Source: a virus
Taxonomy: Duplodnaviria; Heunggongvirae; Uroviricota; Caudoviricetes
Reading direction: 5' to 3' (one strand)
DNA length: 64,000 bases
Virus record (IMG/VR): IMGVR_UViG_3300033233_000007
The position numbers and the translations under genes were made by a program. This document shows positions 1 through 64,000 of this stretch, one piece after another. The notes under the pieces were generated by a model. It was not told where the DNA came from. It searched no databases and was given only the letters and a program-made list of their open reading frames with translations. Numbering within the stretch: the first letter of the stretch is position 1; every line of letters begins with the position of its first letter.

Positions 1-494
1 GTGAGACTCTCATCGGGCTTGCGCGCCTTCGTCCTTCGCCTCTTCATGACATCCTCCGTCGCTTTTTGCGTGCTTGATCGCGATCCATTTCTTGCCGAGC
101 GCGAGCATTTGAAAGTCGATGTAGAGCGCCGCCGGCATCGTGATCGTCACGGGTTTGGCGTTGACGACCGTTCGACCTTCCCCTATCCACACCCACTCAG
201 CGGACCTGGGCGCCTTCGTCTTTCGCTTCGTCTTTCGCTTCATCTTCCTCCGTTTCTCTAATCTCTTCTTCCCACGTCGCGCTCTGACTGATGCAGGAGT
301 CGCACGGCTCCCATCGCAGGACGACGCCATAGTTGCCGACGTGCTGGCCGTCCCTGTACAACCGGCACGGCTGCTCGGGGCCCCACACGACATCGCTCTT
401 TTTGTGCTCGTCGAAGCACGGGCTGTCGGCCCGCTCCCATAGCGTGTGATGGTTGCAGAAAAACCAGACCCAGATGCTCTTGACGGTGGACATT

Positions 495-680
495 TTACGC
501 TCCCGCTTTCCTCTGATGCTCGCTCCACTCCTTCAGCTTCACGACCTTGCCGCAGAAACACAAGGCGCGCTTGCCGTCCTTGAGCGGCAGGGCAATGCCG
601 TGGGACCACATGGTCGGTCCGACGATCGCAGACTCGAAGACCGGCCGCTTCGGCGCAGGCGTTTTCGTGGCTTTCTTCAA
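495..680 (-). CDS. small hypothetical protein (61 aa), TTG start
   Basis: ORF preceded by TTTTAGGAGAG RBS. A 50-nt segment is repeated in inverted orientation at 63652-63705. Confidence 0.3.
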   Translation of the reverse strand: MKKATKTPAPKRPVFESAIVGPTMWSHGIALPLKDGKRALCFCGKVVKLKEWSEHQRKAGA

Positions 681-706
681 CGGCGCAATAAGTCTCTCCT
701 AAAATG

Positions 707-944
707 ACCGCGACCCCGACCGCGACCACGACCCCGACCGCGACCACGACCCCGACCGCGACCACGACCGCGACCACGACCGCGACCCCGACCCCGACCA
801 CGACCACGACCCCGACCGCGACCACGACCGCGACCACGACCACGACCCCGACCACGACCACGACCGCGACCACGACCCCGACCCCGACCACGACCACGAC
901 CGCGACCACGACCGCGACCCCGACCGCGACCGCGACCATGACCC
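707..944. repeat. tandem hexanucleotide array (GACCNC)n, about 40 units
   Basis: Direct reading: gaccgcgaccccgaccgcgaccacgacc..., a perfect 6-nt periodicity. Confidence 0.9.
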
Positions 945-964
945 TATCATCATCTGCCCAGGCG

Positions 965-1240
965 TCACTTCACTTCTCTCGGCAGCGGATGCGACCATGG
1001 AGCGACGTCAACAATGGCCTGACGACTGACCGACACGACCCCGGTACCCGGATACGGCTCCACTTCGTCCAGCGTTCCCTTCTCGAGCGCCGCGGCGTAC
1101 CGGCCCGTACTGGCGATCCATGCCGCGGATTTCAGCACGATCTCGGACGGCGACAATAGGGCGATCTCGCCCGTGTAATAGTTCGTCACCGTGCGGATCA
1201 ACACGACGGAACCGACGCGAAGCGGACTGACGATCTTCAT
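965..1240 (-). CDS. hypothetical protein (91 aa) with an inverted duplicate at 63787..>64000
   Basis: Protein MKIVSPLRVGSVVLIRTVTNYYTGE... is identical to the translation of the + strand at the right window end. RBS AGGAGAGGG. Confidence 0.5.
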   Translation of the reverse strand: MKIVSPLRVGSVVLIRTVTNYYTGEIALLSPSEIVLKSAAWIASTGRYAAALEKGTLDEVEPYPGTGVVSVSRQAIVDVAPWSHPLPREVK

Positions 1241-1281
1241 ACCCTCTCCTAAAAACGATTCCTACGAACCCCTATGGCCGC

Positions 1282-2340
1282 TCACGCTCGGCCCTCGGCT
1301 TTCTTCAAAAACTCCAGTCCCAGTTTAGCGAGAACCTCCGCCCTCTCTCCCCCGTACCTCACGGCGTACTGCCTCACGACGACTTCGATCTTCATGGACG
1401 CGTCGATCTTCATTCGGTCCTCGGAAGGCCGCACGACCTTTGGCGTGCTGGCCTGGATCGCAAAACCGCGTGCGCGACGCCTGAGTTCGGCCGTCAGATC
1501 GTCGGCAAGAACTTTCGGAAGCTCCTCGTCGAAAACGATCTGTACGAAGTTGCCGTCGATCGCGGCCATCCCGTCTTCGAGATTGTCTTTCGTGACGCGC
1601 ACAAATTTCGGATAGCCCGACAGCGGCACGAATTCGAGCTTCACCTGTCCGTTGAGTTCGGCGATCCAGAAGCCGCGGTCCTGGCCGACGTCTCCCCACG
1701 TATGCTGAAGCGGAGCGCCAGGAATTAGAAGGTCGATCGGCGAGTCCACGCCCTTCTTGAAGTGACGGTACTTGTGATAATGGCCCGAGATCACGAGGGA
1801 CTTGGCCAGAAGCGGGGCGTCGTCGGGCTTGAGGTCGTGTTCAAACGCGCTCACGAAATACTCGCTCAGTTCCGCGCCGACGATGCCCTGATGGAGGATC
1901 GCAACGTCGGCCGGCCCGTCCTTTGGCAGCGCCTGAGACCCGTAGGGCCGGCCCCAGAACCGCACACCCTCGATCTCTGCGTACTCGTTGTCGAGAATGT
2001 TGAAGCCCACGTCCTGAAGCGCGTTGAGGACGGTGAGGTTCTTCAGCCGCGCGGCCTGATCGTGGTTGCCGTTGACGACGAGGACGGGGATTCCGAGGCG
2101 GCATAGGTCGCGGGCTTCCTTGGCCAGAAGGTCCAGAACGTGAACGTCCATCTTCTGGACGTGGCCGACGTCACCGGCGATGACGACGGCGTCGCACTTA
2201 CGGTCCACGGCGATGCGGCCCAAGTCCTTAAAAACGCGGAGCGTGTCCATGAGACGGCTGTTGAGGCCGGTCTCAGGATCGATGGTACTGAAGGCGGCCC
2301 AGTCATGGACATGGAAATCGCTCCCGGCCAGCAGTCTCAT
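1282..2340 (-). CDS. SbcD/Mre11-like metallophosphoesterase nuclease
   Basis: Calcineurin-like motifs are present: GSDFHVHD, VVIAGDVGH, VNGNHD, ISGHYH. Confidence 0.8.
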   Translation of the reverse strand: MRLLAGSDFHVHDWAAFSTIDPETGLNSRLMDTLRVFKDLGRIAVDRKCDAVVIAGDVGHVQKMDVHVLDLLAKEARDLCRLGIPVLVVNGNHDQAARLKNLTVLNALQDVGFNILDNEYAEIEGVRFWGRPYGSQALPKDGPADVAILHQGIVGAELSEYFVSAFEHDLKPDDAPLLAKSLVISGHYHKYRHFKKGVDSPIDLLIPGAPLQHTWGDVGQDRGFWIAELNGQVKLEFVPLSGYPKFVRVTKDNLEDGMAAIDGNFVQIVFDEELPKVLADDLTAELRRRARGFAIQASTPKVVRPSEDRMKIDASMKIEVVVRQYAVRYGGERAEVLAKLGLEFLKKAEGRA

Positions 2341-2343
2341 CGT

Positions 2344-3354
2344 TTATCTCTTCGGCTCGTCACGGCCTTGAAGGTCCATGACATTCTTAATGGGCTTGAG
2401 AATCTCCGGGTGTTCGAGGAACACGCGCTCCCATTCCGTGTCCTTAAAGGCGTAGTCGCCGAACTTCATCATCGGCGACCCCTCCTCAACCTTGATGCGG
2501 CCGTGGCGGACCAACACTTCCTTCAGGCCGCTGTAGGGCTCGAAGCCCGTGTCGAACTTGAAGCGAAGCGTGGCGTGGCGAAACGGCGGCCCCAGCGCGT
2601 TCTTGATGGCTTCGACCTCCACGAGAATGCCGCTGACGACGCCCGTCGTGGGGCTCGAAATCATGCCTTCCTTCTTGAACATGAGCCGCGCGCTGGCGTG
2701 GTACTTGGGCGCACGGCCGCCGGGGCTGTCCTTGTACGCGAACAACCCGCCGATGTTCATTCGAAGCTGATTGACGCCGATGAACGCCACGTTCTTGCGG
2801 TGCAGTTGACCGAGGATGGCGCGGAAGCTGGCGCTGATGAGCCGGGCCCGCTTGGCCATCTCAGGCTTGCCAGGATCGTAGTCCTCATCAAGCTCCTCGA
2901 TCAGCGGGGTCGCAGCCAGAGAGTCCAACACTACGACCGTCGGAACATCGGGATCGGCAGTCTGGGCGACGCGACCAAGGAGCTTAATCGCCGCTTCCAA
3001 GGACTCGCCGACGCTGTAGCCGATAGCGTCGAAATTAACGCCCATCTTCTCCGCGAAACTTCGGTCCGTCTTGGACTCAGGGTCGATGAGGATGGCTGCG
3101 CCCCCCGCCCGCTGGAACGCGGCGATAGCCGCATAGCAGAAAGCGCTCTTGGCTGTCGACGGGTCGCCAAGGCACTCGATGTACCGTCCGCACGGGATTC
3201 CGTCACCGAGGATGATGTCGATGGCGTGAATCCCCGTGCGGATACACCGTGCGTGCCTGTACTCCTGAAGCTGAGCGATCAGACGGGCCAAGGTCGGCGC
3301 ACTAGGCGCCGCCTTGACCAGTCTGACCTTCTTGGGCTTTTGAGGCTTCCGCAT
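2344..3354 (-). CDS. RecA/RadA-like recombinase (Sak4/UvsX-type)
   Basis: Walker A GDPSTAKS and Walker B VVVLDSLAA. The size and layout are RecA-fold. Confidence 0.7.
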   Translation of the reverse strand: MRKPQKPKKVRLVKAAPSAPTLARLIAQLQEYRHARCIRTGIHAIDIILGDGIPCGRYIECLGDPSTAKSAFCYAAIAAFQRAGGAAILIDPESKTDRSFAEKMGVNFDAIGYSVGESLEAAIKLLGRVAQTADPDVPTVVVLDSLAATPLIEELDEDYDPGKPEMAKRARLISASFRAILGQLHRKNVAFIGVNQLRMNIGGLFAYKDSPGGRAPKYHASARLMFKKEGMISSPTTGVVSGILVEVEAIKNALGPPFRHATLRFKFDTGFEPYSGLKEVLVRHGRIKVEEGSPMMKFGDYAFKDTEWERVFLEHPEILKPIKNVMDLQGRDEPKR

Positions 3355-4221
3355 CTACTTCTTCAAGAAAGTCCTGAGCTTGTCCTTGAGCCGGTCCTCA
3401 AGCTGAGGATTCGCGGGAGCCGAGGACGCCGGCTGAGCCGCAGGCGCAGACTGCGCGGCCGGGGGCGGCAGCGCGGGTTCGTCGTCGGCCGTCTCGACTT
3501 CGTCCTTTCCGCCTTCTTCGGTCAGGGTCTTAGCCGCCATGAAGTCAGAAGCGGGCATTTGACCGGAACAGAAGGCCGCGATCTCCTCGGAGGTCTTCAC
3601 GCGGCCGTTGATGATCTGGTCAAGGTTGTTAAGCCTTTGCAGAACAGTCTTGTCCTTGAGGGGACACGAACCGGCCTCGACGAGGGCGAGATAGTCGGGG
3701 AACGTCTCGCCGTCGCCGGTACGCTTGCTTTTCTTTTCGAGGTTGACGTTGTTACCCTTCTCCGCGTCCTCGAAAGGGAGAATGGCCCCCGTGGAACTAC
3801 CGACCTGCTGACGGCGAAGCTGATGCAAGACCTTCTCCCCGTAGGGATAAATCTTGACGTCGCTCGGGCTGCTAACGACGATGATATTCGAGCACGCCCG
3901 CGACTTGGAGCGCAGCTTGCCCGCAAGCTTCTTGTCGGCCTCGTCCTTCGTATTCCAAAGACCGCGCACGAAATCACAAAGCGTGCAGTGGGCCGCGATC
4001 GTCGCCTTCGGACAAGTGATCGCCACGCGATCCCCCGTCTTCGGGTCGTCGAAATAGTGAACGCCGTATTCCTTGTACCACACGTCCGAGCCGGTCCACG
4101 GCGGGAGAATGCGGATGAGATAGTTGCCGTCCTCTTGCGGCGTCCACCATCCGCGCTCGCGCTCTTCCATGCGCTTCTGCTGCTGCCGGAAGTTCTCCTT
4201 GATCTTATCGTAATTCGTCAT
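3355..4221 (-). CDS. putative ssDNA-binding protein (gp32-like), start at MTNYDK
   Basis: Cys/His zinc cluster CPKATIAAHCTLC and an acidic C-terminal tail. AAGGAG RBS before the ATG at 4221. It sits in the replication block. Confidence 0.4.
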   Translation of the reverse strand: MTNYDKIKENFRQQQKRMEERERGWWTPQEDGNYLIRILPPWTGSDVWYKEYGVHYFDDPKTGDRVAITCPKATIAAHCTLCDFVRGLWNTKDEADKKLAGKLRSKSRACSNIIVVSSPSDVKIYPYGEKVLHQLRRQQVGSSTGAILPFEDAEKGNNVNLEKKSKRTGDGETFPDYLALVEAGSCPLKDKTVLQRLNNLDQIINGRVKTSEEIAAFCSGQMPASDFMAAKTLTEEGGKDEVETADDEPALPPPAAQSAPAAQPASSAPANPQLEDRLKDKLRTFLKK

Positions 4222-4231
4222 CGAACACTCC

Positions 4232-4717
4232 TTAACCCAAATGAAGGTTCTTCTTGATCCTGTCGACCTCGGCAGCGCTGGGAGACGACCCTTCGCCACC
4301 ACGACTCCTGGCCAACTGGACCAGGGTGTCTTTTCTCATGTAAAAGGAATCCCGAAGGACGTTGAGCAGACGCTCGGACTCTTCGGCAATCTGCGCCCGA
4401 TGACACAGGTCGCGATAGGTCTCGTCGGACCGCACAACCGCCTTGATGGCGGCCTCGGTCGGCTTCTTCTTTTCTCCTTCGGTTTTCTCACGCTCGGCGA
4501 CCGACAGCGTATACTCAAGCTCGCTGAGTTCGGCATCAACGCGGACGCGGTGCGACCGCGCACGTTCATGGATCACGGCGAACCACGCGTAGAGCGACGC
4601 CTGCCGCCCCAGTTCGAAGTCAATGTCATCGCGGTCGATCTGAAGCTCTTTGGCGAGGTCGAAATTCAGAGTCTCGTCGCCGACGACGATCTTCAAGACG
4701 TGCGTGCGGTCGGGCAT
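4232..4717 (-). CDS. hypothetical protein (161 aa)
   Basis: ORF lying between the SSB-like gene and the polymerase, on the same strand. Confidence 0.45.
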   Translation of the reverse strand: MPDRTHVLKIVVGDETLNFDLAKELQIDRDDIDFELGRQASLYAWFAVIHERARSHRVRVDAELSELEYTLSVAEREKTEGEKKKPTEAAIKAVVRSDETYRDLCHRAQIAEESERLLNVLRDSFYMRKDTLVQLARSRGGEGSSPSAAEVDRIKKNLHLG

Positions 4718-7700
4718 TACGTGGTCTCCGAAAAAGCCGACTTCAAAGCGGCATGGTAGATGCGAGCAAATTTTCTGACGGCGGACTCGAAGACGGATAG
4801 TTGCGCGGGTTCGCGAAGGACCATGTTCGGGTGAATCGCACCCACGACGAGCGCGCCGGCGTCGGTCTTAAACGTGGAGCCGTTGGCTTTGACGATGCTG
4901 CCTTTGCCGCCCACGGCCTCCCACGCCCGTCTGCCCAGCGCGAGAATCAACGAGGGCTTGATCTCGTCGATCTCCTTCTTGAGCCACGGGCACTCGGGCG
5001 TCTTTTCCTCACCGGCGTAGGGCCGGCACTTGAACGCATTCGAGATGACCAGGTGTTCCCTGTTGATTTTGAGATGCTCGAGCAGAGCCATAATCAGTTC
5101 GCCCGACTCTCCGAGGAGGGGCCTTCCGCGCCGATCCTCCACGCGGCCGGGGTCCTGGCCGACGACCATAACGTTCCACTTCCCGACCTCGACGGGCACG
5201 GGGGCGCGACAGAATTTCCTGCGGTCGCATTGGGTGCAGAGCTTCGTCTCTTCGGCGAGCATGGGCACGCGCTTGGCCGGCCGGATTTGAGGAAGCACGC
5301 GGTCGGCGCCCGTCGCGGCGTCGATAAGGCCGCCGGGCAGCTTTCTGAGCTTGAGCCGATCTTTGAACTCGTAGTAATTCTGGTAAGGCCCGTGCGACGA
5401 GCGCTCATCGAAGATGCCTTTAGCGAAGGCCGCCGTGACGCCGGGGATGTCGAGCAGGGCTCGGCGGACGCCGCCGTTTTGCGGCGTCCAGAAAATGTCG
5501 GAGTGGTTGAAGCTGAAGGGCAGAACCTCAACGCCCATTTCCTCCATCTCGTCGAGAAGCTGGCGTTTCATTTCATCGCCCTTCTTGTTCTCCTTGTCTT
5601 CGGCGACGTTAAGCGCGGAGGCGTAAAGGTCGAGCGTGCGATGGCGCTTAAGCCAGCCGATCTGATAAGCCAAGAGCGAGTAGGCCGTGGCGTGGCTTTT
5701 GTTGAACGAATAACGCCCCATCCCCTCAAGCTGATCCCACAGCGCCGCGCCCTCTTCCGCCGTCAGCGTCTTTTGCCGCAGACATCCTTCGACGAACTTG
5801 CTCTTCCATGCAGCGAACGATTGCGCGCCCGTGAGCTTCTTGGCAATGGATTTTCGGACGCCGTCGGCCTCCGTCCACGAGAAGCCGGCGACGCGCGTGC
5901 ACAGCATCATCACGTCTTCCTGGAAGACAATCAACCCGGCAGGGTCCTCGTGATAGCGGTTGGCGAGGCCCGCGGGGTCCGTCTGGCCGAGCCCGCCGGG
6001 ACGGAAGGCCGCATTCGCGAACACCGTGTCTTCGAACTTCGCAGGCTTGAGCATCATGAGAAACGCCTTCATCCCCGACGTGGAGAATTGCGGCGTACCT
6101 GCGGTGCGGCCTTCGGAGAAGTCCGTATAGACGGCGGCATCATCGAGCGGAATCATCGCCAGCGCGCTCTCGAAAGGGGCGAGGATGTCCAGCGTACTGT
6201 TGCCCAGAAGGTCGATCTTCAGATGGCCGATGTCGTCGGCGTCCTGAAGGTCCCAGCAAAGCAGGCCGTTGACCATGTAGCCGCGACCGAGCCCATTTAT
6301 GGGAGAACTGGAAATTACGAATCCACCGGCGTGCGCCCCGGTCTGACGGACTTTCCCGACGAGGCGGTTGGCAAATTCGGCCGCGAGCGTACTGAGCTTT
6401 CGAAGCTCGGCCACGACGGGATGGCCGTCGAGCGTCTTTCGTTCGTCTTCGGCCCAATCCGTTTCCTCATCAGGGTCGTGAAGCTTCACATTTTTCTCAA
6501 GGTCCTTGAGCACGCCGTAAGTGCGGGCCGCGTCGCGGGCGGCTTGGCGAACGCCGTACTTCGAGTACGTCGCGATCTGGGCCACGCGCTCGGCGCCGAA
6601 GACCTCGCTGAGAATTTCGGGAACGCGTCGGCGCACGGCCACAGGCAGATCGAGGTCGACGTCAGGGAGAGAGCCGACTCGTCCTGGGGCGTAGAACCTT
6701 TCGAATATGAGGTCGTGCCTGATGGGATCGAGAATCGAAATGCCCAGAAGGTGCGCCACGAGGCAGCCGCCGACGGAGCCGCGGGGGCCCACGAGCGCCC
6801 CACGCTTCTTGAACTCGTCGACGACTTTCTGCACGAGCAGCAGATACTCCGCGAGGCCGGCTTCGATGAGCGTCTTAAGCTCGTACTCCGCACGGTCGTA
6901 GTATTTCGGTTTGTCGGGGACATTGAGCTTCGAGAGCGCGGCGTCGACGCGTTCGATGAGCACCGTATTAGGATCATCGCAGACCTTGGCGATGGGCAGA
7001 CGGTCGTGCGGGAGGTCCGTGATCTCGCAGCGGTCGGCGATCTCCGCTGTCGTGGCGATGGCGCGAACGGCTTCGTCTTCGGTCAGGCCCGCCTTTTGCA
7101 GGTGCTCGTAGATTTCGCCCGGCGTCATGAGGTAGCTCATCTTCGTCGAGAACTTCCACGCCTTGGGGTCGTCGATGGCCTTCAGATCGGCCACGGCCAA
7201 GAGCGCGTCGTGGAAGGGCTTGTCGGTGGCGCACGCGAAGTGGCAGTCAACGCTCGCCGAAATGGGCCGGTTGAAGTGATCGGCCAACTGGACGACGATG
7301 CGGTTGAGCTTGATCTGCTCGTCCCAGTCGTCGACGGGCATGACCTCGAAATAGAAATCATCGCCGTAGGCCTTGACGAAGGGCTCAAGGTCGTCGATGG
7401 CTTTCTCCGATTTCCAAAACGGTGAACTGTAGCAGCCGGAAAGGACGACGAGACCCGAGCCAGCAGCTTCAAGCACCTTCGCCAGCGGCACGGTCAGGCG
7501 CTTGAGGCGCTTCTTTTCGATGACGCCGGAGCCGAGGATAGAGGAAAGGGCGGCGAAGCCCTTCAAGTCGCGGCAGAGGACCGTGAGGTGGAAAATTTTA
7601 TCGCCGTCATAGGCCGTCGTAACGTAAAGCTCGCACCCCAAAATCGGCTTGATGCCGGTCTTGCGGCAGGAGGCGATGAAGCGGGGGATGCCGCTGATCG

Positions 7701-7827
7701 AGCCGTGGTCCGTGATGGAGCAGGCCGAGAAGCCCGCCGCCTTAGCGAGTGTCGGAAGCTCGTCTACGCGGATCAGGCTGTCGCGGTAGCTGTGATCCGT
7801 GTGGGCGTGTAAGAGCGCGATGTTCAC
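4717..7827 (-). CDS. dnaE: DnaE-type DNA polymerase III alpha (PHP + polymerase core) fused to a C-terminal family-4 uracil-DNA glycosylase domain
   Basis: N-terminal PHP segment MNIALLHAHTDHSY. DnaE core motifs GPRGSVGGCLVAHLLGISILDP and AHAGGFVIS. The C-terminal 150 aa carry a CxxC cluster, GQDPG, GRPLLGESGELI and HPN, which are UDG4-like. Confidence 0.85.
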   Translation of the reverse strand: MNIALLHAHTDHSYRDSLIRVDELPTLAKAAGFSACSITDHGSISGIPRFIASCRKTGIKPILGCELYVTTAYDGDKIFHLTVLCRDLKGFAALSSILGSGVIEKKRLKRLTVPLAKVLEAAGSGLVVLSGCYSSPFWKSEKAIDDLEPFVKAYGDDFYFEVMPVDDWDEQIKLNRIVVQLADHFNRPISASVDCHFACATDKPFHDALLAVADLKAIDDPKAWKFSTKMSYLMTPGEIYEHLQKAGLTEDEAVRAIATTAEIADRCEITDLPHDRLPIAKVCDDPNTVLIERVDAALSKLNVPDKPKYYDRAEYELKTLIEAGLAEYLLLVQKVVDEFKKRGALVGPRGSVGGCLVAHLLGISILDPIRHDLIFERFYAPGRVGSLPDVDLDLPVAVRRRVPEILSEVFGAERVAQIATYSKYGVRQAARDAARTYGVLKDLEKNVKLHDPDEETDWAEDERKTLDGHPVVAELRKLSTLAAEFANRLVGKVRQTGAHAGGFVISSSPINGLGRGYMVNGLLCWDLQDADDIGHLKIDLLGNSTLDILAPFESALAMIPLDDAAVYTDFSEGRTAGTPQFSTSGMKAFLMMLKPAKFEDTVFANAAFRPGGLGQTDPAGLANRYHEDPAGLIVFQEDVMMLCTRVAGFSWTEADGVRKSIAKKLTGAQSFAAWKSKFVEGCLRQKTLTAEEGAALWDQLEGMGRYSFNKSHATAYSLLAYQIGWLKRHRTLDLYASALNVAEDKENKKGDEMKRQLLDEMEEMGVEVLPFSFNHSDIFWTPQNGGVRRALLDIPGVTAAFAKGIFDERSSHGPYQNYYEFKDRLKLRKLPGGLIDAATGADRVLPQIRPAKRVPMLAEETKLCTQCDRRKFCRAPVPVEVGKWNVMVVGQDPGRVEDRRGRPLLGESGELIMALLEHLKINREHLVISNAFKCRPYAGEEKTPECPWLKKEIDEIKPSLILALGRRAWEAVGGKGSIVKANGSTFKTDAGALVVGAIHPNMVLREPAQLSVFESAVRKFARIYHAALKSAFSETT

Positions 7828-7833
7828 TCACAA

Positions 7834-7852
7834 AGCTATAGTAGTCAGGGCA
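7834..7852 (-). promoter_or_regulatory. phage-type (T7-like) promoter motif CCCTGACTACTATAG, reverse copy facing dnaE
   Basis: Reverse complement of the recurring motif, about 10 nt upstream of the dnaE start at 7827. Confidence 0.5.
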
Positions 7853-7920
7853 TCCGCGTTCACGCCCGAGATTCTGAAAATAGTTCAACGAGTTTCGGAT
7901 TTGCGGCCGCGAACATGGAA

Positions 7921-7937
7921 GGGCCGACTACTATAGC
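7921..7937 (+). promoter_or_regulatory. phage-type promoter motif GGGCCGACTACTATAG
   Basis: Resembles ssRNAP promoters (T7 CGACTCACTATAG). It lies 8 nt upstream of the ATG at 7945. Confidence 0.5.
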
Positions 7938-7944
7938 TAAATAG

Positions 7945-9342
7945 ATGGAGATCGTCGTCGACAACGTCCTGAGCTACGTGAATGGCACGAAAGACGAATA
8001 CCGCGCCCTCGACAAGCTCCTGGCCGTGGAAGTCAAAAACGCATTCTGGATCAAGCAGCATACGCCTCAGTTCGACGGCATGTGGCACGCCTTCAACCGC
8101 CTTCGCGGCAGCTTTCCGACGGGACTGATCGGGCGCGTGCGGAAGGGGTTCCCCCTCGCCAAAATTCATGACCGCCGCGTGAAGCCACGGATCATCATGC
8201 AACCGAAACCCGACATGCTCAAGACGATAACGCTGGCGGACTTTCAACTGGACGCGATCACGGCGGCACTTCATCACGGGCGCGGCGTGCTGGCCTTGGC
8301 CGTGAATTCCGGCAAGAGCGCGTGTGCCACGGCGATTTCGCTCTGCGTCGCCGGCCGCACGCTCTGGCTCGTCCACCGCAAGGACCTCATGTACCAATCG
8401 GCGGAAATGTACGAGCAGTACACGGGGCAGAAACCCGCGCGGTTCGGCGACCACATCTACGAGGATATCACGACCCGCGCCGTCACCATCGCCATCGTCC
8501 AGGCTATCAATCTGGCGCTCGACGGTCAGAAAAATATGCTCGAGGGCTTCTCGACACTCATACTCGACGAGGGGCACGCACTAGGGCCCCCTAAGCGTTT
8601 TTATAAAGTCGCGCAGTTCTGCCCCGCTTACGTCAGGATCGCCATGAGCGGTACACCTTGGAACCCAAAAGACCCCGAGCGCAATCTCAAGCTCGAGGCG
8701 ACGACGGGGCCCGAAATCGCCAAGATTAAATCCTCCAAGCTCATCGAGATCGGATGGAGCGCGCGGCCGACAATGTTCTACCACGACGGCTTCGGCGGCG
8801 CCCGCAGCTTCGGACCATGGGCCGAGGCGCGACGCACGGTCATCGAAGACTGCCCGAACCGTAATCGCATTGTCCTGGCCGTCGCGCGCAAAGCCGCAGA
8901 GGAGGGCAAGGCGTGCCTTATCATGTGCGACACGATCCGCCATTGTCGCATGATCTGCGATCACCTCGTCGAACTCAATCTCGACGCAAAGCTCGTCACA
9001 GGCCAGCATAAGGGAAAAGACCGCGTCGAGGTCCGGCAGAACTTCCGCGCGGGCATCGTACCGATCGTCGTTTCGAGCCCAACTTGGGACGCCGGAATTA
9101 GCATAGAAAATATCAGAATTCTCGTCATCGCCGCCGGAGGCGAGTCCGCCCAGCGCTATCTGCAACGCGTGGGCCGCGGCATGCGTATCATGAAAAATAA
9201 AACCGCCGTCGAAATCCACGACTTCGTCGACGGCGGCTCCAAGCACACGCTCAAGCACACGATCTCGCGGATCAAGACGGCGCGAGACGAGGGCTTCGAG
9301 ATCGTCGAGGTCGATCATTCCAAGGAGACGGCCAATGCCTGA
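7945..9342 (+). CDS. SF2 DNA/RNA helicase (DEGH box)
   Basis: Motifs AVNSGKS, LILDEGH, SGTP and QRVGRGMR. Confidence 0.8.
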   Translation: MEIVVDNVLSYVNGTKDEYRALDKLLAVEVKNAFWIKQHTPQFDGMWHAFNRLRGSFPTGLIGRVRKGFPLAKIHDRRVKPRIIMQPKPDMLKTITLADFQLDAITAALHHGRGVLALAVNSGKSACATAISLCVAGRTLWLVHRKDLMYQSAEMYEQYTGQKPARFGDHIYEDITTRAVTIAIVQAINLALDGQKNMLEGFSTLILDEGHALGPPKRFYKVAQFCPAYVRIAMSGTPWNPKDPERNLKLEATTGPEIAKIKSSKLIEIGWSARPTMFYHDGFGGARSFGPWAEARRTVIEDCPNRNRIVLAVARKAAEEGKACLIMCDTIRHCRMICDHLVELNLDAKLVTGQHKGKDRVEVRQNFRAGIVPIVVSSPTWDAGISIENIRILVIAAGGESAQRYLQRVGRGMRIMKNKTAVEIHDFVDGGSKHTLKHTISRIKTARDEGFEIVEVDHSKETANA

Positions 9343-9682
9343 GTTCGACGGAAAGCTTCAGGACAACGAGGTCCTCCAGAGACTCGTCAGAAGCGTCATC
9401 GCGTCCATGAAAAGCGGCACGGCCACGTGCATCCTCTGCCGGCGCACACTCCCGAAGAGCACGGGCGTCTGCGGCGCGTACTTCCCGAACCGCGACGTCG
9501 TCACCGTCAAGGGGCCGGCCTACAGGATCAGCGCCTACGCCATGTGCGACGACTGTATCGACGCCAAGGGTATTGAAGAGGCGACGCGAAAGGCCACGCA
9601 GGAACTCGTCGCCGGCGGCGTGTTCCTCGATCGCACGATGTCGTCGGAACCGCGGGCGCTCGGTTTCCCGGAGGGGGCGTGA
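9335..9682 (+). CDS. hypothetical Cys-containing protein
   Basis: ORF overlapping the neighbouring start and stop codons. Confidence 0.4.
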   Translation: MPEFDGKLQDNEVLQRLVRSVIASMKSGTATCILCRRTLPKSTGVCGAYFPNRDVVTVKGPAYRISAYAMCDDCIDAKGIEEATRKATQELVAGGVFLDRTMSSEPRALGFPEGA

Positions 9683-11625
9683 TGGACGACGACCTCAAGA
9701 TCGACCGCATCTTGGCCCCCGGCGGCCTCGTGGCGCAGAAGCTTCCGGGCTACGAAGCCAGAGCCGGGCAGATCGAGATGGCCGTCGCCGTTGAACAGGC
9801 GCTGAAGGCGCAGAAGCATCTCGACATCGAAGCTCCTTGCGGCGTCGGCAAAACCTTCTCATACCTCCTGCCGCTCATCCTCGAGTGCGCCGAGAACAAG
9901 AAGACGGCCGTCGTGTGCACGGCCAACATCGCCCTTCAAGAGCAGTTGATAGACAAGGACTTGCCGTTCCTGAAGAAAATCCTGCCCGTCCCGTTCACGT
10001 ACACGCTCGCCAAAGGAATGGGCAACTACCTCTGCCTCGACCGGCTCCACCACGCGCGCGACAGCAGCCACGAACTTTCCGACGAAGCCGTGGAAGAACT
10101 CCGGGGCCTCGACGACTGGACCGTCAAGACCCAGGACGGCGACAAGAGCGAGATCGCGCTCAAGAGCGACCTGTGGCCCGCGATCTCCGGCAACTCCGAC
10201 CTCTGTAACGGTCGGCGCTGCGACGACTACGTGCCCTGCTTCATCATGAAAGCGCGCCGCACGTTCAAGACCGTGCACGTCGTCATCTGCAACTACCATC
10301 TCTTCTTCGCCAACGCGTCCATCCGCATGGAGTCGGGGCTTGAAGACCCGATCCTGCCCGAGTTCGACTACGTCGTCTGCGACGAAGCGCACGAAGCGGC
10401 CGACATCGCCCGAGACTACTTCGGCCTGAACCTCAAGCGCGGGTCCGTGAAGTTCCTCAAGCGCGCGGATAAGTACCTCGGCGATGCCGACCTCATGCAG
10501 CGGATCGGCAGCGCCAACGCCGAATTTTTCGACTCGGCCGAGACGTTCCTGAAGAACTCCAGAAACAAGAAGTGCTCCCGCTTCACCGCGCCCGGAACGC
10601 TCAAAGGCGACGGACTTGCCGCGGCCGTTTCGGAGTACGCGGAGAAAACCGAAGCCATGTTCGAAGGCACGTCGAAAGACGATAAGGAAAAGCGAGGGGC
10701 GCTGGAGAAGTGCATGCTGGCCGCCCACAGAATCGCCGGCGCTGCCGAAGGGTTCATGACGCTCGAGAACACGAACATGACGTACTTCGTGGAGGAAAGC
10801 GATGGGCGCATTAGCGTGCGGTCGAAGCTCATCGACGTGGGGGCTGTCCTGAAATCCGAACTTTTCGACCGCGCCAAGTCCGTCATCTCCACGTCCGCAA
10901 CGCTCACCGACGTCGGCAAGTCCTTCAGCTACTTCGACCGCGAACGTGGGAAGGTGCAGGGCGAGCGGCAGATCGTCGAATCGCCCTTCAACTTCAAAAA
11001 ACAGTGCCTGATCGTCACGCCAAACCTGGGCATCGTCGACCCGAACGCACCCGGCTTCGTCGAAGGCATGGCCGCCGTCATCAGCCACGTCATCACGGAA
11101 CTTGACGGCCGGACGATGTGCCTGTTCACGTCGTACAAGAACCTCAAAGCCTGCGCCGAGATCGCCAAGCGCAGCACCGACATCGAAATCCTGCAACAGG
11201 GCGACGCGCCGCGGATGAAGCTTCTGGAACGGCTCAAGACCGCGGGCCGCGGTGTCGCGCTCTTCGGCACGGACAGCTTCTGGCAGGGCGTCGATGTTCC
11301 GGGCCAGGCGCTGTCGTGCCTGACGATCGACAAGATTCCGTTCGAGCCGCCCGACGACCCCGTGCTGCAGGCCATGGGCGAACGGGACGCCGGGCTGTTC
11401 ATGAACGTATCGCTGCCGCGGGCCACGATCAAGCTGCGTCAGGGCTTCGGCCGGCTGATCCGAACGCTCACGGACGTCGGCGCCGTCGTGCTTTTCGACC
11501 CCCGCCTGCTCGTGAAACCGTACGGGAAACGAATCCTCACAAGCTTGCCCGAGTGCCGACTCACCGCCGACGTGGAGGAAATCTTCGCGCTCGTGCCGCC
11601 TGTTGAGGTAAAAGAAAAGGCGTGA
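9679..11625 (+). CDS. DinG/XPD(Rad3)-family ATP-dependent helicase
   Basis: Walker A CGVGKT, a DEAHE box and Fe-S cysteines CLDR...CNGRRC...C. Confidence 0.8.
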   Translation: MMDDDLKIDRILAPGGLVAQKLPGYEARAGQIEMAVAVEQALKAQKHLDIEAPCGVGKTFSYLLPLILECAENKKTAVVCTANIALQEQLIDKDLPFLKKILPVPFTYTLAKGMGNYLCLDRLHHARDSSHELSDEAVEELRGLDDWTVKTQDGDKSEIALKSDLWPAISGNSDLCNGRRCDDYVPCFIMKARRTFKTVHVVICNYHLFFANASIRMESGLEDPILPEFDYVVCDEAHEAADIARDYFGLNLKRGSVKFLKRADKYLGDADLMQRIGSANAEFFDSAETFLKNSRNKKCSRFTAPGTLKGDGLAAAVSEYAEKTEAMFEGTSKDDKEKRGALEKCMLAAHRIAGAAEGFMTLENTNMTYFVEESDGRISVRSKLIDVGAVLKSELFDRAKSVISTSATLTDVGKSFSYFDRERGKVQGERQIVESPFNFKKQCLIVTPNLGIVDPNAPGFVEGMAAVISHVITELDGRTMCLFTSYKNLKACAEIAKRSTDIEILQQGDAPRMKLLERLKTAGRGVALFGTDSFWQGVDVPGQALSCLTIDKIPFEPPDDPVLQAMGERDAGLFMNVSLPRATIKLRQGFGRLIRTLTDVGAVVLFDPRLLVKPYGKRILTSLPECRLTADVEEIFALVPPVEVKEKA

Positions 11626-12677
11626 AAGCGTACTACAACGACAACGACCCCTACGTCTGCGCGTGGATCAGCAATCTCATCAAGGCAGGAGAAATATCGC
11701 ATGGCGACGTCGACGACCGGCCGATCCAGAAAATCCGGCCAAAAGACCTCGATGGCTACGTCCAACATCACTTTTTCGCGGGCATCGGCGGCTGGGCGCT
11801 CGCGCTCAAACTCGCGGGATGGCCGGACGACCGGCCGTGCTGGACCGGCTCTCCGCCCTGCCAACCGTTCTCGACGGCGGGCAAGCGTAAAGGATTCACC
11901 GACAAGCGCCATCTCTGGCCGGCGTGGTTCCGGCTCATCCGCAGGTGCCGCCCTGGCATTATTTTTGGCGAACAGGTTGGAAGCAGGGACGGCCTTGCCT
12001 GGCTCGATCTTGTTTCGCGTGACCTGGAAAGAACGAGTTACGCCATCGGGGCGCTCGATCTCTGCGCTGCGGGCGCAGGCGCTCCGCACATTCGTCAACG
12101 GCTGTACATCGTGGCCGACTCCGCGCACGCCGACGGGCGGACCCGAAAGCGCCAAGCGCAAGAAAGAACTTGGGCGGAAGAACTCGGGAGGAGGCGATCT
12201 TCAGGCGGCGGCGCTTCTGACCGGATGGCCAAGTCCGATGGCGGGTTCGCCCGCGTCAAAAAAGTACAACGAGGCGGGCAACAACGACAGCAGCCGCAGG
12301 ACCGTATCTCTAGCGAGATGGAACTCTCCGCGAGCGACAGACGGGGGGCGACCCCCACGGCGAGCGAGAAGGTGCGATCCCACCCGGAAATTTCTGGAAG
12401 GGCGAACGCCGAACGCCCGCGAAGCAGCGGCTTCTGGTCCGACGCCGGATGGCTCCTCTGCCGCGACGGCAAGTACCGGCCCGTCCCTCTTGCTGAATCC
12501 GAAGTTCTCGGCGTGGCTCCAAGGATTCCCTCCGGCGTGGGACAGGCTTGCCCCGAAAGGTTCCCCGTCACGGGGAAGACGCCGAGGCGCATCGCACGTC
12601 TGAGGGGCTTCGGAAATTCAATCGTTCCTCCACTCGCCGCCGAATTCGTAAAGGCGTACATGGAACTGAAGCCGTGA
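11622..12677 (+). CDS. DNA (cytosine-5) methyltransferase
   Basis: Motif I FAGIGG, motif IV PCQPFS and a C-terminal GNSIVPP. Confidence 0.8.
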   Translation: MKAYYNDNDPYVCAWISNLIKAGEISHGDVDDRPIQKIRPKDLDGYVQHHFFAGIGGWALALKLAGWPDDRPCWTGSPPCQPFSTAGKRKGFTDKRHLWPAWFRLIRRCRPGIIFGEQVGSRDGLAWLDLVSRDLERTSYAIGALDLCAAGAGAPHIRQRLYIVADSAHADGRTRKRQAQERTWAEELGRRRSSGGGASDRMAKSDGGFARVKKVQRGGQQRQQPQDRISSEMELSASDRRGATPTASEKVRSHPEISGRANAERPRSSGFWSDAGWLLCRDGKYRPVPLAESEVLGVAPRIPSGVGQACPERFPVTGKTPRRIARLRGFGNSIVPPLAAEFVKAYMELKP

Positions 12678-12757
12678 GAAAGATCGTCCTCGATCTCTGC
12701 GCTGGCATGGGTTCGTGGTCCCTCCCGTACGCGGAGGCGTTTTTTTGAGGCCAACAC

Positions 12758-13342
12758 GTGAAGTACGTGATCGTCGACTTGGAAGCCGCGTGCTGGCGGG
12801 CCGAACGTCCTGAAGACGCCGCACGTGTCGCCGAATACCAACACGAGCATTCCGAGATCATCGAGATCGGCGCCGTGAAGTTGGGTGGGAAAGACGCTAC
12901 GGATGACGAGTTCGACAGCTTCGTTAAGCCCACGATCGTGCCCACGCTCTCCGACTTTTGCATGAAGCTGACCACGATATCGCAGGAGGACGTCGACACG
13001 GCACCGATCTTTCCCGTCGTTTTCGCCGACTTCGTCAGCGGACTCGAGGACGTGGAAAGCACGATCCTGTGCTCGTGGGGACAGTATGATTGGGACATGC
13101 TCAAGAAGGAGTGCGACCGTTACGGGATCGTCTTCCCATTCGTCCACCACGTCAACGTGAAGGAACGCTTTATGCAGAAGTACGGAGGCAAACACGTCGG
13201 TGTACAGAAGGCGCTCAGGAAGCTTGGGATGATAAAGGAACTCAGGAAGCTCGGCCTGACCTTCACCTTCACGGGTATCCCTCATCGTGGCATCGACGAC
13301 GCTCGTAACATCGTCACGATCTTCAAGGCCCTCGGCGGCTAA
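12758..13342 (+). CDS. DEDDh 3'-5' exonuclease (DnaQ-like)
   Basis: Exo motifs VDLEA, EIIEIGAV and HRGIDDA. Confidence 0.75.
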   Translation: MKYVIVDLEAACWRAERPEDAARVAEYQHEHSEIIEIGAVKLGGKDATDDEFDSFVKPTIVPTLSDFCMKLTTISQEDVDTAPIFPVVFADFVSGLEDVESTILCSWGQYDWDMLKKECDRYGIVFPFVHHVNVKERFMQKYGGKHVGVQKALRKLGMIKELRKLGLTFTFTGIPHRGIDDARNIVTIFKALGG

Positions 13343-13459
13343 GGGGAGCCCACACGGTAACGAGGTGGTGCGTGGCGGGGTCTTTTACGCCCCCGACGGA
13401 GGAGGGGCCCTGAAAACAACTTCTACTAAGGATACTTATATAGATGGAGTGAAAGGGGA

Positions 13460-13500
13460 GATGGTGCACACACGCACCAAATGTGCGTGTGTGCACCATC
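13460..13500. repeat. perfect 18-bp-stem palindrome (GATGGTGCACACACGCAC caaat GTGCGTGTGTGCACCATC)
   Basis: Direct reading of the sequence. Confidence 0.9.
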
Positions 13501-13539
13501 TAAAAGGGAGACCTTCGAAATCTCTTCAAAAACACGGTT

Positions 13540-14388
13540 TTGCAAAATCCACGAGCGTGTGTCTTGACTCTCTACCAGGGAAGACGTAAAGTGATCTCGC
13601 TACCACGATGCTTAACTCCCACGATCCGTGCCGGCGCCCTCACTTTAGCGTCGTTGGTAGCACTTCACGTCAGTATGAGGCCCGGCGCGGTTCATGGGAG
13701 TTTGGAGGCGTGCGTGAAAGCGATACCGCTTACGCAGGGCAAGTTCGCGTGGGTAGATGATGCGGACTTTGAGAAGTTGTCGACGCTCAAGTGGGGCGCC
13801 TTAAAAGGCAGGCGCTACTGCTGGTACGCGAGGCATGTCGTGAAGATGGGTCAGAAAATCGGCGCAGTCTTGATGCACCGAATGATCTTGAGCGCTCCCT
13901 CGGGTTTCGAAGTTGACCACATCGACGGAGACGGGCTGAACAACACGCGAAAAAATTTGCGGCTTTGCACCAGTTCGCAAAATAAGCACAACTTTCCTAA
14001 GTTTCGCAACGGGTCGTCAAGGTACAAGGGCGTCTCGTGGAGCAAGCATTCTAAAAAGTGGAATGCTCAGATCGTGCGCCGCCATCTCGGGCTCTTCTCC
14101 AACGAACGTGCCGCTGCCCGTGCGTATGATAAGGCGGCCATGAAGATGTTCGGCAAGTTCGCCAGAGTGAATTTTAACGGGCCGTTGAAGACGGGTCCGA
14201 CCGCCAAGCAGTTCGAGCGGGAGGCACGCCGCTATGATTTGGCGGCTCGGTTCGCCATATCAAAACATGACGGAAGTCGGTTTTGTTCTTACGCTCGAGA
14301 GCTTCGTAGGCAGGCGAAGATCGTGTGTGGATCGAAGCCTTTAGCGCCCATGAAGACATTTTTCCGGGAAACTAGACGGAAAACTTGA
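13540..14388 (+). CDS. HNH-AP2 homing endonuclease (true start probably the GTG/ATG near 13717)
   Basis: HNH_3 segment IPLTQGKFAWVDDADF...VDHIDGDGLNNTRKNLRLCTSSQN. AP2 segment YKGVSW...AARAYD. Confidence 0.75.
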   Translation: MQNPRACVLTLYQGRRKVISLPRCLTPTIRAGALTLASLVALHVSMRPGAVHGSLEACVKAIPLTQGKFAWVDDADFEKLSTLKWGALKGRRYCWYARHVVKMGQKIGAVLMHRMILSAPSGFEVDHIDGDGLNNTRKNLRLCTSSQNKHNFPKFRNGSSRYKGVSWSKHSKKWNAQIVRRHLGLFSNERAAARAYDKAAMKMFGKFARVNFNGPLKTGPTAKQFEREARRYDLAARFAISKHDGSRFCSYARELRRQAKIVCGSKPLAPMKTFFRETRRKT

Positions 14389-14494
14389 TCGCGTGTCGTC
14401 ATGACGATATCCTTTGCACCCGTGGGAACCTTGGTAGTAGAATCATTCAGCCCCCGCCGCCGGTTCGTCTCGCCACTAGGGTTCACCCACACAC

Positions 14495-14520
14495 GGCCAG
14501 GGGGCCTTTTTATTTCATGG
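14495..14520 (+). terminator. possible intrinsic terminator (GGCCAGGGGGCC followed by TTTTTATTT)
   Basis: GC hairpin followed by a T-run, after the HNH gene. Confidence 0.4.
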
Positions 14521-14527
14521 TGATGGC

Positions 14528-15007
14528 GTGGACACAACCGGCAAGAAAAAGTCTCGTGCTTTCTTCTTCTCCGAGCGAAAGCGGACGCTAACCGACCTTG
14601 CGCTCTCCTGCCTTCTGGACGGGGGCAAGAAAACCAGCGCCGCGTATAAAGTCCTCCTCGCGCTCAGATACTTCTCCGAAGCCGACCACACCGCTCGCGT
14701 AGCCCTCAGCATCATCGCAGATGGCGCCGGCATCTCGCGATGGGCCGTGAGACGCGGGATCAAGGAATTGGCCGCGTGCAGGATCATCACTATCATCGAC
14801 GACAATTACTTCCGCCTGTGGACGGGCCCCGCCCACGTGCTCGGACGGCTTGTCAAGGAGGATCAGAAGCGGCCCTACGCCGAGCAGAAAATTCCGCCGC
14901 GGCTCGGGTACTGGATCAAGAAGCACGAGACGCAGGACAAGAACAACGCCGAGCGCAGGATTCGCAAGCAGGACCAGAACGTCATCGGCAAAGAACTCAT
15001 CAAGTAA
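14528..15007 (+). CDS. hypothetical winged-helix DNA-binding protein
   Basis: ORF containing the HTH-like segment GISRWAVRRGIKEL. Confidence 0.4.
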   Translation: MDTTGKKKSRAFFFSERKRTLTDLALSCLLDGGKKTSAAYKVLLALRYFSEADHTARVALSIIADGAGISRWAVRRGIKELAACRIITIIDDNYFRLWTGPAHVLGRLVKEDQKRPYAEQKIPPRLGYWIKKHETQDKNNAERRIRKQDQNVIGKELIK

Positions 15008-15406
15008 ATGCTCGACCCGACGAAGTTGCTCATCGACGGTGAGGGCTGTGTGGACGGCCCTATCGTCCGCTCCGGTCACAAGCACTGGGCGGCAACCGTG
15101 ACGCCGAATTCCCGGTCGTCGCTCGGATGCAGCCGCAAGTGGTGGCGCCGTGCGGCTTGGTGCCGCTATCACGTTCCTCCGAAGCTCAAGTCCGGCGACG
15201 TGGTGGAGTTTCGCGTTGCCGACAGACACGCCGCCGGCGACAGCGAAGGTCATAGCGAGCGGCAGTTCAGGTTCATCGGCGTCGTCGTGGCGAGGTCAGA
15301 GACCGCGATTCTGCTGGCGGAAGAGATGTCGATCGAGAGTGCGTTCGACATGATCGGGGCGAAGAGGAAGAAGAAGAACTCTCCGGGCGCTGCGTCCGGG
15401 GTCTGA
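15008..15406 (+). CDS. hypothetical protein
   Basis: ORF abutting the preceding stop codon. Confidence 0.3.
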   Translation: MLDPTKLLIDGEGCVDGPIVRSGHKHWAATVTPNSRSSLGCSRKWWRRAAWCRYHVPPKLKSGDVVEFRVADRHAAGDSEGHSERQFRFIGVVVARSETAILLAEEMSIESAFDMIGAKRKKKNSPGAASGV

Positions 15407-15436
15407 TCTGAACGGTCTTTTTTCTGGAGAGAGAAG

Positions 15437-17392
15437 ATGCTGCCGGAATCCCATCCGCTTTATCAGTCGTTTCTGCTTTTGTCGGCGCTTTTTAAGGCGG
15501 CCGATGCCCGCTGGTGGGTCGAGTTTCGCTTCATTAGCCGCGAGGGCGGCCCCGTGAAGACGGAGTGGCTCAGGGTCGAGCAACTGGCCGACGGGTTCGA
15601 GTTCCTCGTCCCGCACATCCAGAAGATGAACGACGACGGCTACGACTGCTACTTCGGCGTCAACCCGCGGGTCCTGAAGCCCAAGACCGGCGCCGGCACC
15701 AACGACATCGTCTCGCACGGGTGCAGCGTCTGGCTCGACATCGACCGCGACGACGCCGTTACGATTCTCAAAGCCGCCGATCCCCTGCCGTCGGCGGTCG
15801 TTAAGACGGGGTCGGTGGGCCATGCCCAGGCTTACTGGTTCTTCGACGCTCCCGTGCCGATCGAGTCGGCCGTGGCGTTGACCAACAAGTACGTGGGCCG
15901 GTACCACGGCGACAACACGAGCGACCCCGCCCGCGTGTTCCGGCTGCCCGGTACGATGAATCTCAAGCACCCCGAGGGCCAGATCAGCGAACTGATCGCT
16001 CTCGACGAAGACGCCCGCATCCAGAACGTGGAGACCGCGATTGAGCAGGAGCAGGCCAAGCCCAAGACCGTCGAGGACCTTTTGAGAAGCGGCGCCGTCT
16101 CTTTCGAGATCGTCCAGATCATCCGGGAAGGCCACTCCGTCGCGCCGATCGATCCCGAGAAGGGCCGCGTGGACAAATCCAAACTTGACTTCCGCGTCGC
16201 CGCGGAGCTTTTCGTCGCCGGCGCGACCGAGGACATGGTCCGCGACGTCTTCACGAACCCGATGTACAAAATATCCGCGCACTACCTCGAGGAGGAAAAG
16301 CAGAAGGCCAACGGGACGAACTACATCGAGCGCACGATCGAGGCCGCGCGCTCCCGCGCCGACAACGAGATCAACCGCTCGATCATTCAGGACAAGGAAC
16401 TCGTCATCTTCGACGTGGCCCGCCTCAAGGACATCCCGCCGGTCCAGTGGCTTGTGCGGCCCATCATCGCCATGAACTCCCTGACGATCGTGGCCGGCGA
16501 GCAGAAAGTCGGAAAGAGCCTCGGCGTGCTGGACCTGGCGCTCATGCTGGCGGCCGGCCATCACGACAAGTGGCTCGACCGCTATGAAGTCGCCAGCCAG
16601 AAACGCGTGCTCATCTGCACGAGCGAAACGGGTGAGGCCACGCTCAAGACGCGGATGGTCGCCATCGCCAATTCTCGTGGGATCGACTGGCTCGGACTCT
16701 CGGGCCGTCTGTTCTACCAGCACGTCCCTTTCACGCTGACGAACTACGAAATCCAGAACGCGATGATCCGCGCGCTGGAGAAGCATAAGATCGAGGTGCT
16801 CATCATCGATCCCCTGAATCGCTACCACCTATCCAATGAGAACGACGCCAAGGACATGACCATGCTCCTTCAGGGCCTCGACAAAGTCGCCCGGAGCGCG
16901 GGCGTCGTCAGCACGATACTGGTGCACCACTTCAACAAGCCCTCGGGCGACAACCCGAAGATCGGCGCCCACCAGCTTCGCGGGTCCACGGTCCTGGCCT
17001 CGTGGGGGTCGACTTATATTTTGTGCTCGCGCCGCGAGAGCTTCGGCGGCAAGACGTACGTGCGCTTCAGCTTTGAACTGCGGGAGGCCGAGACGCCGAT
17101 GCCGTTTTCCATGGAACTCGATTCCATGACCCTGCGTTTTCGCGACTACTCCATCGAGACCGAGCGGGTCATGCAGACGCTGGCGATCGTGCGACAGTTG
17201 CCTGCGGCGGCCAACGAAGAGATCGTCTCGCGGCTCACGGAGAATAAGATCGTCTCTAATAAGACCGAAGCGCAGAACCTCATCCAGCGGGCCAAGAGGA
17301 TCATGACGGATCAGAAGGACGTGGAGCAGAAGATCGACGGGACCGCCGAAGAGGCCGGTCCCGATGTCGGGCCCGATACGTCTACGACTTGA
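15437..17392 (+). CDS. primase-polymerase (prim-pol) fused to a RepA/DnaB-like helicase
   Basis: The N-terminal part is prim-pol-like with the segment VWLDIDRDD. The C-terminal part has Walker A AGEQKVGKS and Walker B VLIIDPLN. Confidence 0.8.
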   Translation: MLPESHPLYQSFLLLSALFKAADARWWVEFRFISREGGPVKTEWLRVEQLADGFEFLVPHIQKMNDDGYDCYFGVNPRVLKPKTGAGTNDIVSHGCSVWLDIDRDDAVTILKAADPLPSAVVKTGSVGHAQAYWFFDAPVPIESAVALTNKYVGRYHGDNTSDPARVFRLPGTMNLKHPEGQISELIALDEDARIQNVETAIEQEQAKPKTVEDLLRSGAVSFEIVQIIREGHSVAPIDPEKGRVDKSKLDFRVAAELFVAGATEDMVRDVFTNPMYKISAHYLEEEKQKANGTNYIERTIEAARSRADNEINRSIIQDKELVIFDVARLKDIPPVQWLVRPIIAMNSLTIVAGEQKVGKSLGVLDLALMLAAGHHDKWLDRYEVASQKRVLICTSETGEATLKTRMVAIANSRGIDWLGLSGRLFYQHVPFTLTNYEIQNAMIRALEKHKIEVLIIDPLNRYHLSNENDAKDMTMLLQGLDKVARSAGVVSTILVHHFNKPSGDNPKIGAHQLRGSTVLASWGSTYILCSRRESFGGKTYVRFSFELREAETPMPFSMELDSMTLRFRDYSIETERVMQTLAIVRQLPAAANEEIVSRLTENKIVSNKTEAQNLIQRAKRIMTDQKDVEQKIDGTAEEAGPDVGPDTSTT

Positions 17393-17483
17393 AAAAAGAA
17401 CCGTGATGAACTACAGTAGTCTTCTCTCTCCAGAGCCGGCGAGGAATGCGCGACCGCCATATCCCTTCCTGCCGGTGCGCCTC

Positions 17484-17525
17484 GGCCGGCCCAGGAACTC
17501 TCTCTCTTGGGCCGGCCTTCTTTTG
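17484..17525 (+). terminator. intrinsic terminator (10-bp GC stem GGCCGGCCCA...TGGGCCGGCC followed by TTCTTTTG)
   Basis: Direct reading, downstream of the primase-helicase gene. Confidence 0.7.
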
Positions 17526-17660
17526 ATAGTCCCCGCGTCTTCCTTGCTCGGTCCCGGACACATGACTATGCGTCCGGGGTCGCAAATTTTGGCGGGGCCC
17601 CGGTTCTTGGTTTCGAAGAAGTGGGCATGTGCATAAACCGACGGGGCCCTGCCTTTTGAT

Positions 17661-18206
17661 ATGAAAGCCGCGAAACAGGCCGACGACCTTCAACTTTCGC
17701 AGGATCAACTGGCGAGGATGCAGCGCGCCTTCGCCAAGACTCGTGAAGAAGAGCGGGCGCTGGAGGCGAGCCCTTCGCCGCCTGTGGCGCCTGCTCTGAT
17801 TTTTGAAGCCGTCGCGCTCAAAAAAGAAAAGATGCCGAAGCTCGTCGTCGAGACCGTCAAGCGCCACGGCGAAGTCGTCGAGGTCCCGTTCGTGATCCCC
17901 GATCCGAAGCGGGTGAAGCCTGCGGAGCGCAACAACCCCGAGGGCGAGGACCTGCGGAAGAAGACCGCGATCTGGATCGTGAAGAACCCCGAATACTGGA
18001 AGATGATCCGCCTGCGAGCGGAGGAGTTCGTGGCTGCGGGCAAGCACGTCAGCATTCACCTGATCGTCGAGGCCGTGAAGTACGAGAATGCGCTGTACTC
18101 GAAACTGAAGATGTCGAACGATCTGCGTCCGTATATTTCTCGCGCTCTCGCCGCCGTGATCCCCGGCTATGAGGCGCTCGTTGATTTTAAGGAGACGGCA
18201 TGGTAA
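17661..18206 (+). CDS. hypothetical protein
   Basis: ORF with no obvious SD. It is preceded by a CTTTTGATA motif. Confidence 0.45.
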   Translation: MKAAKQADDLQLSQDQLARMQRAFAKTREEERALEASPSPPVAPALIFEAVALKKEKMPKLVVETVKRHGEVVEVPFVIPDPKRVKPAERNNPEGEDLRKKTAIWIVKNPEYWKMIRLRAEEFVAAGKHVSIHLIVEAVKYENALYSKLKMSNDLRPYISRALAAVIPGYEALVDFKETAW

Positions 18207-18538
18207 ATCAAGCGGACAGCGTTACGGACGCCGGTCATCACTACGAGCAGCTTAAGCTTCCGTTTGACCCTGCCACCGCCTCGCTGCGCGCCGGAGCGCA
18301 AGCGATCTCCGGCGGTCCGAGCGATGGCACGATCTCGCTAGTCGGGGCCCCGCGCTACGTTCAGTACCGCTGCCTCAACGGGCACGAGTGGACGCTCGAC
18401 ACGCTCACGCGGAAAGACTGGAACTCGCCCGTGAACCTCTGTCACTACGACGACGCTTTCTGTCCTCGTTGCCTGCACGACTTCTTTCAGCGTCGCGGTT
18501 CGATCCCGAAGGTCGAAGTCGTCAAGAAATGGTCGTGA
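18200..18538 (+). CDS. hypothetical Cys/His-rich protein
   Basis: ORF. Confidence 0.4.
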   Translation: MVNQADSVTDAGHHYEQLKLPFDPATASLRAGAQAISGGPSDGTISLVGAPRYVQYRCLNGHEWTLDTLTRKDWNSPVNLCHYDDAFCPRCLHDFFQRRGSIPKVEVVKKWS

Positions 18539-18876
18539 AGCGCTCCACCGCCATCATGATCTCCATGACGGCCGCCGTGCTCCTGTCGGGCTTGGCGCAG
18601 TGGGCGTGGTCGTGGCCGCAGGACCCGCCTTTCATCTGGGCGTCGCGATGGGTCGTGATCGTCGTCGGCGACGTGGCGGCGATCTCCTTCTTCTTGTTCG
18701 CCTTGGCCGCGGCCATCACCGCCCGAGACAGAGACATCGAGCCGCGTCTGCCGCCTGTACAGCCCGTACATCCTCTGATGGCTCGCCTCTGTGCCGAGGT
18801 CGGCCACTCGTGGATGGACCTGGCGCTCGGGGACCGCATGTGCCGGAACTGCGGGGTGCAAGAGGACGGTAAGTGA
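18529..18876 (+). CDS. hypothetical membrane protein (2 TM)
   Basis: ORF with two hydrophobic segments. The start was chosen at MVVKRST. Confidence 0.35.
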   Translation: MVVKRSTAIMISMTAAVLLSGLAQWAWSWPQDPPFIWASRWVVIVVGDVAAISFFLFALAAAITARDRDIEPRLPPVQPVHPLMARLCAEVGHSWMDLALGDRMCRNCGVQEDGK

Positions 18877-19183
18877 GTCCACTCAAAATTCACAAGAACG
18901 ACGCCAGCGGGCTCCAGATCGAGTGGAGAGGCTTCCTGCTGACGTTGCGGCCGAATGAGCATCACGGCTTGGCCGGTTCCATCACTCTTAAGGACGAGGA
19001 CGGGCTTCAGTCGCTGGAGTTTCATGGGAAACACCCGGAGCAGGCGTTTCCGCTCGAAGTCCACACACCGAGATAAGGTGTCCCTGTCTCACGAGATCGC
19101 CGCGTCGTAAGCGATCATTTTCTCGAAACTGCTGGACTTGCCGCTTGCGAGTCCTATCATAGAAACGGACATTTAGGGGGAAG

Positions 19184-19765
19184 TTGATGCCGCATTTGAT
19201 GTTCGGCCAGGCCACGAGTCCGGCGCCGAAGGCTTCGGTCTCATCCGCGCCGATGCGCGCCTCCACGGCCGCGCGGCCTACGATGAACTATCCCACGTAC
19301 ATGGGCGGTTTCGTCCCAGGCCCGAAGCTCGCCCGCCGTGCCGTGCGGCCGGCCTCCGTGAACCCCTACACGACGTCCGTGAGCATGTACCCGACGACGG
19401 GCGGCATCAGCGGCGTTAGCGCCGTCGCTCCGATGGCCCAGGTGCGCCGCGCGAAGGCCGCGCCGGCCCCGTCACCGTACGGAAACTCCCTCTCGCCGTA
19501 CGCCGTGGCGTCGGCCACGGACCAGAGGATCGCCTGCCCCGTGACGCCGGCTTTTGCGCAATCCGTGCGCTCGCCGTTTTTCAAAGCCGAGCCGATCACG
19601 GTGACGATGCCAACGCAGCCGTCGTTTTATCAGCCGGGTGTGCCGTCGCAGCCGATCGCCGAGTACGTCAGGATTGATGTGCCGAGGATCGTGGCGCGAG
19701 AGGCCGCGCCGTACACACAGGGCGCGAACGTGTTGGCGCCGTATGAAGGGGCGCGGGTGTACTAG
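19184..19765 (+). CDS. hypothetical Ala/Pro-rich protein
   Basis: ORF with a GGGGGAAG RBS. Confidence 0.45.
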   Translation: MMPHLMFGQATSPAPKASVSSAPMRASTAARPTMNYPTYMGGFVPGPKLARRAVRPASVNPYTTSVSMYPTTGGISGVSAVAPMAQVRRAKAAPAPSPYGNSLSPYAVASATDQRIACPVTPAFAQSVRSPFFKAEPITVTMPTQPSFYQPGVPSQPIAEYVRIDVPRIVAREAAPYTQGANVLAPYEGARVY

Positions 19766-20799
19766 TGCCGTTCGCGCTTTTCGGACAGACGCGCGTCGCA
19801 AGCGCTTCTCCCGCTTCCGTTGAAGCCGTCAATGGCTATTGGGATATCGTGCGGGACGCCAACGCGCTTCGTGCAGATGTCTCGTCAATCTTGGGCGGCC
19901 CCGACTCGACTAAGGCGTTGGCGGAGCTTGCGGTTCGCTCTGAAGTTCTGGCCCGTCAGCTTACTGCGCTATCGGGCGTCGCTGATGGGCTCAACGAATC
20001 TTCTCTCTCTTCCGCTCGGGCTGCGGCGCAACAGGCATTTGCCGCATCCCTCCGTGTCGTCGAATCCGCGTTGTCGCCGAAAGCGCTGAAGCGTTTCCGC
20101 GACAACCGGAACAACACGCGCCGGAAAGACGCGTGGGGGCCGATGGGTCGTGGCATCGGCGCTTTTCGCTCGATCACCGCCGGCGGCGATAAGACGAAAA
20201 AGAAACTTGGACTAACTCGCTCGTCTCCTACTAAGGCGGCTCCGCCCTCCATCGGGCCTGACGTCATCCTTGACGGTACGGGTAAATACGGGTCTCCTGA
20301 CACGTTGTACTTGCGCTCGATGATGGTACAGAAGTACGACCCAATGACGGGCGTGGCGTTGCCGATCATCTACGGCCTTGCCCCGTTGCCGCAGCAGTAT
20401 TCGGCGTACACGCAGAGATCGGGTCTTAAAGTAATCAGTGGGTCGTCCTATGTCGGGTTCACCAAGCTCAAAAAGCCGGCGGTTCCGCCCCCGGCTCCAC
20501 GGGAATTGCGCGGCAACCACTGGGTCTACAAAGGTGCGACCGACACGCTCTATGTCGAGAAGGGGTGGTCGCATCCTATGTGGGAAACGCCGCCGCAGTT
20601 CGAAACGCACCAAATCAACGATGTTGAGGAGGTCGTCGAGGGCAAATTGCATACGCCGTTTCGACGCGGTGTGCCGGAGCAACCTCCGACCGTCGCGCCG
20701 CCGTACGCGACGATCTCGACCGTTCTGCCTTCCATTCCATCAAGGCCGCCGTCGCCGCCGCCTCTGCGGCCCGGCTACACCGTCGCCGTCAGGAGATAA
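19765..20799 (+). CDS. hypothetical protein
   Basis: ORF. Confidence 0.45.
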   Translation: MPFALFGQTRVASASPASVEAVNGYWDIVRDANALRADVSSILGGPDSTKALAELAVRSEVLARQLTALSGVADGLNESSLSSARAAAQQAFAASLRVVESALSPKALKRFRDNRNNTRRKDAWGPMGRGIGAFRSITAGGDKTKKKLGLTRSSPTKAAPPSIGPDVILDGTGKYGSPDTLYLRSMMVQKYDPMTGVALPIIYGLAPLPQQYSAYTQRSGLKVISGSSYVGFTKLKKPAVPPPAPRELRGNHWVYKGATDTLYVEKGWSHPMWETPPQFETHQINDVEEVVEGKLHTPFRRGVPEQPPTVAPPYATISTVLPSIPSRPPSPPPLRPGYTVAVRR

Positions 20800-20802
20800 T
20801 GT

Positions 20803-22888
20803 CGTGGCCTTCCTAACCACACAAGGCCTTCGTCGAAGCGAGCCCATGCCGGCGCCGTGGCGGTTGCCCCTTGCCGCGAGGCCGCCGGTCTACACGGAGT
20901 TTTTGTCGCAGCCGATGAATGGTCAGCTTTATGGATTCGGGCAACCTGAGCCGCCGTCGAAGGAACAAGTCGCCCGCCGTGACCGCGAAGCCGCATTGAC
21001 GCGGGCCCGCATTGACGCGGTGGCTGCCCCGCTCGGCGAGATCATTTCATTGATCGAAGAAATAATGGACATTGCGGACGACGTGAAGCTTCTCAATCAG
21101 CCCCGTATCAAAGACCAAATCGCCAAATGTCCACGGCTTCAGGAGTTCTTGACCGATCTCGGAAAATTGCGCGAGAGGGCTGCCGGACTTCTGATCGCCG
21201 CTTCCGTCGTCGACGGTCTCGGAATTTACGATCAGTGGCGCTCCGGTAAGTCAGAGGTCGGCGCATATTGGCGGAATTTGGCCGCACGCGTGCGTAAGGT
21301 GGTTGACCGCTGGGGTGCTACGGCGACGAAGCTGACCGGCCAAGGAATTTTCACGGGCGCCTCGGACGCCGACGCGCAGGTTAAATTGCTCACGCACGGG
21401 CAGTCGCAAGCGGCCTTGAAAGAGTCCGCGTCGACCGGCATCTCGCTTTACATGGGACTCGTGCTCGACAGCGTGACACCGAAGCTCGAAGCGATGCTTC
21501 CTGGCATACGAGTGATAAAGTCGAAAATCGACGCCAACCGATCGACTATCGACAAAATCCGAAGCATGCCCGCAGGACTGGCGCGGGGGTTGGCCGCGAA
21601 CGTCGCCGGTGCCATTGCGTGGCAACAGTTTTTGGCGAGTATGGAGTGTGCGGGGCTGGAGTCGGCGGCGAAAGTCGGCTACAGCGTCGGCAAAGCTGCG
21701 GCGGAAGCTTCGATGATCTCATCGCCTCAAGTTGCCCGCGCCCCCGCTGCGCTTCCGCCACCCGTGGCAATGCCGGCGGTCCGCGCCCCCGTGTCGGCGG
21801 GAGCCGCGTTCTTGCCGCCGTACGTGCCTTCGATGATGGAGCGTGGTTTGCCGCCTGTGCGAGCGGGAGAAGGAAATGATAAGCCGAAGCCGAAAGTGAC
21901 GTGGGGAGATTTGCTGAAGAAGGGGGTGGCGTATTTAGAACCGTTTAAGCATGCTCTTGAAGAAGGGGACGAAGCCAAGAAATCTAAGAAGATGGCTGAC
22001 GTAGAGATCGACAACATCCACAAGATCGTAAAATCGGGCGACCGGATCAATTGTACGAAGGCGCTGGGAAAGCTTTCGGCCATCTTCAAGTTGTTCCAGA
22101 ACGCGGCCGATCACGCCAAAAACGCCGTCATGATCTTGGAGGCAAACGCCTCAAAAATACCGGACCAGGCGCTTAGGGACCTATTGGATGTTCAGATTCC
22201 ACAAATTGTTGACGCTCTCCGCGCAGCCGAACAGTACCGTGATGGCTTGAACTATTTGATCGAGAAGGGGGAAGTCATATGGTACGACGGCTATCCCATG
22301 TTGGACGAGACCGCGACTGGAGAGTTTCGGGCTCACGCCAGCAGCCTTTTGAATATTCGCCAAACGCTCACCTCTGCGCTTGTCCAGGCCCAGTCCATGG
22401 CGCTACCGCGCGGCAGATTTGCTTACACCGATGCTCAGAAAAAGGTTCGCATGTCTAGGTGGTGGGATTGGTCTACGGCCATGAACGTGTCGGCCGAGGG
22501 CGATGTTAAGGAGCAGATTGACAAGTTTTTGCTCTCGGTTGTCGGAGAACTTGGCGGCAAGCGAACGCTCGCAAGAATTTGCGCCAGCGTCGCGTACATC
22601 GGCGGGATGTTCCTTTTTCTTACAAAGTCGGTGAAGGAGCTTTATAAAGAGTTTGCCCCCAAGCCCGTGCAGAAATTTTTCGAGCCGATCCTGCCCGTGA
22701 GCCGCGCCGTGCCGCCCCCCACGGCGCCGACGGCTTACGCCCCGCCCGCCTACGCCCCGCCCGCCTATGCGCCGTTGCCCGCTGTAGCGCCGTCGCAACC
22801 GCCAATCGCGATCATGACGCCGTCGATCTCGCTGCCCACGAGGCCGTATTATTCCGTCGCCGGCATGGGGACATTTTTGTCGGTATGA
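20803..22888 (+). CDS. large hypothetical protein (about 695 aa) with (APPAY)n C-terminal repeats; possibly a virion or internal protein
   Basis: ORF with a GTG start after an AGGAG RBS. It has one TM segment and PPAYAPPAYAP repeats. Confidence 0.45.
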
Positions 22889-23838
22889 ACACCCTTTGCA
22901 TCGGCGATTTCAGCCAGACGAAGCCGGCCTGCGGGCTCTGGCCGGCGCCCGAACTCTGTGCGCTGGCGAAGAAGATTCTCGACGCCAGGGCCGAATTCGC
23001 CAAGACCCCCGCGCTGACGCCGGCCGACGTAAAGGCGCTGGCCAGAGCCCGTGCCGACATAGGGAGACTGAAGAGGCTTCTCGTGGAGATGGATGTCGAG
23101 CGACTGAAGCAAAATCTTTCCTTGGGACGTTCGATGAACCCGCTCGTGCAGAAGATCGTTGAAGGCGCTCGATGGGAGATCGATCGTCTTTTGAAATTGA
23201 GCGATACGCAACAACTTACCGAAGCTGCGCTTACCTTCTCCCCGTCGGGCTGGCTCGTGAAGGCGTTCAAATTCGTCATGAGAAGGCCGAAGCGTCCTAC
23301 GGAGTTGGACGTTCCCGGTTCCGTAATCATAGAGGAGATGTTCGGGTACCCTGAGATCATGCTCAGGGGCTTGGTTATATCCGACCGTTTTATGCTCGAC
23401 CTCGACATTGTGAAGAGTCAGATCGACTTCGCCAGAAGGTCGATTGAGGTTGAAAGGATCATGGCGGAAAGAACCGAGAAGCGCCTCCGGTCCGCCGACG
23501 AAAAATACAAAAGGGCACTGGCTGCGGTCGAAGCCCTGTACCTGTCGTGGCCGGGTGCCCACGGCGCCGGCGTCTACACGAAGACGCGCAAGACTGTCCT
23601 TGCCGAAGCCGAGTGCATGGCTAAGGAGTGTGCGAAGAAGCTGAGCGGCGTGCCGGCGCCCAAGCCCGCGCCTCGTCCCGCCGCTCCGCCGGCCGGAGAG
23701 CCGACTTACGGCCCCCCGGTTTCGCCGTCGTACTTTGCTCCGCCGCCTGCCTACATCCCGCCCGAAGCCCCGCTCGTCTACGCGCCTATTTCAGTTCCCT
23801 CATTCGCGACGCCGCAGTCGCTGTACGTGGTACGATAG
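22885..23838 (+). CDS. hypothetical protein with a Pro-rich C-terminus
   Basis: ORF with an ATGA overlap with the upstream gene. Confidence 0.45.
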   Translation: MNTLCIGDFSQTKPACGLWPAPELCALAKKILDARAEFAKTPALTPADVKALARARADIGRLKRLLVEMDVERLKQNLSLGRSMNPLVQKIVEGARWEIDRLLKLSDTQQLTEAALTFSPSGWLVKAFKFVMRRPKRPTELDVPGSVIIEEMFGYPEIMLRGLVISDRFMLDLDIVKSQIDFARRSIEVERIMAERTEKRLRSADEKYKRALAAVEALYLSWPGAHGAGVYTKTRKTVLAEAECMAKECAKKLSGVPAPKPAPRPAAPPAGEPTYGPPVSPSYFAPPPAYIPPEAPLVYAPISVPSFATPQSLYVVR

Positions 23839-23847
23839 AAAGAGCTA

Positions 23848-24261
23848 TTGGAGGAGACAGCCATGCCGCGCCCCTTCGAGATCGTGCCGCGTAACGGAAC
23901 TGACCAGCCGCCCTTCATACCGCTCAACGTCATGAACGCCATGATGATTCCGCAGCAGACCGCGCAGGTGGCGGGCATGATGGTCGCCGTCATGGCGCAA
24001 CAGAGCGCCACCATTGGCCAGGCGATGAACTACATGATGACGGAATTGAAGCGCACGCAGCGCGAGCTTCGGTCCATCCAGAGGGCGCCGGGACAGCAGA
24101 TGCCCGGCATGCCCCAGCAGATCGTCGTGTATCGCGGCGAACTCGACGTCTACGGGAACCCCAAGCCGCCGCCGCAGCCCGGCGATTTCTGCAGCCCCAG
24201 GTCCACGCTCGGGCCCGCATCGCCGCCGCCGTATCGCGTCGAGCCGGGGGGCTTTTTCTAG
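23848..24261 (+). CDS. hypothetical Met/Gln-rich protein
   Basis: ORF. Confidence 0.4.
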   Translation: MEETAMPRPFEIVPRNGTDQPPFIPLNVMNAMMIPQQTAQVAGMMVAVMAQQSATIGQAMNYMMTELKRTQRELRSIQRAPGQQMPGMPQQIVVYRGELDVYGNPKPPPQPGDFCSPRSTLGPASPPPYRVEPGGFF

Positions 24262-24354
24262 TGGAGGGCGTCGCCGTCGTGGCGGCCATCCTCGTGGCGC
24301 TCACGGTCGTCGTCATCGTGCTGAGACGAAAATTCAAATGAGAGGAGAGAACTG

Positions 24355-24663
24355 ATGGCAAGAATTAAAGCGCACGTCGTCACGTTTCACGATTCGGTGA
24401 CTACTGATATTCGTCATGTGGCTTTCGACAATCGCGCCGAGGCTGTGAAGCATGCCGCCGAAGCTGGGATTCACAATATGCGCCAGTTCATGGAGGAGTC
24501 AGAGCCCGTGGAAGGAGATGCCCAGGCGCTCGAAGACATAGAACAGGCTATGGTAGCCGAAGACTACGAAGAAGCATTCGCCCTTTATGAGGGGTGGCGA
24601 GAGGACGCGGACGACTATGGCGCACTTGAAATGGACACGATCACGGTTGAGGAATCGGCCTGA
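24355..24663 (+). CDS. hypothetical acidic protein
   Basis: ORF with a GAGAGGAGAG RBS. Confidence 0.4.
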   Translation: MARIKAHVVTFHDSVTTDIRHVAFDNRAEAVKHAAEAGIHNMRQFMEESEPVEGDAQALEDIEQAMVAEDYEEAFALYEGWREDADDYGALEMDTITVEESA

Positions 24664-24757
24664 TGGCAAAGCTTAAAGCGTGGGTCGTAACGATCCTTTG
24701 GCTTTTCAAAAACAGAATCTATAAAGGACATGATCCGATGCACGTAGACATTCCGAA

Positions 24758-25390
24758 GTGGCTTGCGAGGAGCGCGTGATGCCGAAGTTGGCTGTCGACG
24801 ACGATCTTCAGGCGCAGTTCGCACACGCCAACAGAAAGTCGCTCGTCCTCATGTCGATCGCTCTCATGGGGTTTTGCGGCATCGTCGCCTACTGCAAGCT
24901 CGTCTTGCGGATGACTCCGCAAGAGATCGTGACGATCTCGACGATCTTGTTTCAACTCGGGATCATCGGATGGGGCCTGGGCGTTGTTTGGAACTTTATG
25001 ATGAAGTCGACGCTTATGATGAATCAGAGCCTGCGTCTGGGTTCCAAAGCGAATGAGAGTCTCGCTACGCTCCAAGACGAACTCAAGCCCGTCATCACAG
25101 ACCTCCGCGACGCCGTCAAAGACGCCCGTACGATCCTCCACGACGTCCGTGAGGAAGACCTCGGCAAGCTTCACGAAGTCGCCGACCGGCTGACGGTGGA
25201 ACTCGACGGCCAGGGAAAGTTCCATCGCGTGACGGAGGCGCTGGAGAAGATCGCGGACCTCACGGAGCGCGGCCGCTGGAAGACGCTCATGAGCGAGTCC
25301 GACGACGAGTTGACGCGGATGGTCGCCCGGCGCATCGACGCCATGCTCGCCGATGACGAGACGGAGGAGGGCAAACCCGATGGAGCTTGA
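24758..25390 (+). CDS. hypothetical membrane protein
   Basis: ORF with TM segments. Confidence 0.4.
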   Translation: MACEERVMPKLAVDDDLQAQFAHANRKSLVLMSIALMGFCGIVAYCKLVLRMTPQEIVTISTILFQLGIIGWGLGVVWNFMMKSTLMMNQSLRLGSKANESLATLQDELKPVITDLRDAVKDARTILHDVREEDLGKLHEVADRLTVELDGQGKFHRVTEALEKIADLTERGRWKTLMSESDDELTRMVARRIDAMLADDETEEGKPDGA

Positions 25391-25709
25391 AGGCTACGAC
25401 TGCGAAAAATGCGGCACGTTCCACAGTTTCAGGAGCGGGCTCGTGCATCAAGAGCGGTATTACTGCGTCGAGTGCGACGACAACCACTTCGTCGCCGAGG
25501 CCGTTAAGGATGCGCAACGCAAGACGACATGCTCGCGTTGCGGCGTCGAAGACTTCGTCGACGAGTTTGCCTTTGTGAATTCGAGAGAGGAGACGAAGTA
25601 CGTGCAGACACGTGACAGCGTCGAGCCCGTGCGGGTCAGGATCGCCGATGCCGTGTGTAAGGACGCTGATGCTTGCGCGAAGCGCTGTTCCGTGATACCG
25701 TCCACTTAG
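25380..25709 (+). CDS. hypothetical zinc-finger protein
   Basis: ORF with a GGAGGG RBS and CxxC pairs. Confidence 0.4.
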   Translation: MELEGYDCEKCGTFHSFRSGLVHQERYYCVECDDNHFVAEAVKDAQRKTTCSRCGVEDFVDEFAFVNSREETKYVQTRDSVEPVRVRIADAVCKDADACAKRCSVIPST

Positions 25710-25728
25710 TCTTTTTGGAGATCGCGAC

Positions 25729-26046
25729 ATGGGGAAAACAGAGAAGAAGGCCTCGAAGCCCAAGGCTAAGGCCGAGTTGAAGAAGATCGTGCCGCCCGCC
25801 CGCCCTTCCGCGCCCATAGCGGGCATGCCGATCGCCATTCCGTCGTTCGCGCCGCCGGTTCCGGCGCCGAAGCCCAGGAATCCGGCGACGGAGTTCGTGA
25901 TCGCCGCGCTCGCCGGCATAGACGCCGATGCGAACTTCGGCGCGGCCAGAAAGACCATGTCTCCTTGCGATGGCGCATGGTGGCTAGAGGGCGACTGGGA
26001 TAATTGCACGGTCGGCGCTTTCATCCGCTACGCCCGCACCCATTAG
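25729..26046 (+). CDS. hypothetical Lys/Pro-rich protein
   Basis: ORF with an RBS. Confidence 0.35.
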   Translation: MGKTEKKASKPKAKAELKKIVPPARPSAPIAGMPIAIPSFAPPVPAPKPRNPATEFVIAALAGIDADANFGAARKTMSPCDGAWWLEGDWDNCTVGAFIRYARTH

Positions 26047-26058
26047 ATCGGAGGCGTT

Positions 26059-26376
26059 GTGGAAGGGATCACGCACGAGGTCTTCAGCATCATCTCCAAT
26101 GACGAGGGCCTCTACAATCTGTTCCGCGAGTACGCCGTTGACGCCATCGAAGAGGCGAAGAAGGCCGCGGATTTTGAGGAAGGGCTCTTCGAGGATGATG
26201 AGCTTCCTGCGGAGGTGGTAGACGCCGCCGTCGATTCCGTGCGGGTCAAGATCGAGGAATTTCTCGATGAGCGGCCTCAACTTGACGATCTCTGGGGCGC
26301 GATCTTCGAGTGGGCCGTGAACGAGATCGACGCCGGCGAACTGGCGAAGGCGTTCGTGGAAATGGAGTCGGAGTGA
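26059..26376 (+). CDS. hypothetical acidic protein
   Basis: ORF with a GTG start and a GGAGG RBS. Confidence 0.4.
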   Translation: MEGITHEVFSIISNDEGLYNLFREYAVDAIEEAKKAADFEEGLFEDDELPAEVVDAAVDSVRVKIEEFLDERPQLDDLWGAIFEWAVNEIDAGELAKAFVEMESE

Positions 26377-26531
26377 TGCCGGCGCCGAAGGAGAAGCCGC
26401 GGCCGAAGACGAGCGGTAACGCCGGTTGCCTGACCTGCGACGAAAAGTGCGCCTGTAACTGCGCCTGCCCCACGTGTGAGCAGTGCGGCCTCTGCCAGTG
26501 CTGCTGCTCGTGCAGAGCGGATGAGGACTAG
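26377..26531 (+). CDS. metallothionein-like Cys-rich peptide (about 50 aa, 14 Cys)
   Basis: Peptide CLTCDEKCACNCACPTCEQCGLCQCCCSC, with a GGAG RBS. Confidence 0.4.
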
Positions 26532-27170
26532 ATGTCGTCGCTGAACCGTAAGATGCGTAAAAACCTCGTCGGCCGTAGGTTCGGTCGGCTTGTAGTAACG
26601 AGCGAGTCGAAGCCGAAATCCTATCGTAGCGGGAAGATTCGTCGGTGGGTCTGTCGTTGTGATTGCGGTGAAGTGAAGATTGTCTTTCAGATGAGCCTCA
26701 CCGGGAAGATTACGAGGTCATGCGGTTGCTGGAACCTTCAGAAGAAGACGACTCATGGAGAAAGCTCGCGCAAGCACAGGGCCCCCGAATACGATGTGTG
26801 GGTCGGCATGCGGCGCCGGTGTCGTGATGACGAGGTTTATAGGAGCCGTGGTGTATGCGCTCTTTGGAACCGCTCGTATTCTGCGTTTCTGAAAGATGTT
26901 GGTCGTCGGCCGTCTCCGTGCCATACCATAGAGAGGATCGACAACTCCCGTGGGTACGAGCCGAAGAATGTACGTTGGGCGACTTATAAGGATCAGGGCA
27001 GAAACAAGAAGACCAATCGTGTAGTAGAGGTGGGCGGCGTCAAATTGTGCGTATCCGCCTGGTCGGAACGAACCGGACTATGTAAGGCGACGATCACGTC
27101 TCGGCTTAATCACGGCTGGAGCGCGCGTGACGCAGTAAGTCGCGCGCCGCAGAAGGGAAAGAGGCCGTGA
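26532..27170 (+). CDS. putative homing-endonuclease-like zinc-ribbon/DNA-binding protein
   Basis: N-terminal GRRFGRLVV...CRCDCG...SCGC and a C-terminal helix-turn-helix-like segment AWSERTGL...TITSRLNHGWS. Its GC is lower than that of its neighbours. Confidence 0.4.
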   Translation: MSSLNRKMRKNLVGRRFGRLVVTSESKPKSYRSGKIRRWVCRCDCGEVKIVFQMSLTGKITRSCGCWNLQKKTTHGESSRKHRAPEYDVWVGMRRRCRDDEVYRSRGVCALWNRSYSAFLKDVGRRPSPCHTIERIDNSRGYEPKNVRWATYKDQGRNKKTNRVVEVGGVKLCVSAWSERTGLCKATITSRLNHGWSARDAVSRAPQKGKRP

Positions 27171-27685
27171 GCGCCTCATCCACCGTCGCGTATTCTCAAG
27201 CCGTCTCATTTTTGTGTTGCCTTGCGTACCTGTCGTTTTTCGAGTGGACGCTTCACAGATACGTCCTTCACTCCAAATTCTTCCTCGTGTCGTATCCCTA
27301 TCGCCTCCACCAAGAAATTCACCATGGTCTTTTCGGCCATGACGAGACGTTCCACGCCCTCGACGAGAACATGCGCTCTCACATCACGTTCGTCGCCCGC
27401 GATTACATTCTCCTGACGCTCGTGAACGCGCCCATTTATGCGCTCGCCGAGTGGCTCTGCGGCCGGCCGATCTTCTTCGGGTGTCTGGCGGCGACGCTTG
27501 CCTACCTTCAGGCCTTCAACAGTTTGCATCTTGCTTTTCACGTGCCGGCGAATTCGTGGCTTCAGCGTCGGCGATGGTTCCTCTGGCTTAAGAAGCATCA
27601 TCGAATTCATCATCGCCGGCATGACCGAAACCTTAACGTCGTCGTGCCGCTGGCGGACCTGATGCTGGGGACGATGGAGAAGTGA
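27167..27685 (+). CDS. fatty acid hydroxylase / sterol desaturase-family membrane protein
   Basis: Histidine boxes HRYVLH, HHGLF and HHRIHHRRHD, with TM segments. GC is lower than in flanking genes. Confidence 0.55.
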   Translation: MSASSTVAYSQAVSFLCCLAYLSFFEWTLHRYVLHSKFFLVSYPYRLHQEIHHGLFGHDETFHALDENMRSHITFVARDYILLTLVNAPIYALAEWLCGRPIFFGCLAATLAYLQAFNSLHLAFHVPANSWLQRRRWFLWLKKHHRIHHRRHDRNLNVVVPLADLMLGTMEK

Positions 27686-28341
27686 CCGACGTCCGAAACA
27701 CCCCCGAATACCGCGAAGGCGTGACTTATGCCGAACGAAACCTCAATCGCCTTGTCGAGCACTTCACGTCTGAAGAACTGGCGACCGACAGCCTTCGTAA
27801 AATCCTCTTCGCCGAGGCCATGGAGCGCTACCCGACGGTTCGCGACGACATGGACAACGACCTTCGGCAGAGCTTCTTCGTCGCCGGCGCGTACCGGCAT
27901 CTGGCCGACGAACTGCCGCCGGAGCTTCGAAGTGCCGCTGCCGTGTTCGACACGGCCCTTGAGATGAGCGCGATCATCGGCGCGGAGGTCGGAAAGAAGG
28001 AATGCCTTGACGCTCTCAAGCTCAAGCCCAAGAGATTTTGGGACCGCAAGCTCGGCGCTGCGTCTCCCGACGACATCGTCAATGTCCTCAGCGCAAGATG
28101 GTGGCGTGAGGTCGGAAGGCCGCAGGGGCTCGAGCGCACGACGCGCTGGGAGGTTCTGATATTCGCGACGGGCGCGCGGGAGATGTGCGCTCTGGCGACC
28201 GTGCGGAGGATCAAAGCCCGAGTCGACGGCGACTACCGGAGCTTCGTTGTCGTGGGCCATGACGAGGATTTCCAAGTCATCAGTCATGCCGTGTACGCGA
28301 ACGGCCGAGTCATCCAGTGGCCTGGGGAGATCGTGGGATGA
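27682..28341 (+). CDS. hypothetical protein
   Basis: ORF. Confidence 0.4.
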   Translation: MTDVRNTPEYREGVTYAERNLNRLVEHFTSEELATDSLRKILFAEAMERYPTVRDDMDNDLRQSFFVAGAYRHLADELPPELRSAAAVFDTALEMSAIIGAEVGKKECLDALKLKPKRFWDRKLGAASPDDIVNVLSARWWREVGRPQGLERTTRWEVLIFATGAREMCALATVRRIKARVDGDYRSFVVVGHDEDFQVISHAVYANGRVIQWPGEIVG

Positions 28342-29018
28342 CCATCGTCCACATCCCCGATACGGCCACGTTCATCGACGACAAGCCCGTCGAAGAACAT
28401 CCCGAAATCCATCCCTACGTTGAATTTCCGAGCCTCGAGCGGGCGTCATACGGGTTCGCGCATGTAGAGAAAGCGGGCCGGCGCTACAAAGTTCTCGACA
28501 GCCGGGAAGTCGGAGAAACGGGGTTTGAGCCGATCGCCCTGTTCTTTGAATTCAGGGACGCGCTGGGCGAACTTGAAAATCGTCTGTATGCTGAGGAGGC
28601 GGGGAAGACGCTTCACGGCCCGTGGTGGTCGATTTTTGAAGAGTCGTCGATGGTTCTTATTGATGATAAGCGCGAGTACGACGACGCCATGAAAGTCGCG
28701 GAGACGCTGGACCGTCGCAACGAACTGAGACTGCACCAACAGCGCGTCGAGACGGCCATCGCCGAAGGTCTTTTCAGCAGTTCTCCTCGAGAGCGTGAGT
28801 ACAAAAAGAAGGAATCGGAGTGGGACGGCCCCGGTCTTTACGACTTCAGGGAATTCCCGTTCACGAGGTCGTACGGCTCCGTTTCGGAGTACGAAATCTC
28901 CGTCATGAAAGACGAAGCCGACAACATCCTCGAGTACATGTATCAGGGCGACGAACGAGTAGACGTCTTGGAGGAGTTCGTTAAGGAGGTTGGGCCCTCG
29001 GGGCTTTTTGACGAGTGA
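28317..29018 (+). CDS. hypothetical acidic protein
   Basis: ORF. Confidence 0.4.
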   Translation: MAWGDRGMTIVHIPDTATFIDDKPVEEHPEIHPYVEFPSLERASYGFAHVEKAGRRYKVLDSREVGETGFEPIALFFEFRDALGELENRLYAEEAGKTLHGPWWSIFEESSMVLIDDKREYDDAMKVAETLDRRNELRLHQQRVETAIAEGLFSSSPREREYKKKESEWDGPGLYDFREFPFTRSYGSVSEYEISVMKDEADNILEYMYQGDERVDVLEEFVKEVGPSGLFDE

Positions 29019-29311
29019 GCCGCGACCTCGACATGGCTGTGGCGAAAGTCGTCGGCTGGACGTTCCCCGAAGGCGGCCTTGACGAATTCGGCATCGACCC
29101 GCGGACAAGCATGCACAATTTTGTTCCGCTCTACAGCGAGTCCGTCGAGGTGGCTGTCGAGCTTCTGGGCATGTTCCCGTCCTCGGTCACGTCGCCGAAG
29201 AGCAACAGCCCCGAGCAATGGGTCTGTGCCGTCTCCGGCGTCTCCGCTTCAGCGCCCACTTTCGCCGAGGCCGTCGCCCGTGCGGCCGTGGCGGCGTATG
29301 GAAGGAAGTGA
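29015..29311 (+). CDS. hypothetical protein
   Basis: ORF. Confidence 0.3.
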   Translation: MSRDLDMAVAKVVGWTFPEGGLDEFGIDPRTSMHNFVPLYSESVEVAVELLGMFPSSVTSPKSNSPEQWVCAVSGVSASAPTFAEAVARAAVAAYGRK

Positions 29312-29658
29312 TGCACGTCATCGCTTTCGATGTCGACGAGACCCTTCAGGGCTTCCGCGGTCCGGTGACGTTTCAGAGCATCGACGAACTCAGGGCCGCC
29401 GGCCACATCGTCGGCGTCTGCGGTAACTGGATCGCGCTTGTGCGTTCGCTCCCCGAGTGGCATCGCCTTTTCAGCTTCATCGGCCCTATCGGCCAGGTGA
29501 CGCCGGAGACGAAAGCGACGTTTTTGAGGCACTTGAGTACTTGGATTCCCGCTGACGGGTTCGTCATGGTCGGCAACGACCCGCAGGATCGCCGGGCCGC
29601 GGAACTGGCGAATTGGCAGTTCATCGTAGAGGCGGATTTCGCCCGCGGTGTGCGGTAA
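29311..29658 (+). CDS. small HAD-like hydrolase
   Basis: DxDxT motif FDVDETL near the N-terminus. Confidence 0.4.
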   Translation: MHVIAFDVDETLQGFRGPVTFQSIDELRAAGHIVGVCGNWIALVRSLPEWHRLFSFIGPIGQVTPETKATFLRHLSTWIPADGFVMVGNDPQDRRAAELANWQFIVEADFARGVR

Positions 29659-29695
29659 TGCTTGACTCTTTGCTTACAGATTGTACACTGTCGTT

Positions 29696-30898
29696 GTGAA
29701 AGTTCGCTACCGTTTTCGCTTTTACCCATCCGACGAACAGAAATTCGAGCTTGCCCGCGTCTTCGGCGCCTGCCGGTACATCTACAACTGGGCGCTTCGG
29801 ATGCGCACGGACGCCTACTATAAGGACGGCGTCTCCGTCGGGTACTGCGAATCCAGCACCCGGCTCACCGCGCTCAAACGCGATCCCGAACACGCCTGGC
29901 TCAACAAGACTTCCTGCGTTCCCACGCAACAGGCGCTTCGCCACCTCCAGACGGCGTTCGTCAACTTCTTCGAGAAGCGTAGCGCATATCCGAAGTTCAA
30001 GCGTAAGGACGGTGAGCAGTCTGCCGAGTACACAAGGTCCGCGTCCAAGTGGGACGCTAAGAACCGTAACCTCGAACTCTCTGGCCTCGGAAGACTCAAG
30101 GTCCGCTGGTCCCGCAACTTCAAAACTCCTCCGACCACCATCACCGTAACCAAGGACACGGCGGAACGCTACTTCGTCACGCTCTGTCTGGACGAGACGG
30201 TTTTGAAGCTCGAACCCGTTCACAAAGCCGTCGGCATTGACCTCGGCATCATGGCTCTCGCCACCCTTTCCACAGGCGAGAAAATCGAGAATCCGCGGCA
30301 CCTGATCCGTGCCCAAGCCGCGCTCACCCACGCCCAGCGCGATCTGTCCCGTAAGTCCAAAGGATCGAACCGGCGTGCCGCTCAAAAGCTCAAGGTCGCC
30401 AAGCTTCACGCCCACGTCGCCGACGCCAGAGTCGACTACCTGCATAAAATCACCACTGATCTCGTGCGCCGTTTCGACGTGATCGCCGTCGAGAACTTGA
30501 ATGTCCGCGGCATGGTTAAGAACCACAACCTTGCCCGCGCTTTGAGCGACGCGGCCCTCGGCGAGTTCCTGTCGATGATCCGGTACAAGTGCGAATGGTA
30601 CGGACGCGAGCTTCGGACGGTGGACCGTTTCTACCCGTCCACGAAGCGATGCTTCGACTGCGGACACGTTCTGGAGGAACTTGATCTCGGTTGCCGCGTC
30701 TGGACGTGTCCCGAGTGCGGCAAGGAGCATGATCGCGATGTGAACGCCGCGAAGAATATTCTGGCGGCCGGACAGGCCGTGACTGCGCGTGGAGGGAAGG
30801 TAAGACCTAAGCGGGACAGTCACCGCAAGGGCGCATCCCTGAGAAGCGCGAACCATCTTGAAGCTACGCATATAGTTTCAGGAATCCCCGGACTTTAG
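29696..30898 (+). CDS. tnpB: TnpB (IS200/IS605-family OrfB, RuvC-like + zinc finger)
   Basis: N-terminal RYRFYPSDEQ...YNWAL and a C-terminal CFDCGH...WTCPECGKEHDRDVNAAKNI. Confidence 0.8.
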   Translation: MKVRYRFRFYPSDEQKFELARVFGACRYIYNWALRMRTDAYYKDGVSVGYCESSTRLTALKRDPEHAWLNKTSCVPTQQALRHLQTAFVNFFEKRSAYPKFKRKDGEQSAEYTRSASKWDAKNRNLELSGLGRLKVRWSRNFKTPPTTITVTKDTAERYFVTLCLDETVLKLEPVHKAVGIDLGIMALATLSTGEKIENPRHLIRAQAALTHAQRDLSRKSKGSNRRAAQKLKVAKLHAHVADARVDYLHKITTDLVRRFDVIAVENLNVRGMVKNHNLARALSDAALGEFLSMIRYKCEWYGRELRTVDRFYPSTKRCFDCGHVLEELDLGCRVWTCPECGKEHDRDVNAAKNILAAGQAVTARGGKVRPKRDSHRKGASLRSANHLEATHIVSGIPGL

Positions 30899-30909
30899 TC
30901 CGGGGAGGA
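30879..30909 (+). mobile_element. IS605-type right-end hairpin (CCCCGGACTTTAGTCCGGGG) plus GAGGATGTCAA at the 3' end of tnpB; a likely omega-RNA scaffold end
   Basis: Perfect palindrome at the tnpB stop. The same end recurs at 51600-51725. Confidence 0.55.
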
Positions 30910-31034
30910 TGTCAAGCGACGCGCCGCTTCCACCTTCGGCCAGAGCAGGCGTGCGGCCGCACGGACGGCATCAGCGCGGGACACGCAGAGGTCGGCGGCG
31001 TACGCGTCAAGGATCGCCAGCGTCTTTTCGTCGG

Positions 31035-31659
31035 ATGAAGCGCCGTCCCTATCTCAAGCAGTCCCGGTATCTTGGCACCGTGGACCGCATCGATGCCGCC
31101 GCGCAGGCCGCCGACATCCGCTACGCCATTTTTGGCGGCACGGCGGTCAACTGGTATTCTAATCCCCCCGCCGACGATCGATATCGACGTAGCCGTAGAA
31201 CCCGACGAAGAAAGCATATCTGCGTTTATCGCCGAACTCGACCTGCGAGGCATCAGGTCCACAAGCCAAGAAATCCATGACCGGGGGATCGCGACCGTTA
31301 TCCTCGTGGATGGAAAGTCCAAGCTGAAGGTTGAGGTGATGTCCGGCTACGCGCCGAGCCATATCTCCGCCGTCGTTAACGCGGTCCGCGTCCGCGTGGG
31401 CGCCGTCTCGTTTAATCTCGTTACCCCGGAAGACCTGATCGTCAACAAGGCTATGGCCTACTTCGACCGGCATGAGCGCAAGGACATGTGCGCTGTGGTT
31501 GACTTGCTTCGTATCAAGCACGGCAAACTCGACGAGGATCACATGACCTCTCTCATGGGACGGGAGGGTCGCGAGGCCGTATTCCGCACGATCATGAACA
31601 TCGCCAAACGCGGCCTCAGAAAGTCGCCGTTGCTTGACCGCGCAAAGGCGCAGAGGTAG
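31035..31659 (+). pseudogene. nucleotidyltransferase (MNT/AbiEii-like) interrupted by a +1 frame change at a C6 tract (about 31157)
   Basis: Frame A reads ...AIFGGTAVNWYSNPP and frame B reads TIDIDVAVEPDE...; together they reconstruct a GGTA...TIDIDV nucleotidyltransferase motif. It is paralogous to 40449..41087. Confidence 0.5.
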
Positions 31660-31668
31660 CATAACTCC

Positions 31669-31965
31669 ATGCTCCAAGTCGTGCCTACCGGCAAGCCCTG
31701 CTCGACCTGCGGTTACGAGACGTCGTACACGATGCTGCGGCAATACGAGGACGAAGAGACGATCGGCTGGCTCTGCGATTGCTGCGACATCGAGTGGTGC
31801 AAGGAGACGATGACGGGTAATCTTCTCGCTACGAAGGAGAGCTACAAGGCGCTCGCTCGTGAGTTCGTGAAAAAGCGATTCGAGTGGACGGCCGAGGACC
31901 GCGAGGAGCCGCACCATGTCAGGATGAATCGTGTCCTGAAGGCGCATTTTGGCGTGGGGACGTAA
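31669..31965 (+). CDS. hypothetical zinc-ribbon protein
   Basis: ORF with CxxC...CDCC. Confidence 0.35.
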   Translation: MLQVVPTGKPCSTCGYETSYTMLRQYEDEETIGWLCDCCDIEWCKETMTGNLLATKESYKALAREFVKKRFEWTAEDREEPHHVRMNRVLKAHFGVGT

Positions 31966-31967
31966 AA

Positions 31968-32311
31968 TGTACGAATACGGCGCGCGAATTGTCGAGATCA
32001 TCGACGGAGATTCTCTTAAAGCGACCGTCGATCTCGGTTTCAGCATCTTTCCCAAGCAGTCGCTTCGTCTCTACGGGATCAACACGCCCGAGCTTCATGG
32101 CGTAGCCGACCCGAAGCCGGGCCTCGCGGCGAAGGCGTTCTTGGCGTCGCTCGTCGAAGGCAAGGATGTGGTAATCCGCACGCGAAAGGACGCACGAGAG
32201 AAGTACGGCCGTTTACTTGCTGAAGTGCTCTTGGCCGGGATCACTACGAGCGTCAACCAGCAGATGATCGACGCGGGACACGCCAAGGCGTATTTTGGCG
32301 GAGCGCGGTAA
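31968..32311 (+). CDS. thermonuclease (SNase-like)
   Basis: Segment IIDGDSLKA...LRLYGINTPE, SNase-like. Confidence 0.6.
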
Positions 32312-32329
32312 GGTCCGAGACTTCAGGAG

Positions 32330-33268
32330 GTGTACATGCCGGTGCAAGTCGTGTTCGCAATTGCCCTTGGCGCTGTCGCCGTGCTCGCTTATCTCGTCTA
32401 CGGCGTTGCGAAGTACGGTGCCGTGCGGTCGCCGAAGCTCAAAAAGCCGCCGTTGAAATACGACAAGGCCGCGTTCATGCGCGACGCCGCGGACCTCACG
32501 ATCCCTCTCGATGAGATTTTGGAAAAGTGCGACGGTGCCGTACCGAGAGAAGATGACCGGCGCGTTGTCGCTGAGGAGATAGTAGAGGCGCGCAAGCGGG
32601 CTGAAGTCGAGTCGGTTTACGTCCCCCGCGGCGTCCAGTACATCGTCGAGACGCTCCCGCAACGTCCGGTCCTCAGACCTATCCGCCATCCTCTGTACGA
32701 CACACTCATCATTCGCGAAAACGGCCTCATGCACGGCATCTCCGATCGCGTGAATTTGTTCACCGCCCCGCGGAACTTTCCCGACGGGGCGTCCAAAGGC
32801 CCCCAGGACACAAACATGATTCTAAGCGGCCAACTGGGTACGCCGTTGGAGTACGACATCGTCGCGATCGACATGCACGTCGTCGACTACGCGAAGGCCG
32901 AAGACGTGCGCAAAGTCCTGTCGGCGCTGACATGCCGCTGGTTTTTCGGAAGCTGTACGTGCTGGCTCACGATCCCTGCCGGCGGGTTCGAACCGTATCT
33001 CTGCAATGGGGCTGCCGGAGATGCTCTGGGCCTTTCGAAGAATCTTGACGAGTACGTGGAGGAACCGCAAAAGCAGGTGAGCGCGTTCATGAACATGGGC
33101 GCCGTCTGGCCGTTCTACCGCCAGGTTTTCACGACGCCGGATCGCCTCGCGCGCAGGATCACGTCTTGTGAGAGCTTCTGGCTCGAGGTCATCGGCAAGT
33201 GCGCACCGCTGTCCGGCCCCGTCGCGCTGAAGTTCTTGACGCGGGGCGTGTTGTACCAGCAATTTTAG
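32330..33268 (+). CDS. hypothetical protein with an N-terminal TM segment
   Basis: ORF with a GGAGG RBS. Confidence 0.4.
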   Translation: MYMPVQVVFAIALGAVAVLAYLVYGVAKYGAVRSPKLKKPPLKYDKAAFMRDAADLTIPLDEILEKCDGAVPREDDRRVVAEEIVEARKRAEVESVYVPRGVQYIVETLPQRPVLRPIRHPLYDTLIIRENGLMHGISDRVNLFTAPRNFPDGASKGPQDTNMILSGQLGTPLEYDIVAIDMHVVDYAKAEDVRKVLSALTCRWFFGSCTCWLTIPAGGFEPYLCNGAAGDALGLSKNLDEYVEEPQKQVSAFMNMGAVWPFYRQVFTTPDRLARRITSCESFWLEVIGKCAPLSGPVALKFLTRGVLYQQF

Positions 33269-33269
33269 G

Positions 33270-33503
33270 ATGCCGATGACCCGTCTTGAAGTTTATCTCG
33301 CCCTGGAGAAAGTGATGATGGCGCTTGGCGACGCCGATGATTCGCTGGCGGATGAAGTCCGCGACGTCATGGACGGCATCTGGCACGGGCTTTCCGTCGA
33401 CGACCGCAAGGTTCTTGACAATCAGCAGATCGTGACGGGAAAGCAGTTCGTCGGTGAAGGGCTTACGCTCACGGTCGGCGATTCGTTGTGGACGCAGCTT
33501 TAG
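33270..33503 (+). CDS. hypothetical protein
   Basis: ORF. Confidence 0.3.
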   Translation: MPMTRLEVYLALEKVMMALGDADDSLADEVRDVMDGIWHGLSVDDRKVLDNQQIVTGKQFVGEGLTLTVGDSLWTQL

Positions 33504-33967
33504 CCACCGCGACGAGGCACGATAAGATGGACGCGACAATCGCAGAACATATTCGGCTTGCCAGAGAAGGACTACTGAATTATGAAGAGTCTGAAGCGCG
33601 CGGCGTCGAAGTTAGGTTTCCCTTTCGTCAGATGACCAAGAAATTCGGTAAGGCGTATATCGAATACTTGGAGGCCTCTTACGCCAGCTTCACCTTTAGC
33701 GTCTACTTCGGCGTTTATTATCCGCTGTCGGAGTGGCAAGTGCGCCATGGCGGGGTTCCCGACTCGTTTGTTGCGCGGATACGAGAAGTAGTAGGGGAGT
33801 GGTGGCTCTGCCAACCGGACCCGTCGAGCCCCAGTTCGTATACCACTTTCGTTCCCGGTGAAGATGATCCTATGAAATGCAGTAAGCCCGGAGCCGTGAT
33901 GGTGAAATTTAAGGACCTTTGGAAAACGGGATTCCCTGGCGAGGAAGGTCCGATGGTGGTGGCGTGA
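33488..33967 (+). CDS. hypothetical protein
   Basis: ORF. Confidence 0.35.
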   Translation: MDAALATATRHDKMDATIAEHIRLAREGLLNYEESEARGVEVRFPFRQMTKKFGKAYIEYLEASYASFTFSVYFGVYYPLSEWQVRHGGVPDSFVARIREVVGEWWLCQPDPSSPSSYTTFVPGEDDPMKCSKPGAVMVKFKDLWKTGFPGEEGPMVVA

Positions 33968-33977
33968 GCGGTCTATA

Positions 33978-34283
33978 CTAAACCGGTGGTTTCCAGTTCC
34001 GCCACTGCTCGCAGCCGTTAAGCACGCGCTGAAGCTCTTCCTTCACGGCCATCAGCCGCGCGTCCGGCTTGCGGAACTCGACGACTTCGATGAGACGGAT
34101 CATGCCGCGGGCGAAGTCGTCGATCTCTTCGTTCCAGCGATCGAGGACCTCGGCGTCATCCTTCGTAGCCGCCCAGCCGTGGAGGTCGCTGTCGACGCGG
34201 AACATTTCCTTCACGGACTGTTCGACGAAGCGGATGAGCCACTCGCCTTCGAGGGCGTTGCGGATGTCGGCGTCGATGTCCAT
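33978..34283 (-). CDS. hypothetical protein (101 aa), translationally coupled to the upstream HNH gene (TAATG)
   Basis: ORF MDIDADIRNALEGEW.... Confidence 0.35.
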   Translation of the reverse strand: MDIDADIRNALEGEWLIRFVEQSVKEMFRVDSDLHGWAATKDDAEVLDRWNEEIDDFARGMIRLIEVVEFRKPDARLMAVKEELQRVLNGCEQWRNWKPPV

Positions 34284-34882
34284 TACGGCTCCAGCGGCAC
34301 ATTCCAGTAGGCCCTGTTGACGAACGCGTCCCACGATTCGCGGCGGTGCATCACGGGCACGACGAGCGCGGGCGTCCACTTGGGCTTGACGGGCATCTTG
34401 CGCAGGCGCATCTTCGCCTCGACGGGCGTGCGGTTGGCCTTGCGCTTGTTGCAGTCGATGCACGCTACGACGCTGTTTTCCCAACTGGAGATGCCCCCGC
34501 GGGACCGGGGGATCACGTGGTCGAGCGTGAGGTTCGCCAGGCCCGGTTGAATGCCGCAGTACATGCAGACGTAGCGGTCGCGCTTGAAGATGTTGCGGCG
34601 GGAAAAGACGATCTCGCGTGCGGGGACGCCGTCGTAGAACGTCATGACCATGACTTCGGGTACGCGGATGCGCAGCCGGATCGTGGAGATGTGGGGTTTG
34701 TTCTCCTCCGCACGCACGGCCGCCCAGTCGTCGAAGTCGTAGGTCTGGTACGTCTTGGGCTCGACGAACTTTGCGGAGCCCTTGCACACGAGGTTGATGG
34801 CGTTCTTTACGGTGTCGAGGCGTACGGGTAGCCAGTTCTTGTTGAGGCTCAGGACCGGCCACGTCAGGCAATCGGCGTTCAT
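34283..34882 (-). CDS. HNH endonuclease
   Basis: HNH core CMYCG...LTLDHVIPRSRGG...CIDCNKRK. Confidence 0.75.
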   Translation of the reverse strand: MNADCLTWPVLSLNKNWLPVRLDTVKNAINLVCKGSAKFVEPKTYQTYDFDDWAAVRAEENKPHISTIRLRIRVPEVMVMTFYDGVPAREIVFSRRNIFKRDRYVCMYCGIQPGLANLTLDHVIPRSRGGISSWENSVVACIDCNKRKANRTPVEAKMRLRKMPVKPKWTPALVVPVMHRRESWDAFVNRAYWNVPLEP

Positions 34883-34918
34883 GGGGTCATCTTACCTTTA
34901 TATAGATGGAGATGCCAA

Positions 34919-34993
34919 TAGGCGCGGCTGGATTTGCACCAGCAAGCCGCCCGGTTTAAGCAGGCGAGGTATACTAATTCCCGTCACGCGCCC
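34919..34993 (-). tRNA. tRNA, anticodon UAA (Leu-type anticodon, class I structure, weak D-arm)
   Basis: Hand-folded cloverleaf. Acceptor GGGCGCG/CGCGCCT, anticodon arm GCCUG-CUUAAAC-CGGGC, T-arm GCUGG-UGCAAAU-CCAGC. Confidence 0.35.
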
Positions 34994-34995
34994 GT

Positions 34996-35071
34996 TGGTA
35001 TCCCCGCCCGGAGTCGCGCCGGGTTCTGCGCCTTCGGAGGGCGCCGTGTTTCTATCGTACACCACGGGGAC
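34996..35071 (-). tRNA. tRNA-Arg(CCG)
   Basis: Hand-folded cloverleaf. Acceptor GUCCCCG...CGGGGAU-A-CCA, anticodon loop CUCCGAA. Confidence 0.55.
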
Positions 35072-35125
35072 GCTCTTAAAGAAAACGGCCGTTTCCTTTA
35101 AGAGCGTTTCGAGCTTTCAAAGAGC

Positions 35126-35201
35126 GTTTGAAAAATGGTATCCCCGCGTGGACTCGGACCACGACTTCCGCCTTCGTAGGGCGGCGCTCTGTCCAATTGA
35201 G
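35126..35201 (-). tRNA. tRNA-Arg(ACG)
   Basis: Canonical cloverleaf. D-arm GCUCAAUUGGACAGAGC, anticodon loop CUACGAA, CCA encoded. Confidence 0.75.
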
Positions 35202-35232
35202 CTACGGGGACATCGTACTGTCAAAGAGCGAA

Positions 35233-35308
35233 TGGAACCCTCGGCGGGAGTTGCACCCGCATGATCCCGTTTAGGAAACGGGTGCCTCTTCTTTTCGGCC
35301 ATGAGGGC
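35233..35308 (-). tRNA. tRNA-Arg(CCU) (weak; overlaps the 3' end of the HNH ORF)
   Basis: Acceptor has one mismatch. Anticodon arm CCCGU-UUCCUAA-ACGGG, T-arm GCGGG-UGCAACU-CCCGC. Confidence 0.35.
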
Positions 35309-35897
35309 CATGGTTTCCAAAGAACGTACCTCCGGCGGCCCAGTTCCCAAACAGTCCAAGTTTTCGTGCTGCACGCATTCCGCCAACTACTTTAAGCCAC
35401 GCCTTGTACGGCATATCGCGCCGTGTCCAATTGCATCTGATGCAAGCGGGAACGACGTTGTCGCGGACGTGGCCCTTGGTATTGTCGATGCGATCAAGTG
35501 AAATCTTCATGTCTGATGGCGTTGCCCCACAATAAACGCATCCGCGTGAGATTGAGTCGCGCACAAAATCTCTGGTCAAGTCGAACAGAAGTCCTCGTTT
35601 TCTGTCTTCATCTCTAGCATCCTTCATTATGAGGAAGTCGCGATTTATGCCGAGACGTCTCCATCTCCTGAGTTTGGCTTTGTACTTAGCTTGTTTCCGG
35701 GTATAGGCTACCGGCGACGTTCGCCGCTTCCCCCGTAAGGTGTTGTCGCACGCCTTACATCGTGTTCGAGGCCACCGTTTTCCGTTCACAATTCGCTCGT
35801 AGAACATGTCTACTGGCTTGGGCCTCTTACACAACGTACAGCGTTTATGGTCGGACATAGTTCCGACCATAGTAGTGAACGGTGGTGGGGACTTCAA
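35271..35897 (-). CDS. HNH homing endonuclease inserted in the tRNA array
   Basis: HNH core CVYCG...ISLDRIDNTKGHVRDNVVPACIRCN. Start probably MVGTMSDHK. Confidence 0.7.
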   Translation of the reverse strand: MKSPPPFTTMVGTMSDHKRCTLCKRPKPVDMFYERIVNGKRWPRTRCKACDNTLRGKRRTSPVAYTRKQAKYKAKLRRWRRLGINRDFLIMKDARDEDRKRGLLFDLTRDFVRDSISRGCVYCGATPSDMKISLDRIDNTKGHVRDNVVPACIRCNWTRRDMPYKAWLKVVGGMRAARKLGLFGNWAAGGTFFGNHGPHGRKEEAPVS

Positions 35898-35919
35898 GGA
35901 ATTTGACCTTGAAGTCCCC
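35887..35919. repeat. 13-bp-stem hairpin GGGGACTTCAAGG-aatttga-CCTTGAAGTCCCC
   Basis: Direct reading. It lies between tRNA-Pro(CGG) and the HNH start. Confidence 0.8.
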
Positions 35920-35920
35920 G

Positions 35921-35994
35921 TCGGAGTCTCCGGACGTGCGCCGGGCCTATGCCTGTTCCCGAAACAGGTGGGGCGCTATCTCCCCATGACTCCG
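35921..35994 (-). tRNA. tRNA-Pro(CGG) (non-canonical T-loop)
   Basis: Acceptor CGGAGUC/GACUCCG, D-stem GGGG/CCCC, anticodon loop UUCGGGA. Confidence 0.45.
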
Positions 35995-36003
35995 GTCAAA
36001 GAA

Positions 36004-36074
36004 TCGGCCCGCCGGGATTCGCACCCGGATCAAGCTCTTATAAAGAGCCCGTTCTACTGTTGAACTACGAGCCG
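36004..36074 (-). tRNA. tRNA, anticodon UAU (Ile-type)
   Basis: Hand-folded cloverleaf. D-arm GUUCAACAGUAGAAC, anticodon loop UUUAUAA, T-arm CCGGG-UGCGAAU-CCCGG. Confidence 0.5.
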
Positions 36075-36075
36075 A

Positions 36076-36151
36076 TGGTCAGGGCGGCGGGACTCGCACC
36101 CGCGGTCTCCACGTCCCAAGCGTGGCGCGTTGGCTGCTACGCTACGCCCTG
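36076..36151 (-). tRNA. tRNA-Pro(UGG)
   Basis: Full cloverleaf. Anticodon arm CCACG-CUUGGGA-CGUGG, CCA encoded. Confidence 0.7.
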
Positions 36152-36152
36152 A

Positions 36153-36239
36153 TGGTGCGCTTGAGAGGATTTGCACCTCCACGAGTTTTACCTCACCGGC
36201 CCCTCAAGCCGGCGCGTCTGCTGGTTCCGCCACAGGCGC
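36153..36239 (-). tRNA. tRNA-Leu(GAG) (class II, long variable arm)
   Basis: Anticodon arm CCGGC-UUGAGGG-GCCGG with a 14-nt variable arm. CCA encoded. Confidence 0.6.
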
Positions 36240-36244
36240 GAAAT

Positions 36245-36330
36245 TGGTGGGCCCGAGAGGGTTTGCACCTCTACGCTTATTAGGCACCGGCTTCTGAGAC
36301 CGGCGTGTCTGCTAATTCCACCACGGGCCC
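36245..36330 (-). tRNA. tRNA-Leu(CAG) (class II)
   Basis: Anticodon loop CUCAGAA with a long variable arm. Acceptor GGGCCCG/CGGGCCC. Confidence 0.6.
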
Positions 36331-36331
36331 G

Positions 36332-36405
36332 TGCCCTCGACAGGATTCGCACCTGCATGCCGACGCTTTTGAGGCGTCGAGGTCTTCTAGTTGCCTCACG
36401 AGGGC
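36332..36405 (-). tRNA. tRNA, anticodon CAA (Leu-type anticodon but class I structure)
   Basis: Acceptor GCCCUCG/CGAGGGC is perfect. Anticodon arm GACGC-CUCAAAA-GCGUC, T-arm GCAGG-UGCGAAU-CCUGU. Confidence 0.4.
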
Positions 36406-36441
36406 GTGAGAATCTGTTTCTCAAAGAACGATCCGACTCCA

Positions 36442-36516
36442 TGGTGGCCCCGCTGGGACTCGCACCCAGGTCTCCTGCTTAAGAGGCAGGCCGTCTAGCT
36501 GCTGACATACGAGGCC
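36442..36516 (-). tRNA. tRNA-Lys(CUU)
   Basis: Anticodon arm CCUGC-CUCUUAA-GCAGG, T-arm CUGGG-UGCGAGU-CCCAG. CCA encoded. Confidence 0.65.
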
Positions 36517-36520
36517 GTCA

Positions 36521-36595
36521 TGGGGTCGGCGGGAATCGAACCCGCGTGAAGCTCGGTTAAAAGCCGAGTGCAAAGCCAGCGTTTGCTACGACCCC
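36521..36595 (-). tRNA. tRNA-Lys(UUU)
   Basis: Acceptor GGGGUCG/CGACCCC. Anticodon arm CUCGG-CUUUUAA-CCGAG, T-loop UUCGAUU. Confidence 0.6.
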
Positions 36596-36636
36596 TTGGA
36601 TTTGCCGTCGCGTTTCAAGCGACACCTCCTGAAAAA

Positions 36637-36710
36637 TGGCAGCCCGCCGCGGATTCGCACCGCGATCCTGACTTTGAAAAAGTCATATCCTGCTCTTAGA
36701 CGAGCGGGCC
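36637..36710 (-). tRNA. tRNA-Glu(UUC)
   Basis: Anticodon arm UGACU-UUUUCAA-AGUCA, T-arm CGCGG-UGCGAAU-CCGCG. CCA encoded. Confidence 0.6.
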
Positions 36711-36866
36711 ATCAGTGGGCGTAGCGGGGGAGCATCTTGCGCATACTCATCGGGAACCTGACCCTACTCTGGGCGGGTCTTTGCCAGCTAACCGCTTACC
36801 CTCGGGAGGCTTGGCCCGATCCCTTTGCGCCAGTGCTGGCAGCCCCCGCGCTTCGCCCACTAAAAT
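36711..36866 (-). ncRNA. about 150-nt structured non-tRNA element closed by long-range helices (GTGGGCG/CGCCCAC and GGGGG/CCCCC)
   Basis: No ORF and no cloverleaf could be built. Complementary termini at 36714-36735 and 36842-36862. Strand is assumed from the surrounding tRNAs. Confidence 0.3.
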
Positions 36867-36941
36867 TGGTACCCCGAAGGAGAGTCGAACTCCCGTTTTC
36901 GCCTTGAGAGGGCGGTGTCCTGGCCGCTAGACGACCGGGGC
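36867..36941 (-). tRNA. tRNA-Glu(CUC)
   Basis: Anticodon arm CCGCC-CUCUCAA-GGCGA, T-arm GGGAG-UUCGACU-CUCCU. CCA encoded. Confidence 0.6.
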
Positions 36942-36942
36942 A

Positions 36943-37017
36943 TGGAACCCACGGAGGGAATTGCACCCTCATGACCGATTTAGAGGATCGGCGTCCTGTC
37001 TGTTGAACGACGTGGGC
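36943..37017 (-). tRNA. tRNA-Arg(UCU) (C33 in the loop)
   Basis: Anticodon arm CCGAU-CCUCUAA-AUCGG, D-stem GUUC/GGAC. CCA encoded. Confidence 0.5.
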
Positions 37018-37018
37018 A

Positions 37019-37097
37019 TGGCTCCGGCGGCAGGAGTCGGACCTGCGACTGCCCGCTTAACAGGCGGGTACCTCAAACCGACAGAGGCATCACCGGA
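37019..37097 (-). tRNA. tRNA-Asn(GUU)
   Basis: Anticodon arm CCCGC-CUGUUAA-GCGGG, T-arm GCAGG-UCCGACU-CCUGC, with a long D-loop. Confidence 0.55.
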
Positions 37098-37098
37098 G

Positions 37099-37172
37099 TG
37101 GAGCCGCCGACCCGAATTGCACGGGCATCTGAACTTTACGAAAGTTCTGTTCTGCTGTTGAACTACAGCGGC
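37099..37172 (-). tRNA. tRNA-Thr(CGU)
   Basis: Anticodon arm GAACU-UUCGUAA-AGUUC, D-arm GUUCAACAGCAGAAC. CCA encoded. Confidence 0.6.
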
Positions 37173-37173
37173 A

Positions 37174-37250
37174 TGGAGGCCGCGGCGTGACTTCCACACG
37201 CTACATCCGCCTTTGCAGGGCGGCGCTTCGTATACTTTGGCTTCGCGGCC
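37174..37250 (-). tRNA. tRNA-Cys(GCA) (weak D-arm)
   Basis: Acceptor GGCCGCG/CGCGGCC. Anticodon arm CCGCC-CUGCAAA-GGCGG. Confidence 0.5.
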
Positions 37251-37271
37251 GTGAATCGGCAGATGGATGGA

Positions 37272-37363
37272 TGGCGGAAGGTGAGGGAGTTGCACCCCCG
37301 TCGCCCTTGCGAGGCGCACGGTTTAGCGGACCGTCCCGGCGAACTGTCATCCGGCTACCTTCC
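37272..37363 (-). tRNA. tRNA-Ser(GCU) (class II)
   Basis: Acceptor GGAAGGU/ACCUUCC. Anticodon arm ACGGU-CCGCUAA-ACCGU with an 18-nt variable arm. Confidence 0.6.
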
Positions 37364-37364
37364 G

Positions 37365-37450
37365 TGGGGGAGGGCAACGGAATTGCACCGTCACGCGAGA
37401 TGCGCGGTCCAGTTTTCGAGACTGGTTGGGCACTGCGCCCACTGCCCTCC
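37365..37450 (-). tRNA. tRNA-Ser(CGA) (class II)
   Basis: Anticodon arm CCAGU-CUCGAAA-ACUGG with a 16-nt variable arm. D-stem UGGG/CCCA. Confidence 0.6.
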
Positions 37451-37458
37451 GTGAAATT

Positions 37459-37532
37459 TGGTCCCGGCGGGTGGAGTCTCACCACCGTTTCATCTTCATG
37501 AGGGATGCGTCTTGATCTTAGACCACACCGGG
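37459..37532 (-). tRNA. tRNA-Met(CAU), elongator-type
   Basis: Anticodon loop CUCAUGA, T-arm GGUGG-UGAGACU-CCACC. CCA encoded. Confidence 0.55.
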
Positions 37533-37533
37533 A

Positions 37534-37608
37534 TGGAGCCGCCGGTCCGAGTTGCACGGACATGAACCTGTTTACAGGACAGGGGCCTTGCTGTTAGGCG
37601 ACGGCGGC
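37534..37608 (-). tRNA. tRNA-Thr(UGU)
   Basis: Acceptor GCCGCCG perfect. Anticodon arm CCUGU-CCUGUAA-ACAGG, T-arm GUCCG-UGCAACU-CGGAC. Confidence 0.6.
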
Positions 37609-37645
37609 AAAAAAAACGCCGGTGTTCTACTATTGAACTACACCG
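37609..37645 (-). terminator. truncated tRNA 5' half (acceptor + D-arm) forming a hairpin followed by T8; possible intrinsic terminator
   Basis: Minus strand reads CGGUGUAGUUCAAUAGUAGAACACCGGCG then UUUUUUUU. No anticodon arm, T-arm or 3' acceptor strand is present. Confidence 0.35.
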
Positions 37646-37766
37646 TGGAAAACGGTTGACCGGACTACGCGCGCTACGCCGGGTCGTTTTCTCGTGCGGA
37701 GGGTACTGCCCCCTCGTCTCCGGCTCTCACGGCGTCGTTTAATCCGACGCCATGAGAGAAGGAGAA

Positions 37767-37840
37767 TGGGGCCGCCAGCGGGTACTGCCCCCGCGCTTCG
37801 ATCTTACCAAGATCGCGGACTGCTTTTATCCTATGGCGGC
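37767..37840 (-). tRNA. tRNA-Thr(GGU) with atypical T-loop GGCAGUA
   Basis: Acceptor GCCGCCA/UGGCGGC. Anticodon arm CGAUC-UUGGUAA-GAUCG, T-arm GCGGG-GGCAGUA-CCCGC. CCA encoded. Confidence 0.4.
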
Positions 37841-37841
37841 A

Positions 37842-37916
37842 TGGTCCTCGCTGAGGGAATCGCACCCCCGTCCCGTGGGTGTAGGCCACGTGTTCTGGCT
37901 GCTGAACTAAGCGAGG
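37842..37916 (-). tRNA. tRNA-Val(UAC)
   Basis: Acceptor CCUCGCU perfect. Anticodon arm CGUGG-CCUACAC-CCACG, D-arm GUUCAGCAGCCAGAAC. Confidence 0.6.
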
Positions 37917-37917
37917 A

Positions 37918-37991
37918 TGGTCCTCGGCCGAGGAGTCGCGCCTCGGTTTCCAGCGTGTCATGCTGGCGTCCTCCTGTTGAACGAGCCGAGG
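37918..37991 (-). tRNA. tRNA-Val(GAC)
   Basis: Anticodon arm CCAGC-AUGACAC-GCUGG, T-arm CGAGG-CGCGACU-CCUCG. Confidence 0.6.
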
Positions 37992-37992
37992 A

Positions 37993-38070
37993 TGGTCGGG
38001 GTGACAGGGCTTGCACCTGCGGCCTCCAGCGCCCCACGCTGGCGCTCATCACTATCTGAGCTACACCCCG
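37993..38070 (-). tRNA. tRNA-Pro(GGG)
   Basis: Acceptor CGGGGUG perfect. D-arm GCUC...GAGC, anticodon arm CCAGC-GUGGGGC-GCUGG. Confidence 0.6.
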
Positions 38071-38071
38071 A

Positions 38072-38145
38072 TGGGGTGATCGCCCGGATTTGCACCGGGA
38101 CTGACAGGGCCACGGCCTGCCGTGCTTCTGTTACACCACGATCAC
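38072..38145 (-). tRNA. tRNA-His(GUG)
   Basis: Acceptor GUGAUCG perfect. Anticodon arm GCAGG-CCGUGGC-CCUGU, T-arm CCCGG-UGCAAAU-CCGGG. Confidence 0.5.
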
Positions 38146-38151
38146 GAAGAT

Positions 38152-38226
38152 TGGTCCGCCCGGTTGGAGTTGCACCAAACATCAGCCGCTTATCGGGCGG
38201 CCGTTCTACTGTTGAACTACGAGCGG
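38152..38226 (-). tRNA. tRNA-Ile(GAU)
   Basis: Anticodon arm GCCGC-CCGAUAA-GCGGC, D-arm GUUCAACAGUAGAAC. Confidence 0.55.
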
Positions 38227-38227
38227 A

Positions 38228-38301
38228 TGGACCGGCCAGCGGGTACTGCCCCCGCGCTTTCGCCTTGGCAAAGCGACAGACTTCTACTATCCGATGGCCG
38301 G
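38228..38301 (-). tRNA. tRNA-Gly(GCC) with atypical T-loop GGCAGUA
   Basis: Acceptor CCGGCCA/UGGCCGG. Anticodon arm UCGCU-UUGCCAA-GGCGA, T-arm GCGGG-GGCAGUA-CCCGC. Confidence 0.4.
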
Positions 38302-38302
38302 T

Positions 38303-38377
38303 TGGCTGGCCCGGAAGGATTCGCACCTTCACCGCGACGTTCAGAGCGTCGAATGCTGCGTGTTACACCACGAGCCA
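38303..38377 (-). tRNA. tRNA-Gln(CUG)
   Basis: Anticodon arm CGACG-CUCUGAA-CGUCG, T-arm GAAGG-UGCGAAU-CCUUC. Confidence 0.6.
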
Positions 38378-38378
38378 G

Positions 38379-38461
38379 TGGTGGGCGCGTACGGAATCGA
38401 ACCGCCTAGTCTTCGACAACGGGTTTACAACCCGCCTCCGATCCCACTCGGCAGCGCGCCC
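38379..38461 (-). tRNA. tRNA-Tyr(GUA) (class II)
   Basis: Acceptor GGGCGCG perfect. Anticodon arm GCGGG-UUGUAAA-CCCGU with a 12-nt variable arm. Confidence 0.55.
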
Positions 38462-39099
38462 TAGCGTGCTTTGTACGATCGATGCTTCTTTGAACGCTCG
38501 ACCATGCGCTCGACGTACCGGATCATTTTCCGCGGCGTGACGGCCGACGTGCGGTAGGCCCAGCGCCCTTCTGAAAGCGCCATGTGCCGCGTTGAGTGGT
38601 GCAGGTGGCAGACCCACTCGAGGTTCTTCGGCCTATTGTCGTCCTCGTTGCCGTTAATGTGATGGACCACAAGAAGGCTCGGGACTTTGATCTTGCAACT
38701 GACGCATCGGAGCTTTCGGCTGTTGTACTTGATCGCGCGGTTGCGAATGCTGGCGGTAGCCGCGCGCCCCTTGCCCCGGCCCCAGTTCCGCGGTCGCGCT
38801 ACGATGATGCCGCTGTCGAGCTTTTGCGCTTTGTGCCGGCACTCGCGGCTGCAGACGGGGGCGCCCTTGAGCGAATTTATGTAGCGCGGCGTGATTTCGA
38901 AGGGCTTGTCGCAGACCTCGCACCAGACGCGCATGCGCTTTCTGGAGAGTTTGTTACGGCATTCAAACGAACAGGCCTTTCGCTTCTTGTCGAACGCGGG
39001 GAAGACGAACTTTTCCTTACAGGCCCCGCAACGTCTCTCGACGCAGAGCCGCTTCTGGCCGTCGAAAGTCCGGGTCATGAACGGGCGCCGCCTGAGCAC
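38461..39099 (-). CDS. HNH endonuclease with N-terminal zinc fingers, inside the tRNA array
   Basis: HNH core VVHHINGNEDDNRPKNLEWVCHLHH, with multiple CxxC pairs. Confidence 0.65.
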   Translation of the reverse strand: MLRRRPFMTRTFDGQKRLCVERRCGACKEKFVFPAFDKKRKACSFECRNKLSRKRMRVWCEVCDKPFEITPRYINSLKGAPVCSRECRHKAQKLDSGIIVARPRNWGRGKGRAATASIRNRAIKYNSRKLRCVSCKIKVPSLLVVHHINGNEDDNRPKNLEWVCHLHHSTRHMALSEGRWAYRTSAVTPRKMIRYVERMVERSKKHRSYKAR

Positions 39100-39214
39100 G
39101 AGGGGATCGTACGCGGAAGTTAAGGGAAGTCAAGAGGATGGTGGACCCGCGGGGATGCGCGCCCCGATTTTCACGATGCCATCGTGATGTCCTCCTGGTT
39201 GGACGACGGGCCCA

Positions 39215-39288
39215 TGGTGGACGCGGAGGGAATCGCACCCTCATTTTCGCATTGCGAAAGCGACGGTCTCCTGTTGACCTACGCGCCC
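39215..39288 (-). tRNA. tRNA-Ala(CGC)
   Basis: Acceptor has the G3:U70 Ala identity pair. Anticodon loop UUCGCAA, T-arm GAGGG-UGCGAUU-CCCUC. Confidence 0.5.
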
Positions 39289-39289
39289 A

Positions 39290-39364
39290 TGGCCGGCGCG
39301 GCTGGTAACGCTCCAGCATCTCCTCCTCTTCAGGGAGGCGCTCAAACTTCTGAGCTACGCGCCG
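39290..39364 (-). tRNA. tRNA-Phe(GAA)
   Basis: Acceptor CGGCGCG perfect. D-arm GCUC...GAGC, anticodon arm CCUCC-CUGAAGA-GGAGG. Confidence 0.6.
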
Positions 39365-39372
39365 GTGAAAGA

Positions 39373-39446
39373 TGGTTCCGGGAGAAGGATTTACACCTTC
39401 GTCTTCTGATTCAAAGTCAGAAATCCTATTACTAGACGATCCCGGA
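39373..39446 (-). tRNA. tRNA-Gln(UUG)
   Basis: Anticodon arm UCUGA-CUUUGAA-UCAGA, T-arm GAAGG-UGUAAAU-CCUUC. Confidence 0.55.
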
Positions 39447-39447
39447 A

Positions 39448-39525
39448 TGGCGGGGATGACGAGAGTCGCACTCGCTAATTGCCGCCGTGACAGGGCGGTG
39501 GCTCCACTACTTTGCCCTCATCCCC
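39448..39525 (-). tRNA. tRNA-Asp(GUC)
   Basis: Acceptor GGGGAUG perfect. Anticodon arm CCGCC-CUGUCAC-GGCGG. Confidence 0.6.
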
Positions 39526-39720
39526 GTAGAGCAAAACGCGCCGGGTTGAGGATGTGAACACCGGCCTTGGGAACCTTGCCGCTATGTGCGGCCCTCCTCT
39601 AGTACCATCGGCCTAAGCCGACTTCCCGTTCGTTTCCGCGTTTTGCATGGCAGGCCAGCCTCGGTGCTGCCCCGAGCTTCCGGGTTTTGGAGACCCAGAT
39701 GGTCGCTGGACCGCGGCCTG

Positions 39721-39795
39721 TGGAAGCGGGAGGCCGAATTGCACGGCCTTGCGTGGCTTATGAGACCACGAGGATGACTTCACCCTCCTCCCGCA
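39721..39795 (-). tRNA. tRNA-Met(CAU) with a 1:72 mismatch (initiator-like)
   Basis: Anticodon loop CUCAUAA. T-arm GGCCG-UGCAAUU-CGGCC is perfect. U1/U72 are unpaired. Confidence 0.5.
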
Positions 39796-39796
39796 A

Positions 39797-39871
39797 TGGA
39801 CCGGCCAGCGGGCTCTGCCCCCGCGCGACGACTTTGGAAGAGTCGTATGCTGCTGGTTACATCATGGCCGG
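39797..39871 (-). tRNA. tRNA-Gly(UCC) with atypical T-loop GGCAGAG
   Basis: Acceptor CCGGCCA/UGGCCGG. Anticodon arm CGACU-CUUCCAA-AGUCG, T-arm GCGGG-GGCAGAG-CCCGC. Confidence 0.4.
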
Positions 39872-39967
39872 ACGAACTCCATCCATTCATCTGCCGATCC
39901 GTGTCGCTCCGCAAGGCCCTGGGCCCGGCGGTTCACGGCACGTTCTGCTTTTCAAAGAGTCGCGGGT

Positions 39968-39994
39968 AACAAAAAAGCCCTCGCAGGGAGGGCT
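39968..39994 (-). terminator. intrinsic terminator on the minus strand (GCCCUCCCUGCGAGGGC followed by UUUUUUG)
   Basis: Direct reading of the sequence. Confidence 0.65.
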
Positions 39995-40275
39995 TCGGAC
40001 TTCCGTATGTTCTTTGGACTACGGAGGTCCGTCGCCCTCTTGCCGCGTGGCCGCGGGCTGGCGATTCAGACTACCGAAAATCGACGTGGCCACGGGCCGC
40101 GGTAAGCGCCGATAGCGTGCCGCGAGTCGCTTCTGGCAATCTTCTCGCCTATGGTCGCGTGTTCTCATAGCCGTATCGCTTAGACCCGCATGGCTAATGC
40201 GAGTTCGTGAGAATTATAAAACAGGACCGCCCCGAAGCAAGAAAAATCCGCCATAAGGGCGTCGGTACGTTTTCC

Positions 40276-40304
40276 TTGACTTGGACGCACTACACGGGTA
40301 CACT
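40276..40304 (+). promoter_or_regulatory. sigma70-like promoter TTGACT-N17-TACACT
   Basis: Direct reading. It lies 8 nt upstream of the GTG at 40312. Confidence 0.5.
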
Positions 40305-40311
40305 ATGAGCC

Positions 40312-40452
40312 GTGAAGATCGTCCTCCCGACCTTGAAGTGCGTGCGCTGCGGCCACGCGTGGTATCCCCGTCGGCCTGAGACGCCGCCCCGTTGTGCCGG
40401 CTGCAAAAGCCCCTACTGGGACAGGCCGAGGCGCACGGGAGCGAAATCATGA
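40312..40452 (+). CDS. zinc-ribbon mini-protein (46 aa; CxxC...CxxC), paralog of 42921..43055
   Basis: Protein VKIVLPTLKCVRCGHAWYPRRPETPPRCAGCKSPYWDRPRR. Its stop overlaps the next ATG (ATGA). Confidence 0.5.
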   Translation: MKIVLPTLKCVRCGHAWYPRRPETPPRCAGCKSPYWDRPRRTGAKS

Positions 40453-41087
40453 GACCCGGTCCGTACAGGCGGTCAATGACGTCGATACGGATGAGCCATC
40501 ACAGTTTTGTGAAGGAGCCTGTTTTCATGAGAAATCCTGATGACCCGCTGGACTATCCGAGCCTCCGTGACCTGATCGCAGCCGCGCAACTGGCCTCCCG
40601 CATCGGAGAGGATCATGACGTGGACTCGGCGCTGGTCGGCGGCGTTGCGCTTCAACTATACGGCTCTCCTCGGTTTACTCGAGATGCGGACCTCGTGGCC
40701 GGTGCGGCGCTGGGCGACCCGTCGCCAATGCTGAAGCGTAACATCTTGAGTTTTGGCGGAGTCGCCTACGACACGCCGATCGGAGTCGGCGTCGACTGGA
40801 TCACTCGATCCGACGAGTACGCGCAATTGTACGACGCCGTGCTTGACGCTTCCGTGTCGACGAAGCATGGAATCAAGATCGCGCGGCCGGAGTATCTTGT
40901 CGCGATGAAGATGGCTGCGTCGCGGCCAAAGGATTATGAGGACCTCATGTGGCTTTTGGGCGCTCCCGGACTCGTGGACGTGACGAAGGCGCGGGAGATC
41001 GTGCGCGCGTTTCTCGGTGGGCGGTACGCCGTCGATCAGTTCAACGCCTCTCTTGAAGAAGCGAAATGGCGGGCCGGAAAAACGTGA
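40449..41087 (+). CDS. nucleotidyltransferase (MNT/AbiEii-like)
   Basis: Motif VGGVALQLYGSPRFTRDADLV of the GG(x)A...R.T.DxD type. Translationally coupled to the zinc-ribbon ORF. Confidence 0.65.
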   Translation: MRPGPYRRSMTSIRMSHHSFVKEPVFMRNPDDPLDYPSLRDLIAAAQLASRIGEDHDVDSALVGGVALQLYGSPRFTRDADLVAGAALGDPSPMLKRNILSFGGVAYDTPIGVGVDWITRSDEYAQLYDAVLDASVSTKHGIKIARPEYLVAMKMAASRPKDYEDLMWLLGAPGLVDVTKAREIVRAFLGGRYAVDQFNASLEEAKWRAGKT

Positions 41088-41354
41088 GTCCGCTTGACAG
41101 CACGGTCCGCCCGTGTAGAATCCTCTCGTTCTTTTACGTTCTGTATCGAGTGCGAAAGGAAGCGCCTTCGGGCTTCGTGCCGCAGGCGCCGAGCTTTCGA
41201 ACTCCAGACCTTGCCCTTGGGCCGCGAGGCCGCGGGCGAAGAAAACGCCGGCATTCGGCGACGGTGTTGTGATCGATCCGGGAAGCCTTCGTTGTAACCG
41301 GCACGGCTTCCGCATCCCGCAACTTCGGACGCCAAAAGGAATTCGGAGGACAGG

Positions 41355-42827
41355 ATGCCTTCATCCATTTCCCTCTCTGCGCTTCTCGAATACGACAAAG
41401 TCGCTTTCGACAAGACGCACGTCACGCACATGCTCGTGAATCTCGAGGGCGCCAAGCATGCCGCGTCGAATCGTAAGCCCCTCGCTATTTCGGTCTCTAT
41501 CGACTGCTCCAGCAGCATGGCCGGCCAGAAGATCGACTACGCGAAGCTCTCGCTCCAGAAACTCATCGAGCATCTGACGGCCGAGGACACGCTATCGATC
41601 GTCGGCTTCTCGAACTCCGTCTGGACGGTTCTTGCGCCCACGCGCATGGCGTCCGACGCCAAGGATTCGGCTAAGGCCAAGGTCCAGGGGCTTCGCTACC
41701 TGAGTTCGACCAACCTCTCCGGCGCGACCGTCGAGGCGTACGGCCATCTGCGGTCGGGCCGCGAAATCGCGGTCAAGGACGCGCTGGCTCGGGCCTTCCT
41801 CTTCACCGACGGCCTTCCGACGTCGGGGGAGACCCATCATGATCGGCTCATCGAGATCGCCGGCACGAAGCCCGAGGGCGCCGGCCTCACGGCCTTCGGC
41901 TACGGGACGGACCACGATCCCGAGCTTTTGCTGTCCATGGCCAAAAAAGGCGGAGGCAACTTCTACTTCGTCAAGACCCCCGACGAATGCCCGAGCTTCT
42001 TCGGCCGCGAACTGGGCGGTCTGCTCTCGTGTGTCGCCCAGGGCGTGAAGGTCAAGATCAAGGCCGCCGCCGGCGTCAAAATTCTCGAAGTCCTCAACGA
42101 CTTCGACGTGGACGCCAACAAAGAGCAGACCGAAGCGACGATCACCGTCGACGACGTCTACTCGGAGGAGACGCGGCGCGTGCTCGTGAAGCTCGAGCTT
42201 CCCAAGGTCTCCAAAGCCGTGGCTGCTCGGCCTTCGAAGGTTTGCGACGTCGAGATCGAGTTCCACGACCTGCGGATCAACGAGCCGAAGTCCGAGTCCG
42301 TCAAAGTCAAGATCGAGTACGTCAAGTCCGGCAACGAGCAGGCCAAGCCCCACAAGGAGGTCGAAGAGCAGATCGCGCTCCTTGTGGCCGCCAAGGCCCA
42401 TGAGGAGGCCCGCAAATTCGCCGACGCGGGTAACTTCGCCGGCGCCCAGAGCGTGCTTCGGAGCGCGGCGCTCGTCTGCAGTGCCGTCGGCACGCCCTTG
42501 ACCAAGGCTGTCGAGCACGAGATCAAAACGGGCGGGCTCATCATGGTCCAAGACGCCCAGGCCTACGCCCATGGCGGCGTGCAGTACGTCGTTGGAACGG
42601 CCGGGGGCTACAAAGCCGGTCGCGGTTACACGTCCGGCTCCGCTCAGCTTTTCGACACGGAGCGGCAGAGCGCGACAGCCGCGTCGTTCGGCGGTAGTAC
42701 CGTGCCGGCTGATCCGGCGCACATGCTCGGTCAGCCGATCGTGCATCCCGCACCGGTTGCCGTGCCGCCGAAGTTCAGCGCCGCCCTGCCGAAGGGGCCG
42801 AGTAAGCGCCGAAAGAACAGGCGCTAG
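41355..42827 (+). CDS. von Willebrand factor A (vWA) domain protein
   Basis: MIDAS motif ISVSIDCSSSM (DxSxS), then ...SIVGFSNS...FLFTDG. GGAGGACAGG RBS. Confidence 0.75.
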   Translation: MPSSISLSALLEYDKVAFDKTHVTHMLVNLEGAKHAASNRKPLAISVSIDCSSSMAGQKIDYAKLSLQKLIEHLTAEDTLSIVGFSNSVWTVLAPTRMASDAKDSAKAKVQGLRYLSSTNLSGATVEAYGHLRSGREIAVKDALARAFLFTDGLPTSGETHHDRLIEIAGTKPEGAGLTAFGYGTDHDPELLLSMAKKGGGNFYFVKTPDECPSFFGRELGGLLSCVAQGVKVKIKAAAGVKILEVLNDFDVDANKEQTEATITVDDVYSEETRRVLVKLELPKVSKAVAARPSKVCDVEIEFHDLRINEPKSESVKVKIEYVKSGNEQAKPHKEVEEQIALLVAAKAHEEARKFADAGNFAGAQSVLRSAALVCSAVGTPLTKAVEHEIKTGGLIMVQDAQAYAHGGVQYVVGTAGGYKAGRGYTSGSAQLFDTERQSATAASFGGSTVPADPAHMLGQPIVHPAPVAVPPKFSAALPKGPSKRRKNRR

Positions 42828-42849
42828 GGACAAGGGTACATAAAGCCCG

Positions 42850-42880
42850 AGGGGCCGGATCGCTCCGGGCCCTCTCTATT
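42850..42880 (+). terminator. possible terminator hairpin GGGCCGGATCGCTCCGGGCCC followed by a T-rich tract
   Basis: Direct reading, after the vWA gene. Confidence 0.4.
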
Positions 42881-42884
42881 ATGC

Positions 42885-42913
42885 TTGACGGCGCATCTGT
42901 GTGATGATACAGT
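42885..42913 (+). promoter_or_regulatory. sigma70-like promoter TTGACG-N17-TACAGT
   Basis: Direct reading. It lies 7 nt upstream of the GTG at 42921. Confidence 0.5.
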
Positions 42914-42920
42914 ATATCGC

Positions 42921-43055
42921 GTGAAGATTGAAATAACGAAGCTGACGTGCCTGCGGTGCAAGCACGAGTGGCATCCGCGAAAGCTGGCCGTCCCTGTGCG
43001 CTGCGGGAAGTGCGGGAGCCCGTACTGGAACAGACCGAGGATCAAAAGGCGATGA
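42921..43055 (+). CDS. zinc-ribbon mini-protein (44 aa), paralog of 40312..40452
   Basis: Protein VKIEITKLTCLRCKHEWHPRKLAVPVRCGKCGSPYWNRPRIKRR. ATGA overlap with the next gene. Confidence 0.5.
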   Translation: MKIEITKLTCLRCKHEWHPRKLAVPVRCGKCGSPYWNRPRIKRR

Positions 43056-43516
43056 AACGCAAGATCAGACGCGACAGCGAGATCATTTCCATGATGGCCG
43101 ATGAAGTCGTCAGTCTGCTTCGTGCGGCGCTGTTGGCTTCGAAAATCGAAGACCGCCGATGGCTTCGCTCCGTTCTTCAAGACCTTTCCGATGCGCAGGA
43201 CGACTTATCGGAAGCCGCAAGGCGCTGGTCGCGTGGCATACCTATTGTAAGAAATCCTATCGACGCTCCAGAGTCTCCCGGCGAGTTCATCTCCGTCGCC
43301 AAGGACCTTGTGAAGGTGGCGGAAATCTATAAAGATCAGCATGAGATTTTCCGCAGAAGAGTCGGCCAGAAAGAAGCTGACATCTGGCTTCGTAAGTGGA
43401 AGAAGGCCGAACACGCGGCCCGTGACGCCGTTTTGACGGCTTATCGTGAGCACGTGTCGCACGGATGGCATTGGCCGTCTCGGCTGGATACGACTTTCGC
43501 GGCTTATCTGCGGTAG
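43052..43516 (+). CDS. hypothetical helical protein (154 aa) with a C-terminal Rx4H (HEPN-like) motif
   Basis: ORF coupled to the zinc-ribbon gene. REHVSH near the C-terminus. Confidence 0.4.
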   Translation: MKRKIRRDSEIISMMADEVVSLLRAALLASKIEDRRWLRSVLQDLSDAQDDLSEAARRWSRGIPIVRNPIDAPESPGEFISVAKDLVKVAEIYKDQHEIFRRRVGQKEADIWLRKWKKAEHAARDAVLTAYREHVSHGWHWPSRLDTTFAAYLR

Positions 43517-43588
43517 CTGTTTTTGCGATGAGTCATGAACTGATAACCTGGCCACGAAAATTTTCAGAATCTCGCCCGCGAACGCAGA

Positions 43589-43606
43589 TGGCCTGACTAC
43601 TATAGT
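43589..43606 (+). promoter_or_regulatory. phage-type promoter motif GGCCTGACTACTATAG
   Basis: Same motif as at 7921 and 63728. It lies 21 nt upstream of the ATG at 43627. Confidence 0.5.
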
Positions 43607-43626
43607 AAGGTAGGACGATCCGCACC

Positions 43627-44772
43627 ATGCCCGACATCAGCCCCCACATCACGGTCAACAAGGACGACGTTCATAGCTTCGTCATCGATTCGATCCTGCT
43701 TGAGAATGTACGCACGGAAAAGCTCGTCTTCGCTGCGCACTGGAACGCGTCCATGAAAAACGGCGGCGACAAATTCCATCAAGCGTGTGAAATTGCGCGC
43801 AAGATCGGAACTCCGCGTTTCGTCGGGACGCACGGCAATTACGCGGACGGGCTCGTCCTGCGCGACCAGTCCGTCGTGAAGCTCTGGATCGGAAAGAAGC
43901 TCGACGTTGAAGTTTGGGCCAAGACGCAGGAAGATGCTACGAAAGAGGTACAGGCAATCCGAAAGATTGTCGAGCCCTATCTCATCACCCCTGAAAACGA
44001 GTCCGGGATCAGCGTGACCTTCTGGAACTCGAACACGAAGGGAGATGTCAAGCAGAACGAGCGCATCATCGCGTGTCCTTCATGGCAGGAAATCCGCGAG
44101 AACTACGGCTCTTCCGTCCAACCGGACATCGAGTCTCTGGTGGCAATGAAAAAGCCGTGGGAGGCCGGGAAGATCATTTTCTGGTCTGGGCCGCCGGGCA
44201 GCGGGAAAACTTTTGGAATTCGTTCTCTAATTCGTGAGTGGCACGGCGTTGTTGAACCGAACTACATCATGGACCCGGAGACGTTCTTCAGCGACGCGCA
44301 GTATATGAGCGAGGCCGTGATGACGACGAGCAATAAGTTTGACGAGGATGGGGATAGCAAGCCGTCGACGGCCGGCAAACTCTTCATCATCGAGGACATG
44401 CCCGATCTCATCCTGACGAAAACTCGCCTGACCCGTTGCGCCGAAATGGCCCGACTCCTGAACCTCTCCGACGGCTTTATCGGCCAGGGTTTTAACGCCA
44501 TCTTCCTCCTGACGACGAACGAGGACGTCCACGACGTCGACCCTGCGTTTCTCCGCGATGGCCGCATCCTTCAGCAGACAGCGTTCACGAAGTTCAACAT
44601 GTCGGCAGCGAAGGCGTGGCTCGGCAATCGCGGGATCGCCGCTGACCGCGCCGACGCCGCCATCTGCGGAGAGATGACGCTGGCCGAGCTTTACGCGGTG
44701 CTGCGGGGCAAGAGGCCCAAGTCCCATGTGAAAGACCGCAAGGTCGGCTTTGCCGTGGAGAAATCGTCATGA
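43627..44772 (+). CDS. AAA+ ATPase
   Basis: Walker A GPPGSGKT, Walker B LFIIEDMPD and sensor LLTTNE. Confidence 0.75.
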   Translation: MPDISPHITVNKDDVHSFVIDSILLENVRTEKLVFAAHWNASMKNGGDKFHQACEIARKIGTPRFVGTHGNYADGLVLRDQSVVKLWIGKKLDVEVWAKTQEDATKEVQAIRKIVEPYLITPENESGISVTFWNSNTKGDVKQNERIIACPSWQEIRENYGSSVQPDIESLVAMKKPWEAGKIIFWSGPPGSGKTFGIRSLIREWHGVVEPNYIMDPETFFSDAQYMSEAVMTTSNKFDEDGDSKPSTAGKLFIIEDMPDLILTKTRLTRCAEMARLLNLSDGFIGQGFNAIFLLTTNEDVHDVDPAFLRDGRILQQTAFTKFNMSAAKAWLGNRGIAADRADAAICGEMTLAELYAVLRGKRPKSHVKDRKVGFAVEKSS

Positions 44773-44782
44773 ACCGCTTGGA

Positions 44783-45916
44783 CTAAAGCCCCGCGGCTTG
44801 TTTCTGAACATGAGGACTCGAAACCATAGGCTCCATGACGAGAGCCCTCTCCGGGCAGGCTTGCCTCCTGGAGATCGTCTGCGCGGCATTGAAGTCCGCG
44901 GCCAGACGATAGCCGCAGACGGCGCACGTAAAGTGCGCCCCGCTTCGAGAAGATTTGTCCACGACGCCACACTTCGAGCACTCACGGCTCGTGTTCTTGG
45001 CGGCCACGGACACGACTTCGACACCGGCCAAAGCCGCCTTGTAACGGATCATCGTCTCAAGCTCGGAAAAGGCCCATGCGTTGATCCTCCGATTCCACGT
45101 CTTGCTGAACCGCTTGAGGCGATCCCGAATGCCCTTGAGGTCCTCCAGTTTGATGACGGCCCTCTTTTTAGTCGCCTCGTCAACGATGGCCTTGCTGATC
45201 CGATGGTTCTCGTTCCGCATCCAACGATGCTCCCTTCCCGACAGCCGTTTCAAGAGGCGCCTAGCGCTTCTTGTGCCTATGGACTGGAGCTTCGCCCTGC
45301 GGGACGCGAACCTCTCACGGACGTGCATGACCTTTCGACCGGAATGGAATTTCCCCGCGGACGTGACGGCAATGTTATAGACGCCCCTATCGACGCCGAT
45401 GGCGCAGATGGGATGCGACCGCTGGCCTGGATCGTCTTCGACGACGATATGGATGTACCACTTGCGATCTCCATAGACAAGCTTGGCGGCGGTGGGTCTC
45501 TTCCCGCGAAGATTGTCGCGCTGGTACGTTCCGAGGACGAGAGGAACGTGGACGCGGCCGTTGACCGTCGTCAGGGATACCGCCTCTTCGTTCTCACGGT
45601 AGGTGAAGATTCGCTCATCGTAATCGACGCTCGTGGGCCTGAACTTCTTGACGGTCCTGTCCTTGCGTTTCACGGCTTTGATCGCCCATGCGACGCGGGC
45701 GATGGCGCGAATGGCGAGATTAGCGGAAAGGTTGAACTGTTTGCGGATATCGTGGTAGACGAGGTGCTGAAGTTTGACCTTGTTCGAAGTTTTCTCACGG
45801 ACAGCGACCTCAAGGATGACGTCGCACGCGGCGGCAAACTTCGTGAGCGTGTCCTTGAGGGCGTCGGAGACAGTGGGGGCGGGGTCCATTTTGCAGATGA
45901 TTGTTCGCTGTTGCAT
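44783..45916 (-). CDS. tnpB: TnpB (IS1341/IS605-family OrfB), second copy, distinct from 29696..30898
   Basis: N-terminal MQQRTIICKMDPAPT and a C-terminal CSKCG...CAVCGYRLAADFNAAQTI. Confidence 0.75.
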   Translation of the reverse strand: MQQRTIICKMDPAPTVSDALKDTLTKFAAACDVILEVAVREKTSNKVKLQHLVYHDIRKQFNLSANLAIRAIARVAWAIKAVKRKDRTVKKFRPTSVDYDERIFTYRENEEAVSLTTVNGRVHVPLVLGTYQRDNLRGKRPTAAKLVYGDRKWYIHIVVEDDPGQRSHPICAIGVDRGVYNIAVTSAGKFHSGRKVMHVRERFASRRAKLQSIGTRSARRLLKRLSGREHRWMRNENHRISKAIVDEATKKRAVIKLEDLKGIRDRLKRFSKTWNRRINAWAFSELETMIRYKAALAGVEVVSVAAKNTSRECSKCGVVDKSSRSGAHFTCAVCGYRLAADFNAAQTISRRQACPERALVMEPMVSSPHVQKQAAGL

Positions 45917-46243
45917 GACGAATATAATATCACATACGTCTTGAATGTCAAGGAGGGCGACGCTTCTTCCGTTCGGGCTGAAGCCCGGCGGCATCCGCGT
46001 CGCAAGAATTGGTGAAGTTTGTCAGACTCGTTCTGAGCCCATGGGGCGTCGAACTGGCGGGCGCTCTGTGCCTTCTGGCCGCGGGCTTCGAATTCATGGG
46101 ATCGTGGGCTTCGCCAGATCAGTTCACCCGCGCTATGAACTTGGCGGGCTATGGATCGATGCTAATTCTGACCGCATACGTTGAGCGGGACCTGCTCAAA
46201 GGTGTAAACTCCCGTTCGTGCGAAACCGAAAAAGGAGAGGCAT

Positions 46244-46502
46244 GCAGCAAGTCCAAAAGCTCAAGCCCGTAAAGCCTAAGTCGCTCAAGGCCAGGTCGGC
46301 GCGCGGCATTCGCCGCATCAGCGAGTACGCGATCTGCGGCCGCTGCGGGCATCATACGTTTTTTCATGCCGCTACGGCGGGACCGTCGACGACGGCCTGC
46401 GCCGCCAACTGCGACTGCGAGCAGTTCGTTTCGGCGACAAAATTTTTCGGCCGCAATCTCGGCCGCAGTTGGGCGCGGGAGATTGTGAATAACAATGACT
46501 GA
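46244..46502 (+). CDS. hypothetical Cys-rich protein
   Basis: ORF with an AAAGGAGAGG RBS. Confidence 0.35.
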
Positions 46503-46689
46503 TGAATTCAGGTGGGTGCCGTTGCAGCCGCAATTCGACTACAGTTTTCGCGATCTTCTGCGGATAAAGGAAAAGATCATGAGCGCGCATTTCCTAGGTC
46601 CGTGCGTCTGCACAAACCCGGATCGCGGACTTTTTGATGAGTGCCCTTCGCACGATATTGGATTTGAAGCGGCGGCGCCCGATGCCTGA
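46495..46689 (+). CDS. hypothetical protein
   Basis: ORF. Confidence 0.3.
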   Translation: MTDEFRWVPLQPQFDYSFRDLLRIKEKIMSAHFLGPCVCTNPDRGLFDECPSHDIGFEAAAPDA

Positions 46690-47044
46690 GAACATGGAAG
46701 TCTTTACGTTCGGATCGAACGAAAAAGGAGTGCATGGGGCCGGTGCGGCATTCGCTGCGTACCGAGATCACGGTGCGATCTACGGACAGGGCGAGGGACT
46801 TCAAGGCCAAAGCTACGCGATCCCGACGAAAGACGGCGCCCTTGTGTCCCGCACGCTTGACAAGATTCGCGCGAGCGTCGAGACGTTCAAATCCTTCGCC
46901 GCAGCCCATCCCGAGATGACGTTCCGCGTAACGCGCATCGGTTGCGGGCTCGCTGGTTTTCGCGATACGGACATTGCGCCCATGTTCAAGGGCTCGCCGG
47001 TCAACGTGAAGTTCTTTGACGAGACGTGGGAAGCGTATCGGTGA
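46676..47044 (+). CDS. hypothetical Rossmann-like protein
   Basis: ORF with segments FTFGSNEKGVHGAGAA and IGCGLAGF. Confidence 0.35.
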   Translation, partial: RPMPENMEVFTFGSNEKGVHGAGAAFAAYRDHGAIYGQGEGLQGQSYAIPTKDGALVSRTLDKIRASVETFKSFAAAHPEMTFRVTRIGCGLAGFRDTDIAPMFKGSPVNVKFFDETWEAYR

Positions 47045-47211
47045 TGACCGACTCGTTCGAAGTGATGAAGATGAAGCTCAAGAGCCTCGAAGATCAGTGC
47101 GAGACGATGACGAAGATCATTCTGACGCAGAAGCAGAGAATTTCGGAGCTTGAGGCCGAGATCGAGAACGCTCAGCGTCGCATCGTAAAGCGATGGGTCG
47201 GAACCAACTAA
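47041..47211 (+). CDS. hypothetical coiled-coil protein
   Basis: ORF with a GTGA overlap. Confidence 0.3.
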   Translation: MMTDSFEVMKMKLKSLEDQCETMTKIILTQKQRISELEAEIENAQRRIVKRWVGTN

Positions 47212-47221
47212 TGCTCAACCC

Positions 47222-49915
47222 GTGGAGGTCGTAACCTTGAAAAGAAACGTACAAGCGACCGCCGAACTCATGATGGGCCGTGAAGCCGACAGCGGCCGTA
47301 CGTTCGCGCTGCCCGTGGATGCACTCGTGCAGACGTTCGCGTTCATGGGCATCCGCGGCTCGGGCAAGTGCGTGGAAGCTTCGGAAAAGATTTTGTTGTC
47401 CGATGGTAGAGTCGAACCTGCTCATACTTTGATCGGCCGAACTTTCTCAATCTTGGGCATTGGGGATAAAGGTGAGTTCGTACCGAGGATTGCACACGCT
47501 GCGGACAATGGCATGCGCGGCACTTATCTCGTCAGAACAAGAAGCGGGAGGGAGATTCTTAGGACGGCTGAACATCCCCTCTGGGCGGCGGAAGTTGTCA
47601 CCGAATATACTCGACCAAAGATAAAGAAGGTTGGATGGGTTGCGGTACAGAACTTGGTCGCCTGCGGATGGGGCGAGTCAAGAGATCGAAAGATGGTCCA
47701 TGCCGTTGCTGTTCCCACCTCTATTCCGATCAATGGGAATCGTCCTCGCAATGATGATGAAGTGAAGCTGGCGGCTTACTTGGTAGGAGACGGGGGCACG
47801 ACTTGCTCTGTCAGTTTTACGCATCTTCCGGGACCCGCGCTGGATGAGTTTGTGGAAATTGCGCATCGTCTTGGCGGAAAGGTTCATTGCTCCAAGTCCG
47901 CGTCAAAAGCAGTACAGCTTAGAGTCTCTGGAGCTTCGAATCTGGATGGCAGAGGGAGCAAGGGATCGAATCCAGTTCTTGAGCTTGTCAAGTCATGGGG
48001 ATTGTTTGGGGTTAAGTCCAAGCACAAGTCATTCCCGAGTTGGGTGTGGGAGTTGCCGGATCGCCAAATTGCCTTATTCTTGAACCGTCTGCTGTCTTGT
48101 GACGGGTGGGCGTTAACGACTACGCATGGCAGGTCGGATATTGGCATCTGTTCTGCATCCTATGCTTTGATCCGGGATGTTGAACTGGCCATGCTCAGAC
48201 TTGGCATTCCGGGATCGATTAACCGCAAGACCGTTAAAGGGGTGTGGAAGACGACTCCTGGTGACTACATCGCCTATACGTGGAATATTGGGAGTCGAGA
48301 GGCTCTTGCGACATTTGTCGCAAGAGTTGGAATCTTTGGCAAGGAACAACAAGTTGCGAAAGCCGTACCTCATAACGGCGGCGCTGGATGGAAGCGGACA
48401 TGGACAGCCGTTGATGACATGCCTGGAATGCGATGGGATTTCGTTGAAAGGGTCCAGTGCATTGGTGAACGCCCGACTGTTTCGATTTCTGTGCCTGGAG
48501 ATGAGCGTTTCGTAACAACCTTTCTTGAGCACAACACCACGGCCGTCGCCGTTCTTGCCGAGGAGTTCTCCAAAGCCGGTCTGCCGTGGATCATGCTCGA
48601 TCCTGTCGGCGTCGGCTGGGGCCTCCGTGCGGGCAAAGACGGAAAGTCCGGCGGCGGTTTCCCCGTCGTCGTCTTCGGCGGCTCGCACGGCGATCTGCCG
48701 CTCGACAAAGACGGTGGTCGGAAGGTTGCCGAGGCTCTGATCGAATCGAATGTCTGCGCCGTCATCGACCTGTCCAAAGAGAGCAAGAAAACGTGGCGCC
48801 GCTTCCTCACCGATTTTTGTCTCGCACTTATGGACCTGAACCCGCAGACTCCGCGGCACCTCTTTATAGAGGAAGCGGCTGAGTTTATTCCGCAACGAAC
48901 AAAGGTCGCCGTGACGGCCGAGTGCAAGGAAGCCGTGGAGCGGCTCGTGCGGCTTGGCCGAAATCAAGGCTACGGCTGCTCGATCATCACGCAGCGGCCG
49001 GCGACGGTCGACAAAGATGTACTTTCACAATGCGAAAATTTGGTCGTTATGCGTACGGTCGGCAAGCACGACCGTAGGGCTCTCATGGACTGGCTGGAAC
49101 CGAAGTTTTCGGAGCAGGGGCTTGACGAAAAGGGCGTCAGGGCCGAAGGCACGAAACTCGTCAATACCCTCGCGGCCTTCGACAGCGGGGTCGCGTACTT
49201 CTGGAGCCCGCATTGGCTGAAGCAGTTCAAGAAAGTCAGGATTCGCGACCGGGCGACGTTCCATCCGGGGCAGACACGGTCCGTCGGGAAGTCCATCGGC
49301 CCCGTGGCACTCTCTGACGTTACTGAGTTCGTGGAAAGGGTCCGTCGCCAGCTTTCGGCTTCGAAGCCGGCGAGCGTTCCGCAGAGCTATACCCCGAGAA
49401 AAATCGAATCGCTTAAGAAGGAAATCAAGTCTATCGAGACCTCGAGTGGCTCCGCCATCGTGCTCGATCCCGTCACGTCACGTCAAGCTGCTGAGGCTAT
49501 CCGAGACGTCGCCCGAGAGGCCGACGAACTTCGTCAGCGCGTTGGCGAGCTTCAGAAGCAGATCGCCGAGGAGAAGGCCCGTCGTGCCGACGCCGAGAAC
49601 CGTCTGGCCGCGGTCCGCAAGTTCATGGAACCGCAGTACGAGACGATGAAGAAGCTGTTCGAGAAGCTCGGGACTCCGGGCAGTAACGGCGCTGCCGACT
49701 CGTCGGTCTACGCGCCGTGGCTCGAAAAGGCCGGCAAGCGCGGCTCGAAGCGGCTTTTGGAGATCATGATCGCCCGCGGCGAAGTGACGCGCACGCAGCT
49801 TGCGACGCTCGCGGGCATCGCGCAGTCGGGTACGTTCCGAAACTATCTCAGTTGGCTCAAGAGCAACGGCCTCGTGGAGGTTCAGGGCGAGCAGGTTCGC
49901 CTTCGTCCCATTTAG
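47222..49915 (+). CDS. HerA/FtsK-like P-loop ATPase (possible DNA-translocating/packaging ATPase) carrying an intein; C-terminal coiled coil and winged helix
   Basis: Extein Walker A GIRGSGK|TT is reconstituted after intein removal. Walker B LFIEEAAE and HerA-like IITQRP. Confidence 0.7.
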   Translation: MEVVTLKRNVQATAELMMGREADSGRTFALPVDALVQTFAFMGIRGSGKCVEASEKILLSDGRVEPAHTLIGRTFSILGIGDKGEFVPRIAHAADNGMRGTYLVRTRSGREILRTAEHPLWAAEVVTEYTRPKIKKVGWVAVQNLVACGWGESRDRKMVHAVAVPTSIPINGNRPRNDDEVKLAAYLVGDGGTTCSVSFTHLPGPALDEFVEIAHRLGGKVHCSKSASKAVQLRVSGASNLDGRGSKGSNPVLELVKSWGLFGVKSKHKSFPSWVWELPDRQIALFLNRLLSCDGWALTTTHGRSDIGICSASYALIRDVELAMLRLGIPGSINRKTVKGVWKTTPGDYIAYTWNIGSREALATFVARVGIFGKEQQVAKAVPHNGGAGWKRTWTAVDDMPGMRWDFVERVQCIGERPTVSISVPGDERFVTTFLEHNTTAVAVLAEEFSKAGLPWIMLDPVGVGWGLRAGKDGKSGGGFPVVVFGGSHGDLPLDKDGGRKVAEALIESNVCAVIDLSKESKKTWRRFLTDFCLALMDLNPQTPRHLFIEEAAEFIPQRTKVAVTAECKEAVERLVRLGRNQGYGCSIITQRPATVDKDVLSQCENLVVMRTVGKHDRRALMDWLEPKFSEQGLDEKGVRAEGTKLVNTLAAFDSGVAYFWSPHWLKQFKKVRIRDRATFHPGQTRSVGKSIGPVALSDVTEFVERVRRQLSASKPASVPQSYTPRKIESLKKEIKSIETSSGSAIVLDPVTSRQAAEAIRDVAREADELRQRVGELQKQIAEEKARRADAENRLAAVRKFMEPQYETMKKLFEKLGTPGSNGAADSSVYAPWLEKAGKRGSKRLLEIMIARGEVTRTQLATLAGIAQSGTFRNYLSWLKSNGLVEVQGEQVRLRPI
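47369..48535 (+). other. intein (389 aa) with a LAGLIDADG homing endonuclease domain, inserted in the P-loop
   Basis: Starts at Cys after GSGK (CVEASEKILLSDG). LAGLIDADG-like blocks LAAYLVGDGG and LFLNRLLSCDGW. Ends FVTTFLEHN, followed by Thr. Confidence 0.7.
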
Positions 49916-49942
49916 GTCGGGCTCTACTTTTTGGAGAGGCAC

Positions 49943-50764
49943 ATGAAGAAGTCCGTATTTTTCGCTGTCGCCGGTCTCATCGTCTTGGTACTCATCCTCA
50001 TCGTCAGCTTCGCCAGTTGCACGACCGTGCCGGCGGGCCACGTCGGCGTTGTGACGAACTTCGGCGACGTGCAAGGGACTGTCCTGCCCGCGGGCCTGCA
50101 TGTCGTCGCGTTCTGGAAGCACGTCCAGACGCTGTCGATCAGGACTCAGGAAAAGAGCGAGACGGCCGACGTCCCGACGAAAGAGGGGCTGACCGTCCAT
50201 CTCGACGCGACGCTCCTTTTTGCGCTCAAGGCCGACAAGGCGGCGGAAATCTACCGCACCGTCGGCGAGAACTACATCGACGTCGTCGTGACGCCGCAGT
50301 TCCGGTCGGCCATGCGCGGCATCACGGTCGATTATCAGGCGCAGGACCTTTACACGGCCAATCGCGCCGAGATCGAGCAGAAGCTGCAGACGATGGTTCA
50401 CGACATGCTCGAACCCCGCGGCATCATCTGCGAAAAGGTGCTGCTGCGGTCGGTTGTGCTACCGGACCTCGTCAAGACGGCGATTGAGCAGAAGCTTGCT
50501 GCGGACCAGGACGCGCAGCGCATGGAGTACGTCGTCAAGCGCGAGGAACAGGAAGCCAAGCGCCGGGCCGTCGAAGCCGGAGGCATCGCCGCCGCGCAGA
50601 AGATCATCCAGGCGACGCTTGACGATAACTACCTGCGGTACCTGTGGCTCGAGGCGCTGAAGGTCGCGGCGGCGAACCCGTCGACCGTGATCTACGTTCC
50701 CACGGACAGTAGCGGCTTCCCCATGTTCATGCCGCTTGAGGGGAAGAGGGAGCCGAAGAAATGA
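49943..50764 (+). CDS. SPFH/band-7 (prohibitin/HflC-like) membrane protein
   Basis: N-terminal TM segment, then the SPFH segment PAGHVGVVTNFGDVQ.... Confidence 0.7.
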   Translation: MKKSVFFAVAGLIVLVLILIVSFASCTTVPAGHVGVVTNFGDVQGTVLPAGLHVVAFWKHVQTLSIRTQEKSETADVPTKEGLTVHLDATLLFALKADKAAEIYRTVGENYIDVVVTPQFRSAMRGITVDYQAQDLYTANRAEIEQKLQTMVHDMLEPRGIICEKVLLRSVVLPDLVKTAIEQKLAADQDAQRMEYVVKREEQEAKRRAVEAGGIAAAQKIIQATLDDNYLRYLWLEALKVAAANPSTVIYVPTDSSGFPMFMPLEGKREPKK

Positions 50765-50958
50765 AAAAGAAAAGACCGGAGACGCTGGCTGCCTTTAAGA
50801 AGAGGATGCTCAGGCCGGAACTCCTCGGCAAGGCCATTCTCACTTCGGCGTGTATCGCCAGCGCACGAGACGAGAGGACCGAACATCGCGTTCGCGAGCT
50901 TGAGGAGAAGGTGGACAGGATCGCATGGGCCGTGCATAAGCGAAGGCCGAAGAAGTGA
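50761..50958 (+). CDS. hypothetical basic protein
   Basis: ORF with an ATGA overlap. Confidence 0.3.
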   Translation: MKKKRPETLAAFKKRMLRPELLGKAILTSACIASARDERTEHRVRELEEKVDRIAWAVHKRRPKK

Positions 50959-51109
50959 AGCCGCATAACAAGCCCATCGCGGAAAAGTGCAAGTTATACA
51001 TCCGCAAGACCGGAACCCTCGCAGAGGCGAGGGCGCTGGCGAAAAAGGACGGATTCTCCGCCAACACGAGTGTTTGGCTTGCAGCATTTGCTGAAATGGT
51101 GGCTGAGTT

Positions 51110-51445
51110 GTGAGCATGAGTTCGCCTACGGCGTCCACGAGCACGTGGCCTTTCGAGTACCACGCGCGCACGTCGGACTGCGCGGGTACAGCCACGTCCT
51201 TTGACGCCTTCAGAGGATGGTGCTGCCTGTCGTGTCATGAGCCCACTTGCGTCCCGGCCGGTACGTCGAGCACTCGAGGCTACCACTCACGCTTTGTCGC
51301 AGGGCCGATTCAGAAGGAAGAAGAGCCGCCGCATCCGCCGCCGTGGGTCCGCGAGCACGCTACGCCGTACCGTCCGGCGCTTCACGCGATCAAGATCGTC
51401 AGGCGCCCGGAGTTCCATGCCAGGAGCAACCCGAGATGCCGTTGA
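51110..51445 (+). CDS. hypothetical Cys-rich protein
   Basis: ORF. Confidence 0.3.
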   Translation: MSMSSPTASTSTWPFEYHARTSDCAGTATSFDAFRGWCCLSCHEPTCVPAGTSSTRGYHSRFVAGPIQKEEEPPHPPPWVREHATPYRPALHAIKIVRRPEFHARSNPRCR

Positions 51446-51624
51446 AAGAGATCGGCGAGTACAGGGACTTCAGGCGCCCGAGCGTTACGACGCTTGAGCC
51501 GCCTGCGGGTCCTGCATGCCCGCGATGTGAGATGCCGACGCATCTTGATTCCGAAAAGACGTGGACGGTACACACGGCCTGGTACTGCCCGATGTGCTGT
51601 CGCTGGTGGGAGGAGACGAGTTGA
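51436..51624 (+). CDS. hypothetical zinc-ribbon protein
   Basis: ORF with CPRC...CPMCC. Confidence 0.35.
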   Translation: MPLKEIGEYRDFRRPSVTTLEPPAGPACPRCEMPTHLDSEKTWTVHTAWYCPMCCRWWEETS

Positions 51625-51725
51625 CATCCTCTCCGGACTGAATTCCGGGGATTCCCGAAGCCATATGAACGACTTCAAGATGGTTCACGCTTCTCAGGGA
51701 CGCGCCTTTGCGGACACGGGTCCGC
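51600..51725 (-). mobile_element. orphan IS605-family right end (3' tnpB fragment + hairpin + GAGGATGTCAA), roughly 85% identical to the right end of tnpB-1
   Basis: The revcomp aligns with 30780-30909, ending with hairpin CCCCGGAATTCAGTCCGGAG then GAGGATGTCAAC. No intact tnpB is attached. Confidence 0.5.
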
Positions 51726-51958
51726 TCGGGTCTTACCGTCCCTCCACGCGCCTGAATTCCGGCGTGTCCCGCCGTACCGTGGAAGTCTTGGTTATCGACG
51801 TTCCAAAACGTGGAGGTTTTACGTTCCCGCATTCGGGAACAACTCCATGCCTCATTTTCAGAGAGCGCGCCCATGCTAATTGACGCGAGCTTCGAAGTCA
51901 ACGGGAACACCGCGATTCCTCTGCTGCCTGAAGGCGGCGGTTTCCTCACGGAGGGCCG

Positions 51959-52225
51959 ATGAGCGGCGTGAAGCTTAAGCCGGAGCATTACCGACTCGGT
52001 CGCGTGCTCAACGAAGGTCTTGTCGGTCTCGATCATTGGCGTTACGGCAGAGCCCTTTGGACGCGTGTCAAGACGCGTGGTCATGCCAAGCGGTGCGTCG
52101 TGTGCGCAAAGGACTTTCCGAAGAAGACGGTGATGTACTCGCCGGCGACGTACGGGCTCAACCGCTTTCATCGAATCTGCGAGCCGTGCATGGCGAAGAT
52201 CGTTTCCGGGGAGAAGCTGAAATGA
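51959..52225 (+). CDS. hypothetical zinc-finger protein
   Basis: ORF. Confidence 0.35.
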   Translation: MSGVKLKPEHYRLGRVLNEGLVGLDHWRYGRALWTRVKTRGHAKRCVVCAKDFPKKTVMYSPATYGLNRFHRICEPCMAKIVSGEKLK

Positions 52226-52542
52226 CCTGCCCCGAAGTCATGAACGCCGTAAGGGCGGCGGTCGCCCAAGACGAAGTCCATCTGTCGGAGCACGTCGTCG
52301 CTCATTTCGAAAACTGTGAGGCCTGCCGCATGGCCGTTGAAGAAACGATCGCCGACGAGACGGCCAACGTCAATCAGGCCAGACGCGCCCTCGACGAGGC
52401 CATGCCGGCGATCCACCAAGCCATCGATCACATCGCTCACGGCGTCATCGAGGGTACGGCGGTCGTGGAGGATCGCGACGAGGCCGTGAAGAACGCGAAG
52501 GCGTGGTTTGAGAAGAGGCGAGAAGAAAAGGGGGACCGATGA
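52222..52542 (+). CDS. hypothetical protein with a ZAS-type HxxxCxxC motif (anti-sigma-like)
   Basis: Motif HFENCEACR. ATGA coupling with the upstream ORF. Confidence 0.35.
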   Translation: MTCPEVMNAVRAAVAQDEVHLSEHVVAHFENCEACRMAVEETIADETANVNQARRALDEAMPAIHQAIDHIAHGVIEGTAVVEDRDEAVKNAKAWFEKRREEKGDR

Positions 52543-52766
52543 AGCGTTTGTGGATCATCATTCTCGTTCCCGCGGCTGTCCTGTCGCTGTCGAGTTGTGA
52601 CAGCGGTCAGGCGCCGCCGGCAAGCATACAGCCCGGATGGACGGACCTTGGGGCGCCTATAGGCGACGTCTGTAAGTGCGTTGACAAGGAAAATGGCGTC
52701 ACGGTGTATATTTTCAAAACCGGTTACGCCGGCGGAATAGCTGTCGTCCCAAAGGAGAAGCCGTGA
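52539..52766 (+). CDS. putative lipoprotein
   Basis: Signal peptide with lipobox LSSC. Confidence 0.4.
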   Translation: MKRLWIIILVPAAVLSLSSCDSGQAPPASIQPGWTDLGAPIGDVCKCVDKENGVTVYIFKTGYAGGIAVVPKEKP

Positions 52767-53155
52767 ACACCTGCTCCGCTTGCGGGCAACCCGTCAAACC
52801 CGCGATAACGTTTCCGCACGCGCTCTGCAACGCGCATCCGAATGATCCCAAGGACCTACCGTGCAAAATGTGTCGGCAATTGAGGAAGGCATGGAAGTGC
52901 GGCCGCGATGAGATGCGTTCCGACGTAGTGGCGGCTCTGCGCGAGTATGACCCTCGATTCAAGATTTCCCTTGCACAACGGGAAACGGTAAATGACATTA
53001 TCGATCAGATCGCGCGGATGGCTTCTCCTGCAATTGCGGCCAACTGCGAGAGATGCGGGCACCCTGGCGATCTGCACCGTCGTGACGAAATTTGTGGCTT
53101 TTCGCTTGGAAAACTTAACGGCGTGCCCACAGTCTGCGGTTGTGAGGGTATGTAG
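52763..53155 (+). CDS. hypothetical Cys-rich protein
   Basis: ORF. Confidence 0.35.
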   Translation: MNTCSACGQPVKPAITFPHALCNAHPNDPKDLPCKMCRQLRKAWKCGRDEMRSDVVAALREYDPRFKISLAQRETVNDIIDQIARMASPAIAANCERCGHPGDLHRRDEICGFSLGKLNGVPTVCGCEGM

Positions 53156-53509
53156 ATGAACGACGAAGACCTTCAAAACGCCGGCGACTGCGGGCTCTTC
53201 GACGAACCCGGTCCGCGGCAGGAGACGCCTAAGGACATCTTAAACAGGTTGGAAGCCAGCAGCTACTGCCACAACGATGGAATTCACTTCTTCGAAGAGT
53301 GCCCGGCCTGCGGCTTTCTGACGTGGTGCCGCACCGAGCAGTCACTCGCTCCCGAGGGCCGCATTCAGCCGCACGATCCGTACTCATCGGTCTCCGCCTT
53401 GTGTCGTCGTTGCTCGGAGATCGCCTACCGCTTTCCCGACGTCTTCGGCTGGGTCACAAAAGTTGTGCGCTGGCATGAGTACAAAAGCTTCCGGCGGGAC
53501 AAGCCGTGA
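53156..53509 (+). CDS. hypothetical Cys-rich protein
   Basis: ORF. Confidence 0.35.
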   Translation: MNDEDLQNAGDCGLFDEPGPRQETPKDILNRLEASSYCHNDGIHFFEECPACGFLTWCRTEQSLAPEGRIQPHDPYSSVSALCRRCSEIAYRFPDVFGWVTKVVRWHEYKSFRRDKP

Positions 53510-53515
53510 AAACGC

Positions 53516-53543
53516 TTGACAACGCTGTACGTCTTACTATAAT
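53516..53543 (+). promoter_or_regulatory. consensus sigma70 promoter TTGACA-N16-TATAAT
   Basis: Direct reading, 6 nt upstream of the ATG at 53550. Confidence 0.6.
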
Positions 53544-53549
53544 GTCCGC

Positions 53550-53723
53550 ATGATAAAGCAGGCCCAGAAGCGGATGGTCACGTACAGGATCGCCGACAAG
53601 CTTTGCGATTTTCTGATCCGCATTTGTGATGCGGTCGAACGCGATTCGGGCATCCGGCCCACGAAGACCCAAGTCGTGGAGTTGGCGATCCGTGACCTGG
53701 CCAAGAAGAAAAAGATCAATTAG
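53550..53723 (+). CDS. ribbon-helix-helix (CopG/Arc-like) regulator, 57 aa (not in the ORF track)
   Basis: Protein MIKQAQKRMVTYRIADKLCDFL...PTKTQVVELAIRDLAKKKKIN. Confidence 0.5.
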   Translation: MIKQAQKRMVTYRIADKLCDFLIRICDAVERDSGIRPTKTQVVELAIRDLAKKKKIN

Positions 53724-53734
53724 GAGGAGGCGTC

Positions 53735-53995
53735 GTGACGAAGAAACGTGAAACGGCCTCGTCGCCCGATGATTTCCTGACCGTTCTCTGGCGCGAGCTT
53801 CGGGACGACGTGCGGCCGCATAGAAAGAACTACGTCCTCGGCGCCCTCGACGCCATGAACGAGTTCGGCGTCATCGACGATACACGCCTCGAACTCTGGC
53901 AGAGACGAATCGAGACGTGCCCCGGTCATGACGACGAAGGCGGTCGCGCTTGGTGCGCGTACTGCGGACCCATGCAACAGGCGAAGGAAGGTTAG
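53735..53995 (+). CDS. hypothetical protein
   Basis: ORF with a GTG start and a GGAGGAGG RBS. Confidence 0.4.
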   Translation: MTKKRETASSPDDFLTVLWRELRDDVRPHRKNYVLGALDAMNEFGVIDDTRLELWQRRIETCPGHDDEGGRAWCAYCGPMQQAKEG

Positions 53996-54829
53996 ATGGC
54001 CAAGAAGCGCGACAACCGCGAACTCACGGACTACCGCCCGCCCGATGAGATGGCGCTGGTGAGGCTTCTCGACGTGAAGTTCCCGGCGCCGGCATGGGCC
54101 TTCCTTCCGTTCGTCCGAAGCGCCACGGGCTATGGGCGAACGATCAGAACCGCCGACGGCGTGGCTATGAGCCTGTGGCCGTCGCGGGGGCTGGAGCTTT
54201 TGGGTTTTGAGATCAAGGTGAGCCGCGGCGACTGGCTTCAGGAGCTTAAGAACCCGGAGAAAGCCGACGCGATCTTCGGTTTCTGTCACAGGTGGTACAT
54301 CGTCGCTGGAGACGACACGATTATGGACAAGGCTGAACTGCCGTCGACGTGGGGGCTCATGGTCAAGAAAGGCAGGGGGCTGAGGACCGTGACGGAGGCG
54401 CCGAAGCTTCAGCCCAAGGCCATCGACCTCTCGCTTCTGTGCGCGATCTTGCGGCGCGTGCAAGAGACGCAGGCGCCCAAAGCCGTGCTCAAGAAGGAGA
54501 GGGCAGAGGGTTACAGTGAAGGTGTCAAGAGCGGGGAGCAGTCCATGCAGTACAAATGCGACGGGTACCTCAAGGAGCTTAAGGCGCTCAGAGGAACTGC
54601 CGAGACGTTCGAGCGGGTTTGTGGCGTTGACCTGTCCCGCTACGATTGGAGTGGGTGGGCCCATGCGCAGAATATCAACATCGCCGAGGCCGTGAGGGTC
54701 GTCATGACGGGCCAGTACATGGACCACTTCAAGCGGCTTATGGCGCTCCGCGACAACTTCCAGGAGGCGGTGAAGGCGATCGACGCCGCCGTCGAGAAGG
54801 CGCAAAAGGCCGAGGAGGTGAAGGCGTAA
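53996..54829 (+). CDS. hypothetical protein, possibly a PD-(D/E)XK nuclease-like (MmcB-like) fold
   Basis: ORF with segment LLGFEIKVSRGDW. Confidence 0.35.
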   Translation: MAKKRDNRELTDYRPPDEMALVRLLDVKFPAPAWAFLPFVRSATGYGRTIRTADGVAMSLWPSRGLELLGFEIKVSRGDWLQELKNPEKADAIFGFCHRWYIVAGDDTIMDKAELPSTWGLMVKKGRGLRTVTEAPKLQPKAIDLSLLCAILRRVQETQAPKAVLKKERAEGYSEGVKSGEQSMQYKCDGYLKELKALRGTAETFERVCGVDLSRYDWSGWAHAQNINIAEAVRVVMTGQYMDHFKRLMALRDNFQEAVKAIDAAVEKAQKAEEVKA

Positions 54830-55164
54830 TGACTCCCGAAGAAAAACTCACGGCCTACAAGATGCTGATAGACGGCGCTGTCTGGATCGACCTTAACATG
54901 AGCGACACGTTCGCGTTCGCGACGACCGAGGGTGAGCGTATGGACGCCACAGATGTCGAAAAGATGCTCCCCCTCATCCTCAAGTACGGCCACAAAGCCC
55001 TGATCGCGTACGCCGCCGTCGTCCGTAAAGCGGAACCGATCCAATGCAAGTGCAATCACGCCGATGAATCGTATCACGCCGCCAAGCGCGAGATCGAGGA
55101 GATGCGTAAGGTCGATGAGTATTTCATGTTCGAGAGTCAATGTGACGAGAAGGAGGGCGCGTGA
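54829..55164 (+). CDS. hypothetical protein
   Basis: ORF with a TAATG overlap. Confidence 0.35.
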   Translation: MTPEEKLTAYKMLIDGAVWIDLNMSDTFAFATTEGERMDATDVEKMLPLILKYGHKALIAYAAVVRKAEPIQCKCNHADESYHAAKREIEEMRKVDEYFMFESQCDEKEGA

Positions 55165-55318
55165 AGCTGAAAAACGCTTTCTGGTGGGCCGTAGTTGACA
55201 GGAAGACGATCCTTGCCGTGTACGACCGGCGCCGCGCGGCGATTGACTCTTGCTACGGCACGCCATGGGCCGTCGCGCGCGTGAAGCTGACGCCGGTGGG
55301 AAAGGTAAAGGAGACGCG

Positions 55319-55522
55319 ATGACTTTCAAGCTGACTGCGGCTGAGCTTCAGGTGATTGTGGACACGCTGGCGCGATCCCGCGTCATTCAAGGTTGGAGCA
55401 GCAGTGTCATTGGGGGTTCGTTTGATGAGCAGACCAGAAAGCGAGTCCAAGATAAAATTGAAATTATTTTGAATTCCGTGTCCGTCGAGATCGTGGTTGA
55501 GCCGGAGGCAAAAATCAAATGA
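55319..55522 (+). CDS. hypothetical protein
   Basis: ORF. Confidence 0.3.
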   Translation: MTFKLTAAELQVIVDTLARSRVIQGWSSSVIGGSFDEQTRKRVQDKIEIILNSVSVEIVVEPEAKIK

Positions 55523-55986
55523 CCGACGTTGACGAACTCAAGGTTGGCGAAGAGTTGGATAAGCTCGTCGCCACGCGCGTCTTCGGTATGGTCCCGTGCA
55601 AAGCGTGGGAATGGGAGAATTTCGGGTCGGCTGGAGGCCCCGCGTTGGTGCTCAACAAATGTGAGCATTACGACAGTAAAACTGGGTGGCGCTTCAGCCG
55701 ACGGGAATGCTGGCCCGATGTCAAGCGGAGCAAGGGGATGGGCGGCTGGCTTGGCGGCCCCCCGACCTTCAGCGACAACATGACCATTGCTTGGGCGATT
55801 GTCGAAGAGATGGCGAAACGCGGCTTTGCGTGCAACATGTCGCTCAATTATCCTGACCATGTCGCCTGGGCCGGATTCGCGAAACCAAATTCAACGTCTG
55901 TTCCAGGCGTGGTTTCCGAGAGTATGCCGGAGGCGATTTGCAAGGCCGCGCTCAAGATTATCGAAATGGAGGCCTCGCATGTTTGA
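55519..55986 (+). CDS. hypothetical protein
   Basis: ORF with an ATGA overlap. Confidence 0.35.
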   Translation: MTDVDELKVGEELDKLVATRVFGMVPCKAWEWENFGSAGGPALVLNKCEHYDSKTGWRFSRRECWPDVKRSKGMGGWLGGPPTFSDNMTIAWAIVEEMAKRGFACNMSLNYPDHVAWAGFAKPNSTSVPGVVSESMPEAICKAALKIIEMEASHV

Positions 55987-56677
55987 GAACTTCACCGAAC
56001 GGACCCGCCGCGTCATGAACGTTGCGCGCCAGGAGGCCAGCCGGCTCAACCACGAGTTCATCGGCACCGAGCACATCCTGCTTGGCATCGTGCAGGAAGA
56101 CGGCGGCCTCGCGGCCAAGGTCTTCAAGAATCTCAATGTCGACACGTCGAAAGTAGTGAAGGAGATCGAACGGCTGGTCCAGCCGAACCTGGGCCCGAAT
56201 GTCACGCTCAGCTATCCGCCGTTCTCGCCGCGGGCCAAGCGCGTGCTGGCGCTTGCACAGGAGGAGGCGACGAAGTTGCATTGCGAGATCATTGGCACGG
56301 AACAACTGCTTTTGGGCCTGCTTGCGGAGGCTGAAGGCATTGCGGCGATGGTGCTTCAGAACCTCGGCGTGCGCCTCCAAGAAGTGCGTGAGATGGTCCT
56401 CGATCTGCTCAGCGCGGATGCGCGGGATTCGAAAGCCGAGACTAAATCCGTGAATGCGGCGGACGCCTCAAAACTTCAAGACAAGGACGGCAGGCCCCCG
56501 GCGTGGACGACCATGTTCGAAATCGTCGCGTGGTACATGAAGGCCCACGGTCCCATGGCCGCAGCGGACATCGTCGATGCCATCATGTGCAACAGTCGTG
56601 GTGTCTTGACCGACGCGGAGGTCACGGGGCTTCACATTTCGAGAGAAGCGATCCGAGCAAGGAAAAGCGTGGTATGA
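55979..56677 (+). CDS. standalone Clp N-terminal (Clp_N) double-repeat domain protein
   Basis: Two Clp_N repeats: RTRRVMNVARQEASRLNHEFIGTEHILLGIV and RAKRVLALAQEEATKLHCEIIGTEQLLLGLL. Confidence 0.6.
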   Translation: MFENFTERTRRVMNVARQEASRLNHEFIGTEHILLGIVQEDGGLAAKVFKNLNVDTSKVVKEIERLVQPNLGPNVTLSYPPFSPRAKRVLALAQEEATKLHCEIIGTEQLLLGLLAEAEGIAAMVLQNLGVRLQEVREMVLDLLSADARDSKAETKSVNAADASKLQDKDGRPPAWTTMFEIVAWYMKAHGPMAAADIVDAIMCNSRGVLTDAEVTGLHISREAIRARKSVV

Positions 56678-56925
56678 CGATGAAGCGTGTGAGAGAAGTC
56701 GATTTCGGGGGGAAGCATCGCGTCCTTGACGTGCTTCGAAAAGTCCAGAGGCATCTCTGCGCCTACAAGTCCGAGAAGTTCTGCGACTGCAAGTTCGGCG
56801 GTACGGAGATCGGGGGCCATCGCGAGCAGGGCAACGGATGCCCGGAAGTGCGCATGGCGATCTACTTCATCAAAAACGTCTCCTCAGCCGACTTCGCGCA
56901 CCTGATTCACAGGCAGGTGCGCTGA
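56674..56925 (+). CDS. hypothetical Cys-rich protein
   Basis: ORF with an ATGA overlap. Confidence 0.35.
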   Translation: MTMKRVREVDFGGKHRVLDVLRKVQRHLCAYKSEKFCDCKFGGTEIGGHREQGNGCPEVRMAIYFIKNVSSADFAHLIHRQVR

Positions 56926-57365
56926 TGCTCTGCCTGAACTGCGTAAACTCGATCAAGGGCCCGTCGCCCGTATGGGGGTACGTCGTTTTGAACATGAGCC
57001 GTTTGATTGTGAGTGCTGAGAAGGCGGCTTGCGCAGATACGATTCCGCAATCGGGCCTTTCGCATGAGGTCAGTGATGCTAGGATCATATGTGAGTACGA
57101 ACTTCTCATGTTCAGTATCCCGCCGATGCGCGTCGACCGCGCCTTACTGGACGAGGCTCTGCGGGAGGGCTGTGATCCGCTGCTCTGTCATGTGTGCGAA
57201 AATCCTGTCGTCGAAGGCGAGGTCTTCGGTGTCGCGCCCGTCCGCCAGCCGGCATCGGTGACACCACGAGGACTTGAGATCGGTGGGCTCTGTCATTGGC
57301 GGTGCCGTCGAAGTTTCGTTGTCGATCCCCCTTTGTGGAGACAGAAATATGGCCGAGACACGTAA
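56925..57365 (+). CDS. hypothetical Cys-rich protein
   Basis: ORF with a TGATG overlap. Confidence 0.35.
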   Translation: MLCLNCVNSIKGPSPVWGYVVLNMSRLIVSAEKAACADTIPQSGLSHEVSDARIICEYELLMFSIPPMRVDRALLDEALREGCDPLLCHVCENPVVEGEVFGVAPVRQPASVTPRGLEIGGLCHWRCRRSFVVDPPLWRQKYGRDT

Positions 57366-57624
57366 GACCGATCACGCTGAGGACCTCAAGGACAAGAGGG
57401 AGGAATTCAGGGCTCAGTTGGCGAAGATCGAAACCGAGTTTGAAGCGGCCAAGAGAAAGATCGGCGTTCTTGCGGGCGTCGCTCTCGAAATCGACAAGCA
57501 CACGGACTCATGTGAGAAGTGCGGCGGCCCGGCGAAAAAGGGCCGCGGGCCCTACATCGACGAAGGCGTGCTTCGGCTTCTGGCCAAGGCGTCCGAGGGC
57601 GATAAGTTCAAAGTGGTGATGTGA
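57349..57624 (+). CDS. hypothetical protein
   Basis: ORF. Confidence 0.35.
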   Translation: MAETRKTDHAEDLKDKREEFRAQLAKIETEFEAAKRKIGVLAGVALEIDKHTDSCEKCGGPAKKGRGPYIDEGVLRLLAKASEGDKFKVVM

Positions 57625-57902
57625 TGGGGACGATCTGGCATTACGTGGAGTGCGATAAGTGCGTCGGCGGCCCGCCGGTTAAGCCTGTGCACTGGACGGA
57701 AGAACATGACCTGCTGGAGACGCTTCAGAAGGCGTCCGAGGCTCGTGCTGTCGCGGAGGCGACGATCATGCGTGCCGAGACCGAGTATCGAAGGGTCCTG
57801 GACAAGCTCGATCGCCCGCGTACCGGCGTGCATGACGAATGCTCGTGCAAATGGTGCGTCGCCGTGGACGCGGAGTCGCGTAGATCGACGGAGATGACAT
57901 GA
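57621..57902 (+). CDS. hypothetical Cys-containing protein
   Basis: ORF with an ATGTGATG overlap. Confidence 0.35.
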   Translation: MMGTIWHYVECDKCVGGPPVKPVHWTEEHDLLETLQKASEARAVAEATIMRAETEYRRVLDKLDRPRTGVHDECSCKWCVAVDAESRRSTEMT

Positions 57903-58054
57903 ACGAGAACTGCGAAGGTTGCGACGAGGAGTGGACGTTGCACAAGCTCAGCACCTGCCCCGAATGCGACCGCAACCTCTGCCCCCGATGCTTCCGCGCC
58001 GACGACTATGACGAATGTTACGAATGCTGGCAGGAGAAAAAGGAGACGACATGA
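57899..58054 (+). CDS. zinc-finger mini-protein (51 aa)
   Basis: Protein MNENCEGCDEEW...CPECDRNLCPRC...CYECW. Confidence 0.35.
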   Translation: MNENCEGCDEEWTLHKLSTCPECDRNLCPRCFRADDYDECYECWQEKKETT

Positions 58055-58677
58055 CGACTTACAAACTTGCGGTAAAGCCGCATCACGATCCTCTGGTTAA
58101 GGAATGTCCAGACTGCGTCGATTGGCTTGGCGCCTGGGCCGAACAGGCGCAAGTCGAAGTCGAACGCCTCCGCGCCGAGTGCGAACGGCTGCTGTGCATC
58201 GAGGCGGTGTTGAGGGCGGCGCTGATCGATGTTGGCGTCGGTGAGAATTGTTGGTGCGGCTCTTGCGAGGATGACGACGAAGGAGATTCGATTGACGGTG
58301 AGCCCCATAGCGCGGCCTGTAGAAAAGCCCGCGCCGCCCTTGCCCCGCAGGACGTGCCCGCGAAGTTTCACGGTCACGGAGACCTGAGCCCGGAGGAATG
58401 GAAGAAGCGCACGCCCCCGCCACCGGGCGAACTCATATCGGACGGGACAGATAGTCCGATGCCAGAGCGTAAGACACGGGTGGCCAGGACGGTGCGATTC
58501 TACACCAAGCCCGAGACGGTGACGGTCAGTAAGCGAGAGTGGGAGGCGATGACGGTTTTGTTGTCGGCAGCACAACGAGTCATCAACGGGCAGCCGGGCG
58601 CGGCTATCGACGCCGCCGAAGCCCGCCGCGCTGCCCGCGCTTCCCTCGCGGACCCCAAGAACGAGAAGGCCCCGTGA
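58051..58677 (+). CDS. hypothetical protein
   Basis: ORF with an ATGA overlap. Confidence 0.4.
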   Translation: MTTYKLAVKPHHDPLVKECPDCVDWLGAWAEQAQVEVERLRAECERLLCIEAVLRAALIDVGVGENCWCGSCEDDDEGDSIDGEPHSAACRKARAALAPQDVPAKFHGHGDLSPEEWKKRTPPPPGELISDGTDSPMPERKTRVARTVRFYTKPETVTVSKREWEAMTVLLSAAQRVINGQPGAAIDAAEARRAARASLADPKNEKAP

Positions 58678-58847
58678 TGAAAAAGTCGCGCTATGTGGTT
58701 CGCAGGAGTCGCTTCTCTGTCTTTTGCGGAGGCAATTGCTACCGAAAAGTGTGGAACGTCACAAATTCTTATGGCGACGTGGTGTATCATCCCTCCACGC
58801 GACAGATGGCCCGTGAGTGGATCAAACAGATGGAGGTCCCGAGATGA
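58676..58847 (+). CDS. hypothetical small protein
   Basis: ORF. Confidence 0.3.
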
Positions 58848-59095
58848 AAACTGACGAGCGGGATTGGATGTGTACACGGGGTTGCGGTGGCGTAAACAAC
58901 TGGCATCATCAATACTGCGGCGAATGCGGGTCCTCGCGAACGCCGGATCATAGTGAGCCCATGCCCGACCTCATTGTTTCCGCTCGCCTCACTGCGCTGG
59001 AAGAACTCATAGAGGATGCGAGAGCGGCCGTAATTTGTGGTCTGTACGTTTCGAAAAGTCATGCGCGCGATGCGGCAAAGAACCGAAGTGGGTGA
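58844..59095 (+). CDS. hypothetical zinc-finger protein
   Basis: ORF with an ATGA overlap. Confidence 0.35.
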   Translation: MKTDERDWMCTRGCGGVNNWHHQYCGECGSSRTPDHSEPMPDLIVSARLTALEELIEDARAAVICGLYVSKSHARDAAKNRSG

Positions 59096-59114
59096 AAGCC
59101 GTAAGGAGCCGTAG

Positions 59115-59312
59115 ATGACGACCCGACAGCAAGAGACGATTATGATGCTGCGAAATGAGTTGCTGACGTTCCACGAGTTGGAGACGGCTACGTCAGCGCT
59201 GCTGGCTGTTGCGTGGCGGCAAGAATGCAGATGCAAGTTCATGGACGTGTACGCTAAGTTGCGGGACGCGCTGGATCGCGTTGAAGCGGCGCGGAAAAGG
59301 GCGGGGGAGTAG
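59115..59312 (+). CDS. hypothetical protein
   Basis: ORF. Confidence 0.3.
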   Translation: MTTRQQETIMMLRNELLTFHELETATSALLAVAWRQECRCKFMDVYAKLRDALDRVEAARKRAGE

Positions 59313-59313
59313 G

Positions 59314-59529
59314 ATGGCCGGACGTTTTGGAAGCGAGAATCCTCGGCGAGTCGTCGCGTACACGTCCTGCCCGGATTGCACCTGCTGGTCGCTGGGCCTT
59401 CAAGCCAACGGCCGCATCGTCCGCCACTCCGTAAGCTTCGGTTCAGTCGAAAAGGTCGGGCCCGGTACACGGCACCCGCAGTGGAGGAGTACGATTTGCT
59501 CCGGTAGTGGGAAGAAGCAGGAGCCGTAG
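59314..59529 (+). CDS. hypothetical Cys-containing protein
   Basis: ORF. Confidence 0.3.
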   Translation: MAGRFGSENPRRVVAYTSCPDCTCWSLGLQANGRIVRHSVSFGSVEKVGPGTRHPQWRSTICSGSGKKQEP

Positions 59530-59708
59530 ATGAGCGAGGTCAAACGGCGCCTGTTCATGTGGTCCATCCGAAACGCGGGAGCGTGTCGGATGGTAAAATG
59601 GGTCGTGAACACTCTCGTTTGGTTTGGCGTCACGATCCCGGATCAAGTCTGGGTCGGGAGGTGCTCTAACGGCATGGAATACGGCTACGTTTTCGTAGGA
59701 CATAGATG
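59529..59708 (+). CDS. hypothetical membrane mini-protein
   Basis: ORF. Confidence 0.3.
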
Positions 59709-59888
59709 AAGTGCGATTGTTGCGAGCGCGTCGCCGTGTCCGTCCTGGCTCGCTTGGACCTTCCCAAGCTGAAGGACTGGAACGTCTCGGGCCGCTGTTG
59801 CAATCAATGTGACGTGCGGGAGAATGAGGACTCGTGGACGGTCTGGTGCCTCGTGCACAAGAAGGTGCTGTATCAAAACGGGGAATAG
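59706..59888 (+). CDS. hypothetical Cys-rich mini-protein
   Basis: ORF. Confidence 0.3.
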   Translation: MKCDCCERVAVSVLARLDLPKLKDWNVSGRCCNQCDVRENEDSWTVWCLVHKKVLYQNGE

Positions 59889-60113
59889 ATGACTACGACA
59901 ATTCAATGCGCGCGATGCGGTTACTGGCTGGATGAGAGCACAACGGTCTTGCGCCTGGTTAATTATCTTCGTTGCGGTCCCGGCGAAGAGTTCCATGGCG
60001 TCATGGCGTATCGGTGCGTTTGTCCCGACCGCAGCGACTGCAACCGCCGCTGCGATGTTGGCATGCGGGCCAAGGGCGAGTTGCCGAAGAACGTGAGCGT
60101 GGACTATGACTAA
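59889..60113 (+). CDS. hypothetical Cys-rich protein
   Basis: ORF. Confidence 0.3.
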   Translation: MTTTIQCARCGYWLDESTTVLRLVNYLRCGPGEEFHGVMAYRCVCPDRSDCNRRCDVGMRAKGELPKNVSVDYD

Positions 60114-60279
60114 CGTCTACGATCTGACCTACCTGAGCCTCGGCGCCGGCCGCGGCCCGGCGTCAAAGGCGAGGTGTTCCTTCATAAATCGATGATCCCC
60201 CTCAAAGAGGTTGCCTTTGCGCCGAAGCCGAAGCCCGACGGATTCGGAAACGAGTGCGAAGGCATTTGCGGAGTTTGAG

Positions 60280-60618
60280 ATGAAAATTCTTACGATCTGA
60301 GCGGCCGGCAACGTCCGGTCCGTGGGACTGGCGTACATCTTCAAGCAGTTGTTCAGTCACGAGTCCATACCGATCGGCGCGGAGACGACCTCAGACGACA
60401 CGCGTGAGCTTCTGAGCGGGTGGGCCGACAAGATCGTCGTCCTGCGGCCGCACTACGTCGAGGCCGTGCCGCCGGCCCACAGGCACAAGGTCTTGGTGTA
60501 CGACGTTGGCGAGGACATCTGGCTCAATCCGTACCATCAGAATCTCCAGCATGAACTAATGAAGCTGATCCGCAAGGACGGTTTCTTTTTGCGTGAGGAC
60601 AAGCATGTCGATGTCTGA
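60280..60618 (+). pseudogene. CX5R(S) phosphatase-like ORF (LMW-PTP/ArsC-like signature) with an in-frame TGA exactly at the catalytic Cys position
   Basis: ATG at 60280 with a GGAG RBS. Reads MKILTI-TGA-AAGNVRSVGLAYIF..., which matches C-x-A-G-x-x-R-S if the TGA is translated. Confidence 0.35.
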
Positions 60619-61651
60619 TCCCCGCATCAGTACGACAGAGATCGAGCGTTGGCGCGTCATAAACGCGAATTGCATTGACGCGCTTAAGACGCTACCGCGC
60701 CAGAGCGTGGACGCCGTAGTGACGGACCCTCCTTACGAGTTTCATCTGATGGGCAAAGACTGGGACCAGTCTGGCGTTTCCTTCAACCCGGAGACGTGGA
60801 AGGCCGCGCTTCGCGTGCTGAAGCCGGGCGCGCACATGCTGGTGTTCGGAGGCACGCGGACGTTTCACAGGATCGCGTGTGCCGTCGAAGACGCCCGGTT
60901 CGAACTGCGTGACACACTTTGCTGGCTGTACGCGCAGGGTTATCCGAAATCGCTGGCCGCGCTCAAGCCCGCTTGGGAGCCGATCATCGTGGCCCGAAAG
61001 CCTCTGAGCGAGAAGACCGTGACGGCGAACATTCTCAAGCACGGCACGGGCGGGCTCAACATCGACGCCTGTCGTATCGGCCGCAACGCCGGCGACCGAT
61101 ACGAATACGGCGTCAACGGAGATGAGCCGAGCGCGCCGACGAAGAACGTCTACGGAGAGCGCGGTCGCAAGGGGTACGAAGCGCACGCGATCGGGCGATG
61201 GCCTGCGAATCTCGTTTTGGACGAGGAGGCCGCCCGTCTCGTCGACGAGCAAGCGGGCGACCGGCCTGCCGGCGGCCACCCCAGGCGACGTGGCCCGGAC
61301 GGTCAGCGAAACACCTACGGCCGCTTTAACGGCGGGGCGAACAGGCGCATCGGCGTCCAGAACACGACGGGCGGTGCGTCCCGCTTTTTCTATGTGGCTA
61401 AGGCCAGTAAGTCCGATCGCGGTAGCAGCAACGATCATCCCGCGGTAAAACCGACGGCGCTCATGATGTGGCTCTGCACGCTCGTGACAGCGCCGGGTGG
61501 CTTGGTCCTGGACCCGTTCGCGGGTTCGGGAACCACGGGCGTGGCCTGCATCAGTACCGGCCACAGATTTATCGGCATCGAGATCGATCCTGGTTACTGT
61601 AGAATCGCCCGTCGCAGAATCGCCGAGGCCATTCGAAACAAGGAGGCGTAG
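60605..61651 (+). CDS. DNA methyltransferase (beta-class N6-adenine/N4-cytosine, DPPY)
   Basis: Motif IV VTDPPY, then motif I LDPFAGSGTTG. Confidence 0.8.
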   Translation: MSMSDPRISTTEIERWRVINANCIDALKTLPRQSVDAVVTDPPYEFHLMGKDWDQSGVSFNPETWKAALRVLKPGAHMLVFGGTRTFHRIACAVEDARFELRDTLCWLYAQGYPKSLAALKPAWEPIIVARKPLSEKTVTANILKHGTGGLNIDACRIGRNAGDRYEYGVNGDEPSAPTKNVYGERGRKGYEAHAIGRWPANLVLDEEAARLVDEQAGDRPAGGHPRRRGPDGQRNTYGRFNGGANRRIGVQNTTGGASRFFYVAKASKSDRGSSNDHPAVKPTALMMWLCTLVTAPGGLVLDPFAGSGTTGVACISTGHRFIGIEIDPGYCRIARRRIAEAIRNKEA

Positions 61652-61779
61652 ATGGACCGCAACGAATCGCTTTACAACTGGGCTCTTCGGGAGCCGATGG
61701 CGCTTTTGGTGCCGTCGTGGCAAGGCGGCGTAAACTACCGTCGCCTGAAGGCAATGGTTTCTGCGCGGAAGACTTTATG
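61651..61779 (+). CDS. hypothetical mini-protein
   Basis: ORF. Confidence 0.25.
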
Positions 61780-61923
61780 AGATGGATCGGCGATCAATGG
61801 CGCACCCTCCCGCGCCCGCGCCTGATGTGGGCGATTGCGAACGTCGCTGCCATCGCGCTCGCGTTTCCCTTGATAGTGTTCATGGTCGTCTGTGAGCGTC
61901 TGATTCCGGCGAGGAAACCGTAA
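61776..61923 (+). CDS. hypothetical TM mini-protein
   Basis: ORF with an ATGA overlap. Confidence 0.3.
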
Positions 61924-62474
61924 TGTGCGACCTCTGCTTCGTCCGTGAATCGATCGTACAACCGGACGGCGTCCAATGCGCCGAAGGTTGGCGCGTTCAA
62001 ACTGTTCCGGTCGAGAGCTACTTCGGGCCCGGTTACGTTCGCGTAAGACCGGAGGAGGGATTTTTCCCACCGCGTTGGCTCAGGTGCAAGAACGTGGCAA
62101 GTATCAGCGATAAGGTGTTGACTCACGCGTTTCTCGGTCGCTCGACGGGGCGCGGAGGCGAAAAGTGGTGTGAGCGCGCTTACAATCTGCTCATCGGCGG
62201 ACGTGGCGTGAAGATACGCGGTGATTCGAGGCTCTTATGTTACGCCGACGTCAATCTTCACGACGGGGAACGCCGGCTCAGTCTTCAGGGTCTGAACCTC
62301 AAGCATATCTGCGCCGCGCCAAAGCGATGGAACACGCCTATATTTGACGCGTCCGAAGATATTGTGAAAGAATTCAGAGAAGCGCCTATGAATCGCTGGC
62401 GATGCTGGGTCTGCGAGTTCGAGTGGACTTGGGTCGATCTCGAAAAGGTCGATTGGAGAGACCTTCTGTCATGA
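61923..62474 (+). CDS. hypothetical Cys-containing protein
   Basis: ORF with a TAATG overlap. Confidence 0.4.
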   Translation: MCDLCFVRESIVQPDGVQCAEGWRVQTVPVESYFGPGYVRVRPEEGFFPPRWLRCKNVASISDKVLTHAFLGRSTGRGGEKWCERAYNLLIGGRGVKIRGDSRLLCYADVNLHDGERRLSLQGLNLKHICAAPKRWNTPIFDASEDIVKEFREAPMNRWRCWVCEFEWTWVDLEKVDWRDLLS

Positions 62475-63124
62475 GCGTCGCCAGCCGCAGGAAATGGCTC
62501 ATCGCCGCCGTTCGTCGCAACGACGTCGCGGCGATCGTCCAGCGCTCGCGTGAGCCCGATTCGCCGGTCGTACTAACGCTAAACGCCGCCGAAATTCTTC
62601 TCAAACAGTTCGCGTGCGCGATGCCCGAGCTTTCGGACCTCAAGACCGAAGCCACAGCTTGGCTTCTGGAGCGCAACTATTTTACCCCCGCGAACGAGTA
62701 CGAAATGCACAAGAGATCGGAGTCAGCGAGGATGTCAATAGCGATCACGGTCGAGCGCGAAAAGCGCGGTTACAAAAACTTCCTGCCGTTTGAAGCGCTC
62801 GACGTCGCTGATGCCGTGCGCCGTCTCGCCAAAGCGTGGGAGACGTCCGGTCGAGGCCCTACCCGCACGGACGAAGACGCCCTGAAGCCGATACCGATGG
62901 CGCGTGTAGGCGTGTACGGGATCGGCTATTCCGTGGAGGAGTTTCCCGAAGGGCCCATGGGCGTTCATGTCTCCGTATGTCGCGTCGATCAACGCAAGAT
63001 CGAGGGCGCCGAACTTACGGGGCTGAAGAACGAGATCGGTTCGGTGCTGGGCGGCGCCGTCACGGCGTACTCGATGCCGTCCGTGAATCCCGCCGTGACG
63101 CATCTTTTTGTTGAGCAAGCATAG
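62471..63124 (+). CDS. hypothetical protein
   Basis: ORF with an ATGA overlap. Confidence 0.4.
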   Translation: MSVASRRKWLIAAVRRNDVAAIVQRSREPDSPVVLTLNAAEILLKQFACAMPELSDLKTEATAWLLERNYFTPANEYEMHKRSESARMSIAITVEREKRGYKNFLPFEALDVADAVRRLAKAWETSGRGPTRTDEDALKPIPMARVGVYGIGYSVEEFPEGPMGVHVSVCRVDQRKIEGAELTGLKNEIGSVLGGAVTAYSMPSVNPAVTHLFVEQA

Positions 63125-63412
63125 GTGGCCAAGAAACTCAACCTCATAGTTTTTCGAACCGCACGGGAGTGGACAACCGGCCTGATCGGCATGAAGCCGA
63201 TCCTTGGAAACACCGTCTTCGTCTTCCCGCACGTCGCGCCCGGCACGGTCTTCCACAGCCGCGGCGTTCTGGAGCCGTTCGACCTCGCGTTCGTCGACGG
63301 CCGCCGACGCGTTCTGTCCGCCAGGCGCATGACGCCCGAGCGTGACGTGATGATCGCGCCGGCGAGGACGGTAGAGGCGTGGGAGTCGAAGGCGGGGGTG
63401 TTGATCGGTTGA
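63125..63412 (+). CDS. DUF192-family protein
   Basis: Segments GLIGMKPILGNTVFVFPH and PFDLAFVDGRRRV. Confidence 0.45.
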   Translation: MAKKLNLIVFRTAREWTTGLIGMKPILGNTVFVFPHVAPGTVFHSRGVLEPFDLAFVDGRRRVLSARRMTPERDVMIAPARTVEAWESKAGVLIG

Positions 63413-63424
63413 AAAGGGTTTAAG

Positions 63425-63655
63425 ATGACGGATTTCGTGTACGACATTCCAGTTAATCTGCCGATTCCGGTCGATCCACCGTGCCCGAAGTGCGGCAAGC
63501 CCACGAGGTCGTTCCGCGGGTTCATTGTCGTAACCGATCACTACTGTGCGGAGTGCCGCATGTTATGGTTGACCGACTTCCAGACAGAAGGCCATCCTCT
63601 TATCTCGTCGGACGAGTGGTGGAAGAGGCGCGGAAAGAGGCCCCCTGATGCCTGA
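63425..63655 (+). CDS. hypothetical zinc-ribbon protein
   Basis: ORF with CPKCG...CAEC. Confidence 0.35.
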   Translation: MTDFVYDIPVNLPIPVDPPCPKCGKPTRSFRGFIVVTDHYCAECRMLWLTDFQTEGHPLISSDEWWKRRGKRPPDA

Positions 63656-63727
63656 GTCGGCGCCGAAGCGGCCGATCTTCGAGTCTGCGGTCATCGGGCC
63701 GTCCATGTAGTTTCCGATTCTCGACCT

Positions 63728-63745
63728 CGAACGCATGGGGCCTGA
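63728..63745 (+). promoter_or_regulatory. phage-type promoter motif GGCCTGACTACTATAG
   Basis: It lies 42 nt upstream of the ATG at 63787 and is followed by a TTTTTAGGAGAGG RBS. Confidence 0.5.
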
Positions 63746-63786
63746 CTACTATAGCAGGGTAGAGGCACATTTTTAGGAGAGGCACA

Positions 63787-64000
63787 TGAAGATCGTCAGT
63801 CCGCTTCGCGTCGGTTCCGTCGTGTTGATCCGCACGGTGACGAACTATTACACGGGCGAGATTGCGCTGCTTTCGCCGTCGGAGATCGTGCTGAAATCCG
63901 CGGCATGGATCGCCAGTACGGGCCGGTACGCCGCGGCGCTCGAGAAGGGAACGCTGGACGAAGTGGAGCCGTATCCGGGTACCGGGGTCGTGTCGGTCAG
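63787..64000 (+). CDS. hypothetical protein (partial; continues beyond the window); inverted duplicate of 965..1240
   Basis: Translation MKIVSPLRVGSVVLIRTVTNYYTGEIALLS... is identical to the minus-strand protein at the left end. Confidence 0.5.

Follow-up and report, generated by a model that had tools for sequence, protein, structure and literature searches.

The locus is a dense tRNA gene array on the minus strand of a 64,000-nucleotide stretch of viral DNA, referred to here as the window. The array (34916-39871; 4,956 bp) holds 39 tRNA-like units, a density of about 7.9 per kb, and all 20 amino acids are covered. ARAGORN called 28 of the units; more were added by Rfam and by models R1 and R2, which were run with filters off, and all units were parsed into one table. 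One HNH endonuclease gene lies within the array (38461-39099, minus strand; Pfam HNH_3, E = 4.2e-8; PHROG 1271, E = 4.1e-18) and another directly downstream of it (34283-34882, minus strand; Pfam HNH_5, E = 1e-12). Homologues of the downstream gene adjoin tRNA arrays in eight loci (L120, L321, L313, L345, L351, L245, L300 and L280; tblastn, 29-37% identity). In number, density and possession of a homing endonuclease, the array falls within the definition of an array unit, at least 20 tRNA genes at two or more per kb, given in PMC4758250. It resembles known long tRNA arrays of bacteria and phages (PMC8421152, PMC4758250) in lying on one strand, in its very short spacers and in having HNH genes inside and beside it; no array-wide elbow change is mentioned in the papers searched, whereas the window array has one. 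The window belongs to an uncultured phage, whose DnaE polymerase has at most about 30% identity to that of any cultured phage. Comparison of the array with cultured phages gave isolated tRNA-level matches only, and in viral contigs, following relatives of the VWA protein that neighbours it led to no confirmed syntenic array.

Three genes in the array share an atypical T-arm: tRNA-Thr(GGU) (37767-37840), tRNA-Gly(GCC) (38228-38301) and tRNA-Gly(UCC) (39797-39871), the last being the array's first unit. All three are on the minus strand, and all encode their CCA. The exact T-arm GCGGG-GGCAGNN-CCCGC occurs three times with no mismatches: as GCGGG-GGCAGUA-CCCGC in the Thr (37778-37794) and Gly(GCC) (38239-38255) genes, and as GCGGG-GGCAGAG-CCCGC in the Gly(UCC) gene (39808-39824). 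A previous sequence-only reading, which had pointed out the common T-arm, described the T-loop as identical in all three; the first five bases, GGCAG, are indeed the same, but the last two are not (UA versus AG). That reading also took the remaining arms to be normal, and this is confirmed, as each gene parses into a cloverleaf with 21 of 21 base pairs (7/4/5/5-bp stems, standard spacing). Two linker bases, D-loops of 7-8 nt, a 5-bp anticodon stem and a 4-nt variable loop are found in each. The anticodon loops, UUGGUAA in Thr(GGU), UUGCCAA in Gly(GCC) and CUUCCAA in Gly(UCC), are 7 nt long, with U33 and A37 as the reading had stated. The minimum free energy fold is the cloverleaf for Thr(GGU) and Gly(GCC), and has all helices but the D-stem for Gly(UCC). 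Spacers to adjoining tRNAs measure 1-2 nt, and Gly(GCC) fits exactly between Gln(CUG) and Ile(GAU), with 1 nt on each side.

Few bases in biology are more conserved than G18, G19, T54, Ψ55 and A58. The loss of T54, Ψ55 and A58 from the three tRNAs, already claimed from the sequence, is borne out: all have G54, G55 and G58, while C56 and a purine at 57 (A57) are kept, so the canonical T54 Ψ55 C56 R57 A58 signature is absent. The canonical G18 G19 pair of bases is absent as well, the D-loops (AAAAGCA in Thr(GGU), AGUAGAA in Gly(GCC) and AACCAGCA in Gly(UCC)) all having A18 G19. Compared with canonical tRNA (RF00005), the three thus have A18, G54, G55 and G58 for G18, U54, U55 and A58. They share with it the 7/4/5/5 cloverleaf, U8, A14, A21, U33, a purine at 37, G19-C56, G53-C61, a 7-nt T-loop with a purine at 57, and the discriminator followed by CCA at the 3' end, and the setting in a phage array is likewise known for canonical tRNAs. 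A point against their use in translation is that both Gly tRNAs have C1-G72, whereas G1-C72 is a known identity element for bacterial GlyRS. No other Gly tRNA was found within the 64-kb window by ARAGORN, Rfam, R1 and R2, and Thr(GGU) is the window's sole Thr tRNA for ACC and ACU. Gly accounts for 7.9% of the codons of nine phage ORFs, and 258 of the 457 Gly codons are GGC. The phage genome may continue outside the window and encode canonical Gly tRNAs there.

The altered elbow bases cause standard tRNA finders to miss these genes. ARAGORN calls none of the three. The Rfam model RF00005 gives Gly(GCC) 39.0 bits when it is searched alone (gathering score 29), and reports neither Thr(GGU) nor Gly(UCC), each also searched singly, which, with the speed filters on, is an effect of either filter or score. 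The covariance model R2, built exclusively from 21 other tRNAs in this array, scores Thr(GGU) at 60.3, Gly(UCC) at 59.4 and Gly(GCC) at 54.4 bits over their full length, and its own training set at 55.9-79.6 bits. The sequence-only reading had named rejection of all three by covariance models as the outcome that would count against it; RF00005 accepts Gly(GCC), and R2 recognizes all three. An identity of the hairpins as alpha-tmRNA or permuted tmRNA was considered and rejected, as their scores were at most 17 bits against gathering scores of 47-50, reflecting a resemblance in the T-arm only.

Perfect 5-bp stems around a GGCAGNN loop occur six times in the window, five of them on the minus strand within the array. 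The mean in 100 dinucleotide shuffles was 0.98 and the maximum 4, so chance does not explain the six. A fourth GGCAG T-arm on a tRNA-like body, CUCGG-GGCAGCA-CCGAG at 39660-39676, was revealed by the hairpin scan in a Trp(CCA)-like unit (39648-39719, minus strand). This unit is compact, with a short D-arm, an anticodon stem of 6-7 bp and a variable region of 2-3 nt; it has a one-base bulge in the 3' acceptor strand, and scores 29.7 bits with R1 and 12.7 bits with R2. In three related arrays, L242, L263 and L302, homologues of this unit combine an unchanged loop with compensatory T-stem changes. The hairpin of the window's unit is a fifth GGCAG copy, absent from the sequence-only reading, which had listed the three tRNAs and a further hairpin near 37699 with no tRNA around it. 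The latter, GAGGG-GGCAGUA-CCCUC (37699-37715, minus strand), does lack a tRNA body: R2 finds no match there, and R1 gives 21 bits for the T-arm alone. Its 13-nt core is identical to that of the Thr and Gly T-arms, and its most likely origin is the T-arm of a GGCAG-type tRNA that has since been lost. The hairpin lies in a 158-nt spacer (37609-37766, minus strand) between Thr(GGU) and Thr(UGU). Folding, inspection of the sequence and blastn of the spacer against the array revealed, besides this orphan T-arm, a 14-bp hairpin, a run of eight T (37609-37616) and a D-arm fragment (37624-37641) 94% identical to Ile and Thr tRNAs. The spacer can be read as tRNA gene debris with a terminator-like end.

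The three genes are extreme cases in an array that is almost throughout non-canonical at the elbow, a fact missed by the sequence-only reading. Position 55 is G in 34 of the 39 units, U in three and C in two. Positions 54/58 are U/A in 30 units, G/G in four, C/A in two, C/C in two and A/U in one. The 34 units with G55 have A18-G19 in the D-loop in place of G18-G19; the remaining five, three with a TTCGA and two with a TCCGA loop, retain G18-G19 with U55 or C55. TTCRA loops are completely missing from the related arrays L242, L263 and L302. In other phage arrays the canonical form prevails (109 of 137), as it does in the cultured Caulobacter phage CcrRogue (20 of 20). The same isoacceptor lineage can carry either loop, since the T-loop of the window's tRNA-His is UGCAA and that of its homologues in L242, L302 and L258 is GGCAG.

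Tertiary covariation was counted over 157 array tRNAs. G55 occurs 54 times with an A-G D-loop and eight times with G-G, and U55 occurs 81 times with G-G and four times with A-G; positions 18 and 55 thus covary, with 12 off-diagonal cases (Fisher p = 1.5e-26). All 23 cases of G54 have G58, and the mixed states G..A and U..G are absent. In tRNAs of the GGCAG type the combination of G19 and C56 does not vary, the T-loop has 7 nt, and position 57 is A except in GGCGG variants, which have G. As in the T-loop motif, position 3 is free for a long-range pair, position 4 is a purine and two 3' bases would bulge; at the level of sequence, A18 is a candidate for the intercalating partner base that contacts position 2. 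There is precedent for both replacements, in that UGNRA/CGNRA T-loops take an intercalating adenosine and an rRNA T-loop reads GGAAG (bioRxiv 10.1101/2022.12.26.521914). A G•G pair is wider than U•A, and true isostericity of G54•G58 is doubtful. Two other arrangements of the elbow were rejected. A kissing contact of G19-C56 with C20-G55 does not agree with position 20, which is C, U, A or G among the members, while A18 is invariant; a 6-bp T-stem with a 5-nt loop would require pairing of bases 54 and 60, which are unable to pair in most members. The G19-C56 pair is the face of the elbow that is read by the ribosome, RNase P and T-boxes (PMC4810234). Because this face is kept, the altered ribosome contacts proposed in the sequence-only reading are not supported.

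The GGCAG loop recurs in about 50 other cloverleaves, in unrelated phage arrays and CPR-like contigs, with the D-loop A18-G19 invariant. tRNAs of this type are rare in both settings. Their identities include Thr, Glu, His, Gly, Ala, Val, Trp and an amber suppressor. Eighteen of them, from the window, 13 viral contigs and two genome contigs, were aligned. In this set 99.2% of cells are paired, 15 of the 21 base pairs have changes on both sides, and all four stems covary, the covariation score being 0.84 versus 0.21 for shuffles and at most 0.14 for slid partners. The A-G dinucleotide is present in the D-loop of all 18. A further 34 unique examples came from metagenomes, nearly all in tRNA arrays; a lone tRNA-His with the GGCAG loop is found on CPR-like contigs among ordinary cellular gene neighbours. 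Between phages the T-stem varies by compensatory pairs (GC, UU/AA, CU/AG, GU/AC, AC/GU and CC/GG) and the loop is constant, which points to selection at the RNA level rather than on a DNA repeat. Recurrence and covariation in all four helices support the suggestion of the sequence-only reading that these tRNAs form a subfamily whose elbow is altered. The comparative set was gathered with a pattern that imposes GGG/CCC in the T-stem and UGG at positions 66-68, which biases both the spread of amino-acid identities and the apparent invariance of C6 and A7. An excess of Glu, His, Gly and Ala among these tRNAs might reflect EF-Tu tuning, which is inseparable from the bias of the search pattern. Across 185,579 genomes, the matches listed for the strict pattern were mainly chance matches in coding regions of GC-rich genomes; two of the at least 120 stretches listed (L213 and L234) passed the cloverleaf filter. 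Two tRNAs of the GGCAG type had no match by blastn in 50,697 cultured phage records.

Known T-loops and unusual tRNAs offer partial parallels. The YGNRA T-loops of FMN and cobalamin riboswitches combine a G at position 2 with an intercalating adenosine, matching A18/G55 of the arrays (bioRxiv 10.1101/2022.12.26.521914; PMC4810234), and the rRNA GGAAG T-loop has a natural G at positions 1 and 5, like G54/G58 here. Generic T-loops also share with the GGCAG tRNAs the purine at position 4 and the two bulged 3' bases. They sit, however, in riboswitches and rRNA, whereas the GGCAG loop is in a tRNA elbow, where its third position is a C that would pair with G19; and the G54•G58 geometry has not previously been seen in a tRNA. 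Purine-purine combinations at 54 and 58 do occur in other tRNAs, one case being the initiator tRNA with A54. Another is the A54/A58 of eukaryotic cytosolic tRNA-Ala, a working tRNA in which U54•A58 is replaced as it is here; the combination in that tRNA is A•A and not G•G, and U55 and G18 are retained, unlike in the window's three (PMC7566577). tRNA-Pyl, which has a CUA anticodon, a 6-bp anticodon stem, a 3-nt variable loop, a single base linking the acceptor stem to the D stem and a D-loop of 5 nt, resembles the three in having neither G18G19 nor TΨC, and in Desulfitobacterium it has G55 (PMC1851642). It differs from them in keeping U54•A58 and in having A56, and the geometry of the three is standard; only the Trp-like unit at 39648-39719 is compact in the manner of tRNA-Pyl. 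ARAGORN labels a CUA tRNA of the GGCAG type in L003 as tRNA-Pyl, a label that we rejected, as its geometry is standard. In the literature searched, which left out most subscription journals, no description was found of tRNAs with G54/G58 or A18/G55, or of arrays with non-canonical elbows.

We consider it likely that Thr(GGU), Gly(GCC) and Gly(UCC) are genuine tRNA genes, most probably serving in translation, and that they represent a rare, recurrent subclass with an alternative elbow. The three tRNAs would be transcribed with the rest of the 39-unit array and released by RNase P, ending in their encoded CCA, to be charged and used on the ribosome. Their elbow would retain the outward G19-C56 face and be built from other bases beneath it. 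A18 is predicted to replace G18 as the intercalating base of the D-loop, facing G55 rather than pseudouridine 55, and G54•G58 to replace the reverse-Hoogsteen U54•A58 pair that closes the loop. With G at 54, 55 and 58, formation of m5U54, pseudouridine 55 and m1A58 is impossible in these tRNAs. tRNAs of the GGCAG type appear to be under purifying selection, and three or four of the conserved elbow bases are replaced in them in coordination.

A separate question is the reason for such selection. The elbow may have been selected to escape T-loop nucleases or other tRNA-directed defences, or host modification enzymes, or to let a phage-encoded factor disable host tRNAs and spare the phage's own set. 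This proposal is compatible with working tRNAs, and we regard it as unlikely. The change is array-wide and directional, as seen in the 34 units with G55 and in the related arrays without a TTCRA loop, and it stands out against the mostly canonical arrays of other phages, CcrRogue included. With all 20 amino acids covered, the phage could translate with its own tRNA set. Phage tRNAs have already been proposed to evade tRNA-targeting defences by sequence changes (PMC10264068), and a protein encoded 0.5 kb from the array (40392-41087) contains a MenT/AbiEii-like nucleotidyltransferase motif. However, the match to this motif spans about 40 residues only, nothing here connects the nucleotidyltransferase with tRNA, no homologue lies beside the related arrays, and the host is not known to have a T-loop-specific defence. 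Further points against the proposal are the lone tRNA-His with the GGCAG loop on CPR-like contigs, among ordinary cellular neighbours, and the retention of G18G19 with U55 or C55 in five units of the array itself. A stronger form of the proposal, which we would call speculative and rather improbable, is that a lineage of soil phages possesses a self-sufficient tRNA set with a systematically recoded elbow, a natural "orthogonal" tRNA pool. A18•G55 would stand for G18•Ψ55 throughout, and G54•G58 for U54•A58 in a few species; the G19-C56 face for the ribosome and RNase P would be intact, and the bases read by T-loop modification enzymes and nucleases would be gone. If this is true, phage translation would continue while host defences or a MenT-like phage factor inactivate host tRNAs.

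Alternatively, the T-arm could be a DNA repeat that was spread by gene conversion or homing-endonuclease repair, or the target of an endonuclease or integrase, with no special function as RNA. Thr(GGU) and Gly(GCC) have an identical 25-nt stretch in common (AAGCGCGGGGGCAGUACCCGCUGGC), and the entire half made up of acceptor and T-arm is shared by the two Gly genes, whose D and anticodon arms are entirely different. Shared acceptor stems are, however, usual among isoacceptors because of synthetase identity. Also in favour are the two HNH genes in and beside the array, with homologues accompanying other arrays. For homing endonucleases, both cleavage inside tRNA genes and mobilization of arrays have been reported (PMC8421152), and in related arrays the GGCAG loop is found on different isoacceptors. 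Against such spread, the loop is fixed between phages while the stem varies by compensatory pairs, and A18-G19 of the D-loop is invariant although, about 40 nt away, it is outside any such module. Even the orphan copy keeps its pairing, through the double change from GCGGG/CCCGC to GAGGG/CCCUC. The recombination module that the sequence-only reading had offered thus finds weak support at most, from the 25-nt identity and the HNH genes, and the constant loop with its compensatory T-stem makes it improbable.

It is very improbable that the tRNAs are non-translational, either charged and kept off the ribosome or acting as decoys for tRNA-targeting enzymes. The model for the former is the non-proteogenic tRNA-Gly of staphylococci, a UCC species of cell-wall synthesis that lacks G18-G19 and U55, has weak EF-Tu determinants, and has an anticodon loop shortened by an extra C31-G38 pair (PMC13443448). 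Two of the window's three are Gly tRNAs that also lack G18 and U55, and they would be hypomodified by necessity. The staphylococcal tRNA lacks G19 too, however, and is excluded from translation, whereas the window's three keep G19-C56, have 7-nt anticodon loops with U33 and A37 and a G/C-rich T-stem, and belong to a class that spans Thr, Glu, His, Ala, Val, Trp and a suppressor. The window, in which Gly codons are frequent, has no other Gly tRNA. That the three are decaying pseudogenes merely resembling tRNAs is hardly credible, for although standard finders reject them and debris is present in the array (the spacer at 37609-37766, the Trp unit with its bulged acceptor and a Cys unit whose D-arm is poor), each has its 21 pairs intact, R2 scores in the range of neighbouring tRNAs and a non-redundant anticodon for frequent codons, and the same five loop bases recur, with compensatory changes in the stems, in phages that are unrelated.

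G18, G19, T54, Ψ55 and A58 are taken for granted by gene finders, modification maps and textbook models. In one phage lineage, almost the whole set of 39 tRNA genes has undergone a coordinated replacement at the elbow, and covariation provides evidence for two alternative tertiary pairs there, which would relate the elbow of tRNA to T-loop motifs at large. Since such tRNAs are invisible to ARAGORN and partly so to Rfam, the tRNA complements of phages are underestimated, which bears on claims of "missing" isoacceptors. An elbow out of reach of TrmA, TruB and TrmI, and possibly of T-loop nucleases, might serve as a component of orthogonal translation systems. For the phages themselves, the altered elbow may be a route, and a testable one, to protecting their own tRNA pool.

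The Thr(GGU), Gly(GCC) and Gly(UCC) loci (37840-37767, 38301-38228 and 39871-39797, all on the (-) strand) sit within a dense cluster of tRNA genes, in which ARAGORN reports 28 tRNAs (34919-39446, all (-)) and none of these three. Read as the reverse complement, Thr(GGU) is GCCGCCA-UA-GGAU-AAAAGCA-GUCC-G-CGAUC-UUGGUAA-GAUCG-AAGC-GCGGG-GGCAGUA-CCCGC-UGGCGGC-C-CCA; Gly(GCC) and Gly(UCC) are read in the same way, and in each of the three parses all 21 cloverleaf pairs form. The minimum-free-energy fold is the cloverleaf for two of the three, and for Gly(UCC) it contains every helix except the D-stem. All three encode the discriminator and CCA at the 3' end, and Gly(GCC) exactly fills the gap between Gln(CUG) and Ile(GAU), with spacers of one base each. 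Their exact T-arm, GCGGG-GGCAG(UA/AG)-CCCGC, occurs three times in the window with no mismatches. Six hairpins in the window have a perfect 5-bp stem around GGCAGNN, five of them on the (-) strand inside the array, compared with about one in dinucleotide shuffles.

The Rfam tRNA model RF00005, run over 7 kb (E <=10, filters on), reported none of the three loci, and Thr(GGU) and Gly(UCC), each searched alone with filters on, gave no tRNA row. Gly(GCC) searched alone scored 39.0 bits (gathering score 29). R2, a covariance model that we trained on 21 other class-I tRNAs of the array and ran with filters off, scored Thr(GGU) at 60.3 bits, Gly(UCC) at 59.4 and Gly(GCC) at 54.4, each match spanning the full model length. 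They are its top matches outside the training set, and we place their scores within the range of the training set itself (55.9-79.6 bits). Covariance models thus do not reject all three; rejection of all three was one outcome that the sequence-only reading had named as fatal to its proposal. Thr(GGU), Gly(GCC) and Gly(UCC) are real tRNA genes.

The phage that carries them has no close cultured relative, its polymerase being at most about 30% identical to that of any cultured phage. This polymerase is of the DnaE type with a C-terminal fusion to a uracil-DNA glycosylase domain (4717-7827, (-)); a helicase, a primase and HNH endonucleases are also encoded, and the terminase large-subunit homologue (47222-49915, (+)) is interrupted by a LAGLIDADG domain that is probably an intein. 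R2, ARAGORN, Rfam and R1, a model built from 18 members with the T-loop G54 G55 C56 A57 G58 (GGCAG-type), together bring the count to 39 tRNA-like units in 34916-39871, with every one of the 20 amino acids represented. Uncalled units include a Met(CAU)-like tRNA (39721-39795, (-); R2 34.9 bits) with a U1•U72 mismatch, G8 and the T-loop UGCAAUU, which may represent an initiator-like or Ile2-like tRNA; a Cys(GCA) unit (37174-37250, (-)) with a poor D-arm and the T-loop UGGAAGU (G56); and a Pro(CGG)-like unit (35918-35994, (-)) with the T-loop CGCACGU and no CCA. MenT toxins act on the 3' ends of tRNA. An ORF with a MenT/AbiEii-type nucleotidyltransferase motif (40392-41087, (+); Pfam AbiEii 3.2e-7, PDB 8an4 'bacterial toxin' 2.3e-6, PADLOC AbiEii 2e-4) is separated from the array's first tRNA by 0.5 kb; no homologue of it was found in the related loci compared.

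The unusual T-loop of the three tRNAs belongs to an array-wide pattern. Just three of the 39 units (Lys(UUU), Glu(CUC) and Tyr) have the canonical UUCGA loop, all with GG in the D-loop, and 34 have G55. The G55 loops are UGCRA (22), CGCGA, CGCGC or CGCAC (4 together), GGCAG (4), and UGAGA, UGUAA, UGGAA and AGCGU (1 each, the last with A54..U58). The D-loop contains GG in five units, those that carry U55 or C55; the G55 units have D-loops like AACAGCA, giving A18 G19. Because G55 goes with A18-G19 throughout the array, the three tRNAs have G55, C56 and A18-G19 in common with their neighbours, from which they depart solely at positions 54 and 58. Among the tRNAs parsed from 11 other arrays and the window (157 in all), a collection enriched for GGCAG and with GUCGG and GGCGG loops outside its search key, an A-G D-loop accompanies G55 in 54 cases and U55 in 4, and a G-G D-loop accompanies G55 in 8 and U55 in 81 (Fisher p = 1.5e-26). 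Positions 54..58 of the same set are U..A in 124, G..G in 23, A..U in 4, C..A in 3, A..A in 2 and C..C in 1, and neither G..A nor U..G is present among the 157. The cultured Caulobacter phage CcrRogue served as a control, and all 20 tRNAs of its array are canonical; over all viral loci, TTCRA is found in 109 of 137 ARAGORN-called tRNAs.

The tRNA elbow has residue 18 intercalated between 57 and 58 and touching 55, and the outer face of the G19-C56 pair is a stacking surface for the ribosome, RNase P and T-boxes (PMC4810234). T-loops outside tRNA are mostly UGNRA or CGNRA and accept an intercalating adenosine; one rRNA T-loop is GGAAG (bioRxiv 10.1101/2022.12.26.521914). Since UGNRA and CGNRA loops take an adenosine, the YGCRA loops of the array obey, with A18, the generic T-loop rule. 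The GGCAG loop would be akin to the rRNA GGAAG type, closed by G54•G58 and leaving G19-C56 intact, and by this analogy an A18/G55 elbow of that form is the most likely architecture. Our literature search, incomplete in coverage, found no G54/G58 or A18/G55 tRNAs and no arrays with such elbows. The closest precedents are tRNA-Pyl (U54 G55 A56, without GG; PMC1851642), a staphylococcal non-proteogenic tRNA-Gly lacking G18-G19 and U55 (PMC13443448) and a eukaryotic tRNA-Ala with A54/A58 (PMC7566577), none of which matches.

GGCAG-type tRNAs also occur elsewhere. The strict T-arm pattern matches three further viral contigs, each time within a cloverleaf with CCA (Glu(UUC) twice, a CUA suppressor once), and a looser pattern requiring CCA finds just 14 contigs among 2.9 million viral contigs. 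The amber suppressor (L003 141-216, (+), on the AT-rich 73-kb viral contig IMGVR_UViG_3300033067_002067) has the T-arm GCGGG-GGCAGUU-CCCGC and a D-loop holding both GG and AG; ARAGORN labels it tRNA-Pyl, which we reject as its geometry is standard. A metagenome scan gave at least 34 unique GGCAG-type cloverleaves among at least 120 loci listed, nearly all in tRNA arrays; Glu(UUC) (12), His (11), Ala (4), Glu(CUC) (3), Gly(GCC) (3) and Gly(UCC) (1) are among the matches listed. R1 added members with stems outside the search pattern: GGCAG is the loop of Val(GAC), Val(UAC), His and Gly(UCC), GGCGG that of Ala(GGC) and Gln(UUG), and GUCGG that of Gly(GCC). In an alignment of 18 GGCAG-type sequences, 99.2% of cells are paired, both sides change in 15 of 21 pairs, and the covariation score is 0.84 vs 0.21 shuffled and <=0.14 with slid partners. 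Two Gly(UCC) tRNAs have U53•U61 in place of G53-C61 (L065 417-490, (-), GGGA-U-GGCAGAA-U-UCCU; L096 13067-13140, (-), CCGG-U-GGCAGAA-U-CCGG). In a viral array of 28 tRNAs (L120), a GGCAG-type Glu(CUC) tRNA has a tmRNA gene (10741-11084, (+), tag AEQEFALAA) immediately upstream. The three window tRNAs have A7-U66, most of their neighbours having G7-C66, and GGCAG-type tRNAs recovered without the UGG constraint of the search pattern (positions 66-68) are mostly A-U or U-A at 7-66; either co-adaptation beside the T-stem or shared ancestry could be the reason.

Thr(GGU) and Gly(GCC) have 25 identical bases in common, and the entire acceptor and T half is common to the two Gly genes. One HNH endonuclease gene lies inside the array (38461-39099, (-)) and another just downstream (34283-34882, (-)), the latter with 29-37% identical homologues beside tRNA arrays in L120, L321, L313, L345, L351, L245, L300 and L280. 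The shared stretches and these endonucleases make local gene conversion possible. The pattern between phages cannot be explained in this way. TTCRA loops are entirely absent from five soil-metagenome arrays (L242, L253, L263, L302 and L258), which bear, as in the window, UGCRA, CGCGA, UGAGA, AGCGU and GGCAG, with GGCAG on His and Trp and CGCGA on Gly(GCC). The window His has UGCAA, and in its acceptor and D-arm it shows clear homology to the His units of L242, L302 and L258, which carry GGCAG; a single isoacceptor lineage can therefore bear either loop. A Trp(CCA)-like unit with the loop GGCAGCA (39648-39719, (-); hairpin 39660-39676, a fifth copy that the sequence-only reading had not listed) has homologues at L242 300-373, L263 1810-1883 and L302 about 4680-4765. 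These Trp units have T-stems of CUCGG, CCUGG or CUCCG with their complements around a constant loop, indicating compensatory changes. Their shape is compact and tRNA-Pyl-like (one linker base, D-stem 3-4 bp, D-loop 4-6 nt, anticodon stem 6-7 bp, variable region 2-3 nt), the window copy having one additional base in the 3' acceptor strand.

The orphan GGCAG hairpin said earlier to lack a tRNA body is indeed present at 37699-37715, and R2 matches nothing around it. The 158-nt spacer in which it lies (37609-37766, (-)) contains a 14-bp hairpin (loop GAUUAAA), the orphan hairpin itself (GAGGG-GGCAGUA-CCCUC), 18 nt that match the D-arm region of Ile/Thr tRNAs at 94% identity, and a T8 run. The order of these fragments is wrong for any single tRNA. 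We read the spacer as probable rearranged debris of tRNA genes, now possibly an internal terminator.

The GGCAG loop is not confined to phages, because the T-loop GGCAGAA is present in a lone tRNA-His(GUG) that encodes G-1 and has C73 (L234 143-218, (-)); this tRNA adjoins ordinary cellular genes and a canonical tRNA-Leu on a 95-kb contig of a Candidatus Zambryskibacteria MAG, and the similar AT-rich contigs L268, L320 and L350 carry it too. Its anticodon stem covaries across contigs, and in this CPR lineage GGCAGAA may be fixed in tRNA-His. Gly(GCC) and Gly(UCC) are the sole Gly tRNAs within the window. In nine phage ORFs, 7.9% of codons are for Gly, and 258 of the 457 Gly codons are GGC. ACC and ACU, 89 of the 282 codons for Thr, have Thr(GGU) as their one reader in the window. 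Thr(GGU) has G1-C72 and C2-G71 in common with the other two Thr tRNAs, and both Gly tRNAs have U73, yet C1-G72. The three tRNAs likely have a role in translation.

Follow-up and report, generated by a model that had tools for sequence, protein, structure and literature searches.

Parts of this locus resemble several described systems. The C proteins of restriction-modification operons are controller proteins with a helix-turn-helix fold. Leaders of the preQ1 and SAM-II types and phage translational operators sequester the Shine-Dalgarno (SD) sequence. In MoxR-vWA pairs and in the ternary vWA-MoxR-VMAP conflict systems, a vWA gene lies close to a gene for an AAA+ ATPase. The architecture of the vWA protein ArnB and its contact with the zinc finger of ArnA have been described (PMC12852372). 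MenT1, a toxin related to AbiEii, is a tRNA acceptor-stem nucleotidyltransferase (NTase) with known biochemistry (PMC10435456).

We compare these systems with a block at about 40276-46032 of the window, the whole 64,000-nt stretch of DNA that was analysed. In our view, the block is probably not one defence or anti-defence cassette but a mosaic of five units, each transcribed separately, within a plastic stretch of a large phage genome. In this reading, the zinc-ribbon gene Zn1 and the NTase gene would form a bicistronic cassette, and the vWA gene would have its own promoter and a pseudoknotted leader RNA of about 200 nt. A second zinc-ribbon gene (Zn2) and an ORFan would repeat the design of the Zn1-NTase cassette with unrelated cargo, the DUF5925-AAA ATPase would be a stand-alone backbone gene, and TnpB an insertion element. 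The units are bordered by separate predicted promoters and terminator-like hairpins (promoter/terminator scan and alignment with the close relative L442), which argues that they are independent. The features are listed in Table 1.

Table 1. Positions of genes, predicted signals and leader RNA helices in the block (window coordinates)
Feature	Position	Strand	Remarks
Predicted sigma70-like promoter, Zn1 cassette	40276..40304	+	TTGACT-17-TACACT; promoter scan
Zn1, 46-aa zinc-ribbon protein	40312..40452	+	motifs C-x2-C-G-H-x-W-x-P-R and C-x2-C-K-S-P-Y-W-x-R-P-R
MenT1/AbiEii-like minimal NTase, 186 aa	40527..41087	+	Pfam AbiEii above cut-off
Predicted promoter, vWA transcription unit	41094..41121	+	TTGACA-16-TAGAAT; 11/12 consensus matches
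Structured 5' leader RNA type A, ~200 nt, pseudoknotted	41155..41354	+	CM R1 and covariation
Leader P1	41203-41208 with 41342-41347		3' strand overlaps SD GGAGG 41345-41349
Leader P2	41209-41216 with 41234-41241		
Leader P2a	41220-41223 with 41228-41231		closed by GCGA tetraloop
Leader pseudoknot	41247-41251 with 41298-41302		
Leader P3	41257-41265 with 41324-41333		
Leader P4	41268-41277 with 41314-41319		
Leader P5	41281-41287 with 41305-41311		
ArnB/Sec23-24-core-like vWA protein, 490 aa	41355..42827	+	Pfam VWA E=2e-13
Hairpin after vWA, likely terminator	42845..42880	+	conserved in L442; L442 alignment
Predicted promoter, Zn2 cassette	42885..42913	+	TTGACG-17-TACAGT; 7 nt before GTG start
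Zn2, 44-aa Zn1 paralog	42921..43055	+	
ORFan, 154-aa helical protein	43052..43516	+	ATGA overlap with Zn2
Terminator-like hairpin and T-run, Zn2 cassette end	43497..43523	+	scan
Motif upstream of AAA gene	43594..43615	+	single in window; conserved in L442
DUF5925 and classical AAA ATPase, 381 aa	43627..44772	+	phrog_33861; related to Myrna gp262
TnpB element	44773..46032	-	CDS 44783-45994; breakpoints versus L442

Zinc-ribbon cassettes and the nucleotidyltransferase

To the left of the block lie 28 tRNAs called by ARAGORN and two more found with Rfam (39142-39213 and 39451-39525). The initial annotation took this array as the left boundary; the array is present, but about 750 nt of non-coding DNA, of which the final ~380 nt are 93% identical to L442, separate it from the first cassette. 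The promoter scan returned five sigma70-like sites against 2.0 expected, and the sigma70 promoters that had been proposed are predicted ahead of Zn1, vWA, and Zn2. The Zn1 and Zn2 promoters have an identical layout and identical spacing. The Zn1 -10 box ends 7 nt before a GTG start, so the Zn1 mRNA is probably leaderless.

The two zinc-ribbon modules recognised earlier are paralogous ORFs that are 50% identical, with no third copy in the window. In both, the stop codon overlaps an in-frame start of the following ORF as ATGA; for the NTase this is an alternative start at 40449. Zn1 gives only zinc-ribbon matches below threshold in Pfam, and no similarity to the MenA1 or AbiEi families was detected (Pfam, NCBIfam, PADLOC). 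The family comprises 46 IMG/VR loci and 7 genome loci, and its members precede variable, often overlapping cargo (HNH nucleases, methyltransferases, TnpB); in archaeal genomes, members precede DNA methyltransferases. As with C proteins, the Zn gene stands first in a short operon that is predicted to be leaderless and overlaps the gene of a potentially toxic enzyme acting on DNA or RNA. Unlike C proteins, Zn1 and Zn2 have a zinc-ribbon fold, and a controller role is suggested by analogy.

The NTase scores 31-32 bits against Pfam AbiEii (cut-off 22.5), and its family profile matches the MenT1 structure 8an4 (E=4.9e-9). The motifs GS..R.T.D.D and K..A..R.KD..DL align with MenT1 and correspond to Pol-beta NTase motifs I-III and DUF1814 motif IV. 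Sequence comparison thus supports placement among the known abortive-infection or toxin NTases (AbiEii/MenT1), with a catalytic core that is intact as judged from these motifs. By analogy with MenT1, which is of comparable size (196 aa), the enzyme most likely adds nucleotides to tRNA 3' ends. As in MenAT1, a small ORF lies directly upstream with an ATGA overlap; unlike in MenAT1 and AbiE, this ORF encodes a zinc ribbon with no antitoxin-family match in Pfam, NCBIfam, or PADLOC. The NTase also differs from MenT1 and AbiEii in being encoded by a phage, beside the phage's own tRNA array, and not by a host. There are only 7 homologs, all in phage-like contigs. Zn1 would serve as a controller or antidote of the NTase; the toxin/antidote reading is by analogy only, because no partner gene is conserved beside the NTase homologs of other phage contigs. 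Of the NTase/HEPN modules that had been proposed, the NTase stands; the HEPN candidate, the ORFan, is a four-helix bundle with no HEPN support.

The vWA protein and its leader RNA

The vWA protein was annotated correctly, with a match to Pfam VWA (PF00092) and an intact MIDAS whose residues (D50-x-S52-x-S54, T119, and D152) show no variation across 37 homologs. The AlphaFold model (pLDDT 90.7) contains a MIDAS-bearing vWA domain, a beta-sandwich, a helical domain, and a disordered basic tail. The best Foldseek matches are ArnB 8s05, 4fx5, and 5a8j, then Sec23/24 (E 1e-22 to 5e-18, TM <=0.75). Foldseek and the secondary-structure layout agree, and the model shares the tripartite vWA-MIDAS, beta-sandwich, and helical arrangement of ArnB/ArnE from Sulfolobus, Catenulispora 4fx5, and the Sec23/24 core, although sequence identity to these is only ~16%. 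Unlike ArnB, the protein is phage-encoded, lies behind a conserved structured leader RNA, and has a long disordered basic C-terminal tail. In contrast to the ArnAB module, the interval has no Pfam match to an FHA/ArnA partner, kinase, or phosphatase. The protein would act as an ArnB-like scaffold that binds a partner via its MIDAS.

The family includes 120+ full-length homologs and 47 IMG/VR loci, mostly on contigs of 100-500 kb. The gene is old, widespread in phages of 100-500 kb, and ancestral in a large group of huge phages. Its promoter in the window aligns with TTGACA-type promoters of loci L003 and L006. The hairpin behind the gene is likely a terminator because the L442 copy is followed by a T-run; the terminator scan did not call it, and the T-tract in the window is weak.

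The vWA gene, conserved across very large phages, is preceded by a previously uncatalogued structured RNA. At each of the 10 near-clade loci, CM R1 matches this type A leader immediately before the vWA start codon ATG (137-191 bits); four of these are independent test loci left out of model building. By CM search the window has a single copy, and 25 other phage loci have none. In the alignment of 10 sequences, which is fitted to the model and so biased towards structure, 96% of pair cells are paired (32-46% in slid controls) and 20 of 41 pairs are compensatory (4-7 in slid controls), values reached in 0 of 500 shuffles. Every one of the 10 sequences is compatible with the pseudoknot (A-U swaps occur in L008, L010, and L441), and the junction nucleotides of the multi-helix fold are highly conserved. 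Folded alone, the leader is not much better than shuffles (z = -1.83). Its indels are not multiples of three, which argues against coding. Rfam 15 (4227 families) has no match in 41128-41354 at E<=1, and only tRNAs pass gathering thresholds.

Because the SD sequence is engaged by P1, the closing helix, vWA translation is predicted to be gated by the folding of the leader. The 5' UTR structure, its covariation, and the overlap of P1 with the SD suggest a riboswitch-like cis-regulatory RNA. Like SD-sequestering leaders, it occupies the 5' UTR of a single gene family, and it shares with the preQ1 and SAM-II types a pseudoknot, a multi-helix fold, conserved junctions, and a closing helix that includes the SD. 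Unlike known translational riboswitches, it has no Rfam match and occurs only with a phage vWA gene. A second conserved leader (type B), possibly related to type A, lies ahead of vWA in 31 more distant loci.

We offer tentatively, as a joint reading with less than even chances, that both leader types form a new phage RNA class, that vWA, RNA, NTase, and tRNA array form a system acting on the tRNA pool, and that the Zn genes are portable controllers. If so, the leader would be a regulatory RNA that responds to a ligand or protein, is specific to phages of very large size, and controls the ArnB-like vWA scaffold. Manipulation or repair of the phage tRNA pool would fall jointly to the vWA protein, the leader, the NTase, and the tRNA array (joined in relatives by RtcB or the exoribonuclease). 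The zinc-ribbon mini-genes would make up a new family whose members serve as portable controllers or antidotes and accompany toxic enzymes of nucleic acids, both in phages and in methanogenic archaea.

Synteny, the AAA ATPase and alternative readings

Synteny with a close relative was assessed against one phage, L442 (a 10.8-kb contig, 72-93% nucleotide identity). It lacks the DNA from window position 40253 to ~42745 (Zn1, NTase, leader, and most of vWA), ~42880-43551 (Zn2 and ORFan), and 44773-46032 (TnpB element); part of the block is therefore dispensable and variable, as had been suggested. L442 keeps a ~60-95-nt remnant of the vWA 3' end, which indicates a deletion in L442 and not an acquisition in the window. 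We rejected acquisition of vWA by the window phage given this remnant and the conservation of vWA and its leader across huge phages. The vWA unit is dispensable, since one close relative has deleted it. The Zn2-ORFan cassette is an indel between the two phages. In L442 the AAA gene is retained, and the gene order behind it is conserved through TerL and Band_7; downstream of its TerL are Band_7 and RlaP genes, reportedly RNA-repair components.

The 381-aa AAA+ ATPase was also annotated correctly (Pfam DUF5925 8.5e-9, AAA 8.6e-7; Walker A GPPGSGKT). Walker B E256/D257 and arginines R310/R313 are invariant, and the best PDB matches are p97/Cdc48. We considered MoxR and rejected it: the protein matches only Pfam DUF5925 and AAA (PF00004), of the classical clade, with p97/Cdc48 as relatives. 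The gene, retained in L442, belongs to the backbone and stands alone; its family is very large, and its product is probably a hexameric remodeller. The motif upstream, earlier called a phage-type promoter, was not confirmed as such; it occurs once in the window and is conserved in L442.

The initial annotation read the block as one defence, superinfection-exclusion, or anti-defence cassette, with vWA and AAA+ as a sensor/chaperone pair and the NTase and a 'HEPN' protein as effectors. The genes do adjoin in the window, the NTase matches the AbiEii family, a close relative lacks most of the block, and MoxR-vWA pairs and TerF vWA proteins are known from jumbo phages (PMC7824862). We nevertheless find this reading very unlikely and largely refuted by synteny. 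A tblastn screen of 52 vWA loci found no orthologous DUF5925-AAA gene beside vWA, nor any Zn-ribbon, NTase, ORFan, or TnpB homolog near it. AAA matches within 4-5 kb of vWA occur at 3 of the 52 loci and are weak (25-27% identity), and on four huge-phage contigs with vWA and a weak AAA match, compared by contig ranges, the two lie ~130-235 kb apart. The conserved neighbours of vWA elsewhere are HNH, RtcB or a 3'-5' exoribonuclease, and GroEL, and L442 keeps AAA despite its vWA deletion. The proximity of vWA and an AAA+ gene recalls MoxR-vWA pairs and vWA-MoxR-VMAP systems, but the ATPase is of another clade, the linkage is not conserved, and the block has no VMAP-like effector. HEPN is unsupported. 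PADLOC 2.0 places no gene in a known system: it returns nothing for vWA, Zn1, and ORFan, only marginal matches for AAA (E=0.0016 and 0.015), and weak ones for NTase (AbiEii, 2e-4) and Zn2 (zinc-ribbon region of a Cas12f model, 9.1e-5).

Compared with a mosaic of independent units, a narrower association, in which Zn1 and/or Zn2 are ArnA-like partners that complete a Sec23/24-like core with the vWA protein, seems the most improbable of all. The vWA fold is nearest to ArnB of the ArnAB complex (Foldseek), ArnA binds ArnB via a small zinc-ribbon domain (PMC12852372), and zinc-ribbon genes flank vWA on both sides in the window. However, none of the 52 related loci has a zinc-ribbon homolog near vWA, 50+ zinc-ribbon loci have no vWA and carry unrelated cargo, and both Zn copies are gone from L442 independently of the vWA remnant. 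A module centred on RNA or tRNA, in which the parts cooperate in repair or manipulation of the tRNA pool from the adjacent 30-tRNA array, is unlikely too, if less so than the cassette. The vWA protein would be a scaffold comparable to the vWA-containing Ro60 with Y RNA, the conserved RNA its cognate partner instead of or besides a translational leader, and tRNA 3' ends the substrate of the MenT1-like NTase. The nearest solved relative of the NTase is a tRNA acceptor-stem NTase (PMC10435456), and its gene is ~1 kb from the tRNA array. In distant relatives the gene next after vWA encodes RtcB RNA ligase (12 loci) or an Rv2179c-like 3'-5' exoribonuclease (16 loci), in L444 an RNA ligase gene precedes vWA by 2 kb, Band_7 and RlaP occur in L442, and jumbo-phage RNA-repair systems with scaffold proteins and cognate ncRNAs have been described (PMC7824862). 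Against this, the vWA protein has no TROVE domain (Pfam, Foldseek), the RNA is in the exact leader position with P1 covering the SD, the NTase is missing from all other vWA loci screened, RtcB, GroEL, and the exoribonuclease are absent from the window, and synteny conserved among related phages need not imply joint function. That a tRNA array, a tRNA-type NTase, and a vWA gene associated with an RNA lie close together could still reflect shared function.

The TnpB gene taken as the right boundary was confirmed. The protein matches NCBIfam guided_TnpB (6.7e-51), Pfam OrfB_IS605, and Cas12f1-like_TNB, with Cas12f-type matches in PADLOC 2.0, and has the RuvC and TNB zinc-ribbon domains of IS200/IS605-type elements. 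The element is a 1.26 kb insert relative to L442 and separates the AAA stop codon from the start of the ORF that follows.

Gene content and synteny of the region

The phage is large, with a GC content of about 60% and a source contig of about 126 kb; nucleotide and protein searches of the deposited phage collection (INPHARED) found no close relative of the window. The initial annotation read 40276-45994 as an island of vWA, AAA+ ATPase and NTase/HEPN-like modules and as a candidate defense or anti-defense cassette. Its description of the genes is largely correct (see table). An in-frame ATG of the NTase ORF overlaps the stop codon of the first zinc-ribbon mini-gene, Zn1 (ATGA), and the called start at 40527 sits after a GAAGGAG ribosome-binding site. 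Between the 41094-41121 promoter and the vWA gene lies a 230-nt leader.

Features of the region and its flanks
Feature	Position	Strand	Details
tRNA array	34919-39525	minus	at least 30 tRNA genes
Two tRNAs extending the array	39142-39213 and 39451-39525	minus	detected by Rfam, missed by ARAGORN
Zn1 promoter, sigma70-like	40276-40304		ends 7 nt before the GTG start
Zn1	40312-40452		46 aa; GTG start
NTase ORF	40527-41087		186 aa; source's own gene call
vWA-unit promoter	41094-41121		TTGACA-16-TAGAAT; strong
vWA gene	41355-42827		
Zn2 promoter	42885-42913		spacing identical to Zn1 promoter
Zn2 (Zn1 paralog)	42921-43055		44 aa; 50% identity to Zn1
154-aa ORFan	43052-43516		start overlaps Zn2 stop (ATGA); terminator-like site after
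AAA ATPase	43627-44772		
TnpB-2	44783-45994	minus	convergent with AAA ATPase
Large terminase (TerL), HerA/FtsK-type	47222-49915		intein-containing

The vWA protein matches Pfam VWA (E=2e-13), and its MIDAS residues are all invariant among 37 homologs. In its confident AlphaFold model (pLDDT 90.7), the vWA domain is accompanied by a beta-sandwich, a helical domain and a basic tail that is disordered; the top-ranked Foldseek structures are archaeal ArnB (8s05), a Catenulispora vWA protein (4fx5) and an ArnB paralog (5a8j), with Sec23/24 behind them. A tripartite vWA/beta-sandwich/helical fold has been described (PMC12852372). There are more than 120 full-length homologs at 26-57% identity. The gene occurs in 47 IMG/VR loci, mostly on 100-500 kb contigs, which were recovered by an alignment-based scan, a single-protein scan having given no match; tblastn of INPHARED with the protein also gave none, and an exact look-up of its sequence matched no contig. 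We predict that the protein acts as a MIDAS-dependent scaffold.

The AAA ATPase combines DUF5925 with a classical AAA domain, an architecture present in 33 of 38 sampled members of a family with more than 1000 representative clusters (E<1e-30). It matches phrog_33861 (4e-42) and is 33-38% identical to ATPases of Myrna-like mycobacteriophages. Among solved structures it is closest to the p97/Cdc48 D1 domains, and it is therefore not a MoxR protein. Matches occur in Myrna-like, Mx1 and jumbo phages in INPHARED and in at least 221 IMG/VR stretches; the Myrna and Mx1 records have no vWA gene annotated beside the ATPase, and a literature search on DUF5925 found nothing. The enzyme may be an independent remodeler.

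The units of the window lack conserved linkage. A tblastn search with every window ORF found no zinc-ribbon, NTase, ORFan or TnpB homologs near vWA in 52 vWA loci, and AAA matches near vWA in only three of them, at a weak 25-27% identity. Contig ranges place vWA and an AAA match roughly 130-235 kb apart in four huge-phage contigs; these particular AAA matches are of the weak kind and possibly not orthologous. Neighbor clustering of 44 non-redundant vWA loci gives a conserved context unlike that of the window, with an HNH endonuclease directly upstream of vWA (29 loci), an RtcB RNA ligase (12 loci) or an Rv2179c-like 3'-5' exoribonuclease (16 loci) as the downstream neighbor, and a 128-aa protein with GroEL (27 loci) and clamp-loader subunits further downstream. 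From this set the window holds only an HNH homolog, at 34283-34882 on the minus strand, opposite to vWA and beyond the tRNA array. Homologs of this 199-aa endonuclease are found in about 29-32 vWA loci (L017-L050; e.g., L026 9226-9807), most of them 250-1000 nt upstream of vWA and codirectional; the tRNA array splits the window pair.

The closest comparison is with L442, a contig found through a 68%-identical AAA homolog and 72-93% identical to the window in nucleotides. Window 39873-40252 aligns with L442 13-405 at 93% identity. The next stretch of L442 is what is left of the vWA 3' end (window ~42746-42808; blastn aligns 63 nt, a wider alignment up to ~95 nt), and a conserved hairpin follows. 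The Zn2 cassette is missing, and the match returns in the AAA promoter region, at window 43552. The AAA stop codon of L442 leads directly into the following ORF; at that point the window carries a 1.26 kb TnpB element (44773-46032). AAA is thus a backbone gene, the TnpB element an insertion and the Zn2-ORFan cassette an indel; vWA was deleted in the L442 lineage, not gained in the window, and Zn1 and the NTase were perhaps deleted with it. Parts of the presumed island are indeed missing from a relative, but it does not behave as one block, AAA being retained.

A defense island built around a vWA and AAA pair is mostly unsupported by these comparisons: linkage is not conserved across the 52 loci, and L442 kept AAA but lost vWA. 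The locus screen, domain architecture, nearest structures and L442 comparison together reject both the pair and the MoxR reading, and adjacency of vWA and AAA genes alone, without synteny evidence, should not be taken as a defense pair. PADLOC returned AbiEii (2e-4), a Cas12f zinc-ribbon match for Zn2 (9.1e-5), marginal AAA matches and Cas12f-type matches for TnpB, and nothing else. A minority reading that we keep alive is a joint RNA/tRNA function that would link vWA and its leader RNA with the tRNAs and the NTase, and in relatives also with RtcB or the exoribonuclease; those two genes do adjoin vWA there, and the same loci have no NTase homolog near vWA. The region is still of interest for an uncatalogued leader RNA family, a phage-borne MenT1-like enzyme and a zinc-ribbon cassette family.

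Several smaller features adjoin these units. The stretch at 39873-40252 is non-coding yet better conserved against L442 than the flanking genes. Its minus strand carries a TATAAT-like box (~40212-40217) and, ~220 nt apart from it, an intrinsic terminator (39996-39974); the interval between them, next to the tRNA array, is a candidate small RNA with no Rfam match and a fold z-score of -2.5. Between this stretch and the array is an 86-nt element (39648-39732) that is 85% identical to L006/L007 13325-13408, inverted and 3.3 kb downstream of vWA in L006. An intein bearing a LAGLIDADG domain occupies roughly residues 50-440 of the window TerL and is absent from the 421-aa TerL of L442. A Band_7/SPFH protein follows TerL in both phages (window 49931-50764, L442 4743-5564; 92% identity), and L442 also has an RlaP-family NTase nearby (6630-7334); Band_7/SPFH and RlaP-family proteins are components of described RNA-repair systems. 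At 44757-44783, only 10 nt separate the TnpB-2 stop codon from the AAA stop codon and from the edge of the insertion. Any omega-RNA must therefore include part of the tnpB 3' coding sequence, and its guide would run antisense to the 3' end of AAA.

A structured leader RNA upstream of the vWA gene

The leader before vWA (type A, 41155-41354) is a structured RNA associated exclusively with this gene. Aligned upstream regions show nucleotide conservation and compensatory changes; RNAalifold on six sequences gives 41 pairs, and 16 of these show compensatory changes. R1, a covariance model built from that six-sequence alignment, scores 137-191 bits directly upstream of the vWA ATG in all 10 near-clade loci, including four left out of model building (L440, L441, L443 and L444). 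The window yields a single R1 match, and 25 other phage loci yield none. In the ten-sequence alignment, standard pairs fill 96% of pair cells versus 32-46% with slid partners, and 20 of the 41 pairs have compensatory changes versus 4-7 in the slid controls; none of 500 shuffles reaches the observed values. A pseudoknot of 5-8 base pairs joins the junction after P2 to the P5 loop, can form in 10 of 10 sequences, and has two positions that swap G-C for A-U. In the closing helix, P1, the 3' strand (CGUGGA) takes in the first bases of the Shine-Dalgarno sequence GGAG.

Indels in the leader are not multiples of three, which excludes a coding explanation. Support for the structure comes from covariation rather than energy, as the window leader folded alone is not significantly stable (z = -1.83). 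An Rfam scan of the leader gave no match, and a literature search for riboswitch candidates tied to vWA found nothing. A first, looser RNA pattern run on viral and metagenome collections gave only chance matches among the matches listed, and a stricter one gave false positives and, apart from these, only the three IMG/VR loci already known.

R1 picked up no type A leader at the distant vWA loci. Alignment and a sequence-only HMM (nhmmer) found a second conserved leader, type B, before vWA in 31 distant-clade loci. It spans ~150 nt and ends at the vWA start in L017-L050 (e.g., L029 9860-10003, L035 9856-9999), its match ending 0-63 nt before the vWA match throughout apart from one partial match at 156 nt, and is absent elsewhere in the 4.6 Mb of locus sequence examined. 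Its hairpins covary, and alignments read by eye contain an apparent pseudoknot, GGAC/GUCC, which is GGGC/GCCC in L043 and L044. Types A and B have the short strings GCCGCA, GGCGAAG and GUCG(C)GGACG in common and may be related.

We infer that the leader gates vWA translation by sequestering the Shine-Dalgarno sequence in response to some effector. Such tight RNA-based control would imply that the timing or dose of the vWA protein depends on something sensed by the phage. Conserved genes of unclear role are abundant in large phages; this ArnB/Sec23-24-like vWA is one, with a dedicated, deeply conserved, pseudoknotted leader outside Rfam. The leader offers a direct experimental handle on a gene family found in dozens of phage genomes of 100-500 kb.

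The leader contains three copies of the string CCGCA (window ~41180-41184, 41230-41234 and 41310-41314; A10 alignment columns 26-30, 83-87 and 168-172). Copies 1 and 3 change jointly, to CUACA in L441 and to CUACA and UCACA in L444, which hints at a common partner or binding protein. A 21-nt inverted repeat, 95% complementary, has one arm in the 5' part of the leader (41162-41182) and the other 678 nt downstream, inside the vWA coding region (41861-41881).

The MenT1-like NTase and the zinc-ribbon cassettes

Of the proposed NTase and HEPN modules, the NTase stands. The gene exceeds the Pfam AbiEii threshold, and its family profile matches MenT1 (8an4, E=4.9e-9) with the catalytic T-x-D-x-D segment and DUF1814 motif IV aligned. 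MenT1 adds CMP to tRNA 3' ends and is neutralized by a 68-aa antitoxin encoded upstream (PMC10435456). The phage enzyme may likewise act on tRNA 3' ends; a phage-borne MenT1-type NTase beside the phage's own 30-tRNA array turns round the usual host-toxin picture of such enzymes. The HEPN identity proposed for ORF 43052-43516 is unsupported. Family and homolog searches with this 154-aa ORFan gave no match.

An alignment search with Zn1 and Zn2 recovered 46 IMG/VR loci and seven genome loci, the latter mostly from methanogenic archaea (L055-L107, IMG/VR and GTDB). The family motif is KCLRCGHEW.PR...C..CKSPYW..PR, and Pfam gives only generic zinc-ribbon matches, all sub-threshold. Unrelated cargo typically follows the zinc-ribbon ORF, often with a 4-nt or 1-nt overlap. 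Reading of sequences and BLAST clustering assign this cargo to HNH endonucleases (~13 loci), DNA methyltransferases (five, notably in methanogens) and TnpB (L072); a terS-like gene and unknowns are also present. By analogy, zinc-ribbon proteins may be controllers or antidotes of toxic enzymes, with Zn1 and Zn2 regulating or neutralizing their own cargo. Zinc-ribbon genes with such varied cargo suggest a portable module that would regulate nucleases, methyltransferases and TnpB or serve as their antidote.

The window contains no zinc-ribbon paralogs besides Zn1 and Zn2, and a window-wide search found neither promoter type outside their cassettes, save a similar promoter before TnpB-1. This Zn-cassette-like promoter (CTTGAC...TACACTGT) is at 29661-29691, directly before TnpB-1 (29681-30898), which is only 25% identical to TnpB-2.

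Follow-up and report, generated by a model that had tools for sequence, protein, structure and literature searches.

A HerA-like ATPase gene of a tailed phage is very probably interrupted by a mobile class-1 intein, a Hint domain around a two-motif LAGLIDADG endonuclease, which lies in frame between the lysine and the threonine of the Walker A motif. The DNA analysed, referred to below as the window, is a stretch of 64,000 nucleotides from a Caudoviricetes record (IMGVR_UViG_3300033233_000007). The precursor gene occupies positions 47222..49915 of the plus strand (897 codons and a stop). Its N-extein (47222..47368, +) ends with the Walker A sequence GIRGSGK (47348-47368), whose Lys49 is residue -1; the intein follows (47369..48535, +; 1167 nt, 389 aa, precursor Cys50 to Asn438), and the C-extein (48536..49915, +) opens with a threonine codon (48536-48538), so placed that the +1 splicing nucleophile and the threonine of the Walker A GKT are one residue. 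The junctions read ...GIRGSGK|CVEASEK...FLEHN|TTAVAV... (bars mark the splice points), and excision of the 389 residues in silico gives a 508-aa product that reads GSGKTTAVAV. An earlier sequence-only reading had placed an intein of 389 aa at 47369-48535, splitting the Walker A lysine from the TT downstream, starting with Cys, ending with His-Asn before a Thr and restoring GSGKTT upon removal; inspection of the open reading frame confirmed each of these points, the boundaries to the base. The start codon is the sole uncertainty in the anatomy of the gene, and the intein is unaffected by any choice: GTG at 47222 gives the longest frame, the in-frame TTG at 47237 is preceded by GGAGG (47224-47228), which favours it as the start, and the public gene call (P0001), identical to the precursor from M17 onwards, begins at ATG 47270.

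The sequence blocks expected of an intein can be followed along the insert. Block A (CVEASEKILLSDG; 47369..47407, +), recognized by a match to TIGR01445 and by alignment, carries the nucleophile Cys1 (nt 47369-47371). Block B (RTAEHPLW; 47561..47584, +) contains a Thr66-x-x-His69 motif, Thr66-Ala-Glu-His69, that lines up with TxxH in relatives of the DnaB and terminase types. The two LAGLIDADG-like blocks that had been noticed by eye are found at 47765..47797 (motif 1, KLAAYLVGDGG, +, from the alignment) and at 48071..48109 (motif 2, ALFLNRLLSCDGW, +, from a LAGLIDADG_3 match and the alignment), each with its acidic residue kept, Asp141 in the context YLVGD141GG and Asp245 in the context LLSCD245GW. 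Block G (RFVTTFLEHN; 48506..48535, +), identified by its score against the family profile described below, terminates in His388-Asn389. Block F (PTVSISVPG; 48473..48499, +) is less orthodox, since the canonical Asp of its fourth position (F:4), which helps catalysis, is replaced by Ser in PTVSISVP, and the nearby canonical His of the block is a Glu. The family to which this intein belongs has the consensus TVAIxVP here, with Ala, Ser or Gly in place of the Asp. An Asp at position 4 of block F is common in inteins, not obligatory, and we regard its absence as a family-wide trait rather than a lesion, that is, as a variant and not a disqualifier. The motifs of the element mark it as an intein of class 1 that carries a two-motif LAGLIDADG endonuclease, and both splicing and DNA cleavage are predicted for it. 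An AF2 model of the intein computed from the single sequence has a pLDDT of 35 and is uninformative on the Hint fold.

Curated models recognize the endonuclease and the N-terminal splicing region. Pfam LAGLIDADG_3, the only Pfam family above its cut-off in the insert, matches intein residues 233-321 with 40.1 bits (cut-off 22.5; E 4.5e-10), the NCBIfam model intein_Nterm (TIGR01445) reaches 27.1 bits (cut-off 24.5) in the block A region, and the endonuclease region has local matches to models of intein-containing DnaB (E 1.8e-27), RecA and GyrA. The general models barely reach blocks F and G: Pfam Intein_splicing (PF14890) stays below threshold (14.2 bits versus 35.8), the C-terminal intein models of NCBIfam have no match in the insert, and phmmer against the PDB sequences gives no match, whether the query is the entire intein or the last 49 residues alone. 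Similarly, with a profile of six DnaB-type members from which the window was excluded, the first 110 residues scored alone reach 41 bits and the last 60 residues only 4.8 bits; a profile including DnaB-type relatives recovers the solved DnaB, VMA, RecA and PI-PkoII inteins. A word-indexed search with the intein returned only nine distant DnaB-type matches, at 33% identity or less, from which the intein seemed to be an orphan whose block F had degenerated. This view was overturned by an exhaustive HMMER search, which disclosed a large intein family (1909 matches). Against a profile built from 75 full-length relatives, the window being left out, the whole element scores 385 bits and its last 50 residues, which hold blocks F and G, score 50.4 bits, where 200 shuffled versions give at most 1.8. 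Cys1 and the C-terminal His-Asn are present in 75 of the 75 relatives, position +1 is occupied by Thr (42 relatives) or Ser (33 relatives), and insertion follows "GK" in 57. The closest relatives (44-46% identity) interrupt the P-loop of terminase large subunits from phages; among the 150 best cluster representatives of the family, the protein of the window is the only HerA-like host. Scanning the six-frame translations of the window and of 84 loci with the family profile revealed no second copy of the intein.

The state of the gene without the intein can be seen in a sister contig (L001) that is syntenic with the window at ~85% nucleotide identity and carries an exact empty site, GGATCGGGCAAG|ACCACGGCC, encoding GSGK|TT; the BLAST breakpoints between the two fall at 47368 and 48532-48536. 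The P-loop is contiguous, with the consensus GIRGSGKT, in 110 full-length intein-free homologues, and an insertion at this place is absent from 80 of 80 IMG/VR loci. The sequence-only reading had named two outcomes that would overturn it, a lack of support for blocks F and G and a lack of homologues with an unbroken P-loop; both were checked, and the reading withstood both. The intein is compositionally foreign: its GC content is 52.0% versus 61.3% for the extein, and its GC3 0.517 versus 0.752, in a window whose median GC3 is 0.764 and where no other gene of 200 aa or more lies below 0.624. The low GC3, together with the empty site in a close relative, indicates a recent gain. As to the direction and source of the transfer, we infer that the intein probably jumped ectopically out of another P-loop gene. 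That close relatives differ in its presence, and that its GC3 is foreign, are also indirect pointers to homing.

The possibility that the intein has decayed and no longer splices, so that the HerA-like gene would be an insertion-inactivated pseudogene passively carried by the phage, is in our view very unlikely. The missing block F Asp and the weak scores given by general models to the C-terminal splicing region would be in keeping with decay, but this atypical block F is what the family consensus shows, and the members of the family, at least 75 in number, retain the junction residues without exception; such conservation of Cys1, His-Asn and Ser/Thr+1 implies that the family is functional. 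Moreover, the 897-codon frame is unbroken, Cys1, TxxH, His-Asn and Thr+1 are all in place, both Asp residues of the endonuclease are retained, and the strongly foreign GC3, taken as a mark of recent arrival, leaves little time for decay. The extein tells the same story: it keeps 25 of the 25 residues that are invariant in its family, and it is under purifying selection, with a dN/dS relative to L001 of 0.16 overall, falling to 0.08 for the ATPase core. The sister contig itself nevertheless weakens the case for a need to splice: its copy of the host gene carries an in-frame deletion of 60 aa that removes Walker B, suggesting that the gene may be dispensable in this clade.

What is the interrupted protein? 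The sequence-only reading had seen in it an ATPase of the HerA/FtsK type, with a Walker B LFIEEAAE, a HerA-type IITQRP, a long C-terminal coiled coil and a winged helix, and all of these were recovered. Once the intein is removed in silico, and only then, Pfam HerA_C (29.1 bits versus a cut-off of 22) and DUF87 (23.7 versus 23.2) exceed their cut-offs. Gly48 and Lys49 are invariant across 111 family sequences; Walker B lies at 48860..48883 (+), with E161, E162 and E165 conserved in the family; and IITQRP (48983-49000) begins the segment IITQRPATVDKD (48983..49018, +), the best-conserved stretch in common with solved HerA proteins. In the AF2 model of the spliced host (pLDDT 90), a single helix of 67 residues, possibly a coiled coil, spans extein residues 361-427 (49469..49669, +; weak matches to coiled-coil families), and a winged helix-turn-helix, with secondary structure H-H-b-H-H-b-b, a pLDDT of ~96 and a weak match to Sso10a_fam, occupies residues 438-505 (49700..49903, +). 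Foldseek places Sulfolobus HerA first (4d2i, E 1.7e-14), with HerA-NurA and the anti-phage SIR2-HerA and DUF4297-HerA also at the top (E 1e-14 to 1e-10 for the HerA translocases as a group), and a profile search of the PDB sequences with the host family returns HerA-type chains only, so that these are the best matches by fold and by profile alike. The RecA-like core, Walker A and B and the TQRP motif are common to all of them. Unlike these translocases, the host is phage-encoded, has the long helix and the winged helix, and is devoid of the HAS barrel, the AF2 model having only ~40 residues with two short strands before the P-loop; it is therefore called HerA-like rather than a HerA orthologue. 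The HerA equivalogs of NCBIfam give about 44 bits, versus cut-offs of 800-970. Taken together, sequence and model assign the host to the HerA clade of the FtsK-HerA superfamily, as a predicted motor with a long helix and a winged helix at its C-terminus.

The ATPase family is widespread, counting over 450 homologues and 147 viral contigs. The winged-helix domain is duplicated in some relatives; longer matches in two loci (L059, L024) had been considered as possible mini-inteins, and their extra length turned out to consist of duplicated winged-helix domains and linkers. No NurA, SIR2 or DUF4297 partner was seen beside the gene, whether in the window, L001 or prophage L002, and a Pfam census of large neighbouring genes in 43 viral loci has none of the three in its 25 most frequent families. 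BLAST clustering of the ATPase neighbours in 79 viral loci brought out no conserved partner gene either. The Pfam census of the 43 loci gave loose associations with methylases, ParB_N and portals. A match to mad8 was also noted, for which the literature on the MADS system gave no explanation.

It had been suggested that this protein is a packaging or translocation motor, and the two halves of the suggestion fared differently. The notion that it packages the genome, as FtsK/HerA-type ATPases do in PRD1-like and other membrane-containing viruses, with the intein gating packaging, draws on a match of the ATPase core to phrog_2666, annotated "terminase large subunit" (E 3.6e-19), on BFVD fold matches that include the packaging ATPases of Haloarcula virus PH1, a corticovirus and giant viruses, and on the residence of the nearest intein relatives in terminase large subunits. 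We give it a very small probability. PRD1 P9 and A32-like packaging ATPases belong to viruses devoid of a terminase-portal system, whereas relatives of the present protein are found in Caudoviricetes that have both: in MW202482, a complete genome of 43 kb, the relative stands alongside genes for a conventional terminase large subunit, a portal and capsid proteins (HK97-type head genes); in prophage L002 it lies among RecT, VRR-NUC and ParB genes, upstream of a portal; and the large neighbours in the 43 viral loci include portals and Terminase_6N as well as methylases and ParB_N. A packaging role is unlikely for this reason, namely that the relatives occur in tailed phages with their own terminase and portal. 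In addition, the gene is located among early and DNA-metabolism genes, and the window, though only about half of a contig of at least 126 kb, contains no structural genes; the C-terminus offers a helix and a winged helix instead of a nuclease; and the proteins that match the host best, in fold and in sequence, are HerA translocases of cells and of defence systems. A terminase identity was likewise rejected, as the spliced host matches no terminase Pfam family and has no RNase H-like nuclease domain at its C-terminus, phrog_2666 being the sole link. Translocation is the half that stands: from the HerA fold, a translocation motor is a reasonable reading, and from fold and neighbourhood the most likely role is that of a DNA-directed translocase or helicase acting in the early DNA-metabolism programme.

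That the insert is something that does not splice as protein, be it a permanent domain, a free-standing LAGLIDADG endonuclease fused in frame or an intron removed from the RNA, is hardly credible: LAGLIDADG endonucleases are indeed also known as free-standing proteins and within group I introns, and the endonuclease domain gives the only Pfam match above cut-off, but the N-terminal splicing region passes a curated NCBIfam cut-off, the termini fit intein chemistry exactly, as in all 75 relatives, and 389 aa kept permanently between Lys and Thr of the Walker A motif would make it impossible to bind nucleotide for a protein whose extein is under purifying selection. A group I intron was rejected, since the continuous frame without a stop codon needs no intron and Rfam finds no intron or other RNA family at the insert (it detects only tRNAs, elsewhere in the window). 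A BIL domain was also considered and rejected.

On the reading as a splicing intein, the 897-aa precursor would fold first. Cys1 would then attack the carbonyl of Lys49 in an N-S acyl shift, the acyl group would pass to the hydroxyl of Thr+1, and cyclisation of Asn389, aided by His388, would release the intein. An O-N shift would finally install a normal peptide bond, regenerating GSGKTT and the 508-aa ATPase; the ligated extein product would contain GSGKTTAVAVLAEEFSK. Because the P-loop is physically split before splicing, the unspliced enzyme should be unable to bind ATP. At the DNA level, the endonuclease would cut intein-less alleles, such as that of L001, during co-infection, and repair would copy the intein into them.

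The bond between Lys and Thr is described as a "classic", common site of P-loop inteins (PMC5050341, PMC4760082), and in this respect the case is an ordinary one, insertions at this bond of the P-loop being the commonest kind. The mycobacteriophage TerL1-a intein and those at DnaB site b, MCM site a and RFC-S site a occupy the same GK|T point. The present intein shares with them the use of the Walker A Thr as +1 nucleophile, class-1 chemistry by its motifs, a LAGLIDADG endonuclease and residence in a gene of phages or the mobilome; it differs in its host, which is HerA-like and neither a terminase nor DnaB, MCM or RFC. The names "HerA" and "FtsK" are absent from the main text of the survey of inteins published in 2015 (PMC4760082), and a literature search combining HerA and intein found no title or abstract describing a HerA-borne intein. 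The site is, however, already occupied in other public HerA/DUF853-type ATPases (P0287, P0314, P0332 and P0319, the last a "DUF853 family protein" of Candidatus Diapherotrites), with junctions of the form GMGK|C...HN|S and GARGSGK|C...HN|S. Host type and site are thus those of the window, whereas the inteins are of the canonical DnaB-like lineage, with an Asp in block F (YDLSVP or FDISVP), as opposed to the terminase-associated lineage, and the hosts are distant, at 24-29% identity. This was interpreted as meaning that the same P-loop site was invaded independently.

Other inteins interrupt members of the ATPase family itself (42-72% extein identity). They too sit in catalytic motifs and have LAGLIDADG-like domains, but at places other than the P-loop: after Walker B, EEAPEF|C...GN|CPQRTK, in P0044, P0051, P0053 and P0108, and at DKDVL|S...HN|SQ in P0058 and P0279. 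Both kinds are unrelated in sequence to the intein of the window. Sites at which inteins settle tend to be conserved and important for function. The three separate insertion sites flag this widespread and unstudied phage HerA-like ATPase, with its architecture of motor, long helix and winged helix, as worth characterising.

The window and L001, an exact pair of occupied and empty alleles, offer a clean case from nature of an intein recently gained by a large uncultivated phage. That the nearest relatives are found in terminase P-loops supports the view that, in the phage gene pool, P-loop inteins move from one ATPase gene to another that is not its orthologue. More tentatively, this intein lineage might be adapted to the "GK|T/S" P-loop context rather than to one gene and hop between non-orthologous phage genes, a possibility that we consider less likely than not. 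It would accommodate the presence of most members in the P-loops of terminase large subunits and of the window copy in a HerA-like ATPase, as well as one member inserted after QPGK|S in a virion structural protein, which is no ATPase. Were it true, the window and L001 would be a natural before/after pair for an ectopic intein jump, the ATPase family would have been hit at three catalytic motifs, the P-loop at least twice, and this pattern of invasion would mark the ATPase as an important and experimentally tractable phage motor. Finally, the members of the intein family, which do without the canonical block F Asp and keep their junctions in 75 of 75 cases, provide a usable set for the study of block F variation.

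The ATPase ORF at 47222..49915 (+) comprises 897 codons. Its start codon is its sole uncertain point: a GGAGG at 47224-47228 lies 8 nt ahead of an in-frame TTG at 47237, and the gene call of P0001, the public protein matching the window's precursor, starts at ATG 47270. The Walker A motif GIRGSGK ends at nt 47368, the Cys codon that opens the intein starts at 47369, and the element (1167 nt, 389 aa, + strand) closes with FLEHN at 48535, after which the host resumes with TTAVAV. A sequence-only reading had placed a LAGLIDADG intein at 47369-48535, and translation and motif positions show these coordinates to be exact. As that reading had also claimed, removal of the 389-aa element restores GSGKTT, and the ORF contains both LAGLIDADG-like blocks as well as the Walker B LFIEEAAE and the IITQRP segment. 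In-silico splicing of the precursor yields a 508-aa protein reading GIRGSGKTTAVAV, for which GSGKTTAVAVLAEEFSK is the missed-cleavage tryptic peptide expected across the ligated extein junction.

The closest intein-free relative, P0002, is encoded on a 10.8-kb contig, L001, that is syntenic with the window. In both, the ATPase gene follows a gene for an AAA+ ATPase with a DUF5925 domain (43627-44772 (+) in the window) and precedes one for an SPFH/Band 7 protein (49931-50764 (+), directly downstream). BLASTN aligns L001 with window positions 47267-47368 and then passes straight to 48532-48731, at ~85% identity. The L001 junction, made up of GGATCGGGCAAG followed directly by ACCACGGCC, encodes GSGK/TT (here and below, the slash indicates an insertion point); the empty-site sequence is GCATTCGCGGATCGGGCAAGACCACGGCCGTTGCCGTCTT, and 35 of the 40 bases flanking the junction agree with the window's spliced sequence. 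A contiguous P-loop, with the consensus GIRGSGKT, is present in 110 further full-length homologues (43-59% identity), and G48 and K49 are invariant in the ATPase family alignment. Thus, the comparison with intein-free homologues that had been suggested from the sequence gives both a contiguous P-loop and an empty allele. No insert at the P-loop site was found among the best 80 of 147 IMG/VR viral-contig relatives; in the two longest of these relatives' matches, the additional length lies in the C-terminal domains. The intein is compositionally foreign: its GC content (52.0%) is below that of the extein (61.3%), and its GC3 is 0.517, against 0.752 for the extein, a window median of 0.764 and 0.624 for the lowest other long gene.

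Two relatives, at L059 10001-11833 and L024 10001-11752, carry two tandem C-terminal winged-helix domains with long linkers in place of one. P0002 itself (L001 3452-4717) has lost 60 aa in frame between two 'KVA' repeats, in the part equivalent to window 48732-48901, and its Walker B with them. Either the ATPase gene is dispensable in the L001 phage or L001 is mis-assembled.

Curated models lend support to the assignment of the N-terminal and central parts of the element to an intein. Pfam LAGLIDADG_3 scores 40.1 bits (cut-off 22.5) and NCBIfam intein_Nterm 27.1 bits (cut-off 24.5), and the intein portions of models for intein-containing DnaB (E 1.8e-27), RecA and GyrA match the element. At the C-terminus, Pfam Intein_splicing stays below its cut-off of 35.8, at 14.2 bits, none of the C-terminal NCBIfam intein models matches the element, and phmmer against the PDB returns zero matches with either the whole element or its last 49 residues. 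A word-indexed homologue search recovered nine relatives, all of DnaB type and none above 33% identity; a profile built from six of these, with the window left out, scored 191.6 bits on the first ~360 residues and only 4.8 on the last 60. Block F of the window's intein has Ser in place of Asp. A weak C-terminal splicing region was the initial view, and it was overturned by an exhaustive HMMER search, in which 1909 proteins passed E ≤ 0.001 and 106 of them E ≤ 1e-30; the top matches align end to end at 44-46% identity. In the 75 full-length relatives extracted for a family profile, Cys is always first and His-Asn always last; 42 of them continue with Thr and 33 with Ser, 'GK' stands immediately before the intein in 57, and the common C-terminus, ...TVAIxVP....TFLTTFVEHN, agrees with the window's PTVSISVPGDERFVTTFLEHN. 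This profile, from which the window was excluded, gives 385 bits for the whole element and 50.4 bits for the last 50 residues alone, while 200 shuffles score at most 1.8. Blocks F and G, for which a profile search had been proposed from the sequence, are therefore supported. The family consensus of block F (P0130-P0278) is TVAIxVP, without Asp at F:4, and the absent Asp is a family trait rather than a lesion. Curated models, family profile and empty site together uphold the interpretation of the element as an intein, with splicing and homing as predicted activities. Some hosts of the family, such as P0133 and P0144, contain two inteins.

Insertion between the Walker A Lys and the nucleophilic Thr corresponds to the 'classic' P-loop intein site of mycobacteriophage TerL1-a, a common position for inteins in proteins of bacteria and archaea (PMC5050341); the equivalent positions are DnaB site b, MCM site a and RFC-S site a (PMC4760082). 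The window's intein is thus a known element type, and what is new is its host and the insertion allele. Neither 'HerA' nor 'FtsK' occurs in the main text of the intein survey PMC4760082, and no title or abstract was found that describes an intein in HerA. In public databases, inteins are already present at the same GK/ site of some HerA/DUF853-type proteins (P0287, archaeal P0314, P0319, P0332), but these inteins are of the canonical lineage, distinct from that of the window. The window's own ATPase family harbours unrelated inteins after Walker B (EEAPEF/C...GN/CPQRTK) in P0044, P0051, P0053 and P0108, and at DKDVL/S...HN/SQ in P0058 and P0279. Insertion at several motifs in this way reflects the well-known tendency of inteins to cluster in ATPase motifs.

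When the hosts of several of the nearest intein relatives were spliced in silico and scanned, P0130, P0132 and P0134 matched phrog_2 (terminase large subunit), and P0136, P0139 and P0205 matched Pfam terminase domains. In P0192 the intein lies after QPGK/S in a virion structural protein (phrog_1645), not an ATPase. Among the hosts of the 150 best representatives, the HerA-like family profile matches only the window's protein, and a family-profile scan of the window and 84 related loci found no second copy of the intein. The simplest reading is that a terminase-associated P-loop intein moved ectopically, and recently, into the P-loop of the window's ATPase; we infer both the direction and the donor. 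The case is of modest interest on several counts: the clean pair of occupied and empty alleles in the window and L001, the link of terminase P-loop inteins to a HerA-like host, the lack of Asp in the intein family's block F, and the repeated invasion by inteins of an uncharacterised phage motor family.

The host had been described as a HerA/FtsK-like ATPase, and this is borne out. Pfam HerA_C and DUF87 rise above their cut-offs only after in-silico removal of the intein. An AF2 model of the host from a 111-sequence alignment (pLDDT 90) has as its top Foldseek match in the PDB the Sulfolobus HerA 4d2i (E 1.7e-14), followed by HerA-NurA and the anti-phage SIR2-HerA and DUF4297-HerA complexes and, lower, by DndH and the FtsK-like coupling protein TcpA. 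When PDB sequences were searched with a profile, only HerA-type chains were returned, and in BFVD the top-ranking viral match is HerA-like and comes from a Klebsiella phage. The protein is not, however, a HerA orthologue: it lacks the HAS barrel, with ~40 residues ahead of the P-loop, and the NCBIfam HerA equivalogs score ~44 bits against cut-offs of 800-970. Its C-terminus is modelled as a 67-residue helix followed by a winged helix. All 25 family-invariant residues are kept in the extein, and dN/dS relative to L001 is 0.16 overall, with 0.08 for the ATPase core. The host gene has therefore been under purifying selection, for which splicing of the intein would be required.

The window appears to be a piece of a large uncultivated phage genome. 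Phage PHROGs match its Pol III alpha-like polymerase, primase-helicase, two helicases and SbcD-like nuclease, and the polymerase shares ~30% identity with polymerases from known phages. The public contig of P0001 measures 125.8 kb (125,798 bp). A dense array of 28 tRNA genes detected by ARAGORN at 34919-39446 (-) fits a large phage genome; Rfam adds a tRNA at 39142-39213 that is not in the ARAGORN set. The polymerase (4717-7827, -), with PHP, polymerase, fingers and HHH domains, carries a fused C-terminal uracil-DNA glycosylase domain at residues 885-1016.

It had been suggested that the ATPase might be a packaging motor, and the spliced protein does align locally with a PHROG that bears the label 'terminase large subunit'. 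A packaging role is nevertheless unlikely, because the ATPase has relatives in tailed phages with their own packaging machinery. The complete 43-kb MW202482 has terminase large subunit, portal and major capsid genes in addition to a 'hera helicase', the ATPase relative, and in the prophage L002 the relative lies amid RecT, VRR-NUC and ParB genes, upstream of the portal. The commonest families among 100 large neighbours at 43 viral loci are DNA methylases, ParB_N, portals, DnaB, RecT and Terminase_6N. Our best guess is a DNA translocase or helicase, guided by its winged helix, that would act in early DNA metabolism. The PADLOC profile 'mad8' of the MADS defence system spans the ATPase core (extein 38-297, E 1.4e-10) and aligns end to end (profile positions 29-311 of 314); with methylases as the commonest large neighbours, this hints at a methylation-linked role.

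Two IS605-type TnpB/OrfB genes, each with OrfB_IS605 and a Cas12f1-like TNB domain, lie at 29681-30898 (+) and, just upstream of the ATPase, at 44783-45994 (-). The 1.27-kb block that holds the latter (44758-46032) is missing from L001 and thus represents a second recent mobile-element gain, less than 3 kb from the intein. L001 also lacks a 2.5-kb block at 40252-42746 (its alignment skips from position 403 to 420), to which belong an AbiEii-like nucleotidyltransferase (40392-41087) and a von Willebrand factor A protein (41355-42827).
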